Source: Gemmatimonadota bacterium (GTDB lineage Bacteria; JAAXHH01). From it: a stretch of 64,000 nucleotides of DNA. The translations under genes were made by a program, and so were the position numbers. Positions within the stretch are counted from its first letter, which is position 1, and the number at the start of each line of letters is the position of its first letter. Shown here piece after piece: positions 1 to 64,000 of this stretch. The DNA lies in NCBI GenBank assembly GCA_026705925.1, contig JAPOZT010000011.1, positions 212,857 to 276,856 of the forward strand. The letters run 5' to 3'. Below the pieces are notes generated by a model. That model saw only the letters and a program-made list of their open reading frames with translations, did no database searches and had not been told where the DNA came from.

Positions 1-87
1 CTTCGTCGATGAAGGTCAAACGAATCCTGCGTGGCATGGGTTGTTCAGAAATCCTTGGTATAACGGAGATTAGCTATCGAACCGGAG

Positions 88-897
88 CTACAACTTCAGG
101 AATAGACCGATATCCCACGCAGGTGCGTCCAGCACATTGTGTGCGCCGGCATACCGCGTCACCCCGGCGGTGATCCCCGCGTTGGGCGTGAAATAGAAAC
201 TCAACTCCGGTCCGAAGGATACGTACTGCTGGTCGTATACGGTCCACTCTCCATCCGTACCAACCGCTTTCGCGCCGCGGACCCAGCCGGAAACGCCAAA
301 GCGCTCACCGACCATGAATCCCGCTTCCACGGCGTACCGTATCTCGTCCGAAAAATCGCTCTCGCGGTTGTTGAATCCTATTTCCGCTTTGAGATAGCCT
401 GGTGTCGGCCACAGGGAATGACCGACCTGGAGCATGAACAACTGGTTGAATTCACCGTCCCCGGTAAACAGGCCGACTTCCTGTTGATCGGAGAAGGAAT
501 CCCCCAGCGGCAGGCCGGCCATGATCTGTATGCTTACGACCGTGGCCCGGTTGGTGAGCAAACCAACCCTGGCGCCAACCTCCCAGTCGCCCATACCCGA
601 CTTGGCTTCTGACCCGGACCGATCTTCGCTGATTCGCTGGTAAAAGGGGATGTAACCAACAAGCGTCAACCGGTTCGCCAGGCCGTATTCGCCGTACAGG
701 CTGGTTGTATAACGGCTTTGGTCCGTTATGTCTATCCGGTCTCCGGACGGCTCGAAATACGAGTCGCTCCGAATGATCTGCTCGTTCAGCTTGAAGTAGC
801 CTTTGCCCGGCGCGTGTGTCCATCCCCCGGCGTAAACCGTACTTGACTGAAGGATGAATCCCGCGAGCAGGGCGGCGAGAATGACGATTCTCGACAT
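88..897 (-). CDS. outer-membrane beta-barrel protein (porin-like), paralog A, with N-terminal signal peptide
   Basis: The ORF is 269 aa with a signal peptide ending in the cleavage-like site VYA-GGW, followed by alternating amphipathic beta-strand patterns. It shares about 60% identity with the adjacent ORF at 1020..1829, including the shared motifs GWTxPKGKGYFKL, RYTTSxYGEXGL, GLLTNRATVxSIQxMAGLPLG and the C-terminus NVLDAPAWxIGLFLKL. Confidence 0.7.
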   Translation of the reverse strand: MSRIVILAALLAGFILQSSTVYAGGWTHAPGKGYFKLNEQIIRSDSYFEPSGDRIDITDQSRYTTSLYGEYGLANRLTLVGYIPFYQRISEDRSGSEAKSGMGDWEVGARVGLLTNRATVVSIQIMAGLPLGDSFSDQQEVGLFTGDGEFNQLFMLQVGHSLWPTPGYLKAEIGFNNRESDFSDEIRYAVEAGFMVGERFGVSGWVRGAKAVGTDGEWTVYDQQYVSFGPELSFYFTPNAGITAGVTRYAGAHNVLDAPAWDIGLFLKL

Positions 898-1019
898 AGG
901 TATTTCCTCTTAGGATGCGGTACAACCAAATCGTCTGCGATACTCGTGAACCAGGGCACCTGGACAGCGGCAGGACGGGTTCTCGAAATCGATCCGACCG
1001 GCCGTCACGCTCCAACTGC

Positions 1020-1829
1020 TTACAGTTTCAGAAACAACCCAATCTCCCAGGCAGGAGCGTCCAGTACGTTGTACCCTCGGGCAAACTTAGTCATGCTGGC
1101 GGCGACCCCGGCATTGGGCGTGACGTATAGGTGGACTTCAGGTCCGTAAGAAAGGTATTGAGAGTCATTTCGATCATTCAATTCGCCAAGTACGTCAACA
1201 CCACGGAACCATACTGAAATTCCCACACGTTCGGCGATGGTATATCCCGCCTCCATGCTATATCGAATTTCGTCCGCATAATCATCTACGGGATTATCGT
1301 CACTTTTCCGGTTGTTGAATCCAAATTCTCCTTTCAAATACGCTGGTAATGGGTAAAGTGAGTGCCCCACCTGCAGCGAGATTTGCTGATTGAATTCACC
1401 GTCTCCGGTCCAAAGGAACTTGGTCTTCTCCGCTTCTCCCAGAGGCAATCCTGCCATCGCCTGTATACTGATGACCGTTGCCCTGTTTGTGAGTAGCCCG
1501 ACCCTTATCCCAATATCCCAGTCACCAACGCCGGTCAACGTTTCGTCACCGTCTATGTTGAGGTGTTTATAGACCGGCATGTAGCCAACGATCGTTAGCC
1601 GGTCAATCAAACCGAATTCACCGTAAAAACTTGTAGTGTAACGGTTAACGGTGACCGGAATATCCCATTGGTCTCCGTTCGGGCGGAATACGGAATTGGC
1701 ACTTACAATCTGCTCGCTGAGTTTGAAGTACCCCTTCCCTTTGGGTTGAGTCCATCCACCCGCATGGGCAATGGAAGTATGGCAGATAACCACACCAACG
1801 AATAAAACAGAGAAGACGAACTTATTCAT
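1020..1829 (-). CDS. outer-membrane beta-barrel protein (porin-like), paralog B
   Basis: It is also 269 aa with a signal peptide (VICHTSIAHA-GGW). It is a tandem paralog of 88..897 with the same length and conserved C-terminal barrel motif. Confidence 0.7.
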   Translation of the reverse strand: MNKFVFSVLFVGVVICHTSIAHAGGWTQPKGKGYFKLSEQIVSANSVFRPNGDQWDIPVTVNRYTTSFYGEFGLIDRLTIVGYMPVYKHLNIDGDETLTGVGDWDIGIRVGLLTNRATVISIQAMAGLPLGEAEKTKFLWTGDGEFNQQISLQVGHSLYPLPAYLKGEFGFNNRKSDDNPVDDYADEIRYSMEAGYTIAERVGISVWFRGVDVLGELNDRNDSQYLSYGPEVHLYVTPNAGVAASMTKFARGYNVLDAPAWEIGLFLKL

Positions 1830-1848
1830 GTTGTTGTTCCTTTACTGG

Positions 1849-3948
1849 CTAGTTGCTAAAAGCATTCGAGGAGATTCGCAAGTCAAACTGCCTGCAATAG
1901 AGGATGATATAGTCGTAAGAGTCTATATCCTTGCCCGATGGGGGTGTAAACGTACTCGTAAAACTCGTCATACCTGTAACTTCACCGAAACTGCGCGCAG
2001 TGCTGGGTAAAGTTTCCCCCACTGCCCAGTCGATGCTCGCTTTCTCGGAAAGAGCCAACCACGTATCGGGGGCGGTGCTCCTGAAACCGGTTATGGTCAG
2101 CTTGAGTTGCCCACCGGCACCTTCACTTAAAGTCACACTCCCAGCAGCTGAATAACTTCCCGAAATCGTAGCCGTTCGGCTCCTCAACATCGGCGGTGGT
2201 GGCGGTGGCGGCGTCGGTGCCGTCACCGTCAGTGTCGCCATGCCGGACTTGCCGTCCACCGATGCCCTTATCGTCGTCGAACCTGCACTCTTACCCGTTG
2301 CCAACCCGGAGGAGCTGATCGTTGCTTTCGATGTATCACTGCTCGTCCAGGTAAAGGTCTTGCCCGAAATCACCGTGCTGTCCGATTCAAAGGCCATCGC
2401 GGAGAACTGCTGCGTCTCCCCTTCTTCGATCGATGGGGACGATGGAGACACGGTGACCCGGTCCACTACCGGGGGCGGAGGAGGAGGTGGCTCGGTCACG
2501 GTCAACATCGCCGTGCCGGACTTGCCGTCCACCATCGCTGTAATCGTTGTGGAACCGGCTTCCATTGCCGATGCCAGACCTGACGACGAGTTGATCGTCG
2601 CGACCGTCGTGTTGCTGCTCGACCACGTAAAGGTCTTGCCCGTGATCTCCATGTCGTCCGCGTCAAAGGCTGTCGCGGTGAACTGCTGCATCTCCCCTTC
2701 TTCTATCGTCGCGGTCATGGGCTCCACGGCAACCCGAACAACCTCCGGCGGTTCGGCAACCGTGACGGTTACCGGATCGGAAGTCGTTTCTTCCGTCATG
2801 GCGGTAATGTCCGCCATACCCGCGCCGACCGCGGTAACCAGCCCCGTCGTATCAACGGTCGCCACCCCAATGTCGTCGCTCGACCACGATATAGTCGCGC
2901 CACCGATCATGGTCCCGTCTGCAGTCCGGGCGACGGCCATGAGCTGAAGCGTTCCGCCGATTTCGAGCATTGCAGGCATGGCGTCCACAATCTCGACACT
3001 GTCTACCATCGGCGCCGATTCCGCCACGGTGACCGTCGCAGGCATGCTCGTCACGTCATTCCCTGTGGCCGTTATCATGGCCGTACCGGCGGCGACGGCC
3101 GTTACCATCCCGGATCCATCCACCGTGGCGACTTCCGGATCATCGCTCATCCAGGTGAATTCCACGTCATCAACCACCATGCCGTCGGCCGTCATGGCAA
3201 CGGCCGTGAACTGGAACATGCCTCCGACCATGATCATCATGGAAGCCGGACGCACCGTCACGGTGGCCACCACCGGCTCGGGCGGCGGCGGTTCGGCCAC
3301 GTTGATCGTTACCGGCGAACTCGAAATACCATCCGCCGTGGCGCGGACCATGGCCGAACCGGCGTCGACGGCCGTGGCCACGCCGGCGGAAGTGATGGTC
3401 ACTACGCTGGTGTCGCTGCTCGCCCAGATGATACTGACATCACTGCGGATCGCGCCGCCTGCCGTCCGGGCCGTTGCCGTAAAAGTGACCATTTCCCCAA
3501 CCATCAACTCCTGGGTCGAGGAAGGAGAGACCGTGACGTTGGCCACGGCGGCCACGGTGACCGTGATCGTCACCGCCGCACTCGAAACGCCGTTCCCCGT
3601 CGCCCGGATGGTGGCCGTTCCGGCGGCCACGGCCGTGACAACCCCGTTGTTGATGGTAGCCACGGCGGTATTGCTGCTCGACCAGGTAAAACTGACACCG
3701 CTGATCACGGTGCCGTCGGAAGCCTTGGCGGTCGCGACAAATCGTTGTGTCCCTCCTGCTTGCAGCGTCGCCGTGCTCGGACTGACTTCGACTACGGAGA
3801 CCGTCGGCGCGGGCGGCGGCGTGGGCGGCGGAGATGGTGGGGTAGGGGCCGGCCGGGTCGGTGATTCGCCGCCGCCGCAACCCACGGTCCAAAGGCCACC
3901 TGCCAGGACCAGCATGGCAAAACGAGTCGTTATCAATCGGATCGACAT
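1849..3948 (-). CDS. Big_2 (bacterial Ig-like group 2) repeat surface lipoprotein
   Basis: At least six repeats of about 80 aa match the Big_2 pattern (V..V.V.P....L..G....L.A.V....), separated by Pro-rich linkers (PPPPPPP). The likely true start is MSIRLITTRFAMLVLAGGLWTVGC, a lipoprotein signal with a lipobox Cys, at 3948. The 69 codons upstream in the ORF track are Arg/Lys-rich with no signal peptide and are probably not translated. Confidence 0.75.
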   Translation of the reverse strand: MSIRLITTRFAMLVLAGGLWTVGCGGGESPTRPAPTPPSPPPTPPPAPTVSVVEVSPSTATLQAGGTQRFVATAKASDGTVISGVSFTWSSSNTAVATINNGVVTAVAAGTATIRATGNGVSSAAVTITVTVAAVANVTVSPSSTQELMVGEMVTFTATARTAGGAIRSDVSIIWASSDTSVVTITSAGVATAVDAGSAMVRATADGISSSPVTINVAEPPPPEPVVATVTVRPASMMIMVGGMFQFTAVAMTADGMVVDDVEFTWMSDDPEVATVDGSGMVTAVAAGTAMITATGNDVTSMPATVTVAESAPMVDSVEIVDAMPAMLEIGGTLQLMAVARTADGTMIGGATISWSSDDIGVATVDTTGLVTAVGAGMADITAMTEETTSDPVTVTVAEPPEVVRVAVEPMTATIEEGEMQQFTATAFDADDMEITGKTFTWSSSNTTVATINSSSGLASAMEAGSTTITAMVDGKSGTAMLTVTEPPPPPPPVVDRVTVSPSSPSIEEGETQQFSAMAFESDSTVISGKTFTWTSSDTSKATISSSGLATGKSAGSTTIRASVDGKSGMATLTVTAPTPPPPPPPMLRSRTATISGSYSAAGSVTLSEGAGGQLKLTITGFRSTAPDTWLALSEKASIDWAVGETLPSTARSFGEVTGMTSFTSTFTPPSGKDIDSYDYIILYCRQFDLRISSNAFSN

Positions 3949-3956
3949 ACATCCTC

Positions 3957-3989
3957 CCGCCGTATCGTAAGCTTCCGTCGTATCGTAAG
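3957..3989. repeat. 15-bp direct repeat CCG(C/T)CGTATCGTAAG x2, separated by CTT, in the dnaE/Big_2 intergenic region
   Basis: Read directly from the sequence at 3957-3971 and 3975-3989, immediately 5' of the Big_2 lipoprotein start on the minus strand. Confidence 0.6.
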
Positions 3990-4067
3990 TTACCGCCGAG
4001 TTGTTAGGCTTCGCTGCCAACATTTGCAGCCGGCTACGCGTAGACCTGTTTCCAGCTCCTCGTAGCC

Positions 4068-7000
4068 CTATTTCCCGTTTCCGTTTCCGCGCCCGTCCCC
4101 GTTCCAGCGGCCTCGGCCGTTTCGCTTCCGGCCGTTCATCTCCACCGGTTTCCATCCGCTTTCACCGCTGTGCGCGGGCGCGCCGGCCAGCCGGACCCGT
4201 TTCGCGCCGCTGGACTCCCGCAGGGTCTTCAGCAGCTCGTCCGTGGGCCGGACCTGGAGGTGGTTCCCCGCCCTGACGCCGATCTCGCCGTGATCGGCCG
4301 TCGACACTTCGAGCACCACGTCGCATTTTCCCGGGTAGGTCTCCAGCACATCCTTGAGCGACGCGAGATTTTCATCCCCGACCTGTTCGTACTCCATAGA
4401 CAGCACGACGGACCGCGCCAGCCGGTCCCGTGCATCCGTCAACGCGATGATCTCGGAGGCGATAACCTTGTTGTCCTCTTCTTTTTTCGAAAGGTGACCG
4501 TTCACGAGGATCAGCGCGTCGATCGACACAAGATCGCGGTACAGGGCGTAGGGTTCCGAAAAAACGAGCACTTCGCCGGATCCGGAGAAGTCTTCGAGCG
4601 TGACGAAGGCCATGGTCTTGCCGTTCCGGTCCACGATGGGCTTGATCTCGGTCACGATACCGCCCACCACGACACCGTCCGACCGGCCGTTGGCGAGTTC
4701 GAGGCGGCGCATCTCCGCCGTCGTGAACGCCCGGATGTCTTCCTCGTATTCCTTCAGCGGGTGCCCCGTCACGTAAAATCCGAGCAGTTCCTTCTCGAGG
4801 CCCAGTTCCTGGCTGGCCGCCCACCGGGGGACCATCGGCAGCACGGGCTTGTGCACTTCCAACCCGGAGCTTCCTCCCATGCCGTCGAGGTCGAAGAGGG
4901 AGGTCTGTCCCTTTTCCCGGTCCTGCTGGCGGGTCTGCGCTCCTTCGATGACCGAATCGAGCACGTCCATGAGCTGCGCCCGGTGTCCCTCGAGGCTGTC
5001 GCAGGCGCCGGCCTGGATCAGAGACTCGAGCACCCGCTTGTTGACCAGCCGCAGATCGATGTGCTCGCAAAGCCCGAATACATCATCGAAGGTTCCATGT
5101 TCCTTCCGTGCCTCGACGATGGATTCCACCGCGGCCTGCCCCACGTTCTTTATGGCGCACAGCCCGAACCGGATCGAGCGGCCTTCCACGACGAAGGTCT
5201 TGTCGCTTCTGTTGACGTCGGGCGGCAACACTTCGATGCCCATCTTCCGGCATTCGTTGATCAGTACGACGATTTCCTCGGTATTGGACATCGTGTTTGA
5301 CAACAGCGCCGCCATGAAGGGCACCGGGTAGTGCACCTTCAGATAGGCCTCCTGAAAGGCGAGTACGGCATAGCCCGCCGAATGGCTCTTGTTGAACGCG
5401 TAGCCGCCGAAATACTCGATCAGGCCGAAGACCTCTTCCGCGATGCCTTTCTCGATGCCGTTCTCCACGGCGCCGTCGACGAAATTCCGCCGCTCTTCGG
5501 CCATGACTTCGGGCTGCTTCTTGGCCATGGCCTTCCGGAGGAAATCGGCGCGGCCCAGGGTGTAACCTGCCATGTCGCGGGCGATCTGCATCGCCTGTTC
5601 CTGGTAGACGATGAGACCGTACGTCTCCTTCAGGGCCGTTTCCATCACGGCGTGGTGATAGGAGACCTCCTTGCGTCCGTGCTTGCGGTCGATGTAGTCG
5701 TCCACGACCCCGCCGTTCAGTGGGCCGGGCCGGCAGAGCGCGTTCATGGCGATCAGGTCGTCGACGCCGTCCGGCCGGAGCCGACGCAGGAATTCGTGGA
5801 GCCAGCCGCTGTGGAACTGGAAGATCCCCGTGGTCTCGCCCCTGCGGAACAGGTCGAGGGTCTTCGTATCGTCCAGGGGAATGTCGTCCAGCTCGATCTC
5901 GTCGCCCGTCGTGTCCTTGATGATGGCGAGGGCGTCCTGGATGACGGACAGGTTCTGCAGCCCAAGGAAGTCCATCTTGGGCAGGCCGATGTCCTCCATG
6001 AGCTCGCCGGGATACTGGGTGACGATCGTATCCTTGTTGCTCGGCTTGTACAACGGCACGTAGTCGGTCAGTTCGCCCGGCGTGATCACCACGCCCGCCG
6101 CATGCACGGACGCGTGGCGGGCCAGGCCTTCCAGGGTCCTGGCGTACTGGATCAGCTGGCCTTCCGTTCCGCCGCCGTCAGCCATCTGCTTCAGTTCCGG
6201 GACCTGGTCGAGGGCCCGGTCGAGGGTGATCTTCAGTTCACCGGGCACCAGCTTGGCCACGCGGTCCACGTCGCCGTAGGACATGCCCAGGACGCGGCCC
6301 ACGTCGCGGATCGCCGCCTTCGCCCCCATGGTGCCGAAGGTGATGATCTGGGCCACGCTGTTCTTGCCGTATTTCTCCACCACGTAGTTGATGACCTTGT
6401 CGCGTTCGCGGTCCGCGAGGTCGATGTCGATGTCGGGCATGCTGACGCGCTCGGGATTCAGGAAGCGTTCGAAAAGCAGCCCGTACTCGATGGGGTCGAT
6501 GTTCGTAATGCCCAGCACGTACGCCACCATGCATCCCAGGCCGGACCCCCGCGTCATGAGCGGGATCCCCTGCTCCGCGGCGAACCGGGCGATGTCCTCG
6601 ACGATGAGGAAGTAGCTCGGATAGCCCATCTGGCCAATGACGCCCAGTTCGTATTCGAGGCGGGCCTTCAACTCGGGGGTGATGGAGTCATACCGCTTCT
6701 CCATGCCGTCGAAGGACAGCTTGCGCAGGTAGGCGTCCGCGCTGTCATATCCTTCGGGCAGCGGGAAGTGGGGGAATTTGAACTGGCCCATTTCCAGCTC
6801 GAATTCGATGGACTCGGCGATGGAGACGGTGTTGGCCAGGGCCCCGGAAACGTGGCCGAACAGCTGGCTCATCTCCTCGGCGTTCTTGAAGTAGAGCGAA
6901 TCCGTGGCGAACCTGAGCCGCTTGGGGTCGTTCAGTTCCTTCCCGGTCTGAATGCAGACCAGCACGTCCTGGGCGGGGGCGTCGCCCTGCTTCAGATAGT

Positions 7001-7640
7001 GGGCGTCGTTGGTCGCGACGATGGGGAGGTCGAACTCCCGGGAGAAATCGATCATCGCGTTGTTGATGGTCTTGTCGAACTCCAGTCCGTGGTCCTGGAT
7101 CTCTAGGTAAAAATTTGATCCGAAAATCTCTTTGAGCTGGGCGCATTTCGTCCGCGCCCGGTCGATCTGGCCGTCCACCACCAGGTTGGCCAGCGGCCCC
7201 TTGGCGCAGGCGGACGTGGCGATTAACCCTTCGCTGTGCTTCTCCAGAAGCTCCATGTCCACCCGGGGCTTGTAGTAGAACCCCTCGAGGTACCCTGCGG
7301 AGGTGAGCTTCATCAGGTTCCGGTAGCCGGTCGCGTTCTTGGCGAGCACGACGAAGTGCGTCGTCTGTGCGGACCGGTCGAGCCGGTCGCCGCCCCGGAC
7401 CGGGCGCCTTTCCTTCCGGCTGCCCGGGGCCAGGTACAGCTCGCAACCGATGATCGGCCTCAGGCCCGCGGCCGTGACCGTCTTGTAGAACTCCACGGCG
7501 CCGAACATGTTGCCATGGTCGGTCATGGCGATGGCGGGCATGTCGAAGGCTTTGGCGGTCTCGGCGAGATCCTCGATGCGGCTGGCGCCGTCGAGGAGGC
7601 TGTAATGGGTATGGTTGTGCAGGTGTACGAACGAGGACAC
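4068..7640 (-). CDS. dnaE: DNA polymerase III alpha subunit
   Basis: The N-terminal PHP-domain signature MSSFVHLHNHTHYSLLDGASRIEDL...AIAMTDHGNMFGAVEFY is present. The 1190-aa length and collinear polymerase-core motifs match the DnaE family. Confidence 0.95.
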   Translation of the reverse strand: MSSFVHLHNHTHYSLLDGASRIEDLAETAKAFDMPAIAMTDHGNMFGAVEFYKTVTAAGLRPIIGCELYLAPGSRKERRPVRGGDRLDRSAQTTHFVVLAKNATGYRNLMKLTSAGYLEGFYYKPRVDMELLEKHSEGLIATSACAKGPLANLVVDGQIDRARTKCAQLKEIFGSNFYLEIQDHGLEFDKTINNAMIDFSREFDLPIVATNDAHYLKQGDAPAQDVLVCIQTGKELNDPKRLRFATDSLYFKNAEEMSQLFGHVSGALANTVSIAESIEFELEMGQFKFPHFPLPEGYDSADAYLRKLSFDGMEKRYDSITPELKARLEYELGVIGQMGYPSYFLIVEDIARFAAEQGIPLMTRGSGLGCMVAYVLGITNIDPIEYGLLFERFLNPERVSMPDIDIDLADRERDKVINYVVEKYGKNSVAQIITFGTMGAKAAIRDVGRVLGMSYGDVDRVAKLVPGELKITLDRALDQVPELKQMADGGGTEGQLIQYARTLEGLARHASVHAAGVVITPGELTDYVPLYKPSNKDTIVTQYPGELMEDIGLPKMDFLGLQNLSVIQDALAIIKDTTGDEIELDDIPLDDTKTLDLFRRGETTGIFQFHSGWLHEFLRRLRPDGVDDLIAMNALCRPGPLNGGVVDDYIDRKHGRKEVSYHHAVMETALKETYGLIVYQEQAMQIARDMAGYTLGRADFLRKAMAKKQPEVMAEERRNFVDGAVENGIEKGIAEEVFGLIEYFGGYAFNKSHSAGYAVLAFQEAYLKVHYPVPFMAALLSNTMSNTEEIVVLINECRKMGIEVLPPDVNRSDKTFVVEGRSIRFGLCAIKNVGQAAVESIVEARKEHGTFDDVFGLCEHIDLRLVNKRVLESLIQAGACDSLEGHRAQLMDVLDSVIEGAQTRQQDREKGQTSLFDLDGMGGSSGLEVHKPVLPMVPRWAASQELGLEKELLGFYVTGHPLKEYEEDIRAFTTAEMRRLELANGRSDGVVVGGIVTEIKPIVDRNGKTMAFVTLEDFSGSGEVLVFSEPYALYRDLVSIDALILVNGHLSKKEEDNKVIASEIIALTDARDRLARSVVLSMEYEQVGDENLASLKDVLETYPGKCDVVLEVSTADHGEIGVRAGNHLQVRPTDELLKTLRESSGAKRVRLAGAPAHSGESGWKPVEMNGRKRNGRGRWNGDGRGNGNGK

Positions 7641-7906
7641 GGGGTTCGTCCTTAAGGCAGGTACCGCAGTTCACCTGTTGCGGACGGGCGGGGTCCTGCC
7701 TGATGAGTGTCTGACGGGCTTCAAAGTGGGAATGAAGATACGAGACTACCTTGGAAAAATAGGTTGATAAGAACCATCGGCGCAAGGTATTTTACGTTTT
7801 TTTCCGGCCGGTCTGAGCACGATCCGTGTAGTGGGCAGGAAGGCTTCGATCAGACCGGAATTCAGGCTGGATTTGCAGATCACGTAAAAGGAGTGTCCGG
7901 CGCGTC

Positions 7907-9535
7907 ATGCATCGCGTTATCGTCCTCGACAAACTTGCCCGGGAAGGGCTTGAACGACTCACCGGGGCGAACGAAGTATCCCACGACGTGCGTACCGGCC
8001 TCGACGGCGAAGCGCTGCGCGGCGCCCTCACGGAGTACGACGGCGCCATCTGCCGGAGCGACACGAAGATCACGGCGGACGTGCTGAAAGGTAACGCGCG
8101 CCTGCGCGGCATCGTGCGCGCGGGCGTGGGCACGGACAACATCGACCGGGTCGCGGCGACCCGGCAGGGCATCGTGGTCATGAACACGCCGACCGGCAAT
8201 ACCCTGAGCACGGCGGAGCACACCTTCACCCTCATCGCGGCCCTTTCGCGCAACATCGCGCCGGCAAACCGGAGTCTCATGGAAGGACGGTGGGACCGCG
8301 GCGCGTTCACGGGGGTCCAGCTGGCCGGCAAGACCCTGGGCATCATCGGCATGGGCCGCATCGGCCGGGAGGTCGCCGCGCGGGCCAAGGCCTTCGCCAT
8401 GCGCGTCATCGGATTCGACCCCTTCCTTTCGCCCGATCAGGCGGCCAAGCTCGGTGTGGAGTACGTCGACGAAGTGCGCGACCTGCTACCCGAGGTGGAT
8501 TACCTGACTGTGCATACGCCACTGACGCCGGAGACCCGCCACCTGGTGAGCCACGACGAGATCGACCTGCTCAAACCGGGTGCGCGGCTGGTCAACTGCG
8601 CCCGCGGTGGTATCTACGACGAGGAAGCGCTGATCCGGGGCCTCGAATCCGGGAAGCTGGCCGGCGTGGCGCTGGACGTCTACGAAGAGGAGCCCTGTGT
8701 GGACAGCCCGCTGTTTCACATGCCCGGCGTGCTGTGCACCCCCCATCTCGGGGCGAGTACGGAAGAGGCGCAGGCCGACGTGGCGGTGGAAGCCGTGGAC
8801 CTCCTGGTCAACTTCCTGGTCACCGGAGAAGTCCGCCACGCCGTGAACGCCATCACCATCGATTCGAATACGTACGAGACACTGGGCGGCTATCTCGACG
8901 TGGCCTACCGGCTGGGCATCCTGCTGTCCCAGTGGCACAGCGGGGGGCCGCGCGCGTGCCGGCTGACCTACCGCGGCAAGGTGGTCGACGAGAACACGCG
9001 CCTGCTCACCTCAGCCTTCTGCGCGGGCCTGCTCGAAGACGCTCTCGACGAAGAGGTCAATATCGTCAACGGCGAGATGCTGCTCCGGGAGCGGGGCATC
9101 CACCTGACGGAACAGACCCGCAGCGCGGCCGGGTTCTTCTCCTCGGCCATCAGCGTGGAGATCGACTGCGCCGACGAGACGTATCGGGCCGACGGAACGG
9201 TTTTCGGAAATAACATGCCGAGGTTGATCCGCCTGGGCGAACACCGCATGGAGGCCTACCTGGACGGCAACCTCCTGGTCTTCCACCACAGCGACGTGCC
9301 CGGCATCGTCGGCGCCATCGGCGACACCTTCGGACGGTACAAGGTGAATATCGCCCAGATGGCCGTGGGGAGGCTGGGGAACGAGCCCGGCGGCAAGGCC
9401 GTGGGCGTGCTGAACCTGGACGACGTCCCGCCCCAGGAGTCCATCGACGAGATCCTGCGCCACCCGGCCATCAACAGCGCACGGTTCATCCGACTGCCTG
9501 CGCACGGCGCGCTGCCGCCCTGGATGCCCGGGTGA
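7907..9535 (+). CDS. serA: D-3-phosphoglycerate dehydrogenase (long form with C-terminal ASB/ACT domains)
   Basis: The 2-hydroxyacid dehydrogenase NAD-binding motif GKTLGIIGMGRIGREVA is present, along with a catalytic His/Glu/Arg context. The 542-aa length and C-terminal regulatory region are typical of SerA. Confidence 0.85.
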   Translation: MHRVIVLDKLAREGLERLTGANEVSHDVRTGLDGEALRGALTEYDGAICRSDTKITADVLKGNARLRGIVRAGVGTDNIDRVAATRQGIVVMNTPTGNTLSTAEHTFTLIAALSRNIAPANRSLMEGRWDRGAFTGVQLAGKTLGIIGMGRIGREVAARAKAFAMRVIGFDPFLSPDQAAKLGVEYVDEVRDLLPEVDYLTVHTPLTPETRHLVSHDEIDLLKPGARLVNCARGGIYDEEALIRGLESGKLAGVALDVYEEEPCVDSPLFHMPGVLCTPHLGASTEEAQADVAVEAVDLLVNFLVTGEVRHAVNAITIDSNTYETLGGYLDVAYRLGILLSQWHSGGPRACRLTYRGKVVDENTRLLTSAFCAGLLEDALDEEVNIVNGEMLLRERGIHLTEQTRSAAGFFSSAISVEIDCADETYRADGTVFGNNMPRLIRLGEHRMEAYLDGNLLVFHHSDVPGIVGAIGDTFGRYKVNIAQMAVGRLGNEPGGKAVGVLNLDDVPPQESIDEILRHPAINSARFIRLPAHGALPPWMPG

Positions 9536-9551
9536 TGCCCCGCGACTGGAC

Positions 9552-9599
9552 GGACCTGACGCGGTCTGGCCGAAGGGACCTGACGCGGTCTGGCCGAAG
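9552..9599. repeat. perfect 24-bp tandem direct repeat GGACCTGACGCGGTCTGGCCGAAG x2 (plus a partial third copy) just after the serA stop
   Basis: Read directly from the sequence. It is followed by the GC-rich hairpin GCGGCC-cggac-GGCCGC at about 9637-9653. Confidence 0.8.
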
Positions 9600-9629
9600 G
9601 GACCCGGCACGGCCCGGCCGACGGCACGA

Positions 9630-9665
9630 AAAGGCCGTAGGCGCGGCCCGGACGGCCGCGTGGCC
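9630..9665 (+). terminator. possible weak intrinsic terminator hairpin after serA
   Basis: The stem GCGGCC/GGCCGC has a 5-nt loop, but the downstream tract is only weakly T-rich (cttggaacgttt). Confidence 0.25.
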
Positions 9666-9743
9666 CTTGGAACGTTTGAAGAAAAACTGTAGTTTAGGGG
9701 AATACAAAGTCTATTCGACCTGTGGCCTGAAATCGGAGGATCC

Positions 9744-10505
9744 TTGGCTAAACTAAGTGTAAACGTAAACAAGGTGGCCCTGCTGCGGAACACGCGCCTG
9801 CACGGCATACCCAGTGTTACGGGCATGTCCCGGATCGCGATAGAAGCCGGCGCTTACGGCATCACGGTGCACCCTCGGCCCGACCAGCGGCATATCACCC
9901 CCGGCGACGTGGACGACCTGGCCGAAATGCTGAAGGACTACCCCGATATCGAATACAATATCGAGGGCAATCCCTTCCACCAGGTCATGGACATCGTCCG
10001 GAAGACTCGGCCCACGCAGGCCACGCTGGTCCCGGACGACCCGGACGCCTTCACCTCGGACCACGGATGGGACGTGAAGGCCCATGCCGAAAGACTCAAA
10101 CCGATCATCGCGGAACTGAAGGAACTCGGCTGCCGGGTCAGCCTGTTCATGGACGCTGACCTCGACCAGATCGACCGGGTGCCCGATATCGGGGCCGACC
10201 GGATCGAGCTGTACACCGAACCTTATGCGGTGGCCTTCGCAGCAGGTCCCGAAGAGATGCAACCCGTACTTTCGGCCTTCGCCAGTGCGGCGGAACGCGC
10301 CCATGAGCTTGGCCTGGGTGTCAATGCCGGCCACGATCTCAACCTGGACAACCTGGCGGTGTTCTGCGGCACCGTACCGAACGTACTCGAGGTCTCGATC
10401 GGCCACGCGCTGGTCGCCGACGCGCTGGAAATGGGGCTGAAGCTCGCCGTGGGCGCGTACCTGGGCGAACTCGAAAAAGCGGAAGTGATTTCAACAAGTG
10501 CTTGA
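9744..10505 (+). CDS. pdxJ: pyridoxine 5'-phosphate synthase
   Basis: The N-terminus LSVNVNKVALLRNTR matches the PdxJ signature LGVNIDHIATLRNAR-like motif, and the gene has the TIM-barrel length. The start is a TTG codon preceded by GGAGGA. Confidence 0.85.
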   Translation: MAKLSVNVNKVALLRNTRLHGIPSVTGMSRIAIEAGAYGITVHPRPDQRHITPGDVDDLAEMLKDYPDIEYNIEGNPFHQVMDIVRKTRPTQATLVPDDPDAFTSDHGWDVKAHAERLKPIIAELKELGCRVSLFMDADLDQIDRVPDIGADRIELYTEPYAVAFAAGPEEMQPVLSAFASAAERAHELGLGVNAGHDLNLDNLAVFCGTVPNVLEVSIGHALVADALEMGLKLAVGAYLGELEKAEVISTSA

Positions 10506-10572
10506 TCAAATGGGATAAATCCCGATCGTGTTGATTTGCGCGAAATAACAAACTTTCCTGGAGGTTGATTAC

Positions 10573-12093
10573 ATGAAGACTCGATTAACGCAACTTATCC
10601 CTTTGGCCGTCATGGTCCTTGCCTTGTCCGGCCCGTCCGGTTCGGCGATGTCTCAGGATCTGGCCGCCTTCGAGCAGAACGTCACGGAATTCACGCTCGA
10701 CAACGGACTCACCTTCATCGTGGTGGAGAACCATGACGCCCCGGTCCTAAGCGTCCTTACCTACGCGGATGTCGGCTCCGCGGACGAGGTCAAGGGCATC
10801 ACCGGCATAGCCCACCTCTTCGAGCACATGGCATTCAAGGGTACCACGACCATCGGCGCCATGGACCTGGAAGCCGAGTATGCGGCCATGGAGAAGGTGG
10901 ACGAGATTTTCGACGATCTCCGGAACGAACGGCACAAGGGCCACCTGGCCGACCCCGAGCGCCTGGCCAGCCTGGAGCAGGCCTTCGATGACGCCAAGAC
11001 TGCGGCCCGGGAACTCGGCCGGTCCAATGCCATGGACGAGGCCATCGATCGCGCCGGCGGAACGGGGTTGAATGCCTCGACCAGCCGGGACGCCACGCGG
11101 TACTACTACAGTCTTCCCTCGAACAAGCTTGAGCTATTCTTCGCGCTGGAGTCCAACCGCTTCCTCGAACCGGTGCTCCGGGAGTTCTTCATAGAACGGG
11201 ACGTGGTCAAGGAAGAACGCCGGATGAGCGAAAGCAGTCCGGTCGGACGCCTGGTGGAGGAGATGCTGAGCGCTGCGTACAAGGCCCATCCCTACGGTGA
11301 GCCGATCGTGGGCCACATGTCGGACATTGATTCCATGACCCGCGCGGAGGCGATGGATTTCTTCCGGCGGTACTATGGCGCCGGCAACCTGACGATCATC
11401 ATCTCGGGCGACGCGGACCCCGCGCACGTCAAGGAACTGGCCCACGAGTATTTCGACCGCCTTCCGGCCGGACCTCCGGTCGAACCGGTTGAGACGACCG
11501 AACCCCCGCAAATAGCGGAGCGCCGCGTAACCATGGAAGACCGGTCCCAGCCGGTGATCCTGATGGGTTACCATAAGGTCGACATCAACCACGAAGACGA
11601 CGTGGTGTTCAACGTACTGTCCGATATCCTGGGAAGCGGCCGCACCAGCCGATTGTATACAAAACTCGTCAAGGATCAGAAAATCGCGGTGAACGCCTCC
11701 TCCTTCACGGACTTCCCTGGCAGCAAGTACCCCAACATGATCGTGTTCTTCGCCTTTCCGAGTAAGGACTACACCGCGGCGGACACGGAGCAAGCCATCG
11801 AGGAGGAAATCGAACGGATCCGTAACGAGGAAGTCACCGAAGAGGAACTGTCCAGGGCGAAAGTGCGGGCCCGGGTCAACCTGATACGAGGACTCGAATC
11901 CAACATGGGACTCGCGACTCAGCTGGCTTATTTCCATGTACTTACCGGAGACTGGCGCAACCTCTTCCACAGTATTGACGCGATCAATGAGGTGACCGCC
12001 GAAGATATCAAGCGCGTAGCCAACGAGTACCTGGTTTCCAAGAACCGGACGGTGGCTTCGATCGTTACCATGGATGATGGCGGAACCGAATAA
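10573..12093 (+). CDS. M16 family zinc metallopeptidase (catalytic subunit, secreted)
   Basis: A signal peptide is present, along with the inverted zincin motif HLFEHMAFKGT (HxxEH) and a downstream Glu. The length is typical of the pitrilysin/insulinase family. Confidence 0.85.
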   Translation: MKTRLTQLIPLAVMVLALSGPSGSAMSQDLAAFEQNVTEFTLDNGLTFIVVENHDAPVLSVLTYADVGSADEVKGITGIAHLFEHMAFKGTTTIGAMDLEAEYAAMEKVDEIFDDLRNERHKGHLADPERLASLEQAFDDAKTAARELGRSNAMDEAIDRAGGTGLNASTSRDATRYYYSLPSNKLELFFALESNRFLEPVLREFFIERDVVKEERRMSESSPVGRLVEEMLSAAYKAHPYGEPIVGHMSDIDSMTRAEAMDFFRRYYGAGNLTIIISGDADPAHVKELAHEYFDRLPAGPPVEPVETTEPPQIAERRVTMEDRSQPVILMGYHKVDINHEDDVVFNVLSDILGSGRTSRLYTKLVKDQKIAVNASSFTDFPGSKYPNMIVFFAFPSKDYTAADTEQAIEEEIERIRNEEVTEEELSRAKVRARVNLIRGLESNMGLATQLAYFHVLTGDWRNLFHSIDAINEVTAEDIKRVANEYLVSKNRTVASIVTMDDGGTE

Positions 12094-12131
12094 TCACGGA
12101 CCGAATAATCACGGAACGAATAATCACGGAC
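12087..12131. repeat. 15-bp tandem repeat GAATAATCACGGA(A/C)C x3, spanning the stop codon of the first M16 gene
   Basis: Read directly from the sequence. In the ORF track it produces the NNHGP-NNHGT-NNHGP peptide repeats of the spurious N-terminal extension of the next ORF. Confidence 0.8.
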
Positions 12132-12172
12132 CGACGCGAACATCCGCTGCACTGAACACAGGAGTCGAACCC

Positions 12173-14311
12173 ATGCGCAGTACCCGTCTTAAAACCGCTA
12201 CACTTGGCCTGATGCTGGCAGGGCTGGTCTTTTCGGCCTTGCCGGTCGCGGCACAGAAGGACTACAGAGCGCTGGAGTTCCCGCCGCTCAACGATATCGT
12301 CACCCCGACGCCCACCAGGGTAGTCCTGGATAACGGGATCATCCTGTACCTGGTGGAAGACCGCCGGCTGCCGATGATCAACCTGAGCGCTCGCTTCGGC
12401 GTGGGCGCCGTCAACGAACCGGCGGACAAGATCGGCCTGGCCGGGATCACCGGCGCGGTCATGCGCACGGGTGGATCCACGAGCATGTCGGGCGACGAGA
12501 TCGACGAGACCCTTGAGGGACTCGGGGCGGCCGTGGAAACGAGTATCGGCCTGGTTTCCGGCTCCGCCTTCATGTCGGTCCTGAAGGACAACGTGGATAC
12601 CGTGCTGCCCATACTCGCGGACGTGCTCATGCATCCCGCCTTTCCCGAGGACAAGATCGAACTGGAGAAAGTCACGGCGCGGTCCACGATTTCGCGCAGA
12701 AACGACGACCCGACCGACATGGCCTTTCGGGAATACCGCAAGCTGATCTACGGGGCGGAGAGCGTGTACGCGCGGCACACGGAATATGCCACGATCGACG
12801 CCATTACCCGGGACGACCTCGTGGCCTTTCACCGGGACTGGATGCATCCGGACAACACCATGTTCGGCGTGTGGGGGGATTTCGACACGGACGAGATGGT
12901 AAAGAAGATCTCCGATGTATTCGGGGGATGGGAGAAGGCCGGGTTCGTGCGGCCCGATCTGCCCGATGTCGACTATACCTACGACAGTTCGGTGAACCTG
13001 GTCCGGAAGGACGATATCAACCAGAGCACGGTCGTCCTCGGCCACATCGGCGGCGTCAGGGACAATCCCGACTACTTCGCCCTGCGGGTCATGAACGATA
13101 TCCTCAGCGGCGGGTTTTCCGGCCGGCTCTTTCGCATTGTCCGGTCGGAGCAGGGCCTGGCCTACGCCGTCTTCGGCATCTACAGCGCCAACTACAATTT
13201 CCCCGGGATTTTCTACGTGGCCTGCATGACCAGTTCGGAAACCACGGCGCAGGCGATCCGGTCTCTCCGGCACGAAGTGGGACGGATGACGACCGATGAA
13301 ATCACGGAAGAGGAACTGAACCTGGCCAAGGAAAGTTTCCTGAATTCCTTCGTCTTCAATTTCGACAGTCGCCGTGAGATCATCGACCGGCAGATGACCT
13401 ACGAGTACTACGGTTATCCCCAGGATTTTCTCGAGAAGACCAAGACCGGGATCGAAAAGGTAACCGTGGAAGACGTCAAGCGCGTAGCTCGCGAATACCT
13501 GCAGCCGGACAAGATGCGCCTCATCGTGGTCGGGAACGACCAGGATTTCGACGAGGCGATGTCGGCGTTCGGCGAGGTCAACGAGATCGACGTGACCATC
13601 GCACTTCCCGCCGTGGAAGCTCCGGAAGCCACCGAGGACGACGTGGCCATGGGCAGGGACCTGCTGGTGCGCTCGGCCGAGGCCCTGGGCGGGCTCGATG
13701 CGATCGCCGCGGTAAAGACCTTCCGCGAGACCGCGGAGGTTACCGTGGTCAGGCCGATGGGCGAAATGAACATCACCATAGAATCCCTGGTTGCCCTGCC
13801 GGACCAGTGGAAGACGGTTATGCAGACGCCCATGGGAAATATCGATTTCATACTCAGCGGGGATCAGGGCTGGATAGTCGACCCCATGGGGAATACGCAG
13901 CCCCTTCCGACGCAGCAGCGGGATTCGATTATCGAGGATCAGTGGCGGAACCCGCTTATTCTGTACCAGCGGCTGGACGCCGAAGGGCTTGTGGTCCAGC
14001 ATATCGGGCAGGAGGAGGTCGAAGGCACAGCCGTGGAAGCCCTGCTCATCACGCCTCCGGGTCTGAATCCCTACCGGCTCTACCTGGACGCGGAGACCAT
14101 GTTCCCGGTGAAGTGGTCCGGCCAGACCGTATCGCAGCAGGGACCCGTGGAAGCGGAAAGGATGATGAGCGATTACCGCGAGGTAAGTGGGATCATGGTG
14201 CCTTTCATGAGAACGAGTACGGAAAACGGAAACCCGGGCGACAAGACCGTTACGCAGATGGTCGAGATCAACGTGGAGTTACCGGCCGACGCGTTCGCGG
14301 CGCCTGAATAA
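12173..14311 (+). CDS. M16 family peptidase-like protein (non-catalytic partner, no HxxEH) with a C-terminal extra domain of about 250 aa
   Basis: The start at MRSTRLKTATLGLMLAGLVFSALPVAAQ (signal peptide, RBS AGGAG upstream) is preferred over the upstream ATG. The protein has the M16 inactive-domain fold pattern. The C-terminal 250 aa are not part of canonical M16 proteins and resemble a LolA-like fold. Confidence 0.7.
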   Translation: MRSTRLKTATLGLMLAGLVFSALPVAAQKDYRALEFPPLNDIVTPTPTRVVLDNGIILYLVEDRRLPMINLSARFGVGAVNEPADKIGLAGITGAVMRTGGSTSMSGDEIDETLEGLGAAVETSIGLVSGSAFMSVLKDNVDTVLPILADVLMHPAFPEDKIELEKVTARSTISRRNDDPTDMAFREYRKLIYGAESVYARHTEYATIDAITRDDLVAFHRDWMHPDNTMFGVWGDFDTDEMVKKISDVFGGWEKAGFVRPDLPDVDYTYDSSVNLVRKDDINQSTVVLGHIGGVRDNPDYFALRVMNDILSGGFSGRLFRIVRSEQGLAYAVFGIYSANYNFPGIFYVACMTSSETTAQAIRSLRHEVGRMTTDEITEEELNLAKESFLNSFVFNFDSRREIIDRQMTYEYYGYPQDFLEKTKTGIEKVTVEDVKRVAREYLQPDKMRLIVVGNDQDFDEAMSAFGEVNEIDVTIALPAVEAPEATEDDVAMGRDLLVRSAEALGGLDAIAAVKTFRETAEVTVVRPMGEMNITIESLVALPDQWKTVMQTPMGNIDFILSGDQGWIVDPMGNTQPLPTQQRDSIIEDQWRNPLILYQRLDAEGLVVQHIGQEEVEGTAVEALLITPPGLNPYRLYLDAETMFPVKWSGQTVSQQGPVEAERMMSDYREVSGIMVPFMRTSTENGNPGDKTVTQMVEINVELPADAFAAPE

Positions 14312-14377
14312 GCGGAATTGCCGGCGGACGCCTTTGCGGCGCCTGAGTAGACGAGACGATTCGAAAAGGAAGCGGAC

Positions 14378-15310
14378 ATGTCCGCAGACATCAAGCACCT
14401 GATCGACTGGAAGTACTGGGACGACGGCGAGATCGTGGAGATCCTCGACCTGGCCCGGCGCGTCAAGCACTACCGCTGGGAATACCAGGGCCGCATGCAG
14501 GGCAACACGCTGGTCATGATCTTCCAGAAGACGTCCACGCGCACCCGGGTGTCCTTCGAGGCGGGCATGACCGAAATGGGCGGGCACGCCATCAACCTGG
14601 ACTGGATGGCGACGAACTTCACCCTGAGCAAGGTCCGCTTCGAGACCCGGTACCTGGGCCGCAACGCCGCGATCATCATGGCGCGGCTAAAGGACAACCG
14701 GGACCTGCTGGAGATGGAAAGGGCCTCCACGGTACCGGTCATCAACGGGTGCTGCAACCTGTACCACCCCTGCCAGGCCCTGGCGGACGTGCTGACCATC
14801 GCGGAAGACCGTCCGGAGGGCGTGGAAGGCGCGCGGCTGACCTACATCGGCGTGTACAACAACGTGGTCAATTCGCTGGTTTCCATCGCCGCGCCGCTGG
14901 GCGTGCACCTGACGCTGGTCTGTCCGATCCGGGAGCCGGCAAGTGTGGACGAGGAGAGCCGGAAGAAGTTGCTGGACAGGGGGCTGCTCACGGAGACGCT
15001 GGATGCCGGGGAGGCGGTTGCGGAGGCCGACTACGTCTACACGGACACCTGGCTCGACATGGAACTCTTCAACGATCCCGACTACGCGGCCGAGAAGGAA
15101 AAGCGTAGCGGGATCATGATGCCCTACCAGATCACCGCGTCCCTGCTCGCCGGCAGCCGTGCGAAGATCATGCACGACATGCCCATCCATCCCGGCTACG
15201 AAATCGCCGAGGACATGATCGAGCACGAGCAGTCGATCATCTACGACCAGGCCGAGAACCGCCTGGACGCCCAGAAGGCTATCATGATGCGGCTGCTGAA
15301 CCGGTTGTAG
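14378..15310 (+). CDS. aspartate/ornithine carbamoyltransferase family protein (divergent)
   Basis: The carbamoyl-phosphate binding motifs STRTR and HPCQ are present. The ornithine carbamoyltransferase (OTC) HCLP motif is replaced by HDMP, and the OTC DxWxSMG motif by DTWLDME, so the second substrate is uncertain. Confidence 0.6.
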   Translation: MSADIKHLIDWKYWDDGEIVEILDLARRVKHYRWEYQGRMQGNTLVMIFQKTSTRTRVSFEAGMTEMGGHAINLDWMATNFTLSKVRFETRYLGRNAAIIMARLKDNRDLLEMERASTVPVINGCCNLYHPCQALADVLTIAEDRPEGVEGARLTYIGVYNNVVNSLVSIAAPLGVHLTLVCPIREPASVDEESRKKLLDRGLLTETLDAGEAVAEADYVYTDTWLDMELFNDPDYAAEKEKRSGIMMPYQITASLLAGSRAKIMHDMPIHPGYEIAEDMIEHEQSIIYDQAENRLDAQKAIMMRLLNRL

Positions 15311-15313
15311 CCC

Positions 15314-17317
15314 TTACGGCAGGCCCAGCACCACCAGTTCCGCCCTTTCCGACGCCCCGCCTATCGGTACGGCAATGTACTGCTTGGCACCCACCATGTA
15401 GGTCATGGGATTGCCCGTCGCATTGCCGGGAAGGGGGACTTCCGCGATCAGATCGCCGTTATCCGGATCGAAGGCCCGCAGGAACGCCTCGTTGCTCTCG
15501 GAATCGTAGGTCATGGCGTTGCCGCGGTCCGACACCTGCCGGTCCAGCACGATCCCCATCTGGGCGGCGAACAGCAAAGACGGTGTCAGCAGCGGAAAGG
15601 TGCGGCGGTCCCACCCCAGGGCCGGCAGGTTCAGGCCTTCCAGGGCCGGGTGGTTTCGGGGTCCGCTGCCCACCGGACTCATCCACACATGCTCGCCCGT
15701 GTTCAGATCGATGGCGGTGATGCGGCCATAGGGCGGCTTGATCACCGGCAGGCCGTCCATGACGGTGGGTCCGTAGGCGAACCGGCCGGTGTACGAATAC
15801 GGCGCGTCCTCCTCCTCCGACGCGTTTACCGTCATGATGGCCGGCAGGCTGTAGGACGGCACGTACAGCAAGCCCGTCTCCGGGTTCACCGCCGCCCCCG
15901 ACCAGCTCGCGCCGCCCACCAGTCCGGGCACCGCGATCACGCCTCTTGTGGTCGGCGGCGTGAAAAGCGGACCATGGTCGTATTCCGCGATCGCGTTCAG
16001 GGCCGCCTGGCGCAGTTCGGGCGTGAAGTCGATGAGGTCGTCTTCCGTCAGTCCCTGGCGCTCGAATGCCGCCGGTTTCGAGGGGAAGGGCTGCGTGAGC
16101 GAGGCGGTTTCTCCGGGTACGGCGGACGGCGGCGTCTCCCGTTCCTCGATCGGCCAGACCGGCTCTCCGGTTACCCGGTCGAAGACGAAGGTGAACCCCT
16201 GCTTGGTGACCTGGACCGCCGCCTTGATCTCGCGTCCGTCCACCGTGATGTCCACCAGGTTCGGCGCGGCGGGCAGATCGTAGTCCCATATGCCGTGATG
16301 CACGGTCTGGAAGTGCCAGACCCGTTCGCCGGTCTCGGCGTTGACGCAGACCAGGCTCTCGGCGAACAGGTTGTCACCGTGCCGGTGGCCGCCGTAGAAG
16401 TCGTTGGTGGGCGTGCTGACCGGTAGATAGACGTAGCCAAGTTCCTCGTCCGCGCTCATCCACGTCCACACGTTCGTGCTGCCCGCGGTCTTCCAGGACT
16501 CGTCCAGCCAGGTATCATTGCCGTACTCACCCTCCTGCGGAATGGTCTGGAACACCCACTTCTGCTCGCCCGTCCGCACGTCGAACCCGCGCACGTCGCC
16601 CGGCGGCATGGTCGCGTCGGGCATCCGGTCGACGGCGAATGAATCCAGCACCGTCGCCCCCACCACAACCACCCCACGGACGATCGCAGGTGGACTGGAA
16701 ACGGCGTAGAGGCTCCGGTCGACGGGACGGCGCAGGCCCTTCGTCAGGTCCACGCGGCCGTTGTCACCGAAGGCCGGGATCGGTTCCCCCGTTCCCGCGT
16801 CCAGCGCAATGAGCCAGGCATCGCCCGTGGCATAGAGGATGCGCCGGTCTTCTCCATCCTCCCAGTACGCCACGCCGCGATGGACGAAGCCCACGTTCGC
16901 GGGCGTACCATCCTTCCACGTACCGGGATCGTATGACCAGATCGTCTCCCCCGTAGCCGCGTCGATGGCCGCCACCTGGCTCAGAGCCGTACTCGTGTAC
17001 AGCACGCCGCCGACCTTGAGCGGCGTCGCCTCGTTTACGAACACCCGAAGGGTCGAATCCGCCTCCAGGATGGCGTTGTCGATGGAATCCCAGCGCCACG
17101 CGACCTCGAGATCCATCACATTATGCCGGTCGATCACGGCCAGGGGCGCGTACTTGGTGCTCGCGTGGTCTCCGGCGTACGCGCGCCATTCCACCTGGGA
17201 GGCGTCACCAGTCTGATCGGCGTCGCCGGTCTGGGAGGCGTCACCGGTACAGGAAGACACTACGGCGAGGCACAGGACCGAGAGCGTCAACGCGGTCAAT
17301 GAACGCAAGCTTTGCAT
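15314..17317 (-). CDS. PQQ-dependent dehydrogenase (quinoprotein glucose/alcohol dehydrogenase family), lipoprotein
   Basis: A lipoprotein signal (LAVVSSC) is present. The 667-aa beta-propeller carries W-motif repeats typical of 8-bladed PQQ enzymes. A short GDASQTGDADQTGDASQ linker repeat follows the signal peptide. Confidence 0.75.
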   Translation of the reverse strand: MQSLRSLTALTLSVLCLAVVSSCTGDASQTGDADQTGDASQVEWRAYAGDHASTKYAPLAVIDRHNVMDLEVAWRWDSIDNAILEADSTLRVFVNEATPLKVGGVLYTSTALSQVAAIDAATGETIWSYDPGTWKDGTPANVGFVHRGVAYWEDGEDRRILYATGDAWLIALDAGTGEPIPAFGDNGRVDLTKGLRRPVDRSLYAVSSPPAIVRGVVVVGATVLDSFAVDRMPDATMPPGDVRGFDVRTGEQKWVFQTIPQEGEYGNDTWLDESWKTAGSTNVWTWMSADEELGYVYLPVSTPTNDFYGGHRHGDNLFAESLVCVNAETGERVWHFQTVHHGIWDYDLPAAPNLVDITVDGREIKAAVQVTKQGFTFVFDRVTGEPVWPIEERETPPSAVPGETASLTQPFPSKPAAFERQGLTEDDLIDFTPELRQAALNAIAEYDHGPLFTPPTTRGVIAVPGLVGGASWSGAAVNPETGLLYVPSYSLPAIMTVNASEEEDAPYSYTGRFAYGPTVMDGLPVIKPPYGRITAIDLNTGEHVWMSPVGSGPRNHPALEGLNLPALGWDRRTFPLLTPSLLFAAQMGIVLDRQVSDRGNAMTYDSESNEAFLRAFDPDNGDLIAEVPLPGNATGNPMTYMVGAKQYIAVPIGGASERAELVVLGLP

Positions 17318-17416
17318 GTTGAAATCTCCTGGAAAACAGGATTAAGTCGAATACCTGCGATGTCTATTATGTTTCAAGTGTTTCATCACCGTCACGTATA
17401 CCTTGCGTGGTTCAGT

Positions 17417-17432
17417 ATTGTACAATTGTACA
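17417..17432. promoter_or_regulatory. perfect 16-bp palindrome TTGTACAATTGTACAA in the AT-rich region upstream of the PQQ dehydrogenase gene (candidate operator)
   Basis: Read directly from the sequence. It lies in the 156-bp low-GC intergenic region 5' of the minus-strand gene 15314..17317. Confidence 0.5.
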
Positions 17433-17473
17433 ACTCATATGACCTCTATGTGTAACATCGCGCCCACGTTCCA

Positions 17474-18613
17474 TCAGATGTAGGACGTCGACCCGTCAGG
17501 ACGAATGGTACATGTCCGCTGCCAGTGCACGATCTTATTGTCTTTCAGCGCCTCCTCGTCGATTTCGATACCCAGCCCGGGACGATCGCGCAATAACAGG
17601 TAGCCATCCTCGGGAAGATATGGATCGGCGATACACTGTTCCCATTCCGTACCCACAGGAAGGCCGTATTCGAGTATCTTGAAATTGGGTGTGGCCGCCG
17701 CGAAGTGCACGTTGACGGCCGTGGCCAGGGGCCCCATGGGATTGTGTGGGGCGATGGATACGTAGTGCGCTTCGGCGATAGCAGCGATCTTGCGCATCTC
17801 CAGCAATCCTCCGCATACGCAGATGTCCGGCTGTATGATATCGGCGCCGTGGGCTGCCATGAGGTCCAGGAACTCGAACCGTGTGTAGAGCGATTCACCG
17901 GTAGCAAGCGGTACCTGCATCTGCGACCGCAACCGTGCCCACGCGGGAATGTGTTCGGGACGCAGGGGCTCTTCGTAGAAATAGGGATCGTATGGCGCCA
18001 GGGCGTTGGCGAGTTGCAGCGCCCTGACCGGCTCGAAAATCCGGGCGTGGGGATCGAAGGCGAATTCCCATTCGTCAGGCGTGCGGTCCCTTACATCCTC
18101 AAAAAACCGCGCGGCAGCGCTGCAGACCCGGCCCCACCGTACGGCCTCGATATCTACCTGGTAGGGACTCGTCTTAAAGGCCGTAAATCCCCATCGGTCA
18201 TGCAGTTCGTGCGCCTGGTCAGATGCTTCGCCTGCGTTTCCGCCGACGCTGTGATACACCCGAACGCGGTCCCTGACGGTGCCGCCAAGAAGCATGTAGA
18301 CCGGAAGCCCGGCGGCTTTTCCACTGATATCCCAAAGAGCGTGATCGACGGCGGACATGACCGCCAGACCCGTACCGCCCGGTGGAAAGCGAAACTGCTG
18401 GAACAGCTTCAGCATGATGTATTCGACGCGCCTGGGATCTTCCCCCTTGATCATTTCGAAGATATAGTCGGCAATGGGTTCCACGGACTTGTCGGGACCG
18501 ATCGAGTAGGCTTCCCCCCAGCCGTACAGCCCCTCGTCCGTCTCCACTTTGACCAGTCCGCGCGAACGGTTTTTGAAGTATCCGGCAAATGTTTTGATGG
18601 CGGTGATTTTCAT
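17474..18613 (-). CDS. enolase-superfamily enzyme (mandelate racemase/muconate lactonizing enzyme family; sugar-acid dehydratase-like)
   Basis: The N-terminus MKITAIKT...LVKVETDEGLYGWGEA is typical of D-galactonate/mannonate dehydratase-like MR/MLE members. The start is taken at the internal Met at 18613, since the upstream 17 codons are Arg/Ser-rich. Confidence 0.75.
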   Translation of the reverse strand: MKITAIKTFAGYFKNRSRGLVKVETDEGLYGWGEAYSIGPDKSVEPIADYIFEMIKGEDPRRVEYIMLKLFQQFRFPPGGTGLAVMSAVDHALWDISGKAAGLPVYMLLGGTVRDRVRVYHSVGGNAGEASDQAHELHDRWGFTAFKTSPYQVDIEAVRWGRVCSAAARFFEDVRDRTPDEWEFAFDPHARIFEPVRALQLANALAPYDPYFYEEPLRPEHIPAWARLRSQMQVPLATGESLYTRFEFLDLMAAHGADIIQPDICVCGGLLEMRKIAAIAEAHYVSIAPHNPMGPLATAVNVHFAAATPNFKILEYGLPVGTEWEQCIADPYLPEDGYLLLRDRPGLGIEIDEEALKDNKIVHWQRTCTIRPDGSTSYI

Positions 18614-18842
18614 GAACGAGACTCCGGACGAACGGGGTGCTGAACTCCGCAACCGTGGCAGCATCCAGAAAGATTCAAGTGACGGAATGGGGCGGGCGGG
18701 TCTTGAGCAAGATAGACGGGGGAATTCGGACTGTCAAGGAAGGGCAGGTGCGCCGGAAGCGAGCGGTCGCCGGTGAGTCAGTTTACCAGCAGACGCTGTT
18801 TTTCGGTGTGGTTGACTTGCCCTGCCCAATGCATATCTTGAT

Positions 18843-19379
18843 TTGATGGGTTATGCGATTGAACTGTTTTATGACGATGCGAGCGAACAGGCCGTTCGCC
18901 ATATCTGGGACGGTCTGGGCACGGCCCTGGGACAACCTTCACTGTCGGAACTCGGTTCCCGGCCGCACGTTTCCCTCGCGGTCTACGGCGACGATCTCCA
19001 CACGAACGATTTCCCGGAGCGGCTGCTCGAATTCGCGCGATCCATCGATCCATTCGATTTCACATTGAGCAGCCTGGGGACTTTCGCCGGCCAGGAAGGG
19101 GTGGTATTCCTGGCGCCCGTGGTAACTCGCCGGTTGCTGGAAGTCCACGCGCAATTTCACGAGGTGTTTTCGAAACACAAAGACGCGGGCATGGGCTACT
19201 ACCTGCCCGGCCACTGGGTGCCCCACTGTACGATCGCCATCGACCTGTCGGCGGCCGAGGTGACCGAGGCCCTAGCGTACTGTCGTGAGGTCTTCCAACC
19301 GATCTCCGGACGGTTCCAGGAGATCGGTCTGGTCGAATTCCGTCCCGTGAAGGAACGGTTTACCTGTGCACTCGGTTAG
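18843..19379 (+). CDS. 2H phosphoesterase superfamily protein (LigT-like 2'-5' RNA ligase/cyclic phosphodiesterase)
   Basis: Two H-x-(T/S)-x motifs are present (HVSLA and HCTIA), spaced as in the LigT/2H family. The protein is 178 aa. Confidence 0.7.
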   Translation: MMGYAIELFYDDASEQAVRHIWDGLGTALGQPSLSELGSRPHVSLAVYGDDLHTNDFPERLLEFARSIDPFDFTLSSLGTFAGQEGVVFLAPVVTRRLLEVHAQFHEVFSKHKDAGMGYYLPGHWVPHCTIAIDLSAAEVTEALAYCREVFQPISGRFQEIGLVEFRPVKERFTCALG

Positions 19380-19461
19380 TATTAGTATGGACCGCAAGAA
19401 TGGTTGTCGAAAACATGGTTGCCGAAAACCCCGTTAGCACATCGAATCTGTAAGGATCCCC

Positions 19462-20763
19462 ATGGCCAGTCTGATCGTCGAAGGCGGTAAACCCCTCTCC
19501 GGCACGGTCGTTCCGTCCGGCAACAAGAACGCCGTGCTGCCCATTCTGTGCGCCACCCTGCTGACCGACGAGACGGTGACGATCCGGAACGTGCCGGACA
19601 TCACCGACGTGCAGAAAATCGTCACGTTCCTCGAAGCCCTGGGCTCCCGGATCGACTGGGACCGGGACGCCGGTTCGCTTCAGGTCAACAACGCAGGATT
19701 CCATGACGACACGGGCGAGGTGGCCCTGCCGGAAGGCATGCGTTCCGCCCTGCTCCTCCTGCCCGGCCTGTTGCATCGGACCCGGTCCATCCGCTTCGCG
19801 AACGTCAAGGGATGCGCCCTCGGGGTGCGGGAGATCGACCCGCACGTGGACGTACTGCGCGCGCTGGGAGGCCGCATCGTATCGGAAGATCCCATAGAAT
19901 TCGAGCTGAACGGCCGGTTCAGGGGCGACCGGATCTGGCAGGATTACGTTTCGGTGACCGGGACCGAGAACTTCATCATGGCCGCGGTCCTGGGCGAGGG
20001 CAAATCGACCCTGGTCAACGCGGCGTGCGAGCCCAACGTGCAGGACCTGTGTCATTTCCTCAACACCCTCGGGGCGAGGATCGAGGGCATCGGGGCGAAC
20101 GTCCTGCACATCCAGGGCGTGGACCGTCTCGGCGGCGGCACGGTGGAGATCACGCCCGACCATCACGAGATCACGACGTTCCTGGCCGTGGGCGCCGTGA
20201 CGGGCGGCGAAGTGCGGGTCGAGCAGGCCATACCCCACCATTTCGACCTGATCAACCGCTGCTTCAGGAAACTGGGCGTAGCCATCGAATACGAGGGTGA
20301 TACCGCGCTGGTGCGGAACGGCCAGCCACACCGGATCGAGAATCCCTTTACGTCCAATATCCTGGCCAAGATCGAGGCCGCGCCCTGGCCCTACCTGCCC
20401 GCCGACCTCCTGCCCCTGATGATCCCCCTGGCCATCCGGGCCGAAGGATCGATCATGTTCTGGAACAAGGTATACGAAGGCGCCTTCTTCTGGATCTCGG
20501 AACTGGTCAAGTTTGGCGCCCACGCGGTCATCAACGACCCCCACCGCATCATCGTCTTCGGTAACCGTCCCCTTCAGCCGGCCACCGTGGAGGCGCCCTA
20601 CATCATCCGGGCGGCCGTGGCCCTGTACATGACCGCCGCGAGCATCCCGGGCACGAGCGTCATCAACGGCGCGGAGTCCATCAACCGGGCCCATCCGAAT
20701 TTCGTGGAGAACCTGCGCGCCTTGGGCGCGGAAGTGTCATGGGACGGGTTGGAAGAGGATTGA
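19462..20763 (+). CDS. murA: UDP-N-acetylglucosamine 1-carboxyvinyltransferase
   Basis: The N-terminus LIVEGGKPLSGTVVPSGNKNAVLPIL matches the MurA signature (SGAKNAALPIL). The protein is 433 aa with the EPSP-synthase-like fold family. Confidence 0.9.
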   Translation: MASLIVEGGKPLSGTVVPSGNKNAVLPILCATLLTDETVTIRNVPDITDVQKIVTFLEALGSRIDWDRDAGSLQVNNAGFHDDTGEVALPEGMRSALLLLPGLLHRTRSIRFANVKGCALGVREIDPHVDVLRALGGRIVSEDPIEFELNGRFRGDRIWQDYVSVTGTENFIMAAVLGEGKSTLVNAACEPNVQDLCHFLNTLGARIEGIGANVLHIQGVDRLGGGTVEITPDHHEITTFLAVGAVTGGEVRVEQAIPHHFDLINRCFRKLGVAIEYEGDTALVRNGQPHRIENPFTSNILAKIEAAPWPYLPADLLPLMIPLAIRAEGSIMFWNKVYEGAFFWISELVKFGAHAVINDPHRIIVFGNRPLQPATVEAPYIIRAAVALYMTAASIPGTSVINGAESINRAHPNFVENLRALGAEVSWDGLEED

Positions 20764-20835
20764 AGGGAAGGCGGGGGTGGCGGTGTGGGTGGCGCGTCCA
20801 GCCGTCGTACCTTCGACCTGGACGTCGATCCCGGC

Positions 20836-22653
20836 CTAACCGATCACCCGTATGGGCAGAAGGGGTTTCGAGGCGTCGACTCCGAAGTCCAGCCTGACTT
20901 CCTGGTCCCCCTTGCGAAACGTCATCTTGCTTGTTCCGGCAGGCGCGTCCACCCCGGGCGCCTCGTACAGCGGGTAGGCGTCGTAGTCGATGGCCTCGCC
21001 GTCCACCTTGTGCTGACCATGCTGACCATGCTGGCCATCGAAGTACATCTCCATCTGGTTTCCGTCCAGCGTCTCGACGGCGACGCGGTCGCTCCCCGGC
21101 CATCCGGACAGGTCGGGTGATAAAGCGGCCCGGCGCGCACAGAACGCTTCGAACGATTCCTCGCTGTCCGCCTCCCGGGCTTCAAGCACCAGTCCGCCAT
21201 GCAGGTCCGGGATCCTGAGGAGCCAGCCGTCGATCTGGTCGGGATTCGCCGCCAGGTGGCGCATGGCCCCTTCCTCCCGGATTTCCGACCACCCGTAGGG
21301 ACCGATCGGATAGAGGGCGATATAGGCGCCGGCGCCGGTATCTCCCATGATCCAGCCTTCGCGCTCCACCCAGCCGATAGACCGGGGCAGAAACAGGTTG
21401 ATGAAGGGGGCCTCGTCGTCCGGCGGGATCTTGTAAAGGACGATGACGGTGCCCTTGTGCTGCATCATCCTTTCATAGGGTGATGCGCCGAAAAGCCGGT
21501 CGGGCCATTGGAGATAGGGCTTGTCGGATCCGATCTGCCGTCTGATCTGCTGCGGATAGCCCACGAGAAAGGCGCTGAAACGTTCCGGGCTGCGATAGGG
21601 GTGGTTGCAGCAGATCTTGGCCTGCTGATTCTCTCCTCGCCACGTCAGGTCCCATGAAATCAGGTCGATGGGGCCGGCCCCGGGGCCCGGCAGGCCCAGC
21701 TGCGACGACCCGAGGGCGAAGGACGGACTCATGTAAGTGTACTTCCGGACCGGACGCGCCTCGTGCTCTACACGGCGGTAGATCGTCCTGGGCGCCTTGG
21801 TCTTCTTGACGACGTGGGCCGTGGACCGGTCCATCGCCATCTCCGCGAAGAGGGCCGGGGGCCGGTAGGCGGCCGTGGCCGGCGGAATGCAAAAGCCATG
21901 GACGTGGTGCTTTGGTTCGAACTCCTCGTCGCCGAAATATAAGTACTGCAACGCGGAGATCGCGCCGGATTTCCTCCAGGTGTTCTCCCGGTAGCCTTCG
22001 CGGCTGTGACCGCCCGCCCAGGATCCGTAGTAATACTCCAGTGCCATGTCCGCCACGTACAGGGCCAGCACCTGTTCGACCTGGTGGCGCAGATGAGGAT
22101 CGGCCGCGTGGTCCGCGAGCGTGATCATCGGTACCATGTGCTCCACGTGGTACTGGGGGGAGTCGTATTCGTGGTGGCCGTTGACGGCGGTGCGTTCGAT
22201 CATCCCCAGGATCCAGCGCATGGCTTCGGCCCGGTTGGCTTCCGCGGACAGGCCGTTCCACATGCATTTCGCGTCCGGCCACCTTTCCGCCGCCAGCAGG
22301 TTGCCCACGTAGAACATCAGCCAGTGGTTTTCCGTGTTTCCGCGCTCGAGGACGCCGTCCATCATGAAATCCCGGATGATACCCAGGGCTTCCTCCGGCA
22401 GCCGGTCGGGCCACCGGGCGATGAGCGCGCCGCAGGGATACACGTGGAACGGACCACCGGCGGGACGGCCTCCCCATCCATCCGTCTGGTCTGAGAGCGC
22501 GTTCCGCACGATGTCGACGACCTTCGCGTCATCCATGCCCGTCGCAAGGTGCGCGTTCAGGTCCCATAGGCCCCCGCCGTCCCGTTTCGACCAGTTTTGG
22601 ACGACCCGGTCGGCCCGCTCATCGACCTGCCTGTTGTAAGTTGTCTGGTCCAT
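20836..22653 (-). CDS. hypothetical protein (about 605 aa, no signal peptide; possibly alpha/alpha-toroid polysaccharide lyase/heparinase II/III-like)
   Basis: Long ORF with coding-like codon usage. The start is at MDQTTYNRQ. It is His/Trp-rich with no confident family signature visible by eye. Confidence 0.5.
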   Translation of the reverse strand: MDQTTYNRQVDERADRVVQNWSKRDGGGLWDLNAHLATGMDDAKVVDIVRNALSDQTDGWGGRPAGGPFHVYPCGALIARWPDRLPEEALGIIRDFMMDGVLERGNTENHWLMFYVGNLLAAERWPDAKCMWNGLSAEANRAEAMRWILGMIERTAVNGHHEYDSPQYHVEHMVPMITLADHAADPHLRHQVEQVLALYVADMALEYYYGSWAGGHSREGYRENTWRKSGAISALQYLYFGDEEFEPKHHVHGFCIPPATAAYRPPALFAEMAMDRSTAHVVKKTKAPRTIYRRVEHEARPVRKYTYMSPSFALGSSQLGLPGPGAGPIDLISWDLTWRGENQQAKICCNHPYRSPERFSAFLVGYPQQIRRQIGSDKPYLQWPDRLFGASPYERMMQHKGTVIVLYKIPPDDEAPFINLFLPRSIGWVEREGWIMGDTGAGAYIALYPIGPYGWSEIREEGAMRHLAANPDQIDGWLLRIPDLHGGLVLEAREADSEESFEAFCARRAALSPDLSGWPGSDRVAVETLDGNQMEMYFDGQHGQHGQHKVDGEAIDYDAYPLYEAPGVDAPAGTSKMTFRKGDQEVRLDFGVDASKPLLPIRVIG

Positions 22654-22663
22654 GTATTGTTTT

Positions 22664-23566
22664 CTATGTCTCAGGTGCAATGATCGCACGTACGTTTACA
22701 AATCCCGGAATCTGATGCCACGTGTGGCCGCCATCATCCGTGTACCACAGCCCGCCCGGCGTGGCGCCGGCCAGCCACGTCGACGTCGAACCGGGATGGC
22801 ATCGTATGGCCGCGCACAGGTGCCGCGGTCCCCTTCGAACCCAGTGGCCCGAACCATCGCCGATGGCCACGCCGTGTTCCGTGGCGGCAACGATATCGTC
22901 GCCGGCACGCATCAATTCGAAGACCGCGCCGCCGTCTGCCGTATGGCCCGTCGAATCCCAGCGCTCACCGTCCTCGCTGCGCCAGATCCCCCGGTCGTCG
23001 GTGCCTGCCCAGAACTGCCCGTGGATACACGCCAGCGCGCGTACTGCGGTACCCGAAATACTGGTCCGCCGCCACGCCGCTCCCGAGTCGTCCGCGATCA
23101 GGACGCCGCCTTCGGTGCCGATCAACCACGTCGTGGGTTCTTCCGGATGCACGAGAATGGCGTTGGTGAAACGCTCATTGACGCGAAGTGCGTCCGAGTG
23201 ATGCGTCCAGCGGACCGCCCCGAGGTCGTCGTAGCGACCCGTGGCAATGCCGTAGGGGGATCCAGCAATCACTCCCGGCGATCCTTCAACCGATGCGATG
23301 GCCATGATCTCGGTAAGCGTCTCGTCGTGAAGCTGCTTCCAGCGGTCGACCTGATCCGAGTCGTTCGGCCACTCCCAGAGTCCGCTGCCCCAGCTCGCGC
23401 CCGCCACCAGGCGGCCCGGTTCCCGGATAAGGCTGGAGATGCCGTACTCCTGGGCACCGATGCGCGTCCAGGATCCACCGATGGTGCCGTGGTATACGCC
23501 CTTGGATCCGATGAGCCAGTGATCGCGGGGGATCATATCCAGGGTATGCTCCAAGTGAGATGTCAA
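22664..23566 (-). CDS. BNR/Asp-box repeat beta-propeller protein (Ycf48/sialidase-like)
   Basis: Repeated S-x-D-x-G-x-T-W-like motifs (WRSEDGERW, YTDDGGHTW, GVLIADDSGAAW) are present. The gene lies 10 nt downstream of the previous gene on the same strand. Confidence 0.65.
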   Translation of the reverse strand: MTSHLEHTLDMIPRDHWLIGSKGVYHGTIGGSWTRIGAQEYGISSLIREPGRLVAGASWGSGLWEWPNDSDQVDRWKQLHDETLTEIMAIASVEGSPGVIAGSPYGIATGRYDDLGAVRWTHHSDALRVNERFTNAILVHPEEPTTWLIGTEGGVLIADDSGAAWRRTSISGTAVRALACIHGQFWAGTDDRGIWRSEDGERWDSTGHTADGGAVFELMRAGDDIVAATEHGVAIGDGSGHWVRRGPRHLCAAIRCHPGSTSTWLAGATPGGLWYTDDGGHTWHQIPGFVNVRAIIAPET

Positions 23567-23718
23567 TTAAACTGCGGACATGGGGAGTTCCGGGCCAGTT
23601 ACCCTCATATCCAGATATACTTTTAACAGAAACAATCGGACAAAAATAACCCGCGGGTACCTACGCACACAATGAAAAACCAATGCAGTGGAAGGGGGGC
23701 CAACTAGAACGGGAGTTT

Positions 23719-23747
23719 TTGACTTGATTCTCCGGTACCGCTATACT
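23719..23747 (+). promoter_or_regulatory. near-consensus sigma70-type promoter TTGACT-N17-TATACT, with the -10 ending 8 nt before the ATG (predicts a leaderless mRNA)
   Basis: Read directly from the sequence: TTGACT at 23719-23724, a 17-nt spacer, TATACT at 23742-23747, and the ATG of the downstream CDS at 23756. Confidence 0.55.
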
Positions 23748-23755
23748 CTCCTACC

Positions 23756-25108
23756 ATGTACCGGACCCTTTTCTGGTTCCTCCTCCCCCTCGTCATCACC
23801 GAACTGATCTACGAACTGGGCATCCAGGTCATCAACGGCGGCATCGCCCGTGTGCCCCGGCCCACCGAAACCCTGGCCGCGTACGGTATTGCCTGGGGGC
23901 TGACGTCTTTCCTGACCGGCACCGTCTCCCAGACCCGGCAGATGTCCATGGTCCTCGTCCGGGACCGGGCGACCTTCCACACCGTGCTTCGATGCGTCGC
24001 CGGTTTCGGTGGTGTGCACTTTCTCATCCTTGGGTGTCTGGCGTTTACACCGGTGGGACTATGGGTGATCGACGAGCTTCACGCCGTGGACCCGATCCTC
24101 GGCGGCACGGTGCGCAGCGCGCTCGGACTCCTGCTGCCCATACCGCTGATCGTGGGCATCACGAGGTTCCTGTCGGGTCTGCTGTTGCGGGTGAGACGGA
24201 CCGACATCATCAGTTATGCCATGATGGCGGGCATCAGCATGAGCGTGGTGTCCGTGTTCCTGTTCCTCCCGACGCCGACCGTCCAGGCCGATCCCATATT
24301 GCTGCCGGTGGCCGCGACCTACTTCGGCGTCCTGACGGAATTGGTTGTGATCATCTATGGCTACCGGCGATTCGTCCGGCGGACACTGAAGCGGTCGAGC
24401 GGGGAAATCGTAAGCGAGGAAATCGAAGGGGGACGAGCGGCCGGGCAGGATGCGGCCGGCGAACCGGTCTCCCGGAGACAGCACCCGCTGACCGCCGCCT
24501 ACGTACTGCGGTTCTATTGGCCCCTGGCCGTAACGATCGGCATACAGGCCTTGAGCCGGCCCATCATCAACCTGTTCGTCGCCCGGGGCGCGGACGGCAC
24601 GGAATCCCTGGCCGTGCTCACCATCGTGTACGCCCTTGCGCATCTGCCCTACGGGTGGCTGAACGAACTCAAGAACCTGCCGCCCGCCTTTCAGCGACAG
24701 GACCCGGAAGGCCGGATCATCCGACGGTTCACGGCCATCTGCGGTCTGATTTCCTTTGGGACCATGGTCCTGATGTTCTGGACCCCGGTGAGGTTCTTCC
24801 TGCTGGAGTCCCTGATCGGCGTGGATCACGATTTCGCCGTGCGCTGCACCGTGCCGCTGATCATCTTTTCCTTTTTTCCCCTCGCCGTCACGATCCGGTC
24901 CTATCTCCACGGGATCGCGCTGCGGGACCATCGGACAGGCGCGATCGCACCGAGCGGACCCGCCCGGGCCGGCGCGATCGTCATCGTCGTGAACGTACTC
25001 GCGCTCTTCGATCTGCACGGGGCGATCCGCGGCGTGGCCGCCCTCTACAGTGGGTTTGTCACGGAAACGATCGTGGTCCGGTGGCGCATGGGCAGAAGGC
25101 GCGGCTAG
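23756..25108 (+). CDS. polytopic inner-membrane protein (MATE/MOP flippase-like, about 12 TM)
   Basis: The 450-aa protein has about 12 hydrophobic segments in two halves separated by a charged loop (GEIVSEEIEGGRAAGQDAAGE). No specific family motif was recognised. Confidence 0.5.
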   Translation: MYRTLFWFLLPLVITELIYELGIQVINGGIARVPRPTETLAAYGIAWGLTSFLTGTVSQTRQMSMVLVRDRATFHTVLRCVAGFGGVHFLILGCLAFTPVGLWVIDELHAVDPILGGTVRSALGLLLPIPLIVGITRFLSGLLLRVRRTDIISYAMMAGISMSVVSVFLFLPTPTVQADPILLPVAATYFGVLTELVVIIYGYRRFVRRTLKRSSGEIVSEEIEGGRAAGQDAAGEPVSRRQHPLTAAYVLRFYWPLAVTIGIQALSRPIINLFVARGADGTESLAVLTIVYALAHLPYGWLNELKNLPPAFQRQDPEGRIIRRFTAICGLISFGTMVLMFWTPVRFFLLESLIGVDHDFAVRCTVPLIIFSFFPLAVTIRSYLHGIALRDHRTGAIAPSGPARAGAIVIVVNVLALFDLHGAIRGVAALYSGFVTETIVVRWRMGRRRG

Positions 25109-26367
25109 CTGGCCGTCTCCCTCCATCCCTTCGTGATGTCCAGGAAGGCGTCGATGTCCTGCTCGTTGTTGAACATGGCGGGACCCACGCGGATCTGGGT
25201 GTTGTTCTCCCGGAAGGACAACCAGACCCCCGTGTCGTTAAGCTGCTTTTCAATCACTTCGTGGTCGGCGGCGTGGTTGAAGGAAACGATGGCGGACTGA
25301 TTGCTGGCCGGCGTGAAGACCTCGAACCCCTGCTCGGTCAATCCGTTGTGCAGGCGGTGCGCCAGGGCCACCGTGTGCTGCTCGATCCGGTCTGTTCCCA
25401 CGTTCAGCAGGTAATCCAGCGACGCGGAAAGCTGGTAGATCGCCGCGAAGGCGGGGGTGGCGTATCCAAACTTCCTGGCGTCGGTGTAAAGCGTGTACTG
25501 GAAGTCGGGAAGCCTTTCGTCCACCATTCTCCATCCCAGGCGGTCGGGCTTCACCACGTCCATTACCGATTCCCGCACGTAGAACGGCGCTACGCCGAAG
25601 CCGCCGAGTAGCCACTTGTACGACCCCGTGGTGAGGAAATCGACCCCGGTCGGTCCGACGTCGAGATCGACCATGCCGACCCCCTGGACGGCATCCGCGT
25701 ACAGGTAGGCGCCGCTAGCATGGGCCACGTCCGCCAGGGCATTAAGATCGTGACGGTAGCCGTTCCGGTTGGATATCCAAGCCACGGAGACCAGCTTCGT
25801 CTTCTCGTCGACCATCTCGGCGAAGGCTTCGGGCGAAGCCACGCCGTCCACGTTCCGGACGATGCGCGTTTCGATGCCCAGGGTCTCGGCCAGCTGGCTG
25901 TACATCACAAACGACGTCATGTAGTGAAGATCGTCGATCACCACGTTGTCCCCGGCCTGCAGGGCCAGGGAGTTGACCACGATGTTCTCGCCCTCGCTGG
26001 TGGAGGACACCAGCCCGATCTCGCTCAACTGTGCCCGGATAAGGCGCGAGAACTTCTCCCGCACGGCTTCCTCTTCATCGAGCATGGCGCGCAAATGGAC
26101 GGGATCGCGGGACTTGGCCGCGAGGAACTCGATGGTCTTGTCCACCGCGGGCTGTGGCGAGGGACCGATGTAAGGCGTATTCAGGTAAAGGTTATCGCCG
26201 GCGACCGGAAAATCCGTGCGTACGCCCAGGGGATCGTCGCCGGAGGGAGGCGCGGCGCTGACATCCGCCGGGACCTGGTCCGATTCGTCGCTGCATGCTA
26301 GTCCTGCGGCGCCGGCGAGGGCGGCCGTGGACACGACGCCCATGAACTCCCGTCTCGATACGGACAT
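25105..26367 (-). CDS. class V PLP-dependent aminotransferase/desulfurase-like enzyme with a Tat signal (probable Tat-lipoprotein)
   Basis: The N-terminus carries the Tat motif SRREFMG followed by a hydrophobic region and LACS (a lipobox-like Cys). The PLP lysine context TGSYKWLLGGFG is typical of fold type I class V enzymes such as SufS/IscS and isopenicillin-N epimerase. Confidence 0.7.
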   Translation of the reverse strand: MSVSRREFMGVVSTAALAGAAGLACSDESDQVPADVSAAPPSGDDPLGVRTDFPVAGDNLYLNTPYIGPSPQPAVDKTIEFLAAKSRDPVHLRAMLDEEEAVREKFSRLIRAQLSEIGLVSSTSEGENIVVNSLALQAGDNVVIDDLHYMTSFVMYSQLAETLGIETRIVRNVDGVASPEAFAEMVDEKTKLVSVAWISNRNGYRHDLNALADVAHASGAYLYADAVQGVGMVDLDVGPTGVDFLTTGSYKWLLGGFGVAPFYVRESVMDVVKPDRLGWRMVDERLPDFQYTLYTDARKFGYATPAFAAIYQLSASLDYLLNVGTDRIEQHTVALAHRLHNGLTEQGFEVFTPASNQSAIVSFNHAADHEVIEKQLNDTGVWLSFRENNTQIRVGPAMFNNEQDIDAFLDITKGWRETAS

Positions 26368-26503
26368 GAGTTGCTCCTTTGCATCTTGGCTAGGATGAAT
26401 CTTGGCTGGGATTAACTGGTATGGGGTGTGCAGACACGGTATGGAGGCCGTGGGAAAGCGTCAAGGAAAGAACAGGTCAGTCCGCCTAAGTTGTCCAATC
26501 ACA

Positions 26504-26515
26504 CCTGTATTTAGG
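26504..26515. repeat. left copy of the 12-bp direct repeat CCTGTATTTAGG bracketing the low-GC island
   Basis: This copy matches 11 of 12 positions with CCTGTATTTAAG at 30901-30912. It lies at the GC-content transition on the left side of the island. Confidence 0.45.
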
Positions 26516-26702
26516 ATGCAAAAAGTTGGGTGTTTGTCACAATACAGGATGATTAGGGGTACATCTTGACATGGATGTGATTAACTTGTTCCTTCGTTTT
26601 AGATTATCTCTGCAACATACTACTTTATACATAACGAGCCTTTCGTTAGTGCCAGGAAAGGCATGGTTATCTACATGTTCACCACGCAGACAGGAACGAT
26701 AG

Positions 26703-27806
26703 TTGAAACTTCCTACCTACGAAGAAATCTCGAGCGACGAGAAGCAATTGGAAGTTCGGGAGTGGCCGCCTAATGAGTCACTTTTTGTCGTAGGACCACC
26801 GGGATCAGGTAAGACAGTATTGGCGGTTTTACGCGCTGAAATGGTATCTGAGTGGGCAGAAGAAAAAGATGTTATACTTGTAACCTACAACCGTATGCTA
26901 AGAAGGCTACTGGATTTGCTAGATAGAAGCGGTGTGAATGCGTCAACCATGCACAGTTTTGTATGGAATCATTATACCCATGTTACTAAGGAGGATGTGC
27001 CTACGCTACAAACAAACTCCTATGTTTATAATTGGAAAAACATGATAAGTCACCTAAGTCAATCAAGTGTGTCTTCCTCCCTCTCTTGTTTAATTGTAGA
27101 CGAAGGACAGGATCTTCCCGTCGACTTCTTTAGATACACTGCTAGATTTGTCGCCAAAACTCTCACAGTCTTTGCCGACCAAGATCAGGCTATTGGCGAT
27201 CGGCACACAACTCTTGAACAAATCAAGGGGGCTACAGGCTTAGATGACCCTATTATCCTACAAAACAACCATCGGAATACACCAGAAGTGGCAAGGGTTG
27301 CTGAGCACTTTCACAGCGGACTCTTGCCGGCTGCTAAGGTATCCCGAAATTCCATTGGAGAGGTGCCACGATTAGTTAAGACACGAGACATCGATCATGT
27401 GGCAGTACTAGTTTCGAATTGGCGACAAACTCGGGGAGGATCGGTAGGCGTGATTGTTGTACGAAATGAAACGGGAATTGCACTCCATCAAAAACTCAAG
27501 GATCGGCTTTCAGGAACGCGTGTTGACATCTACAGGAACGACGATAAAAACGAAAATAGTATAAATGTTCTAAATGACGGAGTGACGGTTCTAAATAAGG
27601 AATCGGTTAAAGGACAGGAGTTCGACACAGTATTCATCTTGGAAATCGAGCACCTCATTCCCATCGCCAACGATACAGACCGTCGAGCTATGTATATGAT
27701 GTGCTCCCGAGCTCGAGATCATTTGTTCCTTATTTATGGTCCAACTGAACTCACGGTTCCAGCTGCGGAAGCACTACCAGGACCGGAAATCCTTGAACGA
27801 GTTTAA
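26703..27806 (+). CDS. compact UvrD/PcrA-like superfamily 1 helicase/ATPase (367 aa)
   Basis: SF1 motifs are present: Walker A GPPGSGKT, motif II IVDEGQD, motif IV-like NHRNT, motif V VKGQEFDTVFI, and motif VI MCSRARDHLFLIY. The start is a TTG codon. The GC content of about 42% contrasts with about 65% in the flanking DNA. Confidence 0.75.
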   Translation: MKLPTYEEISSDEKQLEVREWPPNESLFVVGPPGSGKTVLAVLRAEMVSEWAEEKDVILVTYNRMLRRLLDLLDRSGVNASTMHSFVWNHYTHVTKEDVPTLQTNSYVYNWKNMISHLSQSSVSSSLSCLIVDEGQDLPVDFFRYTARFVAKTLTVFADQDQAIGDRHTTLEQIKGATGLDDPIILQNNHRNTPEVARVAEHFHSGLLPAAKVSRNSIGEVPRLVKTRDIDHVAVLVSNWRQTRGGSVGVIVVRNETGIALHQKLKDRLSGTRVDIYRNDDKNENSINVLNDGVTVLNKESVKGQEFDTVFILEIEHLIPIANDTDRRAMYMMCSRARDHLFLIYGPTELTVPAAEALPGPEILERV

Positions 27807-27808
27807 CT

Positions 27809-30019
27809 ATGGATAAAGACGTACAGACTTCTATGAGATTCGACAGAGTTGCTGAAACGAATTCTAATAGTGAGTTCGACGGTAATAATGGCCCTTGGTT
27901 TGGTTTGAGTTTGCATCATCGCCGGCTGTTAGATTCCCTTCAAGACGGCTGGTTGCGTCCTCCTGGCGAAAAGACCGGTCTGATATTAGGTAACTCAGCG
28001 TTCGTTAGCGAGCAGTTTGAGACGGGGAAACACACTATCATAGTTCAATTGAAGTTCGTTGCAGATAAACTTCCTAGCCTCGATGTGTTCGTCCTGCGTG
28101 GTGAACGTTGGTTTCCTTGCAAGCTAATGGAAATTGAATCATCTGATCATACTGTTTATTGGCCGGGTTCCCTCCCTACTTTCGCAGTTTCTGCCTTGTA
28201 TGTTAAAAACGATCAGGAACGTATACGGCTCAGTACCTTAGCCCGTCAGTTTTCAAACTTGTCTCTACCCATAGACGTAACAGTCAACACTACAGAATCC
28301 ATTTCACCACAACACCAACACGAACCCCCAGAATCGAATAGAAGGATCGACATCCCGCACGATGAGGATGCGATCCGCGGTGCCATGAGCATGGCTGTGT
28401 GGGCTGTACCTAAAACCGACCCATGGTTGGAACTACTAGTGACAAGTCTGTCCTTTGATAATAAAAAGACCACTAAATCGGCTGCCAACGTGGAGGCGAA
28501 TTGGTGGAGAGTTCCACCATGGAGTGATTGGCCCAACAATGTCAAAATTAAAGATCTTCAGGATGGTTTTTGGCGGTCTGCAATTGAAGTCTTCAGTGAA
28601 CATTCTGGACAAAGTGGTGTTAGTCCGTACGTACTCGCCGAGAAAATCAAATCTAAGGCTGATAGTGCTTACTGTACCGACTACTCGTCGACTGATACCT
28701 CTGCGTGGCTAGACAATACAAACCAAATACTTCGAGCGGATTCTGTTTTTAGTGTAATAAACTGGCAACATAATCCTGTTGGGAAGGCTATCCAACTAGT
28801 ACTGACACGTCCCGAGCCAGACAACTTCAAGACCTGGCGTCGAGATATACACGACCTTCCCCCGATAGTGTGGTGGTCTGCAGCTGTTCTGTGTGGACTC
28901 AAACATGGTTACAAGAGGTTGAATCTGTGTTTTCGAGGTGAAGTACCACTCCAAGAGGCACTTACAATACATGCATTGCAGTCATGTAATTTGTCCTTGA
29001 AAAACATGAAATGGCCATCTTTGACAGGTGATCCAAATTGGCGCAGGAATGGAGATGGATTTGAACTGCTTTGGGGAAACGCGGTTATTGCACAAAAACA
29101 AGGAAATGCACGTAGCCGATGGTATGTAGCTGACTTCAAAAAAGATCTGATCCGGTCTAGCGCAGTGACATTAGCGAAGGAATTGAATTGGACTTGTCTA
29201 CGCCAAACACTCCAGCTTAAGTCTGGTCAGATTGCCTATTCTGGTACAGGCGAAATCGAGATCCGAGACCATAGACTCGCTATTCATGGAGAAATAACCT
29301 TGGAAATGCCATCGAACGTGGACATTCGCTCTGAATTGGATGTCGAATCCTTTCGTCATCTAGTCGCGGTGTCTGCCGGACAGCTTCCAGATCCGCCACA
29401 GGTAGTCGCTCAGGTATCTATATCAAAAAACCACATCATCACCGGACTCAATTACGTACCAGATTTTGTAAGTGAGACCGAAGAAGCAGAACTCGTCGCG
29501 AAAATAGATTCGAACGTATGGCTAACTGATATAAAAAGGCGCGTACAACATTATGGTTGGCGATACGATTATGCTAATCGGCAGGTAAATCCAGCTATGC
29601 GTATTGACGATCTGCCAGATTGGGCTATTGAAATCGCCCATCGACTAGTTGATCAGAAGCTTGTCAAACAGATGCCGGATCAGTTGATAGTCAATGAATA
29701 CAAAGGCAGCCAAGGAATTGGTAGGCACATTGACAGTGAACCGTACTTTGCCGATAACATTGCCATGATCAGCTTACTTGAATCTTGGGAGATGGTTTTT
29801 CGACAGAAATCCAACAGTAAAATCAAGCATAATATAATGTTAGACAACAGGAGCGTGGCAATTATGAGCGGGCCTGCTCGCTACCTGTGGACTCATGAAA
29901 TACCGAGCAGGAAATACGAACCGGGTCCCGAATTGCTCGATGGGAAGAGATCAAGGAAGTTACGAAAACGTCGTCTTTCGCTCACATTCAGGAAAGTACT
30001 TCACGAGATTCTTCGGTGA
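27809..30019 (+). CDS. fusion protein: N-terminal region of about 540 aa with no recognisable family, plus a C-terminal AlkB-type 2OG-Fe(II) dioxygenase domain
   Basis: The C-terminal 200 aa align motif by motif with E. coli AlkB. RRVQHYGWRYDY matches the AlkB N-terminal lid. LIVNEYKGSQGIGRHIDSEP matches the AlkB Fe-binding HxD motif. ARYLWTHEI matches the distal His. RRLSLTFRKV matches RYNLTFRQ, the 2OG-binding Arg pair. The gene starts 3 nt after the helicase stop, indicating translational coupling. Confidence 0.75.
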   Translation: MDKDVQTSMRFDRVAETNSNSEFDGNNGPWFGLSLHHRRLLDSLQDGWLRPPGEKTGLILGNSAFVSEQFETGKHTIIVQLKFVADKLPSLDVFVLRGERWFPCKLMEIESSDHTVYWPGSLPTFAVSALYVKNDQERIRLSTLARQFSNLSLPIDVTVNTTESISPQHQHEPPESNRRIDIPHDEDAIRGAMSMAVWAVPKTDPWLELLVTSLSFDNKKTTKSAANVEANWWRVPPWSDWPNNVKIKDLQDGFWRSAIEVFSEHSGQSGVSPYVLAEKIKSKADSAYCTDYSSTDTSAWLDNTNQILRADSVFSVINWQHNPVGKAIQLVLTRPEPDNFKTWRRDIHDLPPIVWWSAAVLCGLKHGYKRLNLCFRGEVPLQEALTIHALQSCNLSLKNMKWPSLTGDPNWRRNGDGFELLWGNAVIAQKQGNARSRWYVADFKKDLIRSSAVTLAKELNWTCLRQTLQLKSGQIAYSGTGEIEIRDHRLAIHGEITLEMPSNVDIRSELDVESFRHLVAVSAGQLPDPPQVVAQVSISKNHIITGLNYVPDFVSETEEAELVAKIDSNVWLTDIKRRVQHYGWRYDYANRQVNPAMRIDDLPDWAIEIAHRLVDQKLVKQMPDQLIVNEYKGSQGIGRHIDSEPYFADNIAMISLLESWEMVFRQKSNSKIKHNIMLDNRSVAIMSGPARYLWTHEIPSRKYEPGPELLDGKRSRKLRKRRLSLTFRKVLHEILR

Positions 30020-30058
30020 ATATCAAAGTACTTATCTCAGAGTAAATACGTTGTTGAG

Positions 30059-30898
30059 ATGGAGTATTGGTTGACTACACAACTGCCCCGATGGTTGGTC
30101 TCTCTCCGATCCAGCGTAGTCGTCGAGCCTGTCAGGAACGATCCCCGTACAGTTGAGCATACTGTTTTTGGTATCGATCTCAAGACTGCACAAAGAAAAG
30201 TCTTGGCTAATGGACAGGCAAACTTCGACAAGTCGTGGAACGGTCTCTCCCCACACGATCGTGCACTCGTATATGCCTACTTAAATCAACTAGGTCACCT
30301 AGAAGAACTGGTCGAGGCTTTTCGACAGCTATTTAAAGACCAAGAACCTCCTAACGAAACTATACTCATAGATATCGGTTGCGGACCATGTACAGGAGGT
30401 CTTGCATTCACCAGTGTTTATTCTAACACAGCACGATTTGATTATATCGGAGTGGATCGTTCGCAAACTATGCGAGAACTGGGTGAGCTAATGGCAGCTA
30501 CCGCTACACAAATGAATGAGGTAAATCGGCAGTGGATTGCAGACATTACATCTGCAAAATGGAACAGTGCCCCTGGCTGGCGACCGATTATTGTTGTCGT
30601 ATCGTACCTGCTAGCGAGCCCGACATTGATCCCTGGACAACTCGTTACTCAACTCGAAACTCTTCTACGGAAAATTGGCAATGGTCCGGTTACTGTACTT
30701 TATACCAACTCAAATCAACCTATCGCCAATCTTAAGTTCCCGGAGTTTAACGATTCACTAAATAAAATCGGTTTCAAGTTATATGCTGACGACGAAGGCG
30801 AGATTGTTGTCTCACGTAGGGATGGATCCACAAAACGCAATTTCAGATATGCCTTGTTCCATCGCCCTTTGAAACGAATTCTAAAGCTAGATAACTAG
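30059..30898 (+). CDS. class I SAM-dependent methyltransferase (substrate unknown)
   Basis: Motif I ILIDIGCGPCTGG (E/DxGxGxG) is followed by an acidic post-I residue (YIGVDRS). There is no (D/N)PP(Y/F) motif, so it is not a typical N6A/N4C DNA methyltransferase. The GC content is low and the gene is in an operon with the AlkB fusion. Confidence 0.7.
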   Translation: MEYWLTTQLPRWLVSLRSSVVVEPVRNDPRTVEHTVFGIDLKTAQRKVLANGQANFDKSWNGLSPHDRALVYAYLNQLGHLEELVEAFRQLFKDQEPPNETILIDIGCGPCTGGLAFTSVYSNTARFDYIGVDRSQTMRELGELMAATATQMNEVNRQWIADITSAKWNSAPGWRPIIVVVSYLLASPTLIPGQLVTQLETLLRKIGNGPVTVLYTNSNQPIANLKFPEFNDSLNKIGFKLYADDEGEIVVSRRDGSTKRNFRYALFHRPLKRILKLDN

Positions 30899-30900
30899 GT

Positions 30901-30912
30901 CCTGTATTTAAG
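30901..30912. repeat. right copy of the 12-bp direct repeat (CCTGTATTTAAG), 3 nt after the methyltransferase stop
   Basis: Read directly from the sequence, as for the left copy. Confidence 0.45.
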
Positions 30913-31050
30913 TCTCTCCTCTAGTGGAATATAGTAGCATTACGGTAGTGCTTCGGTATCTGGTTTTCTGTGTTTTCCAACACTCAACATGCAAAGTGCA
31001 ATGTCTAGCGCGGATTGGATTAATTACTCATTAACATAAGGGGTTAGATC

Positions 31051-32091
31051 ATGTTCTACCGTATAGTTTCTATACTTATATTCGTTTTGCTAGCCCCACG
31101 TTTTCACGCCCAGGAAGTCGATCCGCCCTTCGGCGATCCGGCATTCATCTCGCCCGACGCCCGCCTGGAGATGGTGTTCAATGAAGGCCTGGCCCTGACG
31201 GAGAGTCCCGCCGAGGGTCCGGACGGGATGATCTACTTCAGCGACATCACCTTCACCACGTCCGCAGGTACGGATGGCATACAGGCCGGGCACATTTGGC
31301 GCTATGACCCGAAAACGGGCGAGACCACTATTTATCGTTCGCCGAGCGGGATGTCCAACGGCCTCAAATTCGACGCCCAGGACCGGCTCATCGCCGCGGA
31401 AGGCGCCGACCAGGGCGGACGGCGGGTGACAAGGACGGATATGGAGACGGGGAAGGCCTACATTATCGCCCACGAATACGAAGGGCGGCCGTTCAACGCC
31501 CCGAATGACGTGGCCATCGACGAGCGGGGGCGGGTCTACTTCAGCGATCCCAAGTACATCGGCAATGAATCGGTGGAACAGCCCGTGATGGCGGTGTACC
31601 GCATCGATACCGACGGTTCGATCCACCGGATCATCACCGACGCGGGCAAGCCGAACGGCGTGGTGGTCTCTCCCGACCAGCAGACCCTCTACGTGGTCAG
31701 CAACGACAACGGTTCCATCGACCTGGGCAAGATCACCCTGGACATCCCCGTGCACAAGGGACGCATGGCCCTGCTGGCCTACGACCTGCACGAGGACGGA
31801 TCCGCCACCTTCCGGAGCGTACTCGTGGACTACCTGCCCGAGGACGGGCCCGACGGCCTGGTCGTCGACGTCGAAGGCAACCTGTACGTGTCCGAGCGCG
31901 ACGTGACCCGGCCGGGCATCGCCATACGCGCACCGGACGGGACCGAAAAGGCCTTCATCCCCACCGGCGTGCTGCCCACCAACGTGGGCTTCGGACGGGG
32001 CGAGAACAGCAAGATCCTGTACATCACCGCGGGTACAGGGCTCTACCGGATCCCCGTGATGAAGGACGGCTATCATCTTCCGCGGGAGTAA
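31051..32091 (+). CDS. SMP-30/gluconolactonase/LRE-like six-bladed beta-propeller hydrolase, secreted
   Basis: A signal peptide (MFYRIVSILIFVLLAPRFHA) is present. Repeated motifs include GPDGMIYFSD, PNDVAIDERGRVYFSDP, PNGVVVSPD and GPDGLVVDVEGNLYVSE, which are typical of gluconolactonase/regucalcin. Confidence 0.75.
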   Translation: MFYRIVSILIFVLLAPRFHAQEVDPPFGDPAFISPDARLEMVFNEGLALTESPAEGPDGMIYFSDITFTTSAGTDGIQAGHIWRYDPKTGETTIYRSPSGMSNGLKFDAQDRLIAAEGADQGGRRVTRTDMETGKAYIIAHEYEGRPFNAPNDVAIDERGRVYFSDPKYIGNESVEQPVMAVYRIDTDGSIHRIITDAGKPNGVVVSPDQQTLYVVSNDNGSIDLGKITLDIPVHKGRMALLAYDLHEDGSATFRSVLVDYLPEDGPDGLVVDVEGNLYVSERDVTRPGIAIRAPDGTEKAFIPTGVLPTNVGFGRGENSKILYITAGTGLYRIPVMKDGYHLPRE

Positions 32092-32124
32092 ATGCGCAAC
32101 CCTCGCCCCACGCTGCCATAACCC

Positions 32125-33831
32125 ATGTCTTTTCTAGACTGGACCATCGTCTTTCTCGTCAACGGCGGCATCGTCCTGTACGGCCTGCTGGCGTTCCGGG
32201 AGAAGGGCGAAAGCTTCGACTGGTACCTGGCGGCCAAGTCCATGCCCTGGTGGGCCATCGGCCTGTCCGCCTTCGGCACCGCCGTGGACAGCGGCGACTA
32301 CGTGGCCATCGCCGGCGGCTCGTACCAGTTCGGCCTTTCCCAGCTGTCGCAGTGGTGGCTCGGGATCGCCATCGGCTGGTTCGTGCTTGCCTTTTTCGTC
32401 ATCCTGCCCATGTACCGGTCGGGCGTATTCACCAACGCCGAGTGGCTCGAGTTCCGCTTCGGGCCGTCCGTCCGCATCATGGCGGTCCTCATCAACATCC
32501 AGTCCCGCACCAACGTCCTCGCCAACATCTTCTTCTCCATGTACCTGGTGCTGAGCGTCCTCGCCGGGTTCTCCACGACCGCCAGCTGGTTCGTCGTGGT
32601 AGCGGTGGCCGCGTCCGCGACCCTCTACGTGGTCCGCGGCGGCCTGCAGGCAGGGGTGTTTACCGACGCCGTCCAGGGCGTGGCCATGATCATCGGATCC
32701 TTCGTGCTCTGGATCGTAGTCTGGGTCCGGGGCGGCGGATGGTCGGGGCTGAACGAGCGCCTGGCCGCCGTGGACCCCGGACTGCCCGACGTGATGCTCC
32801 ACGTGGGCGGTTACGCGCCGCCCGGCGTCCCCGCGGCGGTGGTCATCCTCAGCTTCATCGTCGTGCTGACCATGTATGCCGTCATCAACCAGTACGAGGC
32901 GATCCGGTTCCTCGGTGCCCGGTCGGAGTGGGATTTCAAGATGGCCGCGGTGGTGGCCAGCACGGCCACGGCCGTGTGCCTCTGGTTCAACATCACCATG
33001 GGCCCCATGGCCCGGGCGGATTTCCCCGCCCTGGAAACCATCGACCAGGCCTATCCACTGATGATCCAGGCCTACCTGCCCCACGGACTGATCGGGATCG
33101 TCGTGGCGGGGCTCATCGCCGGTGGCTATTCCACCTTCGACTCCATCGGCATTGGCATATCGAGCCTCTTCGTCCGTGACATCTACGCCCGGTTCATCGT
33201 GAAACGCGCGTCGGACGCCCACTATACCCGCGTGGGCCGTATCACCGCCCCCTTCATCATGGCCCTGGGCTTCGCCTACGTGCCCTTCATCCAGGAGGGC
33301 ATGCTGGCCTTCTACCTCCGCCTGGCCGGCGCCATCGCCGTGCCGCTCATGACGGTCATCCTCATGGGCGTCTTCACCCGCGTCCACCGCTCGACCGGCA
33401 TCGTGGGCCTGCTCGTCGGGCTGACCTACGGCGTGACGGCCATTTTGGGCGAAAGCCTGGAATGGGGACTGCCGGTCTGGTACACCAACACCTGGTGGAC
33501 CTACCTGTGGAACATCGTGCTGCCCGCCGGCGGCATGCTGGTCGCTTCGGCGCTGATCACGCTTCGGAGCGGTCCCATGTCCGACGAGGCCCTGGAAGGA
33601 CTCGTCTACGCGCGGGAGAACGACATCCCCTCGGTGCGCAATCGCATGGCCCACCGGCTGAAGGCCCTCGAAGGCACCTGGCTGCAGAAGACCCTGGCCG
33701 AGATGCCGGTTCGGGGGGCCTATCCCTTCAAGCTGCCGCCCGGGGGCTTGCCGCTGTTCCGCCGGCCCGGGGTGCTGGCCCTGGGTTACCTGGCCATCGC
33801 GTCGGGCTTGCTGTTCGGGGTGCTTTGGTAA
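32125..33831 (+). CDS. sodium:solute symporter family (SSF) transporter
   Basis: The 568-aa protein has about 13-14 TM segments and SSF-like N-terminal organisation. It lies 33 nt downstream of the gluconolactonase, suggesting an operon. Confidence 0.7.
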   Translation: MSFLDWTIVFLVNGGIVLYGLLAFREKGESFDWYLAAKSMPWWAIGLSAFGTAVDSGDYVAIAGGSYQFGLSQLSQWWLGIAIGWFVLAFFVILPMYRSGVFTNAEWLEFRFGPSVRIMAVLINIQSRTNVLANIFFSMYLVLSVLAGFSTTASWFVVVAVAASATLYVVRGGLQAGVFTDAVQGVAMIIGSFVLWIVVWVRGGGWSGLNERLAAVDPGLPDVMLHVGGYAPPGVPAAVVILSFIVVLTMYAVINQYEAIRFLGARSEWDFKMAAVVASTATAVCLWFNITMGPMARADFPALETIDQAYPLMIQAYLPHGLIGIVVAGLIAGGYSTFDSIGIGISSLFVRDIYARFIVKRASDAHYTRVGRITAPFIMALGFAYVPFIQEGMLAFYLRLAGAIAVPLMTVILMGVFTRVHRSTGIVGLLVGLTYGVTAILGESLEWGLPVWYTNTWWTYLWNIVLPAGGMLVASALITLRSGPMSDEALEGLVYARENDIPSVRNRMAHRLKALEGTWLQKTLAEMPVRGAYPFKLPPGGLPLFRRPGVLALGYLAIASGLLFGVLW

Positions 33832-33956
33832 GGGACCGGCGCCAACCCCGAGGCAGGATCCTTCTGGCAAGTTTCCCGGCTGTCCTTTCCTGACGATCCT
33901 TTTCCGACTATACTGTAAGCAATGTGCCCGTTCTTGAAACAACCGGCAAATTTGGC

Positions 33957-33974
33957 GGGTCTAAACTTAGACCC
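33957..33974. promoter_or_regulatory. perfect 18-bp palindrome GGGTCTAAACTTAGACCC upstream of the small ORF/ABC permease cluster
   Basis: Read directly from the sequence. The imperfect inverted repeat CGGAAATTCC...GGGATTTTCCG lies nearby at about 33981-34008. Confidence 0.45.
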
Positions 33975-34039
33975 ACTTCCGGAAATTCCATATCGGGATT
34001 TTCCGTAGTGGGGTATTCCGCCCCTTAATCAAGGAGAAC

Positions 34040-34162
34040 ATGATGAGCACATTTGGAATGACCGAGTTAATCCTGATTTTCATTGCGTTATTCTTAGCAC
34101 TGCCCATCTGGTTTACCTATAAAATTATCAGCCACAGATTACGGAATAGAAACAAACCTTGA
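34040..34162 (+). CDS. small ORF (40 aa, single predicted TM helix) missing from the ORF track
   Basis: A near-perfect Shine-Dalgarno sequence AAGGAG lies 6 nt upstream of ATGATG. The peptide is MMSTFGMTELILIFIALFLALPIWFTYKIISHRLRNRNKP. Its AT-rich codons (TTA, ATT, AAA) are atypical for the host. It is followed by the hairpin GGAATCC-N9-GGATTCC at 34163-34185. Confidence 0.45.
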   Translation: MMSTFGMTELILIFIALFLALPIWFTYKIISHRLRNRNKP

Positions 34163-34260
34163 GGAATCCATTTAAAGAGGATTCCGTATAAAACGGGCTC
34201 ATCCAGCGTTCATTTTCCAACCCTTCCGGGACAAAACCACCTCGAAACGGTTCCCCCTCA

Positions 34261-36669
34261 ATGTTCAAGAACTACCTCACCACCGCACTGCGAAACCTGC
34301 TCAGGCACAAGGGCTATTCGGCGATCAACGTCCTCGGGCTGGCCATCGGCATTGCCTGCTGCGTGCTGATCCTGCTCTACGTGCAGGACGAACTCAGCTA
34401 CGACCAGTATCACGAGAAGAAAGACCGGATATACCGCGTGGCGGAATCCGCGACGGTAGCGGGAAGGTCCATCGAAGCCGCAGTTACGCCCCCGCCCTGG
34501 GCCCCGGTGCTGGCAAAAGACTATCCTGTCATCGAGGCGTATACCCGGATCAAGCCTCCGGCCTCCCGGTGGCTGATTCGGTACAAAGAAAAGCGGTTTT
34601 ACGAGCGGTATTTCGCCTTCGTGGATTCATCGTTCTTCGACATTTTCACCTTCCCCCTGGTTCAGGGCGATGCGAAGACGGTCCTGGCCGACCCCCATAC
34701 CGTGGTGCTGTCGGAATCCATGGCCGACAAGTACTTCGGGGACGAGAACCCGATCGGCGAGGTCATTACGGGCGATGACCTTTATGAGTTCACGGTTACC
34801 GGCGTCATGCGGGACATGCCGAAGAACACTCATTTTCATTTCGACTTTCTGGCCTCCTATGCCTCCCTGGCGCCGCACAGGCTCTACGATGAACCGTCCA
34901 CGATGCAGGACCAGGGCTTCAGCCACGACCTGTTTACCTATTTACTTCTACGGGAAGGAAACGCACCCGAAGACCTGGAGCGGGAATTTCCCGGATTCCT
35001 GGACAAGTACCTTGGCGAACTGCTCACGTCCGTGGGCATCGAGGCCCGGCCCTTCCTGCAGCCCATCACGGATATCCACCTCCATTCCAACATGGAAGCC
35101 GAAATCAGGGCGAACAGCAGTATCCGGTACGTGTATATCTTTACCTGCCTGGCCGTCTTTGTCCTGCTGATCGCCTGCGTGAATTTCGTGAACCTTTCCA
35201 CCGCCCGTTCCGCCCGCAGAGCGCAGGAAGTCGGCATGCGGAAGGTGCTCGGCGCCTTTCGGAATCAACTGATCAAACAGTTTACGGGCGAGTCGATCCT
35301 GGTCTCCCTGATCGCCCTGTTCATCGCACTGGGCCTGGTTCACCTGCTCCTGCCGCAGTTCAACCTGTTCTCCGGCAAGGCGCTGGCGATGGACTACCAG
35401 TCTACCTGGCTGGTACCAACCCTGGCGGGCATTGCCCTGGTGACGGGGATCGCCGCGGGTGGATATCCCGCCTTCATCCTGTCCTCCTTCAGGCCGGTGG
35501 CCGTACTGACCGGCGCGCTCAAGGCGGGGGCGTCTCATTCGCTCCTCAGGAAAGTCCTGATCACCTTCCAGTTCGGTATTTCTATCCTCATGATCATTGG
35601 CACGCTCGTAGTCCTCGATCAGCTGGAATACATGCAGAACAAGCCCCTGGGCTTCGATGAAGACGACCTGGTCGTCGTTCGCCTGCCGGATGAGGAAGCC
35701 CTTAATGGCTATCCCGCCTACAGGGACGCCTTGATGCAGTATCCTGAAATCCTTAACGTGAGTACGGCGAACAGCATACCCGGGGGCCAGACGAGCCTCA
35801 ACCTGGTTACGCCGGAAGGGGTGCAGGAGGATGAAAGCCCGGTGTACCAGATGGTCCAGGCGGACTTCGGCTACATAGAAACACTCGGCATCGAGATGGC
35901 GTCGGGACGGACGTTCTCCCGGGCCTTCGGAGCGGATTCCACCGCCTGCCTGATCAACGAGGCGGCCGTCCGGACCCTGGGATGGGAAGACCCGATCGGC
36001 AGAACCTTCAGGTTAACCGGAGAGGATGATGACCCGCCCCTGAGCGTCATCGGCGTCATGGCGGATTTTCACGTCCAGTCGCTGCGCCAACCCATAACGC
36101 CGCTCATGGTGCGACTGGATGAAGAACCCGCTTCATTTATGGTCGTCAGGATACAGGGCACGAACGTATCACGTGGAGTTGAAACACTCCAGGAACAGTG
36201 GCGGAGTACGTATCCGAACCATCCCGCCCTGGATTACTCGTTTCTCGATGACGACCTCAGGCAACTATACCAGGACGAACGACGGCTCGGTTCCGTGTTC
36301 ATCGCCGGTGCGGTGCTTTCTATCCTGATCGCCTGCCTGGGACTGCTGGGGCTGTCGTCCTTCATGGCGGAGCAACGGACCCGGGAGATCGGTGTGCGGA
36401 AGGTCCTCGGCGCGACGGTATCGAACGTGATCCTGCTATTGTCGAGGGACTTCACCAGGCTGGTCCTGCTGGCCTTCGTGCTCGGAGCGCCGGCGGGTTA
36501 CTACGCCATGCACTCGTGGCTGGAAGACTTCCCATACCGTATCGAACCGGGCCTGGGGGTGTTCCTTTTCGCGGGTGTCGCGGCGTTGTCGGTCGCCTGG
36601 CTGACGGTGGGATACCAGTCGTATAAGGCCGCGGCCACCAACCCGGCGGAAGCGGTGCATGCGGAGTGA
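34261..36669 (+). CDS. FtsX-like ABC transporter permease (about 800 aa; two MacB/FtsX permease modules with a large periplasmic domain)
   Basis: The N-terminal TM helix is followed by a large periplasmic domain and a C-terminal FtsX 4-TM module. There is an internal duplication of the TM module. No ATPase domain is fused. Confidence 0.8.
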   Translation: MFKNYLTTALRNLLRHKGYSAINVLGLAIGIACCVLILLYVQDELSYDQYHEKKDRIYRVAESATVAGRSIEAAVTPPPWAPVLAKDYPVIEAYTRIKPPASRWLIRYKEKRFYERYFAFVDSSFFDIFTFPLVQGDAKTVLADPHTVVLSESMADKYFGDENPIGEVITGDDLYEFTVTGVMRDMPKNTHFHFDFLASYASLAPHRLYDEPSTMQDQGFSHDLFTYLLLREGNAPEDLEREFPGFLDKYLGELLTSVGIEARPFLQPITDIHLHSNMEAEIRANSSIRYVYIFTCLAVFVLLIACVNFVNLSTARSARRAQEVGMRKVLGAFRNQLIKQFTGESILVSLIALFIALGLVHLLLPQFNLFSGKALAMDYQSTWLVPTLAGIALVTGIAAGGYPAFILSSFRPVAVLTGALKAGASHSLLRKVLITFQFGISILMIIGTLVVLDQLEYMQNKPLGFDEDDLVVVRLPDEEALNGYPAYRDALMQYPEILNVSTANSIPGGQTSLNLVTPEGVQEDESPVYQMVQADFGYIETLGIEMASGRTFSRAFGADSTACLINEAAVRTLGWEDPIGRTFRLTGEDDDPPLSVIGVMADFHVQSLRQPITPLMVRLDEEPASFMVVRIQGTNVSRGVETLQEQWRSTYPNHPALDYSFLDDDLRQLYQDERRLGSVFIAGAVLSILIACLGLLGLSSFMAEQRTREIGVRKVLGATVSNVILLLSRDFTRLVLLAFVLGAPAGYYAMHSWLEDFPYRIEPGLGVFLFAGVAALSVAWLTVGYQSYKAAATNPAEAVHAE

Positions 36670-36678
36670 AACGGCACC

Positions 36679-39090
36679 ATGATCCGAAACTACCTGACCG
36701 TCGCCTTGCGAAACCTGCGCAGGCACAAGGGCTATTCGGCTATTAACGTCCTCGGGCTGGCCATCGGCATGGCTAGCTGCGTGCTGATCCTGCTCTACGT
36801 GCAGGACGAACTCAGCTACGACCAGCATCATGAGAAAAAGGACCGGATCTACCGCATCGCGGAATCCGCTGTGATAACGGACCGGCCGATCGAAGCGGCC
36901 GTCACGCCCCCGTCCTGGGCGCCGGTCCTTGCGCGGGACTATCCGGAAATCGAGCTGTACACCCGGATCAAGCCGCCGGGCTCCCGCTGGCTTATCCGGT
37001 ATGAGGAAAACCGGTTCTACGAGCGATACTTTATTTTCGCGGACTCGTCGGTCTTCGACATCTTCACCATCCCGCTCGTACAGGGTAACCCCGCCACCGC
37101 CCTGGTCGAACCGCATACGGTGGTGCTGTCCGAATCCATGGCCGGCAAGTACTTCGGAGACGAGAACCCGATCGGGAAGGTGATCACGGGGGACGACCTC
37201 TACGAGTTCACCGTGACCGGCATCATGCGGGACATGCCGCGGACCTCTCACTTCCATTTCGACTTCCTGGCTTCCTTCGCCACGCTGGCGCCGAATCAAC
37301 TGTACTACAGCGATCCGGACGACATTCAGAACGGCGGGTTCAACCACGATTTGTACACCTATCTGCTGCTCCGGGAAGGCGCCACGCGCGAGGAAATGGA
37401 ATCCAGGTTCCGCCCATTCCTGGACAAATACCTCGGCGAAACGCTCCAATCCGCGGGCATTGAGGCCAACCCCTACCTGCAGCCGCTCACGGAGATCTAC
37501 CTGCATTCCAACATCGAAGCCGAGCTGCGGCCCAACAGCGACATCCGTTACGTCTATATCTTCACGTCCCTGGCCGTCTTCATTCTCGTCATCGCCTGCG
37601 TGAATTTCATGAACCTGTCCACCGCCCGGTCCGCCCGCAGGGCACAGGAGGTCGGGATCCGGAAGGTCCTGGGCGCACAGCGGATCCAGTTGATCCGGCA
37701 GTTTATCGGCGAATCGATACTGCTCGCGCTGCTCGCGCTGATCATCGCCCTCGCACTGGTGCACCTGCTGCTTCCGCAATTCAACCTGTTGTCGGGCAAG
37801 GACCTGGTCATGGACTACGGGTCGACCTGGCTGGTGCCGGCCCTGGCGGTCATCACGCTATTCGTCGGTTTCGCCGCCGGTGGATATCCCGCTTTCCTGC
37901 TCTCTTCCTTCAGGCCGGTGGCCGTGCTGACCGGCGCGCTGAAGACCGGCGCCTCCCATTCGGTACTCAGGAAGGTGCTGATCACCTTCCAGTTCAGCGT
38001 CTCGATCCTCATGATGGTGGGCACGGGAGTGGTCCTCAACCAGCTGGAGTTCATGCAGAACAAGCGGCTGGGATTCGAAAGCGATCACCTGGCGGTCGTC
38101 CGCATGCCGGACGAAGCAGCCCTCCGGGGATATGGGGCCTACAAAAACGCGGTGTTGCAGTATCCCGAGATCCTGAAGGTGAGCACTTCGAGCAGCGTAC
38201 CCGGCGCACAGACCAGCCTGAACCTGTTGACGCCCGAGGGCTTGCCGCCCGACCAGAGCCCGGTTTTCCAGACGATCTGGGGGGACTTCGACTTCGCGGA
38301 AACCATGGCATTCGAGCTGGCCGCCGGACGTACGTTCGACACCGCCTTCGCCACCGATTCATCGGCCTGCCTGATCAACGAGACCGCGGTCCGCGCCCTG
38401 GGTTGGGAGAATGCGATCGACAAGACCTTCCGCTTCGCTGGTTCGCCGGAAACCGCCCCGTCGCACCGGGTGATCGGCGTCATGAGGGACTTCCACCAGC
38501 ACTCGCTGCGCCAACCCATCGAACCCCTGATGATCCTGTTCAACGCGCCCGGCCCTTACATGGTCATCCGGATGCGGGGGGAAGACCCGCGGCGGGGGAT
38601 GGAGATCCTGCAGGACCAATGGCGGCAGACCTATCCGAACCACCCGGCCATGGAGATCTCGTTTCTCGACGCGAACCTTGAGCAACTGTACTCCGCCGAA
38701 CAACGGCTGGGCAGCGTCTTCATCGCCGGCGCCGCGCTTTCCATGCTGATCGCCTGCCTGGGGCTCCTGGGCCTTTCGTCCTACATGGCCGAACAGCGGA
38801 CCCGGGAGATCGGGATCCGAAAAGTGCTCGGTGCGACGATATCGAACGTGATCGTGCTATTGTCCGCGGATTTTACGAAACTGGTCCTGCTGGCCTTTTT
38901 GATCGGCGCCCCCGTGGGATACCTGGCCATGGGCGCGTGGCTCGAGGGCTTCCCTTACCGCGTCGATCTGGGTATCGGCGCTTTCGTGCTGGCCGGTCTG
39001 GCCGCGCTGATCATTTCCTGGCTGACGGTGGGATACCAGGCGTTCAAGGCGGCCACGGCCAACCCGGCGGACGCGGTACATGGGGAGTGA
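36679..39090 (+). CDS. FtsX-like ABC transporter permease, tandem paralog
   Basis: It shares about 75% identity with 34261..36669 over its full length, beginning with the same N-terminus M(F/I)(K/R)NYLT(T/V)ALRNL.RHKGYSAINVLGLAIG. Confidence 0.8.
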   Translation: MIRNYLTVALRNLRRHKGYSAINVLGLAIGMASCVLILLYVQDELSYDQHHEKKDRIYRIAESAVITDRPIEAAVTPPSWAPVLARDYPEIELYTRIKPPGSRWLIRYEENRFYERYFIFADSSVFDIFTIPLVQGNPATALVEPHTVVLSESMAGKYFGDENPIGKVITGDDLYEFTVTGIMRDMPRTSHFHFDFLASFATLAPNQLYYSDPDDIQNGGFNHDLYTYLLLREGATREEMESRFRPFLDKYLGETLQSAGIEANPYLQPLTEIYLHSNIEAELRPNSDIRYVYIFTSLAVFILVIACVNFMNLSTARSARRAQEVGIRKVLGAQRIQLIRQFIGESILLALLALIIALALVHLLLPQFNLLSGKDLVMDYGSTWLVPALAVITLFVGFAAGGYPAFLLSSFRPVAVLTGALKTGASHSVLRKVLITFQFSVSILMMVGTGVVLNQLEFMQNKRLGFESDHLAVVRMPDEAALRGYGAYKNAVLQYPEILKVSTSSSVPGAQTSLNLLTPEGLPPDQSPVFQTIWGDFDFAETMAFELAAGRTFDTAFATDSSACLINETAVRALGWENAIDKTFRFAGSPETAPSHRVIGVMRDFHQHSLRQPIEPLMILFNAPGPYMVIRMRGEDPRRGMEILQDQWRQTYPNHPAMEISFLDANLEQLYSAEQRLGSVFIAGAALSMLIACLGLLGLSSYMAEQRTREIGIRKVLGATISNVIVLLSADFTKLVLLAFLIGAPVGYLAMGAWLEGFPYRVDLGIGAFVLAGLAALIISWLTVGYQAFKAATANPADAVHGE

Positions 39091-39124
39091 GGGGGATTAA
39101 CTAGAGTGTCGGCACAACATTTCT

Positions 39125-39153
39125 GTTGACATAAACAGATCTGTTGTGTATCG
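39125..39153 (+). promoter_or_regulatory. sigma70-like promoter TTGACA-N17-TATCGT immediately upstream of hicA (near-leaderless)
   Basis: Read directly from the sequence. The -10 ends 6 nt before the hicA ATG at 39160. Confidence 0.4.
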
Positions 39154-39159
39154 TTTGTT

Positions 39160-39348
39160 ATGAACGCAAACGAACTTCGCAGATGGCTCAGGAAACAAGG
39201 TTGTACGTTTCACACGCATAAGGGCGGGAGTGGTCACGTGACGGTTCGTTTGCGGGATCGGAAAACCCAGTTGCCTATGCATGGAGGAAGCAAGGAACTT
39301 GGGCGGAAACTGGTGGCAAAGATCAAGAAGGATCTGGGGTTGAACTGA
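39160..39348 (+). CDS. hicA: HicA-family mRNA interferase toxin
   Basis: The 62-aa protein has the YcfA/HicA-like pattern ...HKGGSGHVTV...HGGSKELGRKLVAKIKKDLGL. Confidence 0.75.
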   Translation: MNANELRRWLRKQGCTFHTHKGGSGHVTVRLRDRKTQLPMHGGSKELGRKLVAKIKKDLGLN

Positions 39349-39761
39349 TGCTTCAATATCCGGTATTACTCGAAGACGACGATGATTCCGTATTGGTTAC
39401 GTCACCGGACTTTCCGGAACTTACGACGTTCGGTATGGACCGGGAGGAGGCAATCGCCCGGGCGGTCGACGCGCTGGAGGAGGCGATCGCAGCCCGCGTA
39501 CATGATGGCCTGGATATCCCACTGCCGTCCAGGGGACGTGACACCGCCAAGTTACCGACGCTCACCGCCGTCAAGGTGATGTTGTACCGGGGTATGCGGG
39601 AACAGGGCATAGGCAAGGCGGAACTGGCCCGGCGCCTCGGCTGGCACCTTCCGCAGGTGGACCGGGTATTGGACGTGCAGCACAACTCCCGCATGGACCA
39701 GATGGACGCGGCCATGGGCGCTATAGGGCGGCACCTTTATGTACGTGATTCACTTCACTAG
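39348..39761 (+). CDS. hicB: HicB-family antitoxin (RNase H-like fold plus C-terminal HTH)
   Basis: Its start overlaps the hicA stop. The N-terminal YPVLLEDDDDSVLVTSPDFPELTTFGMDREEAIARAVDALEEAI matches UPF0150/HicB, and there is a C-terminal helix-turn-helix (GIGKAELARRLGW). Confidence 0.75.
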   Translation: MLQYPVLLEDDDDSVLVTSPDFPELTTFGMDREEAIARAVDALEEAIAARVHDGLDIPLPSRGRDTAKLPTLTAVKVMLYRGMREQGIGKAELARRLGWHLPQVDRVLDVQHNSRMDQMDAAMGAIGRHLYVRDSLH

Positions 39762-39818
39762 AACTGCTTACCTTGCAAGCCATTCCCTTCGGTCCGCTCT
39801 TTTGACCCGGTCTTCCGT

Positions 39819-41048
39819 CTAACTACTCACCAGCACCTTCTTCAGCGCCGCGACAAAGGCCTCGTTCTCCTCGGGCAGGCCCGCGGTGACGCGGATCCAG
39901 CCTTCGATATTCCAGCGCGCCCTCGCGTTGCCCACCAGGACACTGTGTTCCTCGCGCAGCCGGCGGACGAGTTCGTCCACGTCGGTCTTCATGTTCATCA
40001 TCACGAAGCTCGACTCGCTCGGCGCGTATTCGATGCCCATGGCGTCCAGTTGCGCGTAGAAATAGCGTTTCCCCAGGCTCACCAGTTCCTGTGACCGACG
40101 CAGGTGATTCGTATCGTCGAGGGCCGCCGACGCGGCGTGGGTGGACAGCAGGGTGAGCGTGTTGGCCCGGTGGCGGCCGATCCGCTCGATCACCTCCGGT
40201 TGGGCGACTGCATATCCCACCCGCATGCCGGCCATGCCGAAGACCTTGGAAAAGGTGCGCGTCACGATAACGTTCGGGTGATCCGCGACCAGCGACGCCG
40301 CGCCTTCGCGGTCTGCCTCGTTCTCGGCGAATTCGATATAGGCTTCATCGACGAGGACCAGGACACGCTCAGGAATCGACTCGACAAAGGGTCTTAACTG
40401 AGACATGGGGGTCAACTGACCCGTGGGATTGCCGGGGGTGGTCACGACGACCATGGCGGTCCGGTCGGTCACGGCCGCGCTGAGACCGTCCAGATCGGGT
40501 TTCATGCCTTCCAGCAACGGAACCCGGACCGGTTCCGCGTTGGCCACGCCGGCGAATCGGGTGATGAAACCGAAACCCGGCAGGCTTTCCACGACCTCCG
40601 TGCCCTCGCGAACGTAAGCGTGGCCGATGGCGAACAGCAGGTCCGACGACCCGGCGCCCACCGCGATCCACGCGCCAGGTACCGGGGCGAAGGGGCTATC
40701 CGTCCACTCCACCACGGGGACGCCGTGCCGGCGGGCGAGCTTGCCCAGCAGGTCCGGGTTCCGGCCATACCGGTTGATGCTGGTCACCAGGGACAGCACC
40801 GCCTCGACCGCCCGAGGTGACGGACCCAGGGCGTTCTCGTTGGAATCGATGCGCACCAGGCCCGGGGGTACGCCCCAACCGCGTACGGAAGGGCCGCCCA
40901 CCATCTGGGCCACGGCCTCATAACTGCCAAACGAAATCGCACCGGCACCGGCCAGGGCGCCTTTCAGGAATCCCCGGCGGGAGAGCCCCGACCTGGACCG
41001 CGATAGCCCCGGCCTGGTCGTGGTACTTGCTTCTTTTCTGTCGGACAT
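39819..41048 (-). CDS. class I/II PLP aminotransferase (histidinol-phosphate aminotransferase-like) with a Tat signal
   Basis: The Tat motif SRRGFLKG is followed by a hydrophobic stretch. The body has HisC-like motifs (IDSNENALGPSP; the PLP lysine region TFSKVFGMAGMRVGY). Confidence 0.7.
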   Translation of the reverse strand: MSDRKEASTTTRPGLSRSRSGLSRRGFLKGALAGAGAISFGSYEAVAQMVGGPSVRGWGVPPGLVRIDSNENALGPSPRAVEAVLSLVTSINRYGRNPDLLGKLARRHGVPVVEWTDSPFAPVPGAWIAVGAGSSDLLFAIGHAYVREGTEVVESLPGFGFITRFAGVANAEPVRVPLLEGMKPDLDGLSAAVTDRTAMVVVTTPGNPTGQLTPMSQLRPFVESIPERVLVLVDEAYIEFAENEADREGAASLVADHPNVIVTRTFSKVFGMAGMRVGYAVAQPEVIERIGRHRANTLTLLSTHAASAALDDTNHLRRSQELVSLGKRYFYAQLDAMGIEYAPSESSFVMMNMKTDVDELVRRLREEHSVLVGNARARWNIEGWIRVTAGLPEENEAFVAALKKVLVSS

Positions 41049-41408
41049 TGAAATACTCCTTCTCGGGATTTATACGCTCGGACTGTCGGAATTTAGGAAT
41101 ATCGATTCGCGGCAAAACCTGTTGATTTCTTGTTATTACTTCATGATATATCGGCGAATCACGGATGGGAAGACCAATTGCGTGGACCTTTACGCCCCCC
41201 GGACCTTGACGCACGCCGACGTTGGCGCTCTCACCGACCTTAACGTGCGCTCCGACCTTGACGATCCCCCGGACCTTCCGTAGATTTAACGCAGAGATGC
41301 GCGTGGCGGCGTTACGGCCACCCGCGTAGTACATCCCCCTGGAAGGAGACCGCGATCTTCAGCCAGTTCCACCCCGTATCAACTGAAACCCACCTCCTGC
41401 TGGACCGG

Positions 41409-45095
<3,687 letters not shown>

Positions 45096-45134
45096 TGCTG
45101 CGTTTTCCTGCCGTGTTTTCTTGCCTTCAGCCTG

Positions 45135-45410
45135 TTATCCCACCGTAAACTGCAGCTTTTTACCGATAGCTTTGGCGTATTTTCCGAGGGTTGACAACCG
45201 GATGTCTTCGGCATGATTCTCAATTCTGGATATAGCAGACTTCCTGGTTTTCAACCTGCGTGCCACCTCTTCCTGGGTAAGTCCGGCATCCTCTCTCGCC
45301 TGTCGAAGTAGTACACCGATCTTGAACTCCTGATATCCTTCATCGTATCTCTCGGCAAATTCCGCATCCTTGACCTTGCGATATGCCACGTATTCGCTCA
45401 AGTCGCTCAT
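45135..45410 (-). CDS. XRE-family HTH antitoxin (HigA-like)
   Basis: The 91-aa protein has the [26 protein letters not shown]. It lies immediately downstream of the toxin on the same strand, and the region has lower GC content. Confidence 0.7.
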
Positions 45411-45484
45411 CGTCTCTTCCTCATGAAGTAATCCTGTCTTCTCTTCTCGGCTAGCCGGATGTCCGATCTCGGTGTTTTTCGAGT

Positions 45485-45757
45485 CTACTTCGCGAATGCG
45501 TGATCTATAATTACGAGATTCGAACCGTCGAAAAAGGAAAGAAGACGGAATGTGTCACGTGCAATGTCTACGCGGATTTCCCAGATATCATCTGAATCGA
45601 CCAGTTTCTGAAAATACCGACGAGGTACGAAATGCAACTCTTCAATGAGTCTCAGAACCCAGGTGATCTTGGCTGCCTGTTTTGGGTCGAGCGCATCCAG
45701 AAAGTCAACGACAGGACACTGACCCGATTCAGTACGATAGAAATGGACAGTTCTCAT
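45485..45757 (-). CDS. type II toxin, RelE/ParE superfamily (Gp49-like/HigB-like)
   Basis: The 90-aa protein has the pattern [23 protein letters not shown]...[33 protein letters not shown], typical of phage Gp49-like killer proteins. It is paired with the downstream XRE antitoxin. Confidence 0.65.
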
Positions 45758-45823
45758 ATTCTATGTTAACGAATATGTGAACCGCACGCAACCAGTATTT
45801 CGCACTATATTAACACAGCCCAA

Positions 45824-46477
45824 CTACCTGCTTAACACCGCCGTGCCCCACGTGCTGGGGTCCACATGGACGCGCAGGTCCCGCCCGGCGCTCCACCACT
45901 GGGCGGGGTACTCCGAATTGTTGAGGAAATAGGCGAAACCCAGGCGGGGGAACTCATCCGGGTCGTATCCGCTGAGCGTTTCGGTCGGGAGGCATACTTC
46001 CAGGGTGTAACCGCGATCCGTGATCAGGGACGCGATGGGAAGCGCTTCCGGTTCCGGCATGTTCCACTTCTCGCGGGCGCGGTCGACCTGCGAAGGCTTG
46101 ACCACGGGCCGGTCCCCGCGGTCGCCGCCCCCGGTGGGCAGGCAGTTGAACTGGTGGCAGTACCTCCCCGCCCGCCTGGCGGTCTTCACGTCGCGCGTGT
46201 CCAGCCAGATCTGGAAGCTGTCCCCGGTCCAGTGCCTTCCGTAGTGGGACTGGACCGGCTTTCGCTTGCGCACGTCCACGGCGAAGTACAGGCCCTCGTC
46301 GTTCCAGGCCATGTAGACGTCCGCGGCTTTCGGCCGGTTCTCCAGGAAACCCAGGTCGGGTACCAGGTACTCGGCATCCCAGTCGTCCAGGACGCCGTTG
46401 ATCCGGGGCGCCTGCTCGCGGTATCTGCACTGGAAGGCGTAGGCGAAGTAGACTCGGTTGGGAATGTCCAGCGGCAT
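45824..46477 (-). CDS. hypothetical CBM9-like/DOMON-like domain protein (single domain)
   Basis: It shares the pattern ING.LDDWD...VYMAWNDEGLYFAVDV with the two repeats of 54331..56169. No signal peptide is present. Confidence 0.5.
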   Translation of the reverse strand: MPLDIPNRVYFAYAFQCRYREQAPRINGVLDDWDAEYLVPDLGFLENRPKAADVYMAWNDEGLYFAVDVRKRKPVQSHYGRHWTGDSFQIWLDTRDVKTARRAGRYCHQFNCLPTGGGDRGDRPVVKPSQVDRAREKWNMPEPEALPIASLITDRGYTLEVCLPTETLSGYDPDEFPRLGFAYFLNNSEYPAQWWSAGRDLRVHVDPSTWGTAVLSR

Positions 46478-46483
46478 AGGCGT

Positions 46484-47002
46484 TCAGCGGTTGTAGTCCG
46501 TACCTTCCAGGTCGAGCAGAAACGCCTTGACCTCCGGCCGTCCGCCATAGCCTCCCAGGCGTCCGTCGCTGGTGATCACGCGGTGACAGGGTACCAGGAG
46601 GCTGATGTCGTTGCTGCTGTTGGCCTGGCCCACAGCCCGGGCGGCCCTGGGTCTTCGAACCTGCTCGGCCACCCACTTGTAGGAACGCCACTGCCCGTAC
46701 GGAATGGCCTGTTGCGCGGTCCAGACCTGCCGGGTAAAGGACGTGCCCCGCAGGAAATCCACCGGGAGGTCGAAAACCTTCAGCTTGCCCTCGAAGTACC
46801 GCGTAATCTGGTCTGCGACCGAGGCAAGCAGGCCGTCGTCCGGGGCGAAGGCGAGCTCCGCGTCGAATCGGTTCAGCATGTCCGTCGCGAATGCCTCGTC
46901 CGTGACGCCGGAGGTAACGCGGCATACGCCCGCGTCACTGGCCGCCGCGTACATAGGGCCGAGCGGCGTGGGGAAGACCGTGTATTTCAATACGTGCTTC
47001 AA
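46484..47002 (-). CDS. ogt: methylated-DNA-[protein]-cysteine S-methyltransferase
   Basis: The active-site motif PCHRV is present, along with the C-terminal helix-turn-helix DNA-binding domain. The protein is 172 aa. Confidence 0.85.
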   Translation of the reverse strand: MKHVLKYTVFPTPLGPMYAAASDAGVCRVTSGVTDEAFATDMLNRFDAELAFAPDDGLLASVADQITRYFEGKLKVFDLPVDFLRGTSFTRQVWTAQQAIPYGQWRSYKWVAEQVRRPRAARAVGQANSSNDISLLVPCHRVITSDGRLGGYGGRPEVKAFLLDLEGTDYNR

Positions 47003-47012
47003 CGGGTCAGGA

Positions 47013-48062
47013 CTATCCTACGATGTCGCGGTCCCGCAGGCCCTGGGCCAGCGCTCGCGCGATGACCTCGCTGCCTTCGATGGTGGGATGCCAGGTATCG
47101 GCGAAGTACCGTTCCCGTTCACCGTCCATCCCGGTAAAAGCGGCGTTGAGATCGATGAGGTCCGTATCCTCTTCCATGGCCAGCCGGCGGATCGAGCCAT
47201 CGTAGATATCGTAGAGTTGCCTGAGGCGGTCGAGGTCTCCCCGGGCCACGAAGGACGGATACCGCATCTTGTCGAGGCTTTGCATGGACATCTCCGCGCC
47301 GTTACGGGATATGAGCGTCGGCAGGGTCGTCAGGACGACGCGGGTCCGGTCGTTCTTCGCCGTCTGGATAAGGCGGCGCATATTGTACTCGTAGTTTTCG
47401 GGCAGGAAGTCCTCGAGGTCGAAGGAGCCGATGGGCGGCGGCGTGTTCAGTTCCAGGATCTCCTTGGCTTCGTCCAGCAGCCTCAGGCCCGTGTTTCCGC
47501 CGTTGCCGTAATGCCAGTAGGACTGGGTCTTCCTGCGCATGTCGGGATAGTGCTTCGGGTTCCCCAGCCACATGTCGTTCCAGCCGATATAGACGATCAG
47601 GATGTCCGGCTCGAAAGCCATGAGCCGGGGAAGGCGCAACTGGGCGTTGATGGACGCGTGGTCGTCCACGCCGGCGTTGATCACCTGGTGATCGCGGTCC
47701 AGGTCCATCCGGTCCAGTTGCTTTTCCAGCTGGTAGGGATAGGGTGAATCATCCCCGGGCGCGCCGAAGGTGCAGGAGTCGCCGAGACACATGATACGGA
47801 CGGCTTCGGGATCCTTCCGCCTCGGAAAATCCGTTCCCCGGAACCCGTAGTCGTTGATCCGGATGCCGGCCACACTGTACCCCGGCATCAGTTCCCAGCC
47901 GCTCCGGTTGTGAAACACGATGTAGGGATGGGCGCCGTCGTATTCCTCGTGGAACCAGCGGTCCCTGTTGTACGCGTGATCCTGCCGGCGGAGGTAGAAC
48001 TCCGCACCCACGAGGGCGCCCACCGCGGCGCCGGCCATGGCGGCAAATGCGTAACGCTTCAT
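47013..48062 (-). CDS. SGNH/GDSL-family hydrolase (lipase/esterase-like), membrane-anchored or secreted
   Basis: The GDS block (CLGDSCTFG) and the DxxH block (DTWHPT) are present. The start is taken at MKRYAFAAMAGAAVGALVG (signal/anchor). Confidence 0.65.
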   Translation of the reverse strand: MKRYAFAAMAGAAVGALVGAEFYLRRQDHAYNRDRWFHEEYDGAHPYIVFHNRSGWELMPGYSVAGIRINDYGFRGTDFPRRKDPEAVRIMCLGDSCTFGAPGDDSPYPYQLEKQLDRMDLDRDHQVINAGVDDHASINAQLRLPRLMAFEPDILIVYIGWNDMWLGNPKHYPDMRRKTQSYWHYGNGGNTGLRLLDEAKEILELNTPPPIGSFDLEDFLPENYEYNMRRLIQTAKNDRTRVVLTTLPTLISRNGAEMSMQSLDKMRYPSFVARGDLDRLRQLYDIYDGSIRRLAMEEDTDLIDLNAAFTGMDGERERYFADTWHPTIEGSEVIARALAQGLRDRDIVG

Positions 48063-48356
48063 TCCCGTTCTCCGGCTGTCATGCACGCTGTTCCGGCCGA
48101 TTGGACCGGACGGTTCGCAAACACCACCCCTATTCACATTACCGTCGCACTCCCCCTGAATCTAAGGGCACACAGGCCGAAATCGCAAGTGAAAACGCAT
48201 GCCCGGTTTTGTTTGACGACAACGCCTTCGTTCCCTGTATAACCATTAGTGAAAGGTCTTGACGACGACCGGACCGACTTCCATATTCGTAGGGTAGTTC
48301 CCAACCCGTTTACCACAGAACACCGGTCTTGCCGGTTCCGGTTCTCGTGATTACTC

Positions 48357-48400
48357 GCCAGCCGGATGCTGTCGTCAGCACTTCGTCCGTTCCGGCTGGC
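48357..48400 (+). promoter_or_regulatory. strong hairpin (10-bp stem GCCAGCCGGA/TCCGGCTGGC, 24-nt loop) in the 300-nt leader 35 nt upstream of paoA-like gene
   Basis: Read directly from the sequence. Candidate promoters TTGACG-N19-TATAAC (about 48206-48236) and TTGACG-N18-CATATT (about 48262-48291) lie upstream of it. Confidence 0.4.
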
Positions 48401-48438
48401 TTTGATTTGATGGCATAACACGTAGAAGAGGAGGTCCC

Positions 48439-49101
48439 ATGGCTGATCGACACGATGAAGCCAGGCCCGATGCATCGTCCCATTCCGAATCGAAATCGGG
48501 GACAAGGTTCACGCGCCGTGGTTTTCTCAAGGGCGCGGGCGCGAGTGCGGTAACGGCTGCCGTAGCGCCGGCCATCCTGGTTTCAGAAGCCGGGACGGCG
48601 TCCGCCCAGGAAGCCGAGGGCGTCATGTCGGCGACCATATCGCTCGACGTGAACGGCCAGTCGCACAACGTCGAGGTAGAAGCGCGCACGACCCTGGCCG
48701 ACGCGCTGCGGGACAGGCTGGAGATCACCGGTCCCAAAGTGGTCTGCGACAAGGGCGAGTGCGGGGCCTGCACCGTGGAGATGGACGGTAAGCTCGTCTT
48801 CAGCTGCATGACGCTGGCCATGGACGCCCAGGGCCGGAAGATCGAGACCGTGGAAGGCATGGCGGACGGCGACAATCTGCATCCCATCCAGGAAGCCTTC
48901 GTCGAGAAAGACGCCCTGATGTGCGGATTCTGCACGCCGGGGTTCCTGATGTCCTCCAAGTCGTTGCTGGACGCCAACGACAACCCGACGCCGGAAGAGG
49001 TCCGGGAGGGTCTGTCCGGCAACATCTGTCGCTGCGGCACCTATCCCCACGTGTTCGAGGCCGTGATGAGCGCCGCCGAAAAGATGCGGAAGGGAGGGTG
49101 A
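48439..49101 (+). CDS. periplasmic aldehyde oxidoreductase [2Fe-2S] ferredoxin subunit (PaoA/YagT-like), Tat-exported
   Basis: The Tat motif TRRGFLKG is present. The plant-type cluster has Cys at C-x4-C-x2-C (CDKGECGACTV) and the second cluster is at CGFCTPG...CRCGTY. Confidence 0.85.
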   Translation: MADRHDEARPDASSHSESKSGTRFTRRGFLKGAGASAVTAAVAPAILVSEAGTASAQEAEGVMSATISLDVNGQSHNVEVEARTTLADALRDRLEITGPKVVCDKGECGACTVEMDGKLVFSCMTLAMDAQGRKIETVEGMADGDNLHPIQEAFVEKDALMCGFCTPGFLMSSKSLLDANDNPTPEEVREGLSGNICRCGTYPHVFEAVMSAAEKMRKGG

Positions 49102-49105
49102 GCCG

Positions 49106-51325
49106 ATGCAGCAGAAGATGAAGACGGTCACGATCACCATCCAGGAAGACGGTGAACCCAGAGAAATAGAGATACAGGTCCCCGATACCGGCGAAGGCGG
49201 CTGGGGAGACCTCTCGAAGAACACCTATATCAACAAGCCCCACACCCGCGTGGACGCGGTCGACAAGGTCACCGGCCGCGCCAAGTACACCGCCGACATC
49301 AAGTTGCCCGGCCTGCTCTATGGTCGCATCCTGCGGTCGGCCCATCCCCGCGCCCGGATCAACCGCATCGACGCCACCCGGGCGATGGCGCTGCCCGGCG
49401 TGAGCGTGGTGGTGCTCCCCAACGACGACCCCGAGGTCTTCTCGCGGGAGTGCCGGTTCGCCGGACAGGAAATCGCGGCCGTGGCGGCAACGACGCCGGA
49501 GGTCGCCGAAGACGCGCTCCACGCCATCGACGTGGATTACGAGGTGCTGCCCTTCGTCGTGGACGAAGACGCGGCGCGGGACCCGGACGCGGCCCAGGTG
49601 CACAGCGACCGCGGTAACGTGGGCGAGCCCAGGGTCGGCGAGCAGGGCGACATCGCCGCGGGATTCGCCCAGGCCGACGTGACCCTCGAGGCTACCTTCC
49701 GATGCCAGGTGCAGTCCCACATCGCGCTGGAGACCCACGGCAACGTGTGCCAGTGGGAAGGCGACAAGCTGACGGTCTGGGCCTCCACGCAGGGCGTATT
49801 CAGTGTCCGCGGGGAACTGGCCGGGCATTTCGGGATTCCCGAAACGAACGTGCGCGTGATCACGGAGTTCATGGGCGGCGGTTTCGGCGCCAAGTTCGGC
49901 GCCCGCAAAGAGGGCGTGATCTGCGCCCTGCTCGCCCGGAAGGCCGGAGCGCCTGTGAAGCTGATGCTGACGCGGAAGGAAGAGCACCTGGCCACCGGAA
50001 ACCGGCCCTCCGCCGTGCAGCACGTGAAGCTGGGCGCGACGAGCGACGGCAAGCTGGTCGCCTACGAGCGGTCCAACTACGGTACGCCGGGCGTCGCCGG
50101 CAGCGCCAATATTCCCGGGGCGCCATACCTGTACGAGATCCCCAACTACCGCATCGAACAGACGAGCGTGTTCACCAACGCCGGGCCGATGGCGGCCCAG
50201 CGCGCGCCGGGGCACCCCCAGGCGGCATTCGCCATGGAATCCATGATGGACGAGATGGCCGAGGCGCTGGGCATGGACCCCATCGACATCCGCCAGATGA
50301 ATGATCCGAACGAAGCGCGGCGCAACATGGTGGCCATGGGGGCGGAGCACATCGGATGGAAGACCCGCCGGAGCGCCACGCCCAATTCAGGGACCGGCCG
50401 GATCAAGACCGGCATGGGCGTGGGATCGGCCCGATGGGGCGGCGGCGGCGGAAGGACGCAGGCCGAGTGTACCATCAATCCCGATGGGAGCGTGCAGGTG
50501 AAGTGCGGCACGCAGGACATCGGTACCGGGACGCTCACCCTGGTGCACATGGTCGCGGCGGAAGAATTCGGGTTGAAGATGGAGGATATCGACGTCGGTA
50601 TCGGCGACACGAACTACCCCTATTCGGGCGGAAGCGGCGGAAGCACCACGGCCGCGTCGGTATCGCCCGCCATCAAGGGTACGACGATGCTGGCGAAACT
50701 CGAGCTGTTCAAGAAGATCGCGCCCAGGTTCGGCGTGGAACCCGGTGAACTCGTGGCTTCGGACGGGAATGTGTTCGTGGGCAGCGATCCTTCCAAGAGC
50801 ATGACCTGGCAACAAGCGACGGCCCAGCTCGGGGACGAGCCCATCTTCTTCCACGGCCAGTGGCTGCCCGGCTACTCGGACAGCGGCGTGCCCGGCGTGC
50901 ACTTCGTCGAGGTCAGCGTAGATACCGAGACCGGCCTGGTGAAGGTCGACCGGGTCGTGGCCGTCCACAACAGCGGCATGATCCTGAACCCGCTCACCTG
51001 GGCGAGCCAGGTGAACGGCGGCGTCCTGATGGGGATCGGATACGGCATGTACGAGAACCGCATCATGGACCCCGCGACGGGCTACATGGTCAACGCCAAC
51101 CTGGAAGACTACAAGCTCATGGGCTCCACGGACATCCCCGAAATCGAAATCCTCAGGTACGACGAACCGGAACGGGGCGTCATCGGCATCGGCGAACCCG
51201 CGACAATCCCGACCCCGGGTGCCATCGCCAACGCCATCTACAACGCCTGCGGCGCCCGGATACGGGACATGCCGTTCACCCCCGACAAAGTGCTCAGCGC
51301 GCTGGCCGCAGTGAAGGAGGGCTGA
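49106..51325 (+). CDS. molybdopterin-cofactor-binding large subunit of an xanthine dehydrogenase/aldehyde oxidase family enzyme (PaoC-like)
   Basis: The 739-aa protein carries Ald_Xan_dh_C/MoCoBD signatures (GGGFGAK, the conserved Glu near the C-terminus EPATIP). Confidence 0.85.
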   Translation: MQQKMKTVTITIQEDGEPREIEIQVPDTGEGGWGDLSKNTYINKPHTRVDAVDKVTGRAKYTADIKLPGLLYGRILRSAHPRARINRIDATRAMALPGVSVVVLPNDDPEVFSRECRFAGQEIAAVAATTPEVAEDALHAIDVDYEVLPFVVDEDAARDPDAAQVHSDRGNVGEPRVGEQGDIAAGFAQADVTLEATFRCQVQSHIALETHGNVCQWEGDKLTVWASTQGVFSVRGELAGHFGIPETNVRVITEFMGGGFGAKFGARKEGVICALLARKAGAPVKLMLTRKEEHLATGNRPSAVQHVKLGATSDGKLVAYERSNYGTPGVAGSANIPGAPYLYEIPNYRIEQTSVFTNAGPMAAQRAPGHPQAAFAMESMMDEMAEALGMDPIDIRQMNDPNEARRNMVAMGAEHIGWKTRRSATPNSGTGRIKTGMGVGSARWGGGGGRTQAECTINPDGSVQVKCGTQDIGTGTLTLVHMVAAEEFGLKMEDIDVGIGDTNYPYSGGSGGSTTAASVSPAIKGTTMLAKLELFKKIAPRFGVEPGELVASDGNVFVGSDPSKSMTWQQATAQLGDEPIFFHGQWLPGYSDSGVPGVHFVEVSVDTETGLVKVDRVVAVHNSGMILNPLTWASQVNGGVLMGIGYGMYENRIMDPATGYMVNANLEDYKLMGSTDIPEIEILRYDEPERGVIGIGEPATIPTPGAIANAIYNACGARIRDMPFTPDKVLSALAAVKEG

Positions 51326-51328
51326 CCC

Positions 51329-52306
51329 ATGCAGAACTTTTCCTACGTCAATGCGACGTCGATAGAGCAGGTGCCTTCCCTGCTGGGCCGTAGCTGGGAC
51401 GACGCGGTGGTCATGGCGGGCGGTACGGACCTGGTCGGTGAGATGAAGGACTACGCCGCCGTCCCGAAACGGGTTGTCAACCTCAAGTCCATCGAAGGCC
51501 TGGACTACATCCGGCAGGATGACACCGGGATGCGTATCGGCGCCCTGACCACGCTGACAGACGTGTTGGCAGACAGCGCCGTTTCACAGGACTATCCGGT
51601 GCTGCACCAGGCGGTATCCGTCATCGCCTCGCCGCAGATCCGCAACATGGCCACGCTGGCCGGGAACATCCTTCAGCGTCCGCGGTGCTGGTACTACCGC
51701 AGCGAGGACTTCCCCTGTCTCAAGAAGGGCGGGGCGAGGTGCTACGCGGTGGGCGGGGTCAATACCTACCACGCGATCTTCGGGTCCGGGCCGAGCTACA
51801 TCGTCCATCCCTCCGACGCGGCCCCCGCGCTCATGGCCCTGGGCGCCACGGTGAACATCCATGGCCCCCGCGGCGCGAACGAAGTCGTCCTGGACGATTT
51901 CTTCACCATGCCCGAAATGAACATCCGGCGCGAGAACATCCTTCGGCCCAACGAGATCGTGACCGAAATCTCGATTCCGAAACCGGAGGCGAACAGCAGG
52001 GGCATGTTCCTCAAGGTGCGGGAGCGGGAATCCATCGATTTCGCCCTCGTCAGCCTGGCCGCGCAGATGACCGTGGTAAACGGGACCTGCGAGCGGGCTA
52101 GCCTCGTGCTGGGCGGCGTGGCGCCTATTCCGTGGCGTGCCGTCGAGGCTGAAGTTTACCTCCGGGGCCGCAGGATCACGGAAGCCCGGGCGGAAAGCGC
52201 CGCGGAGGCCGCGGTGGAAGACGCCGCGCCCATGCCGCACAACGGTTACAAGGTGGAGATCGCGAAGAACCTCGTGAAACAGGCCGTTCAGGCCCTGGCG
52301 GCGTAG
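51329..52306 (+). CDS. FAD-binding subunit of the molybdo-oxidoreductase (PaoB/CoxM-like)
   Basis: It has the FAD_binding_5 domain (AGGTDL) and the C-terminal CO_deh_flav_C-like region. The start is 4 nt after the previous stop. Confidence 0.8.
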   Translation: MQNFSYVNATSIEQVPSLLGRSWDDAVVMAGGTDLVGEMKDYAAVPKRVVNLKSIEGLDYIRQDDTGMRIGALTTLTDVLADSAVSQDYPVLHQAVSVIASPQIRNMATLAGNILQRPRCWYYRSEDFPCLKKGGARCYAVGGVNTYHAIFGSGPSYIVHPSDAAPALMALGATVNIHGPRGANEVVLDDFFTMPEMNIRRENILRPNEIVTEISIPKPEANSRGMFLKVRERESIDFALVSLAAQMTVVNGTCERASLVLGGVAPIPWRAVEAEVYLRGRRITEARAESAAEAAVEDAAPMPHNGYKVEIAKNLVKQAVQALAA

Positions 52307-52342
52307 GCAGGGCTGCGCAGCGCCGCAAGCAAGGAGTCTATC

Positions 52343-52552
52343 ATGGCACAACCCGTATGCCGGTACCTGAGGACGAAATCGTTCTACACGGCGGAGAAGA
52401 ACGACACGACCCTTACCGAAGAAAAGCCCGGCCGCTCGTTCTGGTGCGTCCGCTCCGTGTCGGGCATCGGTCCCGATGACAAGGTCGTGGGACCGACCGA
52501 ATGCGACGCCCATCGCACCTGCTTCGAAACCGTCGACGTGCGTTTCGTGTAA
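52343..52552 (+). CDS. small hypothetical protein (69 aa, 4 Cys) upstream of fumarase
   Basis: The RBS AAGGAGT lies 7 nt upstream of the ATG. Its stop overlaps the RBS of the fumarase gene. Cys residues are at positions 6, 35, 54 and 60. Confidence 0.4.
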
Positions 52553-52565
52553 GGAGACTTCCGGC

Positions 52566-54188
<1,623 letters not shown>

Positions 54189-54330
54189 CCCGGCGCGTCA
54201 CCCCCTAAGGCCTCGGTACACTCCTGCGCGAGCGGTACTGATGTGGTCGGCGCCGGTGCGGCCTCCAGACGGCCGCGGCACGCTCCGGTGCGGCCAGTCA
54301 CCACGAACACCCTCGACCATTTCTCAAACG

Positions 54331-56169
54331 TTAATCGGCCAATTCCAGTTCAAGGTGGGTTTCGGGCATCCTCCCGTCCACCAGGACCAGGGGCTGCAAC
54401 GTCCACGTGGCCTGCCAGCGATGGCCGCGCTGGTCGATTACCTGTCGGCGCAGCAGGCCGATCCGCCAGACGTCTCCCGGAGCGGGGGCGGCTTGCCCAG
54501 CGACCTTTTCGACGGCCTGCCCGGCAGCCTGCCCAGTAGCCAGCCACTTCAAGCTTGCCCACGGCAAGGCCAACTCCACGGTCCAGCCCCGGTCGACCCG
54601 GTCCCTTCTGCCCGGTTCGCCGTCCACTTTCACCCCGGCCTGCAACCCCGGCAAGCGCCAGTCCGAGAAGGCCCAGCGCATGGCACGGATGTCGGTCCGC
54701 GTGTGCCCGCCCTGCACCTCGGGCTGGTGGACTGCCAGGTCGAATTCCGGCACGTGGAACCGGTCGTCGTCCCGGTGGGCTTCCTTCCAGATGTAGCACA
54801 TCTCCGAGGTGGCGCCCAGCGGATTCACGGCCAGGTCGTAGTACGCGCCGGGACCGGTGACGAGGACGCCCACGTGGCTATCCTCCCGTACCTCGTGGGT
54901 GGATTCTTCCTGGGTGGCCTGAATGTCGCGATCCTCCAGCCAGAACCCGATGTAGAGACTCCTGTCGTCCCAGGCCATGGCGGCCGTGGTATCGAACAGG
55001 GCCCGGGCGCCCGAGTGATCGCTGAACAGCCGGGATCGCTCCGCCAGCGCCCAAGTTTCCTTGCCCAGGTCGCCGTCTACGACCAGGTCGTCCCGCGTCC
55101 TCCGGCACCGGTATCGTGCGACCTGGTTGGCCAACCCCTTCCGCGAGGACAGTTCGGTCTGTGCGGTCTGATCTGCCTGCTGGGTCTGTTCGGCCTGCAC
55201 GGTCCGGGTTGCCGCCGCGGGATGCGTGCTTCCGATCACGCCCTCCTGCTCCTCGCGACTAATCGGATCATCGATCATCGCCTGTGGTTCGCCGCTTGTC
55301 ACCTGTGGTTCGCCGGTCGTCGCGCGCGGTTCACCTTCACCCACCGCATTCTCGGAGAAATGGATCACGCTGAATCGATCGGGGATGTGCGAATCGTAGA
55401 TCCCGTGACTGTTCCAGGCCCATCCCGGACACGTCCTGAATCCGCCTTCGTCGATCCATTGGAACCGCGAGAAATCCATGCGCCAGGTATCCCCTTCCCG
55501 CGCCGGCAGCGAACGCCCGTCCGCAAGATGCTTCAGGCCCTGCCAGGGGAAGGCGATCTCGGCCGTCCATCCCCGGTCACGATCGGTCGGGTCGTTGATG
55601 GTGCCGTCCACGTGCACCGCCCACTTCATACCCGGCATGTCCCATTGGCGGAACGCCCATCGGCGGCCGCGCGGATGGGCGTGGCCGGTCTTGATTCCCC
55701 CGAGCGTATCCACCAGGTCGGTGCCCTGCAGGTCGAACTCGGGATGCGCGCCGAATCCGGCTTCCACGTAGGCGTTCTGCCACACGTAGAACCGTTCCAT
55801 GATCGTACCCAGGGGGTTCAGTTCGAATTCATAGTAACTGTCTTTCCCGGCGATGAAGACTTCCACGTCGTTCTCCTCGCAGATCATGGAATCGCGCTCC
55901 GTGTACGTCGCCCGCACATCCGGGTCCTCCACCCAGAAGCCCACGTACAGGTAGTCGTCGTCCCAGAGCACCGCGGCCCGCGTGTCGAACAGCCCCGGAC
56001 GACCCGGCTCTTCCAGGTCCTCGAAGCGCGGGGAACGGACCGCGTGCTGCCACGAAGGCTCGTCGAGCCGCCCGTCCACCACGAGGGGACCGATGGTCCG
56101 GCACGCGGTGTAGTGTTTCAGTCCTTCTTCCGAATAACCCCAGTCACTGGTCATGCGCTTGATCTCCAA
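54331..56169 (-). CDS. hypothetical protein with two tandem CBM9-like/DOMON-like domains
   Basis: The internal duplication covers residues 1-290 and 340-612. Both halves share the motifs LVVDG.L.E.SW, LFDT.AA..WDD..LY.GFW.ED.D..AT, and GW..E.A.PW. The linker carries a TGEPQ x2 repeat. Confidence 0.55.
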   Translation of the reverse strand: MEIKRMTSDWGYSEEGLKHYTACRTIGPLVVDGRLDEPSWQHAVRSPRFEDLEEPGRPGLFDTRAAVLWDDDYLYVGFWVEDPDVRATYTERDSMICEENDVEVFIAGKDSYYEFELNPLGTIMERFYVWQNAYVEAGFGAHPEFDLQGTDLVDTLGGIKTGHAHPRGRRWAFRQWDMPGMKWAVHVDGTINDPTDRDRGWTAEIAFPWQGLKHLADGRSLPAREGDTWRMDFSRFQWIDEGGFRTCPGWAWNSHGIYDSHIPDRFSVIHFSENAVGEGEPRATTGEPQVTSGEPQAMIDDPISREEQEGVIGSTHPAAATRTVQAEQTQQADQTAQTELSSRKGLANQVARYRCRRTRDDLVVDGDLGKETWALAERSRLFSDHSGARALFDTTAAMAWDDRSLYIGFWLEDRDIQATQEESTHEVREDSHVGVLVTGPGAYYDLAVNPLGATSEMCYIWKEAHRDDDRFHVPEFDLAVHQPEVQGGHTRTDIRAMRWAFSDWRLPGLQAGVKVDGEPGRRDRVDRGWTVELALPWASLKWLATGQAAGQAVEKVAGQAAPAPGDVWRIGLLRRQVIDQRGHRWQATWTLQPLVLVDGRMPETHLELELAD

Positions 56170-56211
56170 AATGTGCTAACCCCTTGACACTCTTCGGATA
56201 TTTACGTCCGC

Positions 56212-57255
56212 CTACGCCTCCCAGGGTACCTTGAGCCCGAGTTTCTCGGCGACCTCGATGAGCTTGTCCCGGGTGCCGGCAGGCAGAGGGATCCCGTGCT
56301 CGATGCGCTCCCTAAGGACGAGTTCCTCCGGTTCGCCCGGTACGAAGAGTTCGTCGACCCCTTCGACGCGCGGCAGGCCTTTCATGGCCGAGACGAGCTC
56401 ATCGATCTGCGTGCGGTAGGTGTCCGGATCGGTGAACGCCGCGATATCGATGGCGCCGATGAAGCTGTTCTGCACGCCGGGCCTGGCCCCGGGTCCCGTG
56501 ATGGCGGCCGTCAACAGCGGATTGCCGACCATCAGGCTCGACAGGCACTCGAAGATGAGGGCCAGTCCATAGCCTTTGTAGCCGGCCGCGGGCTGCAGGA
56601 AACGGGCCCTGCGGGGATCCGTCGTCGGATGTCCGTCGCCGTCCAGCGCCCAGGTGTCGGGGATGGACTCGCCCCGGTCCACGGCCACGTCCAGCTTGCC
56701 GAAGGCGGCCACGCTCGTGGCCATGTCCAGGGATATGGTACGGCCGTCGCTGCCCGGCACGGCGATGGCGATCGGACTGTTATGGACCCCCGGCGCCCGC
56801 GCGCCCGGAGGGGCCATGTTCGGGGGATTGCAGACGGAAGCGATGCCGGCCATGTTCTCCCGGGCGGCCATCTGGGCGTAGTAAGCCATGGCGCCCTGGT
56901 GGGTCGTGTTGCGGATCAGCACCCATCCGATACCCGCCCCGCGGGCCTTCTCGACGGCCTGCTTCATCGCGTAGGTCGTCACCACCGGTCCGAAGGCACG
57001 GTCAGCCTCGATGAGCATCGTAGCGGGCGTCTCCCGTTCGATCCGGATGTCCGGCCGGGGATTGTAGTGTCCGGCTTCCACCGATTGGACATATCCATTG
57101 ACCCGCTGGACGCCGTGGGAGTCCACTCCACGCAGGTTCGCCCATACCAGCACTTCGGCTTCGATGGCCGCGTCTGATGGCGTCAGGCCGACCTGCTCGA
57201 AGACCGCCGCCGTGAAAGCCCGCAGTTTCTTCCCATCCACGCGGATGTCCGCCAT
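56212..57255 (-). CDS. Ldh_2 family malate/L-lactate/ureidoglycolate-type NAD(P)H dehydrogenase
   Basis: The 347-aa protein carries the motifs GVDSHG and ...HKGYGLALIFE..., characteristic of the Mdh/LDH type-2 family. Confidence 0.7.
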   Translation of the reverse strand: MADIRVDGKKLRAFTAAVFEQVGLTPSDAAIEAEVLVWANLRGVDSHGVQRVNGYVQSVEAGHYNPRPDIRIERETPATMLIEADRAFGPVVTTYAMKQAVEKARGAGIGWVLIRNTTHQGAMAYYAQMAARENMAGIASVCNPPNMAPPGARAPGVHNSPIAIAVPGSDGRTISLDMATSVAAFGKLDVAVDRGESIPDTWALDGDGHPTTDPRRARFLQPAAGYKGYGLALIFECLSSLMVGNPLLTAAITGPGARPGVQNSFIGAIDIAAFTDPDTYRTQIDELVSAMKGLPRVEGVDELFVPGEPEELVLRERIEHGIPLPAGTRDKLIEVAEKLGLKVPWEA

Positions 57256-57514
57256 GAGACTCCTTTTTCGATCGGTGTCGCCGCAACCATCTGAGCATGA
57301 TCAGACTGGCGTAAGATAGATGGGCGAATTGCGCCACGCCAGAGGTTACTTCCTCCCTGGAGATCCAGGCGATCGGAATCCGCGGCGGCGTCGAATCAAG
57401 ACGCGGGCAACCGGGGCGTCCTGGCCCTATCTTCATCGTTGACAAAGCCCACGATGGTCGGTAAAGTTCCCATGCATTTAGAGCGCAACTGTATTCGTCA
57501 AAAACGCCAATTCC

Positions 57515-57763
57515 ATGATCCTGATCCAGATACTGCGGATATACCTGGTCCTCATCATCGTCCGCGCGGTCATGACCTGGTTCAATCCGGACCCGGCCTC
57601 GCCGCTCGTACGTCTGCTGACGTGGCTCACTGAGCCGGTCCTGTTGCCCTTCAGGCGGATCATTCCACCCATCCCCGTGCCGAAGACGAACGTTCGGATC
57701 GACCTTTCCCCGGTCTTCGTGCTGCTGATTGGCGGATGGCTGTTGACCAAGCTGCGTTACTGA
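57515..57763 (+). CDS. yggT: YggT/Ycf19 family membrane protein
   Basis: The 82-aa, two-TM protein has the pattern ...IIVRAVMTWF...LTEPVLLPFRRIIPP..., typical of YggT. Confidence 0.75.
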   Translation: MILIQILRIYLVLIIVRAVMTWFNPDPASPLVRLLTWLTEPVLLPFRRIIPPIPVPKTNVRIDLSPVFVLLIGGWLLTKLRY

Positions 57764-57805
57764 CCATGACGGAAACAAGCCACCCTTGACGGAGATTAAC
57801 CGACC

Positions 57806-58567
57806 ATGATCGTCGTGGGACTCGAGACTTCATCCACAATCGCCGGGATCGCCGTGATCCGGGACCGCCAGGTGATGGCCGAAGCGTCGCAGGAGTTGGG
57901 CGGCGTGCATGCTGAAAAGCTGCCCGGGATGCTGGAACGTATCATGGGCGACCTGGACGTGCAGTGGTCGGAAGTGGAAGGATTCGCGATCTCGATCGGG
58001 CCCGGATCGTACACCGGACTGCGGGTGGGATTGAGCCTGGTCAAGGGCCTTTCCTACGTGACGAAGCGGCCGGTCGCCGCCGTGCCCACGCTCGATGCCA
58101 TCGCCTTCCAGGTGCCCTGTTGCAGGTATCCCGTCCACGTGCTGACCGACGCCCGCAGGGGCCAGGTCTACGAAGCCCGCTACGATACGTCCGGCGGCTG
58201 GCCCGAGCGGCAGTCCGATTTCCGGGTGGGACCGCTCGAAGACGTGTTGGCATCCATCGAGGACAAGGTAATGCTCGTCGGCAGCGGCGTTGACGCGTAC
58301 AGACCGGACATCGCCGCCGTTCTCGGTGAACGGGTCTGCTTCCCGCCCGAGGGCGCCGGACGGCTGATAGCCTCCTCGACCGCATTTCTCGGCCTGGACC
58401 GACTCAAGCGGGGCGAGGAGTCCGACCTGAACGCGCTCGAACCTCTTTATTTGAGAAAAACCGACTTCGCCAGGCAGCCGCCGTCCCGGCTCGAACGGAC
58501 GCCACCATCTGAAACTTCCCCTGCCGCGCCTGGCCCGACCGGCCGGGCCGAAACCTCGTCTGAATGA
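57806..58567 (+). CDS. tsaB: tRNA threonylcarbamoyladenosine biosynthesis protein TsaB
   Basis: The N-terminus VGLETSSTIAGIAVIRD...GPGSYTGLRVGLS matches the YeaZ/TsaB family. It is followed by rimI, as in many genomes. Confidence 0.8.
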   Translation: MIVVGLETSSTIAGIAVIRDRQVMAEASQELGGVHAEKLPGMLERIMGDLDVQWSEVEGFAISIGPGSYTGLRVGLSLVKGLSYVTKRPVAAVPTLDAIAFQVPCCRYPVHVLTDARRGQVYEARYDTSGGWPERQSDFRVGPLEDVLASIEDKVMLVGSGVDAYRPDIAAVLGERVCFPPEGAGRLIASSTAFLGLDRLKRGEESDLNALEPLYLRKTDFARQPPSRLERTPPSETSPAAPGPTGRAETSSE

Positions 58568-58570
58568 CCC

Positions 58571-59029
58571 ATGACAGAGGCGCACCCCTTCGTCATAGGG
58601 AAAATGGACCGTTCACACATCCCCCGGGTCCTGGAAATCGAACGGGCGTGCTATCCGGCGCCCTGGTCCGAATCTGCCTTTCACCATGAAATAACGTCAG
58701 GGGCTTCCGTCGCGTTGGTCGCAATGGACGCGGAGTCGGTCGCGGGTTTCCTGGTGGGGTGGATCGCCGCCGACCAGGTGCACGTCGCCAACATTGCCGT
58801 GGCGGCCGGGTATCGGCAGCGAGGTGTCGGAACCGGGATGATGCTGCGGCTTCTCGAGGAGGCGGTCCGACGTGGGTGTACTTCCTCCAGCCTGGAAGTG
58901 CGCGAGTCGAACCTGGCGGGCCGGTCAATGTACAGCCGGTTGGGGTACCACGCGGTAGCCCTGAGAAAGTCCTACTATTCGAATCCCGCCGAGGACGCAG
59001 TGGTTATGGTGAAGGACCTGGAAGCATAA
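58571..59029 (+). CDS. rimI: ribosomal-protein-alanine N-acetyltransferase (GNAT)
   Basis: The 152-aa GNAT protein has the acetyl-CoA motif (RQRGVGTGMM). It shows the conserved tsaB-rimI linkage. Confidence 0.75.
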   Translation: MTEAHPFVIGKMDRSHIPRVLEIERACYPAPWSESAFHHEITSGASVALVAMDAESVAGFLVGWIAADQVHVANIAVAAGYRQRGVGTGMMLRLLEEAVRRGCTSSSLEVRESNLAGRSMYSRLGYHAVALRKSYYSNPAEDAVVMVKDLEA

Positions 59030-59044
59030 GGCTGGGCTTCGGCG

Positions 59045-60274
59045 CTATCGAAAGGCATTGACGCCACCTGTCTCCAGTTTCTCCAGCACTGCAGACGCGG
59101 ATCGTCCGATCTGTTCCGTGGAAGCGTGGTCGCGGAAGACGCGGCTGCCGCCCTCGGCAATCCTGCACAGCAGTTCTCGGTCCCCGTGCAGCCGGCGGAT
59201 GGCGCCGGCGAGCGCTTCCGGGTCTCCGCGCCTGCACAGTATGGCGCTTTCCCCGTCGGCAAGCAGCTCCTTTATGGCTGGTGAGTCCGCCGTGATGACC
59301 GCCTTGCCCGCCGAGAGAGCCACGAACACCTTGCCCGGGATCACGCGGACCGCTTTGTCCGACGTGCCGAAAATCCCGAGACATACGCCCCATCCCTGCA
59401 GGAACCGGTGCAACTGCTCGTAGGGTATCCAGTCCGTGAAGCGTACGTTCTCCAGGTTCAGTCTCCGCGCAGTTGCGTGTATTTCGTCCGTCATCTGGCC
59501 CGACCCGACGAAGTGAAATTCGATATCCGGTACGTCCTTCAGGCGGTTCGCCGCTTCCAGCATGAACGGCAAGCCGTGAAGCGGAATGAACTTGCCGATG
59601 AACAGGACCCTGAAGGGGGCGTCCCCGGGATTCGTGTCCTCCGAGGGCGGGCCTTCAGCGGGCGGGTCAATGGCCAGCGGGTCTACGGCGGCCCTGTCCT
59701 CCGCGCGCGCGTCCAATTCCACGGCGCCGACGAATACCTGGGCAAACCGCTTCCGAGGCAGGTTGAATTCCTGCACGAAGTAGTCTATGTGGGCTTCCGT
59801 GTCGAGCAGCACGAGGTCTGCCTTCGCGCAGGCCTGCCGGTCCAGCCAGCGCAGAAAGCGGCTCATGAGCGTGCCTTCCGCAATGGACCGGCGGTCATCG
59901 ACGAGGGTATCGTAAAGGGAGATCAGCGGACTGAAGACGAGGGGCCGGCGCGGAAACCGGGTGAGCAGCCAGGCCAGCGGCATGTCGAAATGGCCGATGT
60001 ACCCGACCAGCATGACCTCGTAGCGGCCGACCGTGACGACGTATTTAAGCAACAGCCGTAGGCAGGCCAGCTTCAGCTCGACCGCACGAAGGAAGAGCGA
60101 AAACGGACCCAGGTACCGGCCGGTCTTGTCCCGTTCCTTCTCCCAGAGGGGCACATGGCACTCCAGCACCTGCCAGCCCGCCCGCTTCAGGCCTTCGGCG
60201 AGCGTCCGGTTACGGGGATAATCGCGTTCGTAGGTGCCGAAGAAGCAAACGCGGCCGCGCGGGGTGGGGGTCAT
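59045..60274 (-). CDS. glycosyltransferase family 4 (GT-B, group 1)
   Basis: The C-terminal GT1 domain has the E-x7-E context (FGTSDKAVRVIPGKVFVALSAGKAVI). Confidence 0.75.
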   Translation of the reverse strand: MTPTPRGRVCFFGTYERDYPRNRTLAEGLKRAGWQVLECHVPLWEKERDKTGRYLGPFSLFLRAVELKLACLRLLLKYVVTVGRYEVMLVGYIGHFDMPLAWLLTRFPRRPLVFSPLISLYDTLVDDRRSIAEGTLMSRFLRWLDRQACAKADLVLLDTEAHIDYFVQEFNLPRKRFAQVFVGAVELDARAEDRAAVDPLAIDPPAEGPPSEDTNPGDAPFRVLFIGKFIPLHGLPFMLEAANRLKDVPDIEFHFVGSGQMTDEIHATARRLNLENVRFTDWIPYEQLHRFLQGWGVCLGIFGTSDKAVRVIPGKVFVALSAGKAVITADSPAIKELLADGESAILCRRGDPEALAGAIRRLHGDRELLCRIAEGGSRVFRDHASTEQIGRSASAVLEKLETGGVNAFR

Positions 60275-60278
60275 GACC

Positions 60279-61202
60279 TCACCCCAGCCGTTCCCGGACG
60301 GCGTAGTCTTCCGTGCGCCGGGCCTGGTGGGCGATCATTTCGGCGATCAGGCCCATGGAGACCAACTGGATGCCGAGGACCATGAGGAATACGGAGAACA
60401 GCAGCAGGGGACGGGTCCCGATACCGACGCCGGTCAGCCAGAGCCAGGTCAGGTAGAGGGCGATGCCCACGCCGGCGACGAAGGACAACAGGCCGAAAGA
60501 GCCGAACAGGTGGAGCGGCCGCCGGGTGTAGTTCGACACGAAGTACACGGTGAGCAGGTCGAAGAACCCGTGGGTGAACCGTCCAAGGCCGAACTTGCTG
60601 TGGCCGTGCTTCCTGGGATGATGCAGCACCGGCGTCTCCGTCACGCGGAATCCGGCCCAGTGCGCCAGCACCGGCAGATAGCGGTGGAGTTCGCCGTAGA
60701 CGGGAATGGTATCCACGACGGCCCGGCGATAGGCTTTCAGGCCGCAGTTGAAATCGTGCAGCCGCAGGCCGCTGACGATCCCCGTGACCCGATTGAACAG
60801 CTTCGACGGGATGCGCTTGGACAGCGGGTCCTTCCGTGTTTTCTTCCAGCCGGAGACCAGGTCGAAGCCTTCGTCCAGCAGGTCGACCATGGCGGGCACT
60901 TCCGCGGGATCGTCCTGCAGGTCTCCGTCCATGGTCACGACGACTTCGCCGCGACTCTCTTCGAAACCGACGGCCAATGCGGCGGACTTCCCGTAGTTGC
61001 GGCGGAACCGGATGGCCCTCACCCGGTCGTCCTCCTCCCGGAGCCGGTGCAATTCTTCGAAGGACTCATCCCGGCTTCCATCGTCGATAAAGAGCACCTC
61101 GAAGGACTTTCCCGACGCCTCGAGAGCCGCCACGATGCGCGCGTGGAGTTCCCGCAGGCTTTCCGCCTCATTGAACAAGGGGATCACGACAGTTATGTCC
61201 AT
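60279..61202 (-). CDS. glycosyltransferase family 2, polyprenyl-phosphate sugar transferase (GtrB/ArnC/DPM1-like)
   Basis: The N-terminal GT-A domain (VVIPLFNEAES...FIDDGSRD...DGDLQDDP) is followed by two C-terminal TM helices. The start is taken at MDITVVIP. Confidence 0.8.
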   Translation of the reverse strand: MDITVVIPLFNEAESLRELHARIVAALEASGKSFEVLFIDDGSRDESFEELHRLREEDDRVRAIRFRRNYGKSAALAVGFEESRGEVVVTMDGDLQDDPAEVPAMVDLLDEGFDLVSGWKKTRKDPLSKRIPSKLFNRVTGIVSGLRLHDFNCGLKAYRRAVVDTIPVYGELHRYLPVLAHWAGFRVTETPVLHHPRKHGHSKFGLGRFTHGFFDLLTVYFVSNYTRRPLHLFGSFGLLSFVAGVGIALYLTWLWLTGVGIGTRPLLLFSVFLMVLGIQLVSMGLIAEMIAHQARRTEDYAVRERLG

Positions 61203-61236
61203 CTTCTCCTCCCTGTCATCCGTTGTCGCCGGTTCG

Positions 61237-62433
61237 TCACGCAGCATCGGTGCTATCCCCCAAGGTACGCCGGATCACCTGCATCGTCTGCCGGGCCGTG
61301 TTCTCCCAGGTGTAGAGCCTGCTCCTCGCCACGGCATTCCCGGCGAGCCGTTCACGCTTCTCCCGGTCGCTCAGCAGATCAATCAACGCGCGCGCTATGG
61401 ACTCCCGGTCCCCGGGCGGGACCAGCACGCCCGTTTCCCCGTCGACCACGGCGTCCCGGAGCCCGGGCACCCGGGCAGCCACGACCGGCACGCCGCAGGC
61501 ATTGGCCTCGATCACGGTGATGCCCCATCCTTCCTTGCTCGACGGATAGGCCGCCACCTCGGCGCGGGTCAGCAGGCGCAGTTTTTCTTCCTCGGAAACG
61601 AAACCCGTGAAACGCACTGCGTCGTCCAGGCCCGTGGACCGCGTCAATGCCTCGAGCGCGCGCCGCCGGTCGCCCGTGCCCACGATCACCAGGCGCGCAT
61701 CGGGAACCTTCTTGCGGACGATCGCCATGGCCTGGATCAGGTGGTCCACGTTCTTGTACTTCTTGAGGCGGCCGAGGTATATGACCAGTCCGGGTTCCTT
61801 TCGGTCCGGAGCGGCGGGTGCTTCCTTTCGGTCCGGAGCGGCCGGCGCATCCTTCTGTTCCGGAGCGGCCGTTGCGCCCGTGTTCCCGGCGTCCAGAAAC
61901 CGGCTGTCCAACCCGTTGTGCACGACGCTGATCCGGTCCGCCGCGACTCCCATCCTGACGAGTTCGTCGCGGGTGCTTTCGGATACCGCTTCGAAGAGGC
62001 AACGGCGGTACACCAGGGGAATCAACCGTTCCATGAAGTACAGGTAGGTCGCGAGCACCGGATTGATTTCCCGGTAGAACGTGGTCCCGAAAAGATGGTG
62101 CAGCAGGACCATCAACGGGGGGCCGTCCAGAAACCAGGGCATCAGTGCCGGGATCTTGTTGATGTCTTCGATGACGACGTCGAAGGACCGGTGAGCCAGA
62201 TGCCTTCGATAGTACCAGGGCGCGGTCAGGTTGAAGGTCCATTTCCCGCCGTGGCGGATGACGTCGATACCGTCTATCTGCTCGGATTCCGCCGCGCCGG
62301 GAAACCGGCTGCAGAGCAGGGTGACCTCGTTACCCCATGCGGCGATCCGCGAGAAGGTCTCGTGCAGGTGTACTTCGGCGCCGCCCGCTTCCGGGTTGCG
62401 GATATCCCTCCAGTTTATGACCAGAATGCGCAT
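61237..62433 (-). CDS. glycosyltransferase family 4 (group 1) with an inserted Pro/Ala-rich tandem repeat linker
   Basis: It has GT-B N- and C-domains (EGWGITVIEANACGVPVV). The interdomain linker contains APAAPDRKE x2-3, encoded by a 27-nt tandem repeat. Confidence 0.75.
   Translation of the reverse strand: MRILVINWRDIRNPEAGGAEVHLHETFSRIAAWGNEVTLLCSRFPGAAESEQIDGIDVIRHGGKWTFNLTAPWYYRRHLAHRSFDVVIEDINKIPALMPWFLDGPPLMVLLHHLFGTTFYREINPVLATYLYFMERLIPLVYRRCLFEAVSESTRDELVRMGVAADRISVVHNGLDSRFLDAGNTGATAAPEQKDAPAAPDRKEAPAAPDRKEPGLVIYLGRLKKYKNVDHLIQAMAIVRKKVPDARLVIVGTGDRRRALEALTRSTGLDDAVRFTGFVSEEEKLRLLTRAEVAAYPSSKEGWGITVIEANACGVPVVAARVPGLRDAVVDGETGVLVPPGDRESIARALIDLLSDREKRERLAGNAVARSRLYTWENTARQTMQVIRRTLGDSTDAA
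61795..61878. repeat. 27-nt tandem repeat (about 3 copies; TTCCTTTCGGTCCGGAGCGGC(G/C)GG(T/C)GC) inside the GT4 gene
   Basis: Read directly from the sequence. It encodes the APAAPDRKE peptide repeats. Confidence 0.7.
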
Positions 62434-62472
62434 TTGACTGAACCGGCGGGCAGCCCGGCCTCAGACCCGACC

Positions 62473-64000
62473 TCAGGGATCGCTCGCTTCGCTCGCATCG
62501 TCGATTTCTTTGAGATCCTTGATCATGTCCTGTACGACCGTATCCCCCGGAGCGATCCGCTGCCACCTTTCCAGCGTTTCAAGCATGCGGTCCGAATCAT
62601 CCATCTGGAAATAGAGATTTACCAGTTGATCGTATCCCGTGGCGTATTCGGGATGGGCCGAAACGCCCCGTTCCAGCAGTTCGGCGGCCTCGGTCTCGCG
62701 GTCCAGTCTCTGCAGGGACTGGCTCAGGATGGTATATCCGTCGAAGGTACTGTAGTTCCCGGCCAGTTCCGATGCAAGATCCTCGACGCGGGCAAACTCG
62801 CCCTGGTCGGCGTTAAACTGGATAAGCATCAGCCGTTCAAGCGCGCCGTTTGTGATGTCGTACTCCAGGTACTTCTCGATGGTCTCGATGGCCTGGTCCG
62901 GCCGGCCGCGTCTCCACTGGTTCAGTGCCAGTTGATGGAAGGACACGGTGTAGTTACGCAGGAGGGTGCGGATCTGCGGGTCCTTGTACACTTGCGGATC
63001 CGCTATGCCGCGGTACTGGTAGACGTTCCAGAGGTTGTGCTGGATCCGCTCCACGTCTATCAGATCCGGATCGGGATCCGGAAGGACCCGCCAGACCATG
63101 CCTTCCAGTTGCATGTAATCATCCAGGGCCACGTCGTTCTCCGGCGAGACGGTCACGGCGAAGTATACGGGTTTTTCCCAGTTGTTCTGTTCCAGGATAT
63201 GCAGGATCATCAGGTCCTGGACCCTGAGATATCCGATGTCCTCTCCCAGCATGCCGGCCGGGGGCACGGTCCACGTAATGCCCGCGCGGTTCACCTCCCG
63301 TTCCTCCCAGCCCTGGATGTTCAGCAGGTCGATGGTCTCGTCGGCCAGGGCGATGGGCACCTTCGGCTCCATGTGCTTCAGTTGCTTGATGTACCAGTTC
63401 GTGTTGAGCAGGCTGAGATTGATCACCCGCACGTCCTTGCGGAGGCCTTCCACCTCCTGGAGGAACCAGAGCGTGAAGGTGTCGTTGTCGCCGTTCGTGA
63501 AGATGAGACCGTTCTCGTCGCAGGACTGCAGCATGTTGTAGGCGTAGTCGTAGGGTATGTAGTTGCCTTCCCGGGAGTGGGATTCGTAATGATAGGCAAA
63601 GGGGACCAGGGGCAGTGCGGTCATCAGCACGGCGATGCCGGCCGTTCCCTTGTCCACGGGCAGCCGCAGCCGGCCGAGCCAGACGCCGACCTGGGTCAGC
63701 AGTGACCGGAGGCCGATGCCCATTAGTACCGCGGCGAATACGAAGGCGGGGGTGTAGAAGTAGTCCCGGATGCGGACCTCCCGCTGTATGCCCCGCGAAC
63801 CGTCCGAAAAGTTCATGTAGAGGATGAGCCCGACGCTGCAGATCAGTAGCATAGCGCCCAGGAAGACGATACTGCGCCGGTCCCGCTCCGCCTGGGAGAC
63901 GATGCCCAGAGCGACCAGCAGGACGGGGAAGAGCCAGAAGGGAAACGACGGAGCGCTGAACTGACGGGAAAAGAACCGCCAGAACCCCATGTTTTCACCG
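62473..64000 (-). CDS. DUF2723/TMEM260-like membrane protein with a C-terminal TPR-like domain (partial; the 5' end probably lies beyond the window)
   Basis: At least 4 TM helices near the window edge are followed by a large soluble domain and TPR-like helices at the C-terminus. An ATG at 63990 exists, but family members usually have additional N-terminal TM helices. Confidence 0.5.
   Translation of the reverse strand, partial: GENMGFWRFFSRQFSAPSFPFWLFPVLLVALGIVSQAERDRRSIVFLGAMLLICSVGLILYMNFSDGSRGIQREVRIRDYFYTPAFVFAAVLMGIGLRSLLTQVGVWLGRLRLPVDKGTAGIAVLMTALPLVPFAYHYESHSREGNYIPYDYAYNMLQSCDENGLIFTNGDNDTFTLWFLQEVEGLRKDVRVINLSLLNTNWYIKQLKHMEPKVPIALADETIDLLNIQGWEEREVNRAGITWTVPPAGMLGEDIGYLRVQDLMILHILEQNNWEKPVYFAVTVSPENDVALDDYMQLEGMVWRVLPDPDPDLIDVERIQHNLWNVYQYRGIADPQVYKDPQIRTLLRNYTVSFHQLALNQWRRGRPDQAIETIEKYLEYDITNGALERLMLIQFNADQGEFARVEDLASELAGNYSTFDGYTILSQSLQRLDRETEAAELLERGVSAHPEYATGYDQLVNLYFQMDDSDRMLETLERWQRIAPGDTVVQDMIKDLKEIDDASEASDP

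Follow-up and report, generated by a model that had tools for sequence, protein, structure and literature searches.

Eukaryotic ALKBH8 is a bifunctional tRNA wobble-uridine methyltransferase/hydroxylase, which leads from mcm5U to mchm5U. In DarT-DarG, a writer and an enzymatic eraser act on a base of a single-stranded nucleic acid. To our knowledge, no AlkB oxygenase belongs to any type I or III restriction-modification (R-M), BREX, DISARM, MADS or Gabija system. ALKBH8 acts after its partner methyltransferase, and for the ALKBH8-like ("group 2B") AlkB proteins of bacteria no physiological substrate has been known since their definition (PMC4051686). In addition, host systems centred on ARG and undoing viral ADP-ribosylation have been predicted (PMC9503650, section 3.8).

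Here we analyzed a 64,000-nucleotide stretch of DNA from a Gemmatimonadota bacterium (the window). Three co-directional genes at 26703-30898 lie within a low-GC block of about 4.7 kb and appear to form an undescribed system that methylates and then oxidizes a nucleic acid. The features are as follows.

26386 to 26702, no strand: left edge of the divergent low-GC block, intergenic, between an aminotransferase gene and gene A
26703 to 27806, plus strand: gene A, TTG start, 367 aa, compact UvrD-like SF1 helicase/ATPase
27809 to 30019, plus strand: gene B, 736 aa, four domains (DarT-like fold, ARH-like fold, beta domain, AlkB)
27887 to 28324, plus strand: B residues 27-172, DarT/Tpt1-like ADP-ribosyltransferase fold, probably non-catalytic
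28340 to 29008, plus strand: B residues 178-400, all-alpha ADP-ribosylglycohydrolase (ARH)-like fold, probably non-catalytic
29006 to 29428, plus strand: B residues 400-540, beta-rich domain, from the secondary structure of the model
29441 to 30016, plus strand: B residues 545-736, Fe(II)/2OG oxygenase (AlkB) domain of the ALKBH8 type, intact
30059 to 30898, plus strand: gene C, 279 aa, class I SAM methyltransferase, Rsm22/METTL17-like, with a helical N-terminal extension
30899 to 31100, no strand: right edge of the divergent low-GC block, 152 intergenic nucleotides and the first 45-55 nt of the next gene

The GC content of the block is about 45% (0.42-0.47, from about 26400 to 31050), against about 63% (0.62-0.68) in both flanks, a sharp drop of 19 points. 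GC profile and open reading frames thus agree with the low-GC island of the original prediction. The tight coupling of the genes also stands, with 2 nt between the stop of A and the start of B and 39 nt between B and C instead of the 3 and 40 nt first given. For gene C, NCBI calls a 275-aa version. On the left, the aminotransferase gene is on the minus strand, with its start codon at 26367, divergent from gene A; somewhere between about 26385 and 26482, the nucleotide match with syntenic genomes drops from 84-91% to at most 70%. On the right, the block enters the first 45-55 nt or so of an SMP-30/gluconolactonase-like gene (start 31051), and identity is back at 87-91% from 31093-31105. The immediate neighbors of the cassette are aminotransferase, SGL and SSF genes. 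The HicAB and HigB/Gp49-HTH toxin-antitoxin pairs expected downstream are present. Scars of a mobile element were sought at the edges and rejected: the 64-kb window holds no tRNA gene, and direct or inverted repeats at the edges are short and at chance level. No CRISPR-like repeat array was found in the window. Promoter and terminator scans did not exceed shuffled expectation, and Rfam returned no non-coding RNA in the block at E up to 1.

The original prediction had made itself dependent on the three genes recurring together, and they do. At least 553 places in species-representative bacterial genomes (one per species) encode a relative of B, for which there are at least 120 full-length homologue clusters. 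The best 80 of these loci span about nine phyla with a patchy distribution; gene A adjoins B in 77 of the 80 and gene C is adjacent in about 73. Sixty loci are strict trios, all co-directional, in the order C-A-B (56) or A-B-C (4). The identities of the three proteins to their counterparts in the window correlate (r about 0.9), and the catalytic motifs of each enzyme are conserved over 72-80 loci. When a metagenome search was centered on the methyltransferase instead, all 10 informative loci had A and B downstream of it. No fourth conserved gene was found near the trio, which we read as a conserved, horizontally exchanged operon. In most loci its GC content is below that of the flanks; the mean difference is 5 points.

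Gene A can be assigned by its motifs and domains to the UvrD-like SF1 helicases, in line with the original call, and is predicted to unwind. Pfam recognizes both its N- and C-terminal domains (AAA_19, 2e-10, 41.4 bits with a cut-off of 25.1; UvrD-helicase, 26 bits, cut-off 23; UvrD_C_2, 27.6 bits, cut-off 27.4). Walker A and Walker B read GPPGSGKT and DEGQ in the window; Walker A is conserved in 73 of 74 loci, Walker B as DE(G/A)Q in 75 of 75. Gene C has a class I SAM methyltransferase fold (AF2 model, pLDDT 92) and a clear motif I, whose DxGxG is present in every one of 72 loci; D133 is conserved in 73 of 75. As originally noted, it has no DPPY-type motif, its motif IV region reading SYLLASP; nor does it match N6_Mtase, N6_N4_Mtase or MethyltransfD12 in Pfam, which sets it apart from the DNA amino-methyltransferases of R-M systems. 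It does not coincide with a characterized small-molecule or rRNA enzyme either: the Rsm22 score of 21 bits (2.5e-4) is below the 23-bit cut-off, and the best structural match by TM-score is METTL17 (8csp_7, TMq 0.62). Many RNA methyltransferases are among its structural neighbors. Many small-molecule enzymes are found there as well, an observation that counts against the interpretation proposed below.

The C-terminal domain of B can be placed in the AlkB/2OG-FeII_Oxy_2 superfamily. It matches PF13532 at 4.8e-23 (82.8 bits, cut-off 31.2) and carries the HxD...H, NxY and RxxxxxR motifs; the corresponding residues H640/D642/H696, N629/Y631 and R722/R728 are kept in 80 of 80 loci, so that the intact dioxygenase of the original prediction is borne out. 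This oxygenase is closest to ALKBH8/ALKBH4/ALKBH6-type enzymes and not to E. coli AlkB. The nearest solved structure is human ALKBH8 (3thp, 9.7e-21), followed by S. pombe P8A3.02c, by chains deposited as "DNA N6-methyl adenine demethylase", which we take to be ALKBH4/NMAD-1-like, and by ALKBH6. The TIGR00568 model of E. coli-type AlkB gives a whole-protein score of 17.5 bits for a cut-off of 231. This weakens the premise of 1-meA/3-meC demethylation on which the cassette had first been interpreted, while the methylate-then-oxidize alternative proposed with it gains weight. The cassette resembles ALKBH8 in its obligatory pairing of an AlkB domain with a SAM methyltransferase. However, only the AlkB domain matches: Pfam finds no RRM or zinc finger in the cassette, and the methyltransferase is a separate gene, Rsm22/METTL17-like and not Trm9-like. 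Unlike ALKBH8, the cassette is mobile and fast-evolving; its AlkB domain shares a polypeptide with DarT-like and ARH-like folds and has an SF1 helicase as a partner.

The N-terminal 540 residues or so of B, previously left as one large unknown domain, are resolved by fold comparison into a DarT-like fold, an ARH-like fold and a small beta domain. These folds are recognizable at the level of structure only. Three sequence-level approaches returned no match: Pfam, queried with 52 members each of the DarT-like and the ARH-like sub-domain; a profile built from the DarT-like sub-domain and run against PDB sequences; and hhalign against a real ARH. None of the three domains has a conserved polar residue of catalytic type. 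The DarT-like domain has neither a His/Tyr/Glu nor an Arg/Ser/Glu set conserved, nor any conserved acidic residue. The ARH-like domain lacks all canonical metal-binding acidic residues and has no invariant polar residue. In the beta domain, R435, W438, A452 and F515 are invariant and D511 nearly so. The lack of conserved polar residues suggests that the three domains are probably non-catalytic binding modules, as judged from conservation patterns and not from residue-level structural superposition. The N-terminal region is rare: a set of 1.84 billion proteins holds only 208 representatives of it, almost all about 730 aa long. Other proteins, polyvalent-like and encoded next to a Toprim primase-like gene, carry the DarT-like/ARH-like didomain fused either to NADAR and DUF4326 or to a SLOG domain. 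In two loci (L004 and L008), the gene immediately upstream of the module encodes a bona fide ARH. Fold matches, fusions and neighbors together place the didomain in the ADP-ribose world.

The likeness to DarT-DarG and DarT1-NADAR is one of fold, of writer-eraser logic and, for NADAR, of a partner found elsewhere with the didomain. In contrast to these systems, B matches DarT neither in Pfam nor in PADLOC, the catalytic residues are not conserved, and none of the three proteins shows a macro (DarG) or NADAR domain. The conserved active enzymes of the cassette are a methyltransferase and an oxygenase, which means methylation/oxidation chemistry and not ADP-ribosylation. B also has no PF03747 family match and no acidic/Thr di-metal ligands of an ADP-ribosylglycohydrolase. 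It differs from ART-ARH pairs (Tre1-Tri1, Listeria ART-ARH) in holding both folds in one polypeptide, each without canonical active-site residues. Identity with the ARG-centred systems of PMC9503650 (section 3.8) was considered and rejected, as the components differ: the trio has no phosphatase, Nudix, WYL regulator or chaperone gene.

The cassette shares an SF1/UvrD-like ATPase and a SAM methyltransferase with type I/III R-M, BREX, DISARM, MADS and Gabija systems, and partial GajB HMM matches are seen for gene A in PADLOC. Unlike them, it has no nuclease, PglZ, PLD or GajA partner, and no GajA-like gene is found among its conserved neighbors. A further likeness is to type III CRISPR accessory clusters. 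The best PADLOC matches are C3a187 "NERD+UvrD" for gene A (1.4e-16; then an RT-associated NERD-helicase, 3.1e-11), C3a159 for gene C (4e-12) and CARF_2OG for the AlkB domain, all three being type III-CRISPR-associated families (PMC6546367). However, the cassette lacks a CARF domain, and the occurrence of the trio is not tied to CRISPR loci. Beyond these isolated accessory or generic matches, PADLOC-DB v2.0.0 gives no system-level match, and the literature searched on AlkB with methyltransferase, helicase, defense, DarT or ARH holds no description of the cassette, in agreement with the original view that it is no known repair operon or defense system.

The evolutionary core is the pair formed by the C-family methyltransferase and an ALKBH8-type AlkB. 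Six distant contexts were examined, and in each of them a C-family methyltransferase (HMM E 4e-20 to 3e-30) directly precedes a stand-alone AlkB with 40-44% identity to the AlkB domain of B. The other partners vary, being an RT and a KTI12/AAA_33-WYL ATPase, HSDR_N or a second AlkB, and two-gene versions exist without any ADP-ribose-related domain. Abi, restriction enzyme and toxin-antitoxin genes lie beside relatives, as do a DUF433/PIN pair and RAMP genes of type III CRISPR, the last on the Picosynechococcus plasmid pAQ6. The AlkB domain is also 41% identical to a stand-alone AlkB on pTB4 of R. denitrificans, the species whose ALKBH8-like "RD" protein has been studied (PMC4051686). The hypothetical proteins beside stand-alone AlkBs (pAQ5, pTB4) are not split B sub-domains, as four pairings tested indicate. 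For the cassette itself, about 10% of immediate neighbors are defense genes (Ppl, type I and III R-M, AAA_21).

At the locus of the window, six other related Gemmatimonadota genomes or contigs, assembled independently and including complete long-read chromosomes, carry the same cassette at the same site, with low GC in all seven. A recent single insertion is thereby ruled out; the cassette is old at this site. Across these seven, cassette proteins are 45-82% identical whereas flanking proteins are 71-97% identical, and the two phylogenies disagree, one relative (L007) having the closest flanks and a more distant cassette. The presence of the cassette in every syntenic genome or contig examined in this lineage sits less easily with a conflict function and also fits a useful physiological one.

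We propose, with a probability of about one half, that the cassette is a conflict-associated module that modifies single-stranded nucleic acid by methylation (C) followed by oxidation (AlkB). The helicase A would use ATP to expose or track single-stranded RNA or DNA, C would add a methyl (or methyl-ester) group, and the AlkB domain would oxidize that same group. The outcome may be removal, following the write/erase logic of DarT-DarG, or a hydroxylated derivative as with ALKBH8; we give these two roughly equal odds. RNA, especially tRNA, is slightly ahead of ssDNA as the putative target. The DarT-like/ARH-like didomain and the beta domain, having lost canonical catalytic residues, would bind and target a nucleic acid or an ADP-ribose-type ligand. 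The strict co-inheritance of methyltransferase and AlkB, two-gene versions included, argues that AlkB acts on the product of the methyltransferase and not on foreign damage. Hypervariability at a fixed locus and the contexts of the relatives point to genetic conflict, probably with phages or other mobile elements, in the form of phage defense or toxin-antitoxin-like growth control, and not to housekeeping; the toxin/immunity or anti-phage function first suggested is a putative one. Against conflict, the cassette holds no nuclease, membrane protein or other obvious killing effector. Overall, co-occurrence, the intact AlkB site, the exclusion of an artefact and the lack of a match in PADLOC v2 and the searched literature are in line with the original prediction, whereas domain identity, AlkB type and insertion age had to be revised.

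A more specific form of this proposal, which we hold tentatively, is a methyl-based analogue of DarTG. The methyltransferase would poison ssDNA or tRNA at a Watson-Crick-face position, the oxygenase would be the antidote, and the helicase and fossil DarT/ARH didomain would sense or target. We know of no precedent for a methyltransferase toxin. If true, reversible nucleic-acid methylation with oxidative demethylation would for the first time be the basis of a bacterial immune or toxin-antitoxin system, and bacterial ALKBH8-like proteins would gain a physiological substrate.

Physiological RNA hypermodification is a somewhat unlikely alternative. Here C would methylate a tRNA or rRNA nucleoside, the ALKBH8-type domain would hydroxylate it and the helicase would be an RNA chaperone, for accessory translational tuning. 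ALKBH8 as closest solved homologue, the ribosome-associated METTL17/Rsm22 and the RNA methyltransferases matched by C, the variant cassette with a KTI12-like P-loop protein, the tRNA enzyme Tpt1 among the fold matches of B and the retention of the cassette in all seven syntenic genomes or contigs all fit this scheme. An RNA-modification role is also favored for bacterial ALKBH8-like proteins by the authors of PMC4051686; yet, in the same work, loss of the A. tumefaciens ALKBH8-like gene left the wobble modification of tRNA-Gly(UCC) unchanged. Moreover, cassette identities of 45-66% where flanks are at 85-97%, allele swaps incongruent with the flanks, deviant GC and a patchy cross-phylum distribution are atypical of housekeeping modification genes, as are variable partners (RT, WYL, HSDR_N) near Abi, R-M and CRISPR genes.

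Counter-modification or repair appears distinctly improbable. B would reverse adducts placed on host nucleic acids by an invader or competitor (AlkB would remove alkyl groups, and the ARH/DarT-like part or a recruited ARH would remove ADP-ribose), the helicase would give access, and the methyltransferase would mark or protect the repaired site. Hen1 methylation in Pnkp/Hen1 RNA repair offers a model for such protection. Two eraser-type folds, ARH-like and AlkB, do coexist in B, ARH genes neighbor the module in L004 and L008, and the didomain is fused elsewhere to NADAR, which removes ADP-ribose, and to DUF4326 (functions as given in PMC9503650); the host systems predicted there also favor this reading. 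However, the ARH-like domain has lost every canonical metal-binding acidic residue and keeps no invariant polar one, and the methyltransferase is co-inherited strictly with AlkB even where ADP-ribose-related domains are missing.

Very improbable is an R-M-like scheme with ADP-ribosylation as the weapon, in which the DarT-like domain would be an active, non-canonical transferase on helicase-exposed invader ssDNA, C would protect host bases and AlkB and the ARH-like part would correct mistakes. The missing catalytic sets, the lack of a DarT match in Pfam or PADLOC and the methyltransferase-AlkB pairs without a DarT-like domain argue against it, and an eraser of the protective methyl mark would be self-defeating. 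Finally, the assembly chimera against which the original prediction had warned, or decaying horizontally acquired junk, can be dismissed in spite of the sharp 19-point GC drop, because six other independently assembled genomes or contigs share the site and the frames are intact, with catalytic motifs conserved over 72-80 loci.

ALKBH8-like AlkBs of this kind are thus obligatorily paired with one methyltransferase family, in the trio and in the simpler two-gene versions. Their substrate should then be the product of the methyltransferase, which provides an experimental handle. If the conflict reading is right, bacterial immunity or toxin-antitoxin biology would gain a new chemistry, methylation that is then oxidatively reversed or elaborated, and the cassette would exemplify "dead" DarT- and ARH-like folds re-used as targeting parts. 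If the physiological alternative is right instead, it would still be a new bacterial RNA modification pathway.

Most neighbors of the cassette are housekeeping genes. The full-length B fusion is absent from 72,556 plasmids (PLSDB) and 50,697 phage records (GenBank) and occurs in one of 2.9 million viral contigs (IMG/VR), so that a plasmid or phage origin of the full fusion was rejected. Both observations count against conflict. Carriers include culturable strains of Pseudomonas, Lysobacter, Variovorax, Paraburkholderia and Curvibacter, which makes the cassette testable.

The low-GC block of the window carries three co-directional genes, hereafter A, B and C, separated by 2 nt (A-B) and 39 nt (B-C):

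26703-27806, + strand: gene A, helicase, 367-aa ORF
27809-30019, + strand: gene B, four-domain protein with a C-terminal AlkB domain, 736-aa ORF
30059-30898, + strand: gene C, methyltransferase, 279-aa ORF

Along the window, GC drops to 0.42-0.47 across about 26400-31050, as compared to 0.62-0.68 on either side. A is a UvrD-like SF1 helicase (Pfam AAA_19, UvrD_C_2 and UvrD-helicase matches). The sole Pfam match in B is the C-terminal 2OG-FeII_Oxy_2 (AlkB) domain (4.8e-23), and that of C, which is 100% identical to NCBI OXH02_04145 of a Gemmatimonadota MAG, is a sub-threshold match to Rsm22. ORFs, GC profile and Pfam matches thus agree with the original prediction of a low-GC three-gene block encoding a helicase and an AlkB enzyme. 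The flanks are ordinary, with genes for an ANKH-like membrane protein, a class V aminotransferase, an SMP-30/gluconolactonase-like protein (SGL), a sodium:solute symporter and MacB/FtsX permeases. No tRNA, significant flanking repeat, Rfam match or CRISPR array was found in or near the block.

The three genes form a conserved unit. Relatives of B are encoded at no fewer than 553 places in one-genome-per-species collections, and full-length B homologues fall into at least 120 clusters. The best 80 of these loci span Acidobacteriota, Gamma-, Alpha- and Betaproteobacteria, Gemmatimonadota, Nitrospira, Chloroflexota, Myxococcota, Bdellovibrionales, Planctomycetes and Entotheonella, with Pseudomonas, Lysobacter, Paraburkholderia, Variovorax, Rugamonas, Curvibacter and Enhygromyxa as cultured carriers. 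Among the culturable strains are Pseudomonas sp. MF4836, P. rossensis P2663, Lysobacter enzymogenes 521, Variovorax sp. E3 and Curvibacter lanceolatus ATCC 14669. Within this set, a helicase gene is adjacent to B at 77 loci and a methyltransferase gene at about 73, the remainder being mostly contig ends or degraded copies. All 60 strict trios are co-directional, 56 in the order C-A-B and four in the order A-B-C seen in the window, and the identities of their A, B and C proteins to those of the window correlate (r about 0.9). In a metagenome search centred on the methyltransferase, A and B lay downstream in 10 of the 10 loci with enough sequence. Comparison of neighbours showed no fourth gene common to the cassette loci. 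Walker A is kept at 73 of 74 loci and DE(G/A)Q at 75 of 75, the AlkB motifs HxD...H, NxY and RxxxxxR at all 80, and the methyltransferase DxGxG at 72 of 72. By adjacency, strict trios, metagenome search and motif conservation, the genes therefore co-occur across genomes as anticipated, and the original prediction survives the main objection it had raised against itself, a lack of co-occurrence.

The same A-B-C cassette is found between the same aminotransferase and SGL genes in six other related assemblies (L001, L002, L007, L015, L100 and L101), among which are complete long-read chromosomes and the metagenome of an Ircinia sponge. Relative to the window, protein identity is 71-97% in the flanks and only 45-82% in the cassette. 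L007 has the closest flanks (87-97%), yet its cassette is more distant (46-56%) than those of L001 and L002. Nucleotide identity to the syntenic assemblies is 84-91% up to about 26385-26482 and resumes from about 31093-31105; inside the divergent block it is 66-70%, or the sequences are unalignable. Hence, the divergent low-GC block ends 45-55 nt inside the SGL gene (start 31051). We infer a recombination breakpoint within the 5' end of this gene (31051-31100), a region that probably encodes a signal peptide. In all seven syntenic assemblies, the cassette has a GC content of 0.45-0.54 in a 0.61-0.66 background, despite its age at the locus. Overall, the locus is fixed and the cassette hypervariable, with allele exchange or very fast divergence. 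A recent one-off import is rejected, since the cassette is syntenic in seven related assemblies. In L100, the closest relative (74% identity; 2927-5139), whose contig has 3x coverage, two ORFs of 80 and 657 aa take the place of an intact B, reflecting either a sequencing frameshift or a pseudogene.

The AlkB domain of B is closest to human ALKBH8 (9.7e-21), followed by S. pombe P8A3.02c, chains deposited as 'DNA N6-methyl adenine demethylase', which we take to be ALKBH4/NMAD-1-like, and ALKBH6. On the E. coli AlkB equivalog model it scores 17.5 bits, below the cut-off of 231. The stand-alone AlkB of R. denitrificans plasmid pTB4 shares 41% identity with it. An ALKBH8-like protein, 'RD', was studied in R. 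denitrificans, and the bacterial ALKBH8-like group, including RD, is explicitly described as having no known physiological substrate (PMC4051686). C belongs to the class I methyltransferases (model pLDDT 92) and has a conserved motif I, DLGCGP.TGGLA (DIGCGPCTGGLA in the window). Its motif IV region reads SYLLASP, so that C is not a DPPY amino-methyltransferase, in agreement with the predicted lack of a DPPY-type motif. The top structural match of C is the ribosome-assembly factor METTL17/Rsm22 (TMq 0.62).

The methyltransferase-AlkB pair is the core of the cassette. In Picosynechococcus PCC 7002, plasmids pAQ5 and pAQ6 both carry a stand-alone AlkB directly after a C-homologous methyltransferase (BLAST 4e-17; hhalign 98.8%), itself preceded by a KTI12/AAA_33-WYL protein. 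The pAQ5 cassette (L082) adjoins a reverse transcriptase (RT), an Abi protein and a restriction enzyme, and the pAQ6 cassette (L096) a RAMP (type III CRISPR) gene. Four more distant members of the pAQ-type methyltransferase subfamily all have an adjacent AlkB (4/4). Distant loci show the following arrangements:

L102: pair with RT and KTI12
L104: pair with HSDR_N
L103: pair with no partner
L105, 5238-7653: C-family methyltransferase flanked by two AlkB paralogues (AlkB-methyltransferase-AlkB); genome of 5.2 Mb

L105 also has, about 2.2 kb upstream of this arrangement, a DUF433/PIN pair of toxin-antitoxin-like type. The AlkBs of these distant contexts are 40-44% identical to the AlkB domain of B, and the C profile matches their methyltransferases at 4e-20 to 3e-30. 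Conservation of a core while its accessory partners are displaced is among the hallmarks of conflict systems (PMC9503650). Ahead of the KTI12/AAA_33-WYL, methyltransferase and AlkB genes stand an RT and a hypothetical protein on pAQ5 and L102, and a TPR protein on pAQ6; these three genes, with their ALKBH8-like AlkB, may constitute a separate, undescribed RT-associated system.

The original prediction saw in B a large unknown domain fused to AlkB. The fusion stands, and AlphaFold2 and Foldseek now give folds to two parts of the rest. The model of residues 1-544 is confident (pLDDT 86.5, pTM 0.87), and Foldseek ranks Thermus DarT first (probability 1.00) and ADP-ribosylglycohydrolase (ARH) next (0.99). 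Domain limits are as follows:

residues about 30-170: predicted DarT-like fold, assigned by size and topology
residues about 180-400: predicted all-alpha ARH-like fold, assigned by size and topology
residues about 400-540: beta-rich domain in the AlphaFold2 model
residues 545-736: AlkB domain

Neither the DarT-like nor the ARH-like fold is detectable by sequence. Across alignments of 52 diverse members, the former has no conserved His/Tyr/Glu or Arg/Ser/Glu set and the latter no invariant acidic or Thr residue; the family-wide invariants are Trp, Pro, Gly, Leu and Ala. This pattern suggests that the didomain is non-catalytic, with binding or targeting roles. Only 208 relatives of the N-terminal region were found among 1.84 billion representative proteins, nearly all with the same 730-aa architecture. 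In two exceptions, the didomain is fused to DUF4326 and NADAR, or to a SLOG domain, all ADP-ribose-processing or sensing domains (PMC9503650). One of these fusions adjoins a Toprim primase-like gene and hence resembles a polyvalent protein of a mobile element. In addition, two Vicinamibacterales genomes have a bona fide ARH gene immediately upstream of the module (L004:3137-4822 and L008:5113-6891). This gene encodes 561-592 aa with an additional C-terminal region and intact GDALG, SDDT and GADTDT motifs; L008 has B, and lacks A and C. The ADP-ribose connection of the didomain is therefore real. The polyvalent-like proteins (L099:3258-10128, comprising P0335 and its neighbour, and P0348) are very large and carry the didomain with DUF4326 and NADAR, or with a YAcAr SLOG; the position of one beside a DUF7146/Toprim primase-like gene suggests a conjugative-element or phage origin.

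The top PADLOC matches are C3a187 for A, C3a159 for C and CARF_2OG for the AlkB domain, the first two being type III-CRISPR-associated clusters (PMC6546367). No PADLOC v2 system fits the trio, consistent with the claim that it is not a described defence system, and no description was found in targeted searches of the full-text literature, several subscription papers and current DefenseFinder models lying outside this coverage. Identity with the ARG-centred system of PMC9503650 was rejected, as that system is different. At about 70 loci, the genes immediately beside the trio vary in kind, and roughly 10% of them belong to defence (three Ppl, type I and III R-M methyltransferases, AAA_21 ATPases). 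No PLSDB plasmid or GenBank phage carries the full fusion B, which is present on one IMG/VR contig.

We group the trio with modules that modify nucleic-acid bases reversibly or in sequence, such as DarTG and ALKBH8. The model with the best support is a mobile module that evolves fast: the methyltransferase and then the AlkB domain would act on one shared position of a single-stranded nucleic acid, the helicase would provide access to it, and the didomain would contribute binding or targeting. That AlkB erases the mark (DarTG-like write/erase, the first idea of the original prediction) and that it elaborates the mark (ALKBH8-like, the alternative given there) appear about equally likely. As the target, RNA (above all tRNA) stands slightly ahead of ssDNA because of the ALKBH8, METTL17 and Tpt1-like fold matches, the KTI12-like partner and the type III CRISPR associations. 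The evolutionary signature speaks for a role in conflict, and we put the probability that the immune or toxin-antitoxin mechanism is a genuinely new one, based on methylation/demethylation, at about 0.25. A physiological RNA hypermodification pathway would share the RNA-related matches, sits less easily with that signature, and is doubtful. A counter-modification or repair system seems improbable. An R-M-like system whose effector would be an active DarT-like domain is very improbable given the residues conserved. Finally, an artefact is practically excluded: the chimeric assembly that the original prediction envisaged is rejected, as six other assemblies, some of them complete long-read chromosomes, share cassette and site.

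The toxin-antitoxin pairs predicted downstream of the cassette are real, each in a small GC dip:

39160-39761, + strand: HicA (2.2e-09) and HicB-like antitoxin
45135-45757, - strand: Gp49/HigB-like toxin (6.9e-12) and HTH_3 antitoxin

The ANKH (progressive ankylosis)-family gene (23756-25108, +; PF07260, 2.5e-49) is a strong match to a eukaryote-typical family and is kept beside the cassette in related genomes. The MacB/FtsX-type permease genes (34261-36669 and 36679-39090, +) are tandem paralogues with 77-83% nucleotide identity, preceded by a 429-nt low-GC intergenic region (33832-34260). Elsewhere in the window, GC is low (0.49) at 1001-2000, and repeats with a period of about 273 nt at about 2198-3315 probably belong to a repeat-domain protein.

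Follow-up and report, generated by a model that had tools for sequence, protein, structure and literature searches.

The window analyzed here, a 64,000-nucleotide stretch of a Gemmatimonadota bacterium contig, contains a low-GC island (26400..31050, defined by composition profiles) with a GC content of about 45%; elsewhere the window has about 62%. The island is bordered on the left by an aminotransferase class V gene (25105-26367, minus strand) and on the right by an SMP-30/gluconolactonase-like gene (31051-32091, plus strand), both assigned by gene family. It holds three genes, all on the plus strand: a minimal SF1/UvrD-like helicase (26703..27806), a four-domain fusion protein (27809..30019), and a class I SAM-dependent methyltransferase-like protein (30059..30898). 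Searches for direct or inverted repeats flanking the island return only short, chance-level matches, and predicted promoters and terminators within it do not exceed shuffled expectation. The entire window lacks tRNA and Rfam families, and PADLOC recognizes no known system at this locus.

The fusion is encoded by an ORF of 736 aa that runs from ATG to TGA at exactly the coordinates of the first-pass annotation, which had also described a large N-terminal region joined to an AlkB-type domain. This architecture is real, conserved and unusual. More than 120 full-length homologs of about 720-790 aa share 41-74% identity, which rules out an assembly or frameshift artifact as the source of the fusion, and the family comprises 208 representatives among 1.84 billion proteins. 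The proposed coupling to the upstream helicase is likewise apparent: the helicase stop codon, TAA, has its last base at 27806, leaving 2 nt to the fusion ATG, and a 4-nt overlap between the genes is seen at other loci. The N-terminus of the fusion has no match in 72,556 plasmids searched by tblastn, and its patterns identify no relative in IMG/VR viral contigs. A phage-borne gene was considered and rejected, the single IMG/VR contig that carries the fusion being plasmid-like in appearance.

The C-terminal domain (domain 4, aa ~536-731, 29414..30001, plus strand) is an AlkB-superfamily Fe(II)/2OG dioxygenase of ALKBH8-like type. Residues 584-728 match Pfam 2OG-FeII_Oxy_2 (PF13532) with E = 4.8e-23 and a score of 82.8 bits (gathering cut-off 31.2). 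A search of PDB sequences puts human ALKBH8 (3thp; E = 1e-20, aa 545-705) first among relatives of solved structure, and S. pombe P8A3.02c is also matched (E 6e-12). The span of the ALKBH8 match places the domain start near aa 536-545, about nt 29414, in agreement with the earlier estimate of ~nt 29411. The Fe ligands H640 (nt 29726), D642 (nt 29732) and H696 (nt 29894) and the 2OG-binding arginines R722 (nt 29972) and R728 (nt 29990) lie on the plus strand within the previously quoted motifs H640-I-D642, W-T-H696-E-I and R722-LSLTF-R728, and all five residues are 100% conserved among 120 homologs. Judged from this conservation, the AlkB active site is catalytically intact.

E. coli AlkB is a stand-alone enzyme of about 215 aa that repairs m1A/m3C. 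Domain 4 shares with it the superfamily fold, the HxD...H iron triad, and the R-x5-R 2OG motif; unlike E. coli AlkB, the fusion carries 540 extra N-terminal residues and has no Ada-type context. Against the NCBIfam AlkB equivalog TIGR00568, domain 4 scores 17.5 bits where the cut-off is 231, so an E. coli-type AlkB ortholog is rejected. Consistent with this, the PDB sequence matches up to E = 1 do not include E. coli AlkB. What survives of the original AlkB assignment is a superfamily dioxygenase with intact Fe/2OG residues; what does not is equivalence to the E. coli enzyme.

The remaining 540 aa are Trp-rich, as had been noted (21 W, or 3.9% overall, and 5.7% within aa 185-395). A confident AlphaFold (AF2) model of this region (pLDDT 89, pTM 0.88) contains three domains, and on this model the region is a DarT-like ADP-ribosyltransferase (ART) fold, an ADP-ribosylglycohydrolase (ARH/ARG) fold, and one orphan domain. 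Independently, Foldseek ranks DarT first (probability 1.00), with ARH3 at 0.97, and the fold matches also include ARH proteins that confer immunity to ART toxins, Tri1 (6dre) and Lmo0067 (8za7). In the predicted structure, domain 1 (aa ~30-160, 27896..28288, plus strand) is the ART fold with DarT the most similar, domain 2 (aa ~185-395, 28361..28993, plus strand) is the all-helical ARH fold, and domain 3 (aa ~405-525, 29021..29383, plus strand) is an alpha/beta domain between the ARH-like domain and AlkB. The high pTM suggests that the ART and ARH folds pack as one unit.

At the level of sequence, none of the three sub-domains has a Pfam match at E <= 10, including DUF4433 (PF14487) for domain 1 (aa 29-164) and PF03747 for domain 2 (aa 178-399), and a HMMER profile of the N-terminus has zero matches among all PDB sequences. 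PADLOC finds no DarT, and hhalign is non-significant for domain 1 against DarT sequences and gives a probability < 2% for domain 2 against five ARH sequences. The description of the N-terminus as unrecognizable thus holds for sequence and gives way to structure, by which it is assigned to well-known families, in a role that is not mundane. The domain 1-domain 2 module also recurs at about 33% identity in two giant polyvalent-type proteins, P0214 (1213 aa) and P0228 (1963 aa), beside NADAR, DUF4326, and YAcAr/SLOG domains, all of which belong to NAD/ADP-ribose systems. Polyvalent proteins with these domains are carried by phages and conjugative elements. P0214 and P0228 differ from the fusion in having neither domain 3 nor AlkB, and each is one giant protein instead of a cassette of three genes.

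As the hhalign comparisons of domains 1 and 2 are non-significant, residue equivalences to DarT and ARH are based on patterns only. By this alignment, the NAD-contacting H13 and the catalytic E160 of DarT (Thermus numbering) correspond to L33 (L in 111/120) and L/V116, and the ~30-residue segment that holds the catalytic R51 of DarT is absent; the segment is judged missing because domain 1 spans about 130 aa, as compared to about 180 or more in DarT. In domain 2, neither motif of the binuclear ARH metal site, DxDT or TDD, is recognizable, and ARH 'GGDADTvaA' falls on 'LPPxVWWSAA', in a pattern alignment that lacks statistical support. T304 (97% conserved) is possibly the counterpart of the Thr in the ARH 'TH' motif, with which it aligns under the same limitation; the position of the His shows no conservation. 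On these patterns, the canonical catalytic residues of DarT and ARH appear not to be recognizably retained, which would imply a loss of ADP-ribosyl chemistry. The 120-homolog alignment nonetheless conserves T304 and the acidic residues D113, E136/E137, D187, D204, D208, E336, and D372, so that the DarT-like and ARH-like domains could have a non-canonical activity. Conserved basic residues of domain 1 are R38, R39, K87, R97, R138, and R140, and the domain 3 region conserves W402, W438, C463, R435, D511, and R516.

These residues bear on whether the locus could be a genuine DarT-type system. Here, domain 1 would be a toxin whose ADP-ribosyltransferase activity, though non-canonical, is directed at helicase-exposed ssDNA, domain 2 a cis-fused ARH-type antitoxin, and AlkB and the methyltransferase accessory, e.g. 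in self-marking or clean-up. The fold matches to DarT and to the ARH immunity proteins are in keeping with this proposal, as is the position of the conserved D113 and E136/E137 near the strand that pattern-aligns with the DarT catalytic strand. There is also precedent both for a helicase, in DarHTG, and for fusion of DarT to DarG, in PDB 7omu and the naturally fused Thermosipho DarTG. The proposal is nevertheless doubtful, given the near-invariant Leu in place of the NAD-ribose His, L/V116 in place of the 'QAEFLV' Glu, the missing R51 segment, negative Pfam DUF4433 and PADLOC DarT searches at any threshold, and unrecognizable ARH metal motifs. In addition, the fusion in this window has Q at E136, which is 97% conserved.

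The helicase (367 aa, Pfam AAA_19 and UvrD_C_2) consists of two RecA-like cores only, with complete motifs GPPGSGKT (aa 31), DEGQD (aa 133), KGQEF (aa 303), and RARD (aa 336). Its TTG start agrees with homologs that begin MRLPTYEEL. PADLOC matches are to the NERD+UvrD candidate C3a187 (1e-16), GajB, and DRT helicases. The methyltransferase gene (279 aa) lies directly downstream of the fusion and was absent from the first-pass annotation, as were the low-GC mobile island and the conservation of the cassette across phyla. Its motif I is IDIGCGPCTGGLA, followed by acidic DYIGVDRS. As in class I SAM-dependent methyltransferases, motif I is rich in glycine and strand 2 ends in an acidic residue; D105-x-G107-x-G109-P and D133 are invariant or nearly so in 28 homologs. 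The protein matches the PADLOC candidate 'methyl transferase' C3a159 (E 4e-12) and, weakly, Pfam Rsm22, and its profile matches Tmt1 (3g5t, 7e-4) and METTL17 (6e-3) in the PDB over the motif I/strand 2 region. In other phyla, its homolog (46-63% identity) is the gene that precedes the helicase. None of the 462 members of its family has a name.

The three genes travel together in strict linkage. All three are present at 41 of the 44 complete loci, and the helicase at 42, in two gene orders whose stop and start codons overlap or nearly abut. More than 50 MAGs from several phyla carry the cassette, its hosts including Gemmatimonadota, Acidobacteriota, Gammaproteobacteria, Nitrospira, and Entotheonella; many of these MAGs are apparently sponge symbionts. 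The cassette is mobile and turns over rapidly. Its GC content is below that of its flanks at every locus tested, and one copy is carried by a plasmid/ICE-like element that also encodes an RPA replication initiator and DUF932. Comparison of five related genomes at one syntenic site, the one occupied in this window, gives 79-97% identity for the flanking genes and only 42-66% for the cassette proteins, the N-terminal module being the fastest-evolving part. HigB, type I/II/III R-M genes, Cas1, or transposases are neighbors at some loci. Defense genes are only occasional neighbors, many loci lying amid housekeeping genes, and in Gemmatimonadota the cassette occupies a single stable chromosomal site. 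Three eroded loci keep the fusion and have lost the methyltransferase in all three cases and the helicase in two.

This distribution bears on the reading first given to the fusion, as an alkylation-repair AlkB for DNA or RNA whose N-terminal extension targets it to substrates or structures. A variant is a multi-eraser hub that clears methyl and ADP-ribosyl adducts left by competitors, phages, or environmental alkylators, with the helicase exposing the lesions. The intact AlkB active site agrees with such a function, and the module it is fused to co-occurs in polyvalent proteins with domains that remove ADP-ribose (NADAR, DUF4326). AlkB substrates and DarT adducts are, moreover, both found in single strands (PMC9967889). 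Repair would leave the obligatory co-inherited methyltransferase unexplained, however, and domain 4 is no AlkB ortholog; low GC, patchy distribution, and 42-66% identity between 79-97% flanks are atypical of housekeeping repair genes. Repair, whether targeted or as a hub, is improbable, and stand-alone DNA repair is less likely than a conflict system. The N-terminal region may all the same serve to target or sense in the way first suggested for it, steering demethylation.

The proposal we tentatively favor, at somewhat below an even chance, is that the fusion is the signature protein of a mobile three-gene conflict cassette, directed against phages or mobile elements and toxin-antitoxin-like, with an architecture akin to DarTG/DarHTG. 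Low cassette GC, fast divergence between conserved flanks, and the plasmid/ICE copy are taken as hallmarks of conflict systems, and the R-M, HigB, Cas1, and transposase neighbors, together with the PADLOC candidate matches, count toward the same reading. Counted against it are the PADLOC-negative locus, defense neighbors that are only occasional, and the stable Gemmatimonadota site.

If the cassette is a conflict system, it would chemically modify the bases of single-stranded nucleic acid in a reversible way. The helicase would expose or sense single strands. The methyltransferase would be the writer and, on the proposal that its methyl adducts block replication or translation, the effector or 'toxin'. 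The AlkB domain would be the eraser that keeps the host clean, as the 'antidote' to the cassette's own methyltransferase; retention of the fusion at the eroded loci is expected of an antidote, although this evidence is weak and biased. The DarT-like/ARH-like/orphan module would be the remnant of a DarT-antitoxin pair, its canonical catalytic residues no longer evident, reused as a platform for binding nucleic acid, for sensing, or for regulation, by which AlkB is anchored to its substrate and partners. Both the conflict function and the antagonism between writer and eraser are what we infer from this arrangement. A more specific version, in which a DarT/ARH-antitoxin/helicase ancestor exchanged ADP-ribosylation for nucleobase methylation, acquired an AlkB antidote, and retired its DarT-ARH pair to a sensor or scaffold, thereby founding a new abortive-infection or toxin-antitoxin class, is rather unlikely.

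The relationship of domain 4 to ALKBH8 suggests a different order of events. ALKBH8 is an RRM-AlkB-methyltransferase protein of tRNA wobble uridine modification in which the oxygenase hydroxylates the product of the partner methyltransferase, and the cassette likewise pairs an oxygenase with a SAM methyltransferase. Since ALKBH8 hydroxylates and does not erase its partner's product, the relationship fits a sequential rather than an antagonistic pathway. The methyltransferase would methylate a base or side chain of tRNA, rRNA, or DNA, the AlkB-like domain would hydroxylate it to a stable nucleotide, and the N-terminal module and helicase would deliver the substrate; the mark would denote self or shield a target, e.g. 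the tRNA anticodon, from nucleases. In contrast to ALKBH8, the cassette methyltransferase is a separate gene and not Trm9-like, the fusion has no RRM or other known tRNA-binding domain, and its setting is a mobile bacterial cassette that also encodes a helicase and ART/ARH-like domains. The SF1 helicase lacks an obvious role in tRNA modification. Low GC and rapid turnover at a conserved site better suit a conflict weapon, with the reservation that self-marking systems behave alike. Sequential hypermodification is, on this evidence, unlikely.

For the conflict cassette, the closest described system is DarHTG, a helicase-containing DarTG variant (Liu-DS3, E. coli) in which a UvrD-like helicase without 2B is combined with DarT and an ARH-type antitoxin, and whose anti-phage activity is experimentally validated (PMC13069673, NAR 2026); a defining trait of that system is phage protection that relies on the DarT active site and the helicase ATP site. 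Common to both, at the level of fold, are a UvrD-like helicase without accessory domains, a DarT fold, and an ADP-ribosylglycohydrolase-fold partner in one operon; mobility, a conflict-type distribution, and, as proposed for the cassette, reversible base modification on single-stranded DNA are shared with DarHTG/DarTG. Unlike DarHTG, the cassette places its DarT-like and ARH-like parts in one polypeptide with unrecognized canonical catalytic residues, adds the orphan domain, the AlkB dioxygenase, and the methyltransferase as a third, obligatory gene, and has zero DUF4433, ADP_ribosyl_GH, or PADLOC DarT/DarG matches. Kinship with DarH and DarG3 would thus be architectural only. ART and ARH folds are likewise paired in Serratia Tre1-Tri1 (6dre) and the Listeria Lmo0067 pair (8za7), but as separate secreted toxin and immunity proteins with active sites, whereas the fusion is one cytoplasmic polypeptide with diverged sites. 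A tblastn search of plasmids with DarT returned only a canonical DarT-macro pair in a type I R-M locus. The cassette itself looks undescribed, with an earlier mention in the RNA-repair-system literature being possible (Burroughs & Aravind 2016).

Taken together, the fusion of DarT-like, ARH-like, and AlkB folds, tied to a helicase and a methyltransferase, joins two fields. AlkB enzymes have known roles in repair or as epigenetic and epitranscriptomic erasers, and DarT/DarG is the model for reversible DNA ADP-ribosylation; the cassette suggests that methyl writer/eraser pairs may serve bacteria in conflicts on the same principle as their ADP-ribosyl counterparts. If so, it would extend the anti-phage and toxin-antitoxin repertoire by a new chemistry, offer a natural case of a toxin-antitoxin pair fossilized as a regulatory module, and supply a compact demethylase, coupled to a helicase, that might be useful as a tool.

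The fusion family is apparently concentrated in sponge- and marine-symbiont genomes, which carry dense defense arsenals.

The open reading frame at 27809..30019 (+) is single and unbroken from ATG to TGA in the ORF listing and its translation, and encodes a fusion protein of 736 aa. The first-pass annotation described an AlkB-type C-terminus with characteristic motifs. Consistent with this, Pfam places 2OG-FeII_Oxy_2 (PF13532) on aa 584-728 (E 4.8e-23, far over the curated cut-off), and the motifs H640-I-D642, WTH696EI, and R722-LSLTF-R728 are 100% conserved in 120 homologues. The reported coupling to a helicase also holds, as the stop of that upstream gene lies 2 nt ahead of the fusion ATG. 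The observation is correct as written with one correction: the oxygenase, likened there to E. coli AlkB, is not its orthologue, since the NCBIfam equivalog gives 17.5 bits where the cut-off is 231. Among all PDB sequences, the top relative is human ALKBH8 (E 1e-20, aa 545-705), followed by S. pombe P8A3.02c, ALKBH4-like DNA 6mA demethylases, and ALKBH6. An ALKBH8-style sequential pathway, which would methylate and then hydroxylate, is one possible but rather unlikely role.

The preceding 540 aa had been called Trp-rich and unrecognisable. By sequence profiles this stands: Trp content is 3.9% overall (5.7% in aa 185-395), and there is no match in Pfam, NCBIfam, or PDB sequence profiles. By predicted structure it does not. 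The AlphaFold2 model of aa 1-545, built on an alignment of 115 sequences, is confident (pLDDT 89.1, pTM 0.88) and contains three domains: domain 1 is alpha/beta (aa ~30-160), domain 2 all-helical (aa ~185-395), and the third beta-rich (aa ~405-525). Foldseek, an independent method, places Thermus DarT on top with four entries (E 4e-3, probability 1.00), then ARH3 (probability 0.97). From the model and these matches, the architecture is DarT-like fold, ARH-like fold, orphan domain, and AlkB. By fold, the "unrecognisable" region is a diverged ADP-ribosylation toxin-antidote pair fused to AlkB. The finding is real and of greater interest than first described.

Independent contextual support for these assignments comes from two giant polyvalent-type proteins containing the same domain 1-domain 2 module. 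In P0214 (1213 aa), DUF4326 and NADAR domains lie immediately upstream of the module; P0228 (1963 aa) also has a YAcAr/SLOG domain. NADAR, DUF4326, and YAcAr/SLOG are parts of NAD/ADP-ribose conflict networks (PMC9503650). Both proteins carry the module without AlkB, that of P0214 being preceded by SLOG-like, DUF4326, and NADAR domains, and may show an ancestral or alternative use of it.

The canonical catalytic residues were compared with real DarT and ARH proteins taken from the PDB search output, using the DarT residue roles of PMC9967889. In a pattern alignment, the DarT helix pattern NLxxIL..G.L pairs with RLFDALQDGWL of domain 1. L33 (Leu in 111/120) then falls where DarT has the NAD-ribose His13, and L/V116 where it has the catalytic Glu160 of "QAEFLV"; the segment of ~30 residues with Arg51 is missing from domain 1. 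In domain 2, the ARH metal motif "GGDADTvaA" pairs with "LPPxVWWSAA" in an alignment without statistical support. No TDD motif is evident on comparison with ARH sequences; T304 may be the equivalent of the Thr in the ARH TH motif. Because profile-profile alignments to DarT and ARH fall below statistical significance, we infer these equivalences, which suggest that both canonical sites are retired. A non-canonical DarT/ARH pair could still be active, with AlkB and a methyltransferase as accessories. Several acidic residues of the module are conserved (D113, E136/137, D187, D204, D208, E336, and D372), which is compatible with non-canonical catalysis, but the apparent loss of canonical sites leaves this proposal improbable.

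Proteins with this fusion form a conserved family: among 5.8 billion proteins searched, there are >120 full-length homologues (41-74% identity, ~720-790 aa), hardly any of them named. All have PF13532 at the C-terminus, and the N-terminus is conserved throughout, starting at residue 30. With the N-terminus only, phmmer matched 208 proteins among 1.84 billion representatives; the full-length members are ~700-790 aa, with AlkB again C-terminal. No published account of such a fusion was found in the literature searched. Residue 136 (nt 28214-28216) is Glu in 117/120 homologues and Gln solely in the window's protein, which also departs from the family at several other ≥80%-conserved positions (V84, N372, L381, R507, A589, and N594).

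The fusion resides in an uncharacterised, widely transferred three-gene cassette. Here, the cassette is a sharp-edged low-GC island (~26400-31050; 45% versus 62%) among ordinary metabolic and transport genes. Its genes run in one direction: an SF1/UvrD-like helicase (26703..27806, 367 aa) with a complete motif set and two RecA cores only; the fusion; and a class I SAM methyltransferase-like protein (30059..30898, 279 aa). The same three genes co-occur in contigs with diverse homologues and in 52 loci of GTDB species genomes. In most phyla the methyltransferase comes first, followed by helicase and then fusion; in the Gemmatimonadota-like group the helicase leads, the fusion is second, and the methyltransferase is last. 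Stops and starts frequently overlap. By merged coverage, 41/44 complete loci keep all three genes. In the three eroded loci the methyltransferase is gone in 3/3 and the helicase in 2/3, with the fusion retained, a pattern biased by use of the fusion as search seed. The methyltransferase family (462 members, unnamed) appears restricted to the cassette. Domain identities and three-gene linkage are well supported. All 52 genome loci are from MAGs, and the isolate names of many suggest metagenomes of marine sponges or other symbionts (SB0665, COS4, RHO1-3, and APA bins; Candidatus Entotheonella, Vicinamibacterales, and Ca. Azotimanducaceae). Three loci are flanked by ankyrin-repeat proteins. The cassette seems to circulate between phylogenetically distant members of one habitat.

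Several features point to a conflict system. Cassette GC is below that of the flanks in 6/6 loci tested. Five related genomes carry a cassette at the same site; the aminotransferase, SGL, and SSF genes that flank it share 79-97% identity with those of the window, whereas identity between cassette proteins is just 42-66%, the N-terminal module being most divergent. The cassette has therefore either diversified rapidly or undergone allelic replacement. Neighbors at some loci include HigB, R-M genes, Cas1, transposases, or PADLOC candidate systems; many loci have none. A single IMG/VR contig (UViG 3300036781_000821) carries a copy, with genes for a plasmid RPA replication initiator and a DUF932 protein beside it; the family is absent elsewhere in the 2.9 million viral contigs. 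This element (L063) is classed as viral yet looks plasmid- or ICE-like. Its cassette is complete, with a 935-aa fusion variant (9922-12729) extended by ~200 residues C-terminal to AlkB.

The closest described system is DarHTG, comprising a UvrD-like helicase without 2B, DarT, and an ARH-type antitoxin, "DarG3"; its validated phage defence needs the active site of DarT as well as the ATP site of the helicase (PMC13069673). The cassette has the same triad at the fold level. It differs in having the ART-like and ARH-like parts in one fused protein, in the apparent loss of canonical residues, in the additional orphan domain and AlkB, and in its obligatory methyltransferase. We infer its function, tentatively favoring a DarHTG-derived conflict system based on methylation and oxidative demethylation. 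The methyltransferase would be the writer and AlkB the eraser, the helicase would supply or sense the single strands on which they act, and the platform for binding, sensing, or tethering would be the DarT-like/ARH-like/orphan module. This is favored because active sites are intact in the methyltransferase, AlkB, and helicase, whereas those for ADP-ribosyl chemistry look retired, and because DarTG logic, a base-modifying toxin with an eraser antidote, transfers directly. The first-pass proposal of targeted repair, which can be widened to a multi-eraser enzyme, is the least probable reading.

Directly downstream of one cassette (L007:10389-11870 (-)), a 493-aa protein fuses a PTP-type phosphatase domain to a canonical ADP-ribosylglycohydrolase with all motifs present, fitting the "ARG-centric" host systems of PMC9503650. 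ADP_ribosyl_GH genes account for 2/143 neighbor ORFs scanned. The closest plasmid homologues of the helicase (~30% identity) are encoded in a defence-like operon, next to DUF1998 and a large helicase. The nearest, on Deinococcus gobiensis plasmid P4 (NC_017792.1 31833-48915; 30%), is annotated "AAA family ATPase" in a six-gene operon that also holds a second AAA ATPase, a 1075-aa helicase-related protein, a DUF1998 protein, and two hypotheticals. Its make-up suggests a defence operon of the DISARM or Druantia kind, as yet uncharacterised. In the window, a second short low-GC stretch (33800-34400, 47-49% GC), with no Rfam match or tRNA, falls in the ~430-bp gap from the SSF symporter gene to the first MacB/FtsX permease gene. 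Positions 1-2000, at 53% GC versus ~62% elsewhere, may be another acquired segment.

Follow-up and report, generated by a model that had tools for sequence, protein, structure and literature searches.

A mobile three-gene cassette of an SF1 helicase, an ALKBH8-like dioxygenase and an Rsm22/METTL17-like methyltransferase resembles a defence module, so far undescribed, that would modify nucleic acids

Eukaryotic ALKBH8, an RRM-AlkB-ZnF protein, takes part in the modification of tRNA wobble uridines in animals and plants, and in animals a Trm9-like methyltransferase is fused to it. The fused methyltransferase and oxygenase act sequentially rather than antagonistically, mcm5U being channelled to the hydroxylase (PMC4051686). 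Bacterial ALKBH8-like AlkB proteins have been shown in vitro to remove the methyl group of m3C and to repair etheno adducts; for the canonical bacterial members a role in RNA modification was favoured by the authors, who acknowledged the physiological substrate as open (PMC4051686). At the methyltransferase level, Rsm22/METTL17 (PF09243) is a methyltransferase-like factor in the assembly of the mitochondrial small ribosomal subunit, and C3a159 (PADLOC PDLC01079) is a candidate type III CRISPR-associated gene present, for instance, on the cyanobacterial plasmids pAQ5 and pAQ6 of Picosynechococcus PCC 7002. A reversible mark is the basis of DarT/DarG, a toxin-antitoxin and anti-phage system that relies on ADP-ribosylation of single-stranded DNA, whereas Mokosh is an anti-phage system based on the MkoA/MkoC helicases and is not known to have a methyltransferase or AlkB component. 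Arrays of a methyltransferase, an AlkB domain and an SF1 helicase are found in the replicases of plant (+)RNA viruses of the Flexiviridae and Closteroviridae, where AlkB probably serves in repair of the RNA genome of the virus and the methyltransferase belongs to the alphavirus-type capping enzymes rather than to the Rossmann class I proteins.

The locus described here lies in a 64,000-nucleotide stretch of a Gemmatimonadota genome, hereafter the window, and consists of genes for a helicase, an AlkB-fusion protein and a methyltransferase, arranged in this order on the same strand within a low-GC island (Table 1). The AlkB-fusion gene starts 2 nt after the helicase gene and is followed, after a 39-nt gap, by the methyltransferase gene; promoter-like and terminator-like sites inside the cassette show no excess over chance. 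This layout confirms the operonic AlkB pairing put forward in a preliminary description of the methyltransferase gene. That description made no mention of the helicase, of the 540-aa region that precedes the AlkB domain, or of the mobile, defence-like character of the cassette.

Table 1. Positions of the cassette and of its sequence features in the window
Feature	Position (nt)	Strand	Details
Low-GC island with the three-gene cassette	26368-31050		45.3% GC; remainder of the window 62.3% (-17 points)
Conserved non-coding block	26554-26640	+	ACATCTTGACA…TTGTTCCTT…AGATTAT…CAAC; upstream of cassette
Compact SF1 (UvrD-like) helicase/ATPase	26703-27806	+	367 aa; Pfam AAA_19 2e-10, UvrD_C_2 2.6e-6
Helicase Walker A	26793-26816	+	GPPGSGKT
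Helicase motif II	27099-27113	+	DEGQD
Helicase motif V	27609-27626	+	KGQEFD
Helicase motif VI	27705-27719	+	SRARD
AlkB-fusion gene	27809-30019	+	736 aa; ~540-aa non-AlkB N-terminal region and AlkB domain
N-terminal ~540 aa of AlkB-fusion protein	27809-29428	+	Trp-rich, strongly conserved, invariant alignment columns
AlkB Fe(II)/2-oxoglutarate dioxygenase domain, ALKBH8-type	29447-30019	+	aa 547-736; Pfam 2OG-FeII_Oxy_2 4.8e-23
AlkB lid motif	29537-29572	+	RRVQHYGWRYDY; aligns with ALKBH8 RRVKHFGYEFHY
AlkB HxD	29726-29734	+	H640, D642
AlkB distal His	29888-29902	+	H696 (WTHEI)
AlkB 2OG-binding motif	29969-29992	+	RRLSLTFR, aa 721-728
SAM methyltransferase, class I	30059-30898	+	ORF, 279 aa, ATG start; third cassette gene
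Methyltransferase motif I	30371-30400	+	DIGCGPCTGG, aa 105-114, intact
Methyltransferase motif II	30443-30463	+	YIGVDRS, acidic post-I residue D133
Methyltransferase beta4 region	30593-30622	+	VVVSYLLASP; family-wide xIVSYLLASPT

The triad of helicase, AlkB-fusion and methyltransferase genes was found in about 60 genomes, which belong to at least eight phyla; its neighbourhoods are unrelated and its gene order is permuted among loci. The linkage is obligate: the three genes stand together in essentially all of the 63 loci that retain an intact methyltransferase gene and enough flanking sequence. The pairing with AlkB is far stronger than could be known from the single locus on which it had been proposed: essentially all loci examined have it, across several architectures. 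Fusions also occur, either as a single 1114-aa ORF joining the helicase, the N-terminal domain and AlkB or, in distant variants, as nuclease-helicase-methyltransferase proteins of 1430-1471 aa; a direct methyltransferase-AlkB fusion was absent from the sampled architectures. No fourth conserved gene emerged among the loci, whose neighbours are unrelated. The GC content of the cassette is below that of its flanks in 55 of 58 related loci (median -5.8 points), which together with the spread over at least eight phyla is the basis for considering it mobile. The cassette is thus a self-contained, horizontally mobile module of three genes. The window copy and its syntenic counterpart L001 are flanked by genes for an aminotransferase, an SGL-family protein and transporters of the SSF and MacB types. 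The window cassette is free of cas genes to a distance of about 5 kb, and window-type cassettes have metabolic flanks and no recurrent defence neighbour. The window gave no Rfam match and no tRNA, and the repeats at the boundaries are only short matches at chance level. A phage origin was rejected after a tblastn search against 50,697 phage genomes returned nothing; the single IMG/VR contig with the triad has zero PHROG-positive genes within 8 kb of it.

The helicase gene is found in nearly all loci. The window protein matches the PADLOC NERD+UvrD profile (1.4e-16), as well as GajB, and among PDB entries HelD (1e-5) and the helicase domains of Schlafen proteins. Pfam Viral_helicase1 is matched at 1.2e-9 by the orthologue of the L069 variant and at 1.2e-3 by the window helicase. 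Upstream of the cassette, a non-coding block is kept in six loci whose proteins are merely ~62-66% identical, and in five of the six aligned loci it stands 136-141 nt from the helicase start (120 nt in the sixth, L006, where the anchor is degenerate). No conserved RNA structure was detected in it (RNAalifold -0.63 kcal/mol) and Rfam gave no match; the block is probably a promoter or operator rather than a structured RNA.

The methyltransferase has 462 homologues at E<=1e-3, mostly full-length and 50-65% identical, and in 42 aligned members motif I, motif II and some 45 further positions are invariant, from which we conclude that the gene is real. Its catalytic motifs are intact and, as read from them, the protein is a catalytically competent class I SAM enzyme. 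Motif I and the acidic post-I residue, both recognized in the preliminary description, were located and proved to be family-invariant; as they are common to all class I methyltransferases, motif I and the acidic residue at the end of beta2 do not discriminate for N6A/N4C enzymes. An AlphaFold2 model (pLDDT 90.3, pTM 0.89) predicts a seven-stranded Rossmann methyltransferase fold with an N-terminal extension of ~95 aa, mostly helical and of the Rsm22/METTL17 type, a chain that stops directly past beta7, and no TRD-like extra domain. The expression [DNS]PP[YFW] found zero matches over the whole protein, so that the lack of a (D/N)PP(Y/F) motif and of a TRD remarked on earlier is upheld; as had been argued, the enzyme, with motif IV and the TRD missing, is not a classical N6A/N4C amino-methyltransferase. 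The C5-methyltransferase PC and ENV motifs are likewise absent, the sole PC dipeptide being within motif I, and no DNA methyltransferase Pfam family was matched. Helicases accompany methyltransferases in Type I, Type III and Type ISP restriction systems, BREX and DISARM, and one distant variant fuses nuclease, helicase and methyltransferase, all of which might suggest a classical restriction-modification enzyme whose marks on self DNA would be placed on exocyclic amines or on C5. However, given these missing motifs, domain and family matches, and with neither a nuclease nor another obvious effector detected in the window-type cassette, we regard such an enzyme as highly improbable.

PF09243 was the only specific Pfam family found for the methyltransferase. 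It matches 20 of the 42 members at E<=0.01 (best 3.8e-6) and reaches 21.0 bits (E=2.5e-4) with the window protein against a gathering threshold of 23 bits, and the latter is, by profile comparison, a distant relative of PF09243 and not a member. In Foldseek, the METTL17 chains 8css_7 and 8csp_7 occupy the first two ranks (TMq 0.60-0.61, versus about 0.4-0.47 for generic class I methyltransferases), and in the PDB profile search the METTL17 alignment spans residues 55-142 of the window protein, including the helix preceding motif I. Fold and pre-motif-I helix are therefore shared with Rsm22/METTL17, but the window protein lacks the METTL17 C-terminal part (279 aa against the 456 aa of the METTL17 chain sequence) and the genomic context is wholly different. 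The C3a159 profile matches the pAQ6 methyltransferase at 4.9e-136 and the window protein at 4e-12, in the latter case partially (positions 55-211 of 265); judged by these scores, the two form separate subfamilies of one superfamily. The window methyltransferase belongs to a divergent, uncharacterised Rsm22/METTL17-like ('C3a159-like') family.

Distant relatives of the methyltransferase, C3a159 included, are only 28% identical to the window type (profile E about 1e-22 to 1e-31) and are still followed by an AlkB of the same type (40% identical, 2e-48; lid RRVQHYG[YW]), with which they share overlapping stop and start codons, whereas the NTPase partner differs. The C3a159 copies sit in defence islands: that of pAQ6 adjoins a type III-B Cmr module, and that of pAQ5 lies amid a reverse transcriptase, Abi, a restriction endonuclease and RelE. 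Their AlkB is a stand-alone protein of 204 aa without the N-terminal region of the window protein, and their third partner, in place of the SF1 helicase, is a P-loop kinase-WYL-WCX protein with a KTI12-like, AAA_33/PNK-like kinase. The pAQ5 kinase-WYL protein was considered as a homologue of the window helicase and discarded; the match is restricted to the P-loop, so the two are different NTPases. In another variant the methyltransferase is fused to a Mokosh MkoA/MkoC-like helicase of the Upf1/MOV10 type (9e-56), itself part of a nuclease-helicase fusion, while the window helicase is compact, UvrD-like and not MkoA-like. The third partner of the L069 variant is a SAP protein with a 2-component ADP-ribosyltransferase domain; neither ART nor macro domains occur in the window cassette. 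Overall, the nucleic-acid partners comprise SF1 helicases of three kinds, a nuclease of the Dna2-like type, and SAP, WYL and KTI12/PNK-like kinase domains.

The methyltransferase might act on a protein, for example its own partners, or on a small molecule, which the AlkB-like domain would then hydroxylate or demethylate. The motif IV region VVSYLLASP is of a type frequent in enzymes that methylate small molecules or proteins, many methyltransferases of natural products and of protein N-termini appear in Foldseek with similar E-values, and the proteins of the family are not particularly basic (median pI 5.8). Moreover, some AlkB homologues have been reported to act on proteins, ALKBH4 among them. 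The same has been reported for ALKBH1 (PMC4051686). Nevertheless, the recurrent partners all handle nucleic acids, the best specific relative is the ribosome-bound METTL17 and no biosynthetic genes are conserved nearby. Pfam, PDB profile and Foldseek searches gave no strong match to a characterised non-nucleic-acid family, the kind of relative that the preliminary description had named as counter-evidence, and Rsm22/METTL17 remained the best one. A substrate other than nucleic acid is accordingly quite unlikely in our judgement.

The AlkB-fusion protein carries a dioxygenase domain in which the Fe(II) triad and the RxxxxxR motif are invariant across 46 sequences. Its best match among PDB sequences (phmmer) is ALKBH8 (1.2e-21), ALKBH2 being reached only at 7e-3; S. 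pombe P8A3.02c (Ofd2; 3e-13) and the DNA 6mA demethylase NMAD-1 (1e-7) are also matched, and with ALKBH6 they complete the closest set. ALKBH8 ranks first in Foldseek as well. The domain is therefore ALKBH8-like and not of the EcAlkB/ALKBH2/3 repair type. ALKBH8 and the window protein have in common the lid motif RRVxH(F/Y)G and the pairing of an oxygenase with a class I SAM methyltransferase. In contrast to ALKBH8, no RRM or ZnF was found by Pfam, the partner methyltransferase is Rsm22-like rather than Trm9-like, and the protein comes with a novel 540-aa N-terminal region, an SF1 helicase partner and a sporadic, mobile cassette. In an AlphaFold2 model (pLDDT 86.3) the N-terminal region is predicted to comprise an alpha/beta part (aa 30-160), a helical part (aa 186-393) and a beta-rich part (aa 409-521). 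No relatives of it were found in Pfam (single sequence and 13 members), PADLOC, NCBIfam, PHROGs or PDB sequence and profile searches, and when the full-length model was compared with PDB and BFVD by Foldseek the output was dominated by AlkB matches. This region thus appears to be a novel, well-folded and highly conserved set of domains. The SAP-2CompART/2CompARG protein found in the L069 variant was examined as a possible homologue and rejected (hhalign probability 0.1% with the single sequence and 1.2% with the profile). A search for orphan erasers in metagenome contigs, seeded on the N-terminal region, yielded five loci, all cut at the informative side.

The preliminary description had reasoned that AlkB reverses ring-N methylation and had therefore held ring-N methylation of nucleic acid by its partner to be the most interesting possibility. 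The pairing on which this rested stands but, since the domain is ALKBH8-like rather than of the repair type and ALKBH8 works sequentially, ring-N reversal is just one of two live readings. The main rival to an eraser is sequential methylation and hydroxylation. Here the methyltransferase would place a methyl or methyl-ester group on a nucleotide, such as a tRNA or rRNA base, and AlkB would hydroxylate that group or a neighbouring carbon, while the helicase or kinase would remodel or recruit the RNA; the mark may shield host RNA from toxins or alter the nucleic acid of an invader. In agreement with this scheme, ALKBH8 is the best match in sequence and structure and has the lid motif, the KTI12-like kinase of the pAQ variant and the Rsm22/METTL17 ancestry point to tRNA or rRNA, and enzymes of one pathway are a classic origin of fusions and translational coupling. 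Both the channelling of mcm5U in the animal AlkB-methyltransferase fusion and the RNA-modification role favoured for bacterial ALKBH8-like proteins fit with it (PMC4051686). On the other hand, the methyltransferase is not Trm9-like, the sampled architectures contain no direct fusion of it to AlkB, and the sporadic spread by horizontal transfer, the lower GC and the associations with CRISPR, Abi, reverse transcriptase and Mokosh-like components suit a conflict system better than a pathway for the fine-tuning of translation. Nor does sequential action predict the retention of AlkB in decayed loci, where the 12 disrupted genes, counted in MAGs and possibly including assembly indels, are five methyltransferases, five helicases and only two AlkB genes, although AlkB accounts for 53% of the cassette length (exact multinomial p=0.016). 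We consider sequential hypermodification possible, if doubtful.

The cassette could also serve alkylation-damage repair or RNA quality control outside of defence, with AlkB and the helicase repairing methyl or etheno lesions in single-stranded DNA or RNA and the methyltransferase being protective or regulatory, for example in end or 2'-O protection as in Hen1-Pnkp, or methylating a protein partner. AlkB and a helicase cooperate in human ALKBH3-ASCC3, and bacterial Pnkp-Hen1 RNA repair combines a kinase with a methyltransferase, a precedent for the AAA_33/PNK-like kinase of the pAQ variant. Window-type cassettes lie amid ordinary metabolic genes, and the activity of bacterial ALKBH8-like enzymes on m3C and etheno lesions in vitro fits repair too (PMC4051686). 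Yet repair leaves unexplained the strict co-inheritance, translational coupling and occasional fusion of a SAM methyltransferase, which moreover lacks Hen1-like features (no match in Pfam or Foldseek), and patchy mobile spread with CRISPR, Abi and Mokosh-like links is atypical for repair genes. A repair module is, in consequence, an unlikely explanation.

We tentatively prefer to regard the cassette as a defence or abortive-infection module that couples a methyl writer for nucleic acids with an oxidative eraser in one complex. The three proteins would act together on a single-stranded nucleic acid, RNA being likelier than DNA. The helicase would expose the single strand, and the methyltransferase would put a methyl group on a base, thereby creating the substrate of the tethered ALKBH8-type dioxygenase. 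Such a lesion would block replication or translation; its oxidative removal would keep the writer harmless in uninfected cells, and invasion would tip the balance between writing and erasing. This explanation is favoured by the co-occurrence of the three genes, their fusions, the overlapping codons and the maintenance of AlkB while the NTPase partner changes, by the conflict context (Cmr, Abi, reverse transcriptase, Mokosh-like and ADP-ribosyltransferase-domain components), and by mobility together with invariant catalytic residues in all three enzymes. That the methyltransferase may act on nucleic acid is suggested by the partner domains and by the Rsm22/METTL17 and ALKBH8 ancestries. The AlkB domain would in turn act on the methyltransferase product and erase the mark rather than elaborate it, which is chemically plausible in view of the m3C demethylation and etheno repair carried out by bacterial ALKBH8-like proteins in vitro (PMC4051686); the rarity of AlkB disruption in decayed loci lends weak support to a role as antidote. 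Counting against the preferred explanation are the sequential action of ALKBH8, the non-basic family, a fold that is silent on the substrate, and the metabolic flanks of the window type with no recurrent defence neighbour and no obvious effector. The function of the 540-aa N-terminal region could also alter it.

Adjacent genes for a putative base-modifying enzyme and for one that may undo such a mark, on mobile, defence-associated loci and with the writer upstream of the eraser in most variants, recall DarT/DarG. However, the chemistry there is NAD+-dependent ADP-ribosylation and a macrodomain, while the cassette would employ SAM methyl transfer and Fe/2OG oxidation, has an extra helicase, and its toxicity and reversal are putative. 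The plant virus replicases contain the same three types of activity, viral polyproteins are structural matches of the AlkB domain in Foldseek and the small helicase resembles Viral_helicase1; there is no evidence for common descent of the two arrangements. Full-text literature searches found no paper on a conserved methyltransferase-AlkB-helicase cassette. Only the methyltransferase of a sister subfamily is included in PADLOC, as an uncharacterised CRISPR-associated candidate. The cassette has the appearance of a defence module, as yet undescribed, that modifies nucleic acids.

If the methyltransferase product is indeed the AlkB substrate, the question of what bacterial ALKBH8-like proteins act on becomes testable with a defined pair of enzymes (PMC4051686). 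Bacterial nucleic acids would then have a natural pair of methyl writer and eraser, or else a pathway in which methylation is followed by hydroxylation, and prokaryotic immunity might gain a new enzymatic logic. A bolder proposal, which for now must be called speculative and rather doubtful, is that the cassette confers anti-phage or anti-plasmid immunity of a new class, in which bases of single-stranded nucleic acids of the invader, or of the host, would be methylated by a dedicated 'alkylating' SAM methyltransferase. An oxidative AlkB-type demethylase, tethered to a novel sensor or scaffold region, would restrain the methylation, and the process would be driven by an SF1 helicase. Were this the case, an AlkB dioxygenase would for the first time be part of a defence system, and bacterial ALKBH8-like proteins would acquire a long-sought physiological role and substrate.

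The methyltransferase (MT) gene is the last of three tightly spaced, same-strand genes, preceded by those of a compact helicase and of an AlkB-fusion protein (see the table). Together they form a sharp low-GC island (45.3% GC vs 62.3% across the rest of the window). Promoter-like and terminator-like sites inside the cassette do not exceed chance expectation, and the three genes therefore most likely constitute an operon. Scanning a single genome for each species retrieved 63 cassette loci, all in metagenome-assembled genomes (MAGs), from Gemmatimonadota, Acidobacteriota, Gamma- and Alphaproteobacteria, Nitrospira, Synechococcus, Chloroflexota and Planctomycetota. In virtually all loci whose MT gene is intact and whose flank is long enough, the helicase and AlkB-fusion genes adjoin the MT gene, usually in the order MT-helicase-AlkB and, in the window's clade, helicase-AlkB-MT; one lineage encodes helicase and AlkB protein as a fusion of 1114 aa. 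The loci have no conserved fourth gene in common, their flanking genes vary, and the GC content of the cassette lies below that of its flanks in 55 of 58. The triad is an obligate, mobile cassette. It was not found in 50,697 phage genomes, and the single IMG/VR contig bearing it has no phage genes nearby.

Coordinates of the features, in the window unless a locus in another genome is named
Feature	Coordinates	Strand	Details
Methyltransferase ORF	30059-30898	+	279 aa; real gene
MT motif I, DIGCGPCTGG	30371-30400		aa 105-114
Compact SF1/UvrD-like helicase	26703-27806	+	Walker A, DEGQD, motifs V and VI intact
AlkB-fusion protein	27809-30019	+	736 aa; AlkB domain is the last ~190 aa only
Upstream conserved non-coding block	26554-26640		~85 nt
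Second conserved intergenic block, CACGGTATGG..CCG.GG.AAGCGTCAAGGAAAGAA	26430-26475		adjoins the aminotransferase gene
Aminotransferase gene	25105-26367	-	divergent from the cassette
Exact 15-nt direct repeat TGAAACGAATTCTAA	27853-27867 and 30870-30884		near the AlkB-fusion gene 5' end and the MT gene 3' end
Two tandem paralogues	88-897 and 1020-1829	-	269 aa each; adjoin 1849-4155
Protein with six Big_2 Ig-like repeats	1849-4155		768 aa; beside the paralogues
SAP + '2-component system ADP-ribosyltransferase' protein	L069 2107-3882; L070 1920-3695		591 aa; PF22546; PF22545 2CompARG on record
Dna2-like nuclease + Upf1/MOV10-type helicase + MT fusion	L071 1979-6271		1430 aa; followed by AlkB

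Some genomes hold two cassette copies, or an intact copy and a decayed remnant (same-MAG locus pairs are L017 with L058 in CBDCTH01 and L030 with L033 in CATQHX01). Several loci have lost the 3' part of the MT gene, in some cases together with the 5' part of the helicase gene, and keep the AlkB gene intact. The loci concerned in one or other of these ways also include L062, L063 and L066. Disruptions in decayed loci number two in the AlkB gene, five in the MT gene and five in the helicase gene (exact multinomial p=0.016, from few events, all in MAGs, with the AlkB gene making up 53% of cassette length), a weak asymmetry that is only suggestive of AlkB sparing. Many carriers are bins with the names SB06xx, COSx, RHOx or APA, which we take from these names to be sponge-microbiome MAG series (L007, L011, L018, L026, L034, L038, L047, L050, L051, L054, L061 and L064). 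Sponge symbionts from several phyla may be enriched for the cassette, a pattern that would be consistent with frequent horizontal exchange in this habitat.

Conservation extends to the DNA ahead of the cassette. The upstream block (…ACATCTTGACA…CTGTTCCTT…AGATTAT…ACAAC…ATAT…) recurs in L001 (~4498-4585), L004 (~3471-3560), L005 and L072, and is far more conserved than the proteins encoded downstream. Its distance from the helicase start is 136-141 nt in five of six aligned loci, the sixth (L006) having a degenerate anchor only, at 120 nt; the ribosome-binding region CAGACAGGA is conserved too. The block shows no conserved RNA fold and is probably a promoter/operator. The second block, for which Rfam gave no match, may belong to the promoter or leader of the aminotransferase gene. 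Chance alone would give about 0.015 pairs of repeats such as TGAAACGAATTCTAA in 5.6 kb. Elsewhere in the window, the tandem paralogues (55% mutual identity, no Pfam family) occupy a lower-GC stretch (53%); with a hydrophobic N-terminus and a C-terminal end ...FLKL, they may be outer-membrane proteins.

At the level of the enzyme, the preliminary description of the MT was confirmed, since the ORF, motifs, structural model, homologues and invariant positions all agree. Motif I holds the only PC dipeptide of the protein, D133 (in YIGVDRS) is the acidic residue closing beta2, and (D/N/S)PP(Y/F/W) is absent from all 279 residues. A confident AlphaFold2 model (pLDDT 90.3, from 42 homologues) predicts a mostly helical extension of ~95 aa followed by a seven-stranded class I fold, with no target-recognition domain. 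A classical restriction-modification role is accordingly less likely, and the MT does not qualify as a DNA amino-methyltransferase. Its 462 homologues (E<=1e-3), mostly 50-65% identical over their full length, include none with a name; the invariant positions comprise motifs I and II plus about 45 others. The sole specific Pfam match is Rsm22 (21.0 bits for the window protein vs a 23-bit threshold), shared by 20 of 42 relatives (best 3.8e-6). METTL17 is the top Foldseek match (TMq 0.61 vs about 0.4-0.47 for generic class I enzymes), and the profile alignment with it includes the helix ahead of motif I. The MT belongs to a divergent branch of the Rsm22/METTL17 lineage, outside Rsm22 proper. No strong hit indicated a characterised non-nucleic-acid MT family, a result that would have counted against the preliminary interpretation. 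A non-nucleic-acid substrate is less likely.

The Fe(II) and 2OG ligands of the AlkB domain (Pfam 2OG-FeII_Oxy_2, 4.8e-23) are invariant. It is matched best by ALKBH8 (1.2e-21), S. pombe P8A3.02c (Ofd2), the 6mA demethylase NMAD-1 and ALKBH6, with ALKBH2 at no better than 7e-3. It does not belong to the EcAlkB/ALKBH2/3-type repair enzymes. Bacterial ALKBH8-like proteins act in vitro as m3C demethylases and also repair etheno adducts, their physiological substrate being unknown (PMC4051686). A cassette serving repair only is among the less likely readings. The ~540 aa ahead of the AlkB domain are Trp-rich, strongly conserved and confidently predicted to form three subdomains (pLDDT 86), with zero matches in Pfam, PADLOC, NCBIfam, PHROGs or PDB.

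An exhaustive MT profile search (578 representative clusters, 76 below 1e-30) revealed more distant architectures, each with an MT followed by an AlkB bearing the shared lid motif RRVQHYG(Y/W); the stop and start codons of the two genes often overlap. The ancient core is formed by the METHYLTRANSFERASE-AlkB pair. In plasmids pAQ5 (L067) and pAQ6 (L068) of Picosynechococcus PCC 7002, a P-loop kinase (AAA_33/KTI12-like)-WYL-WCX protein precedes an MT 28% identical to that of the window and a 204-aa AlkB 40% identical to the window domain (2e-48). The pAQ6 copy comes directly after a type III-B Cmr module, and its MT matches the PADLOC C3a159 methyl transferase model at 4.9e-136 (window MT, 4e-12); the pAQ5 copy neighbours a reverse transcriptase, an Abi protein, a restriction endonuclease and RelE. 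In L069 and L070 the same small helicase, the SAP protein, an [unknown domain]-MT protein, and AlkB follow in order, so that an ADP-ribosyl-transferase-type domain shares the operon. The helicase part of the L071 fusion matches Mokosh MkoA/MkoC (9e-56), and such nuclease-helicase-MT fusions form at least three clusters at 50% identity (P0340, P0358, P0370). L080 encodes an N-extended MT (671 aa) followed by AlkB; on the short contigs L078/L079 and L082, a truncated gene after the MT fits the conserved AlkB N-terminal pattern.

It is firmly supported that the MT works together with an ALKBH8-like AlkB type and an NTPase handling nucleic acid, and that the module behaves like a mobile conflict element. 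The helicase would expose single-stranded RNA or DNA, in which the MT would methylate a base that would serve as AlkB substrate; both latter roles are inferred because the MT pairs with an AlkB and a nucleic-acid NTPase in a mobile module. The preliminary interpretation, which argued against a classical N6A/N4C enzyme and named ring-N methylation of nucleic acid as the most interesting possibility, is partly supported. Two versions compete. In animal ALKBH8, a fused MT supplies the substrate (PMC4051686), and by such logic methylation followed by hydroxylation would yield a stable hypermodified base. Alternatively, by a DarTG-like logic, the methyl lesion would be toxic or blocking and AlkB would remove it. 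We lean towards this writer/eraser version because the associations are of the defence type, because the window-type cassette has no other effector and because of the weak AlkB-sparing asymmetry.

The likeness to ALKBH8 lies in the enzyme pairing, as the AlkB is not of the eukaryotic ALKBH8 type, and that to DarTG lies in the possible logic, the cassette not being a DarTG system. All components come from known superfamilies. To our knowledge no such system has been described, a full-text literature search found no description, and the only trace in curated resources is PADLOC's uncharacterised model, for a sister MT subfamily. The cassette is rated as a modification-based, helicase-assisted conflict module; that it embodies a genuinely new immune mechanism seems rather unlikely. 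Cultured and genetically tractable, PCC 7002 holds two kinase-WYL/MT/AlkB copies on two plasmids and constitutes a ready experimental system for the MT-AlkB core. The MT gene proves to be part of something larger and more interesting: an obligate MT-AlkB-helicase cassette.
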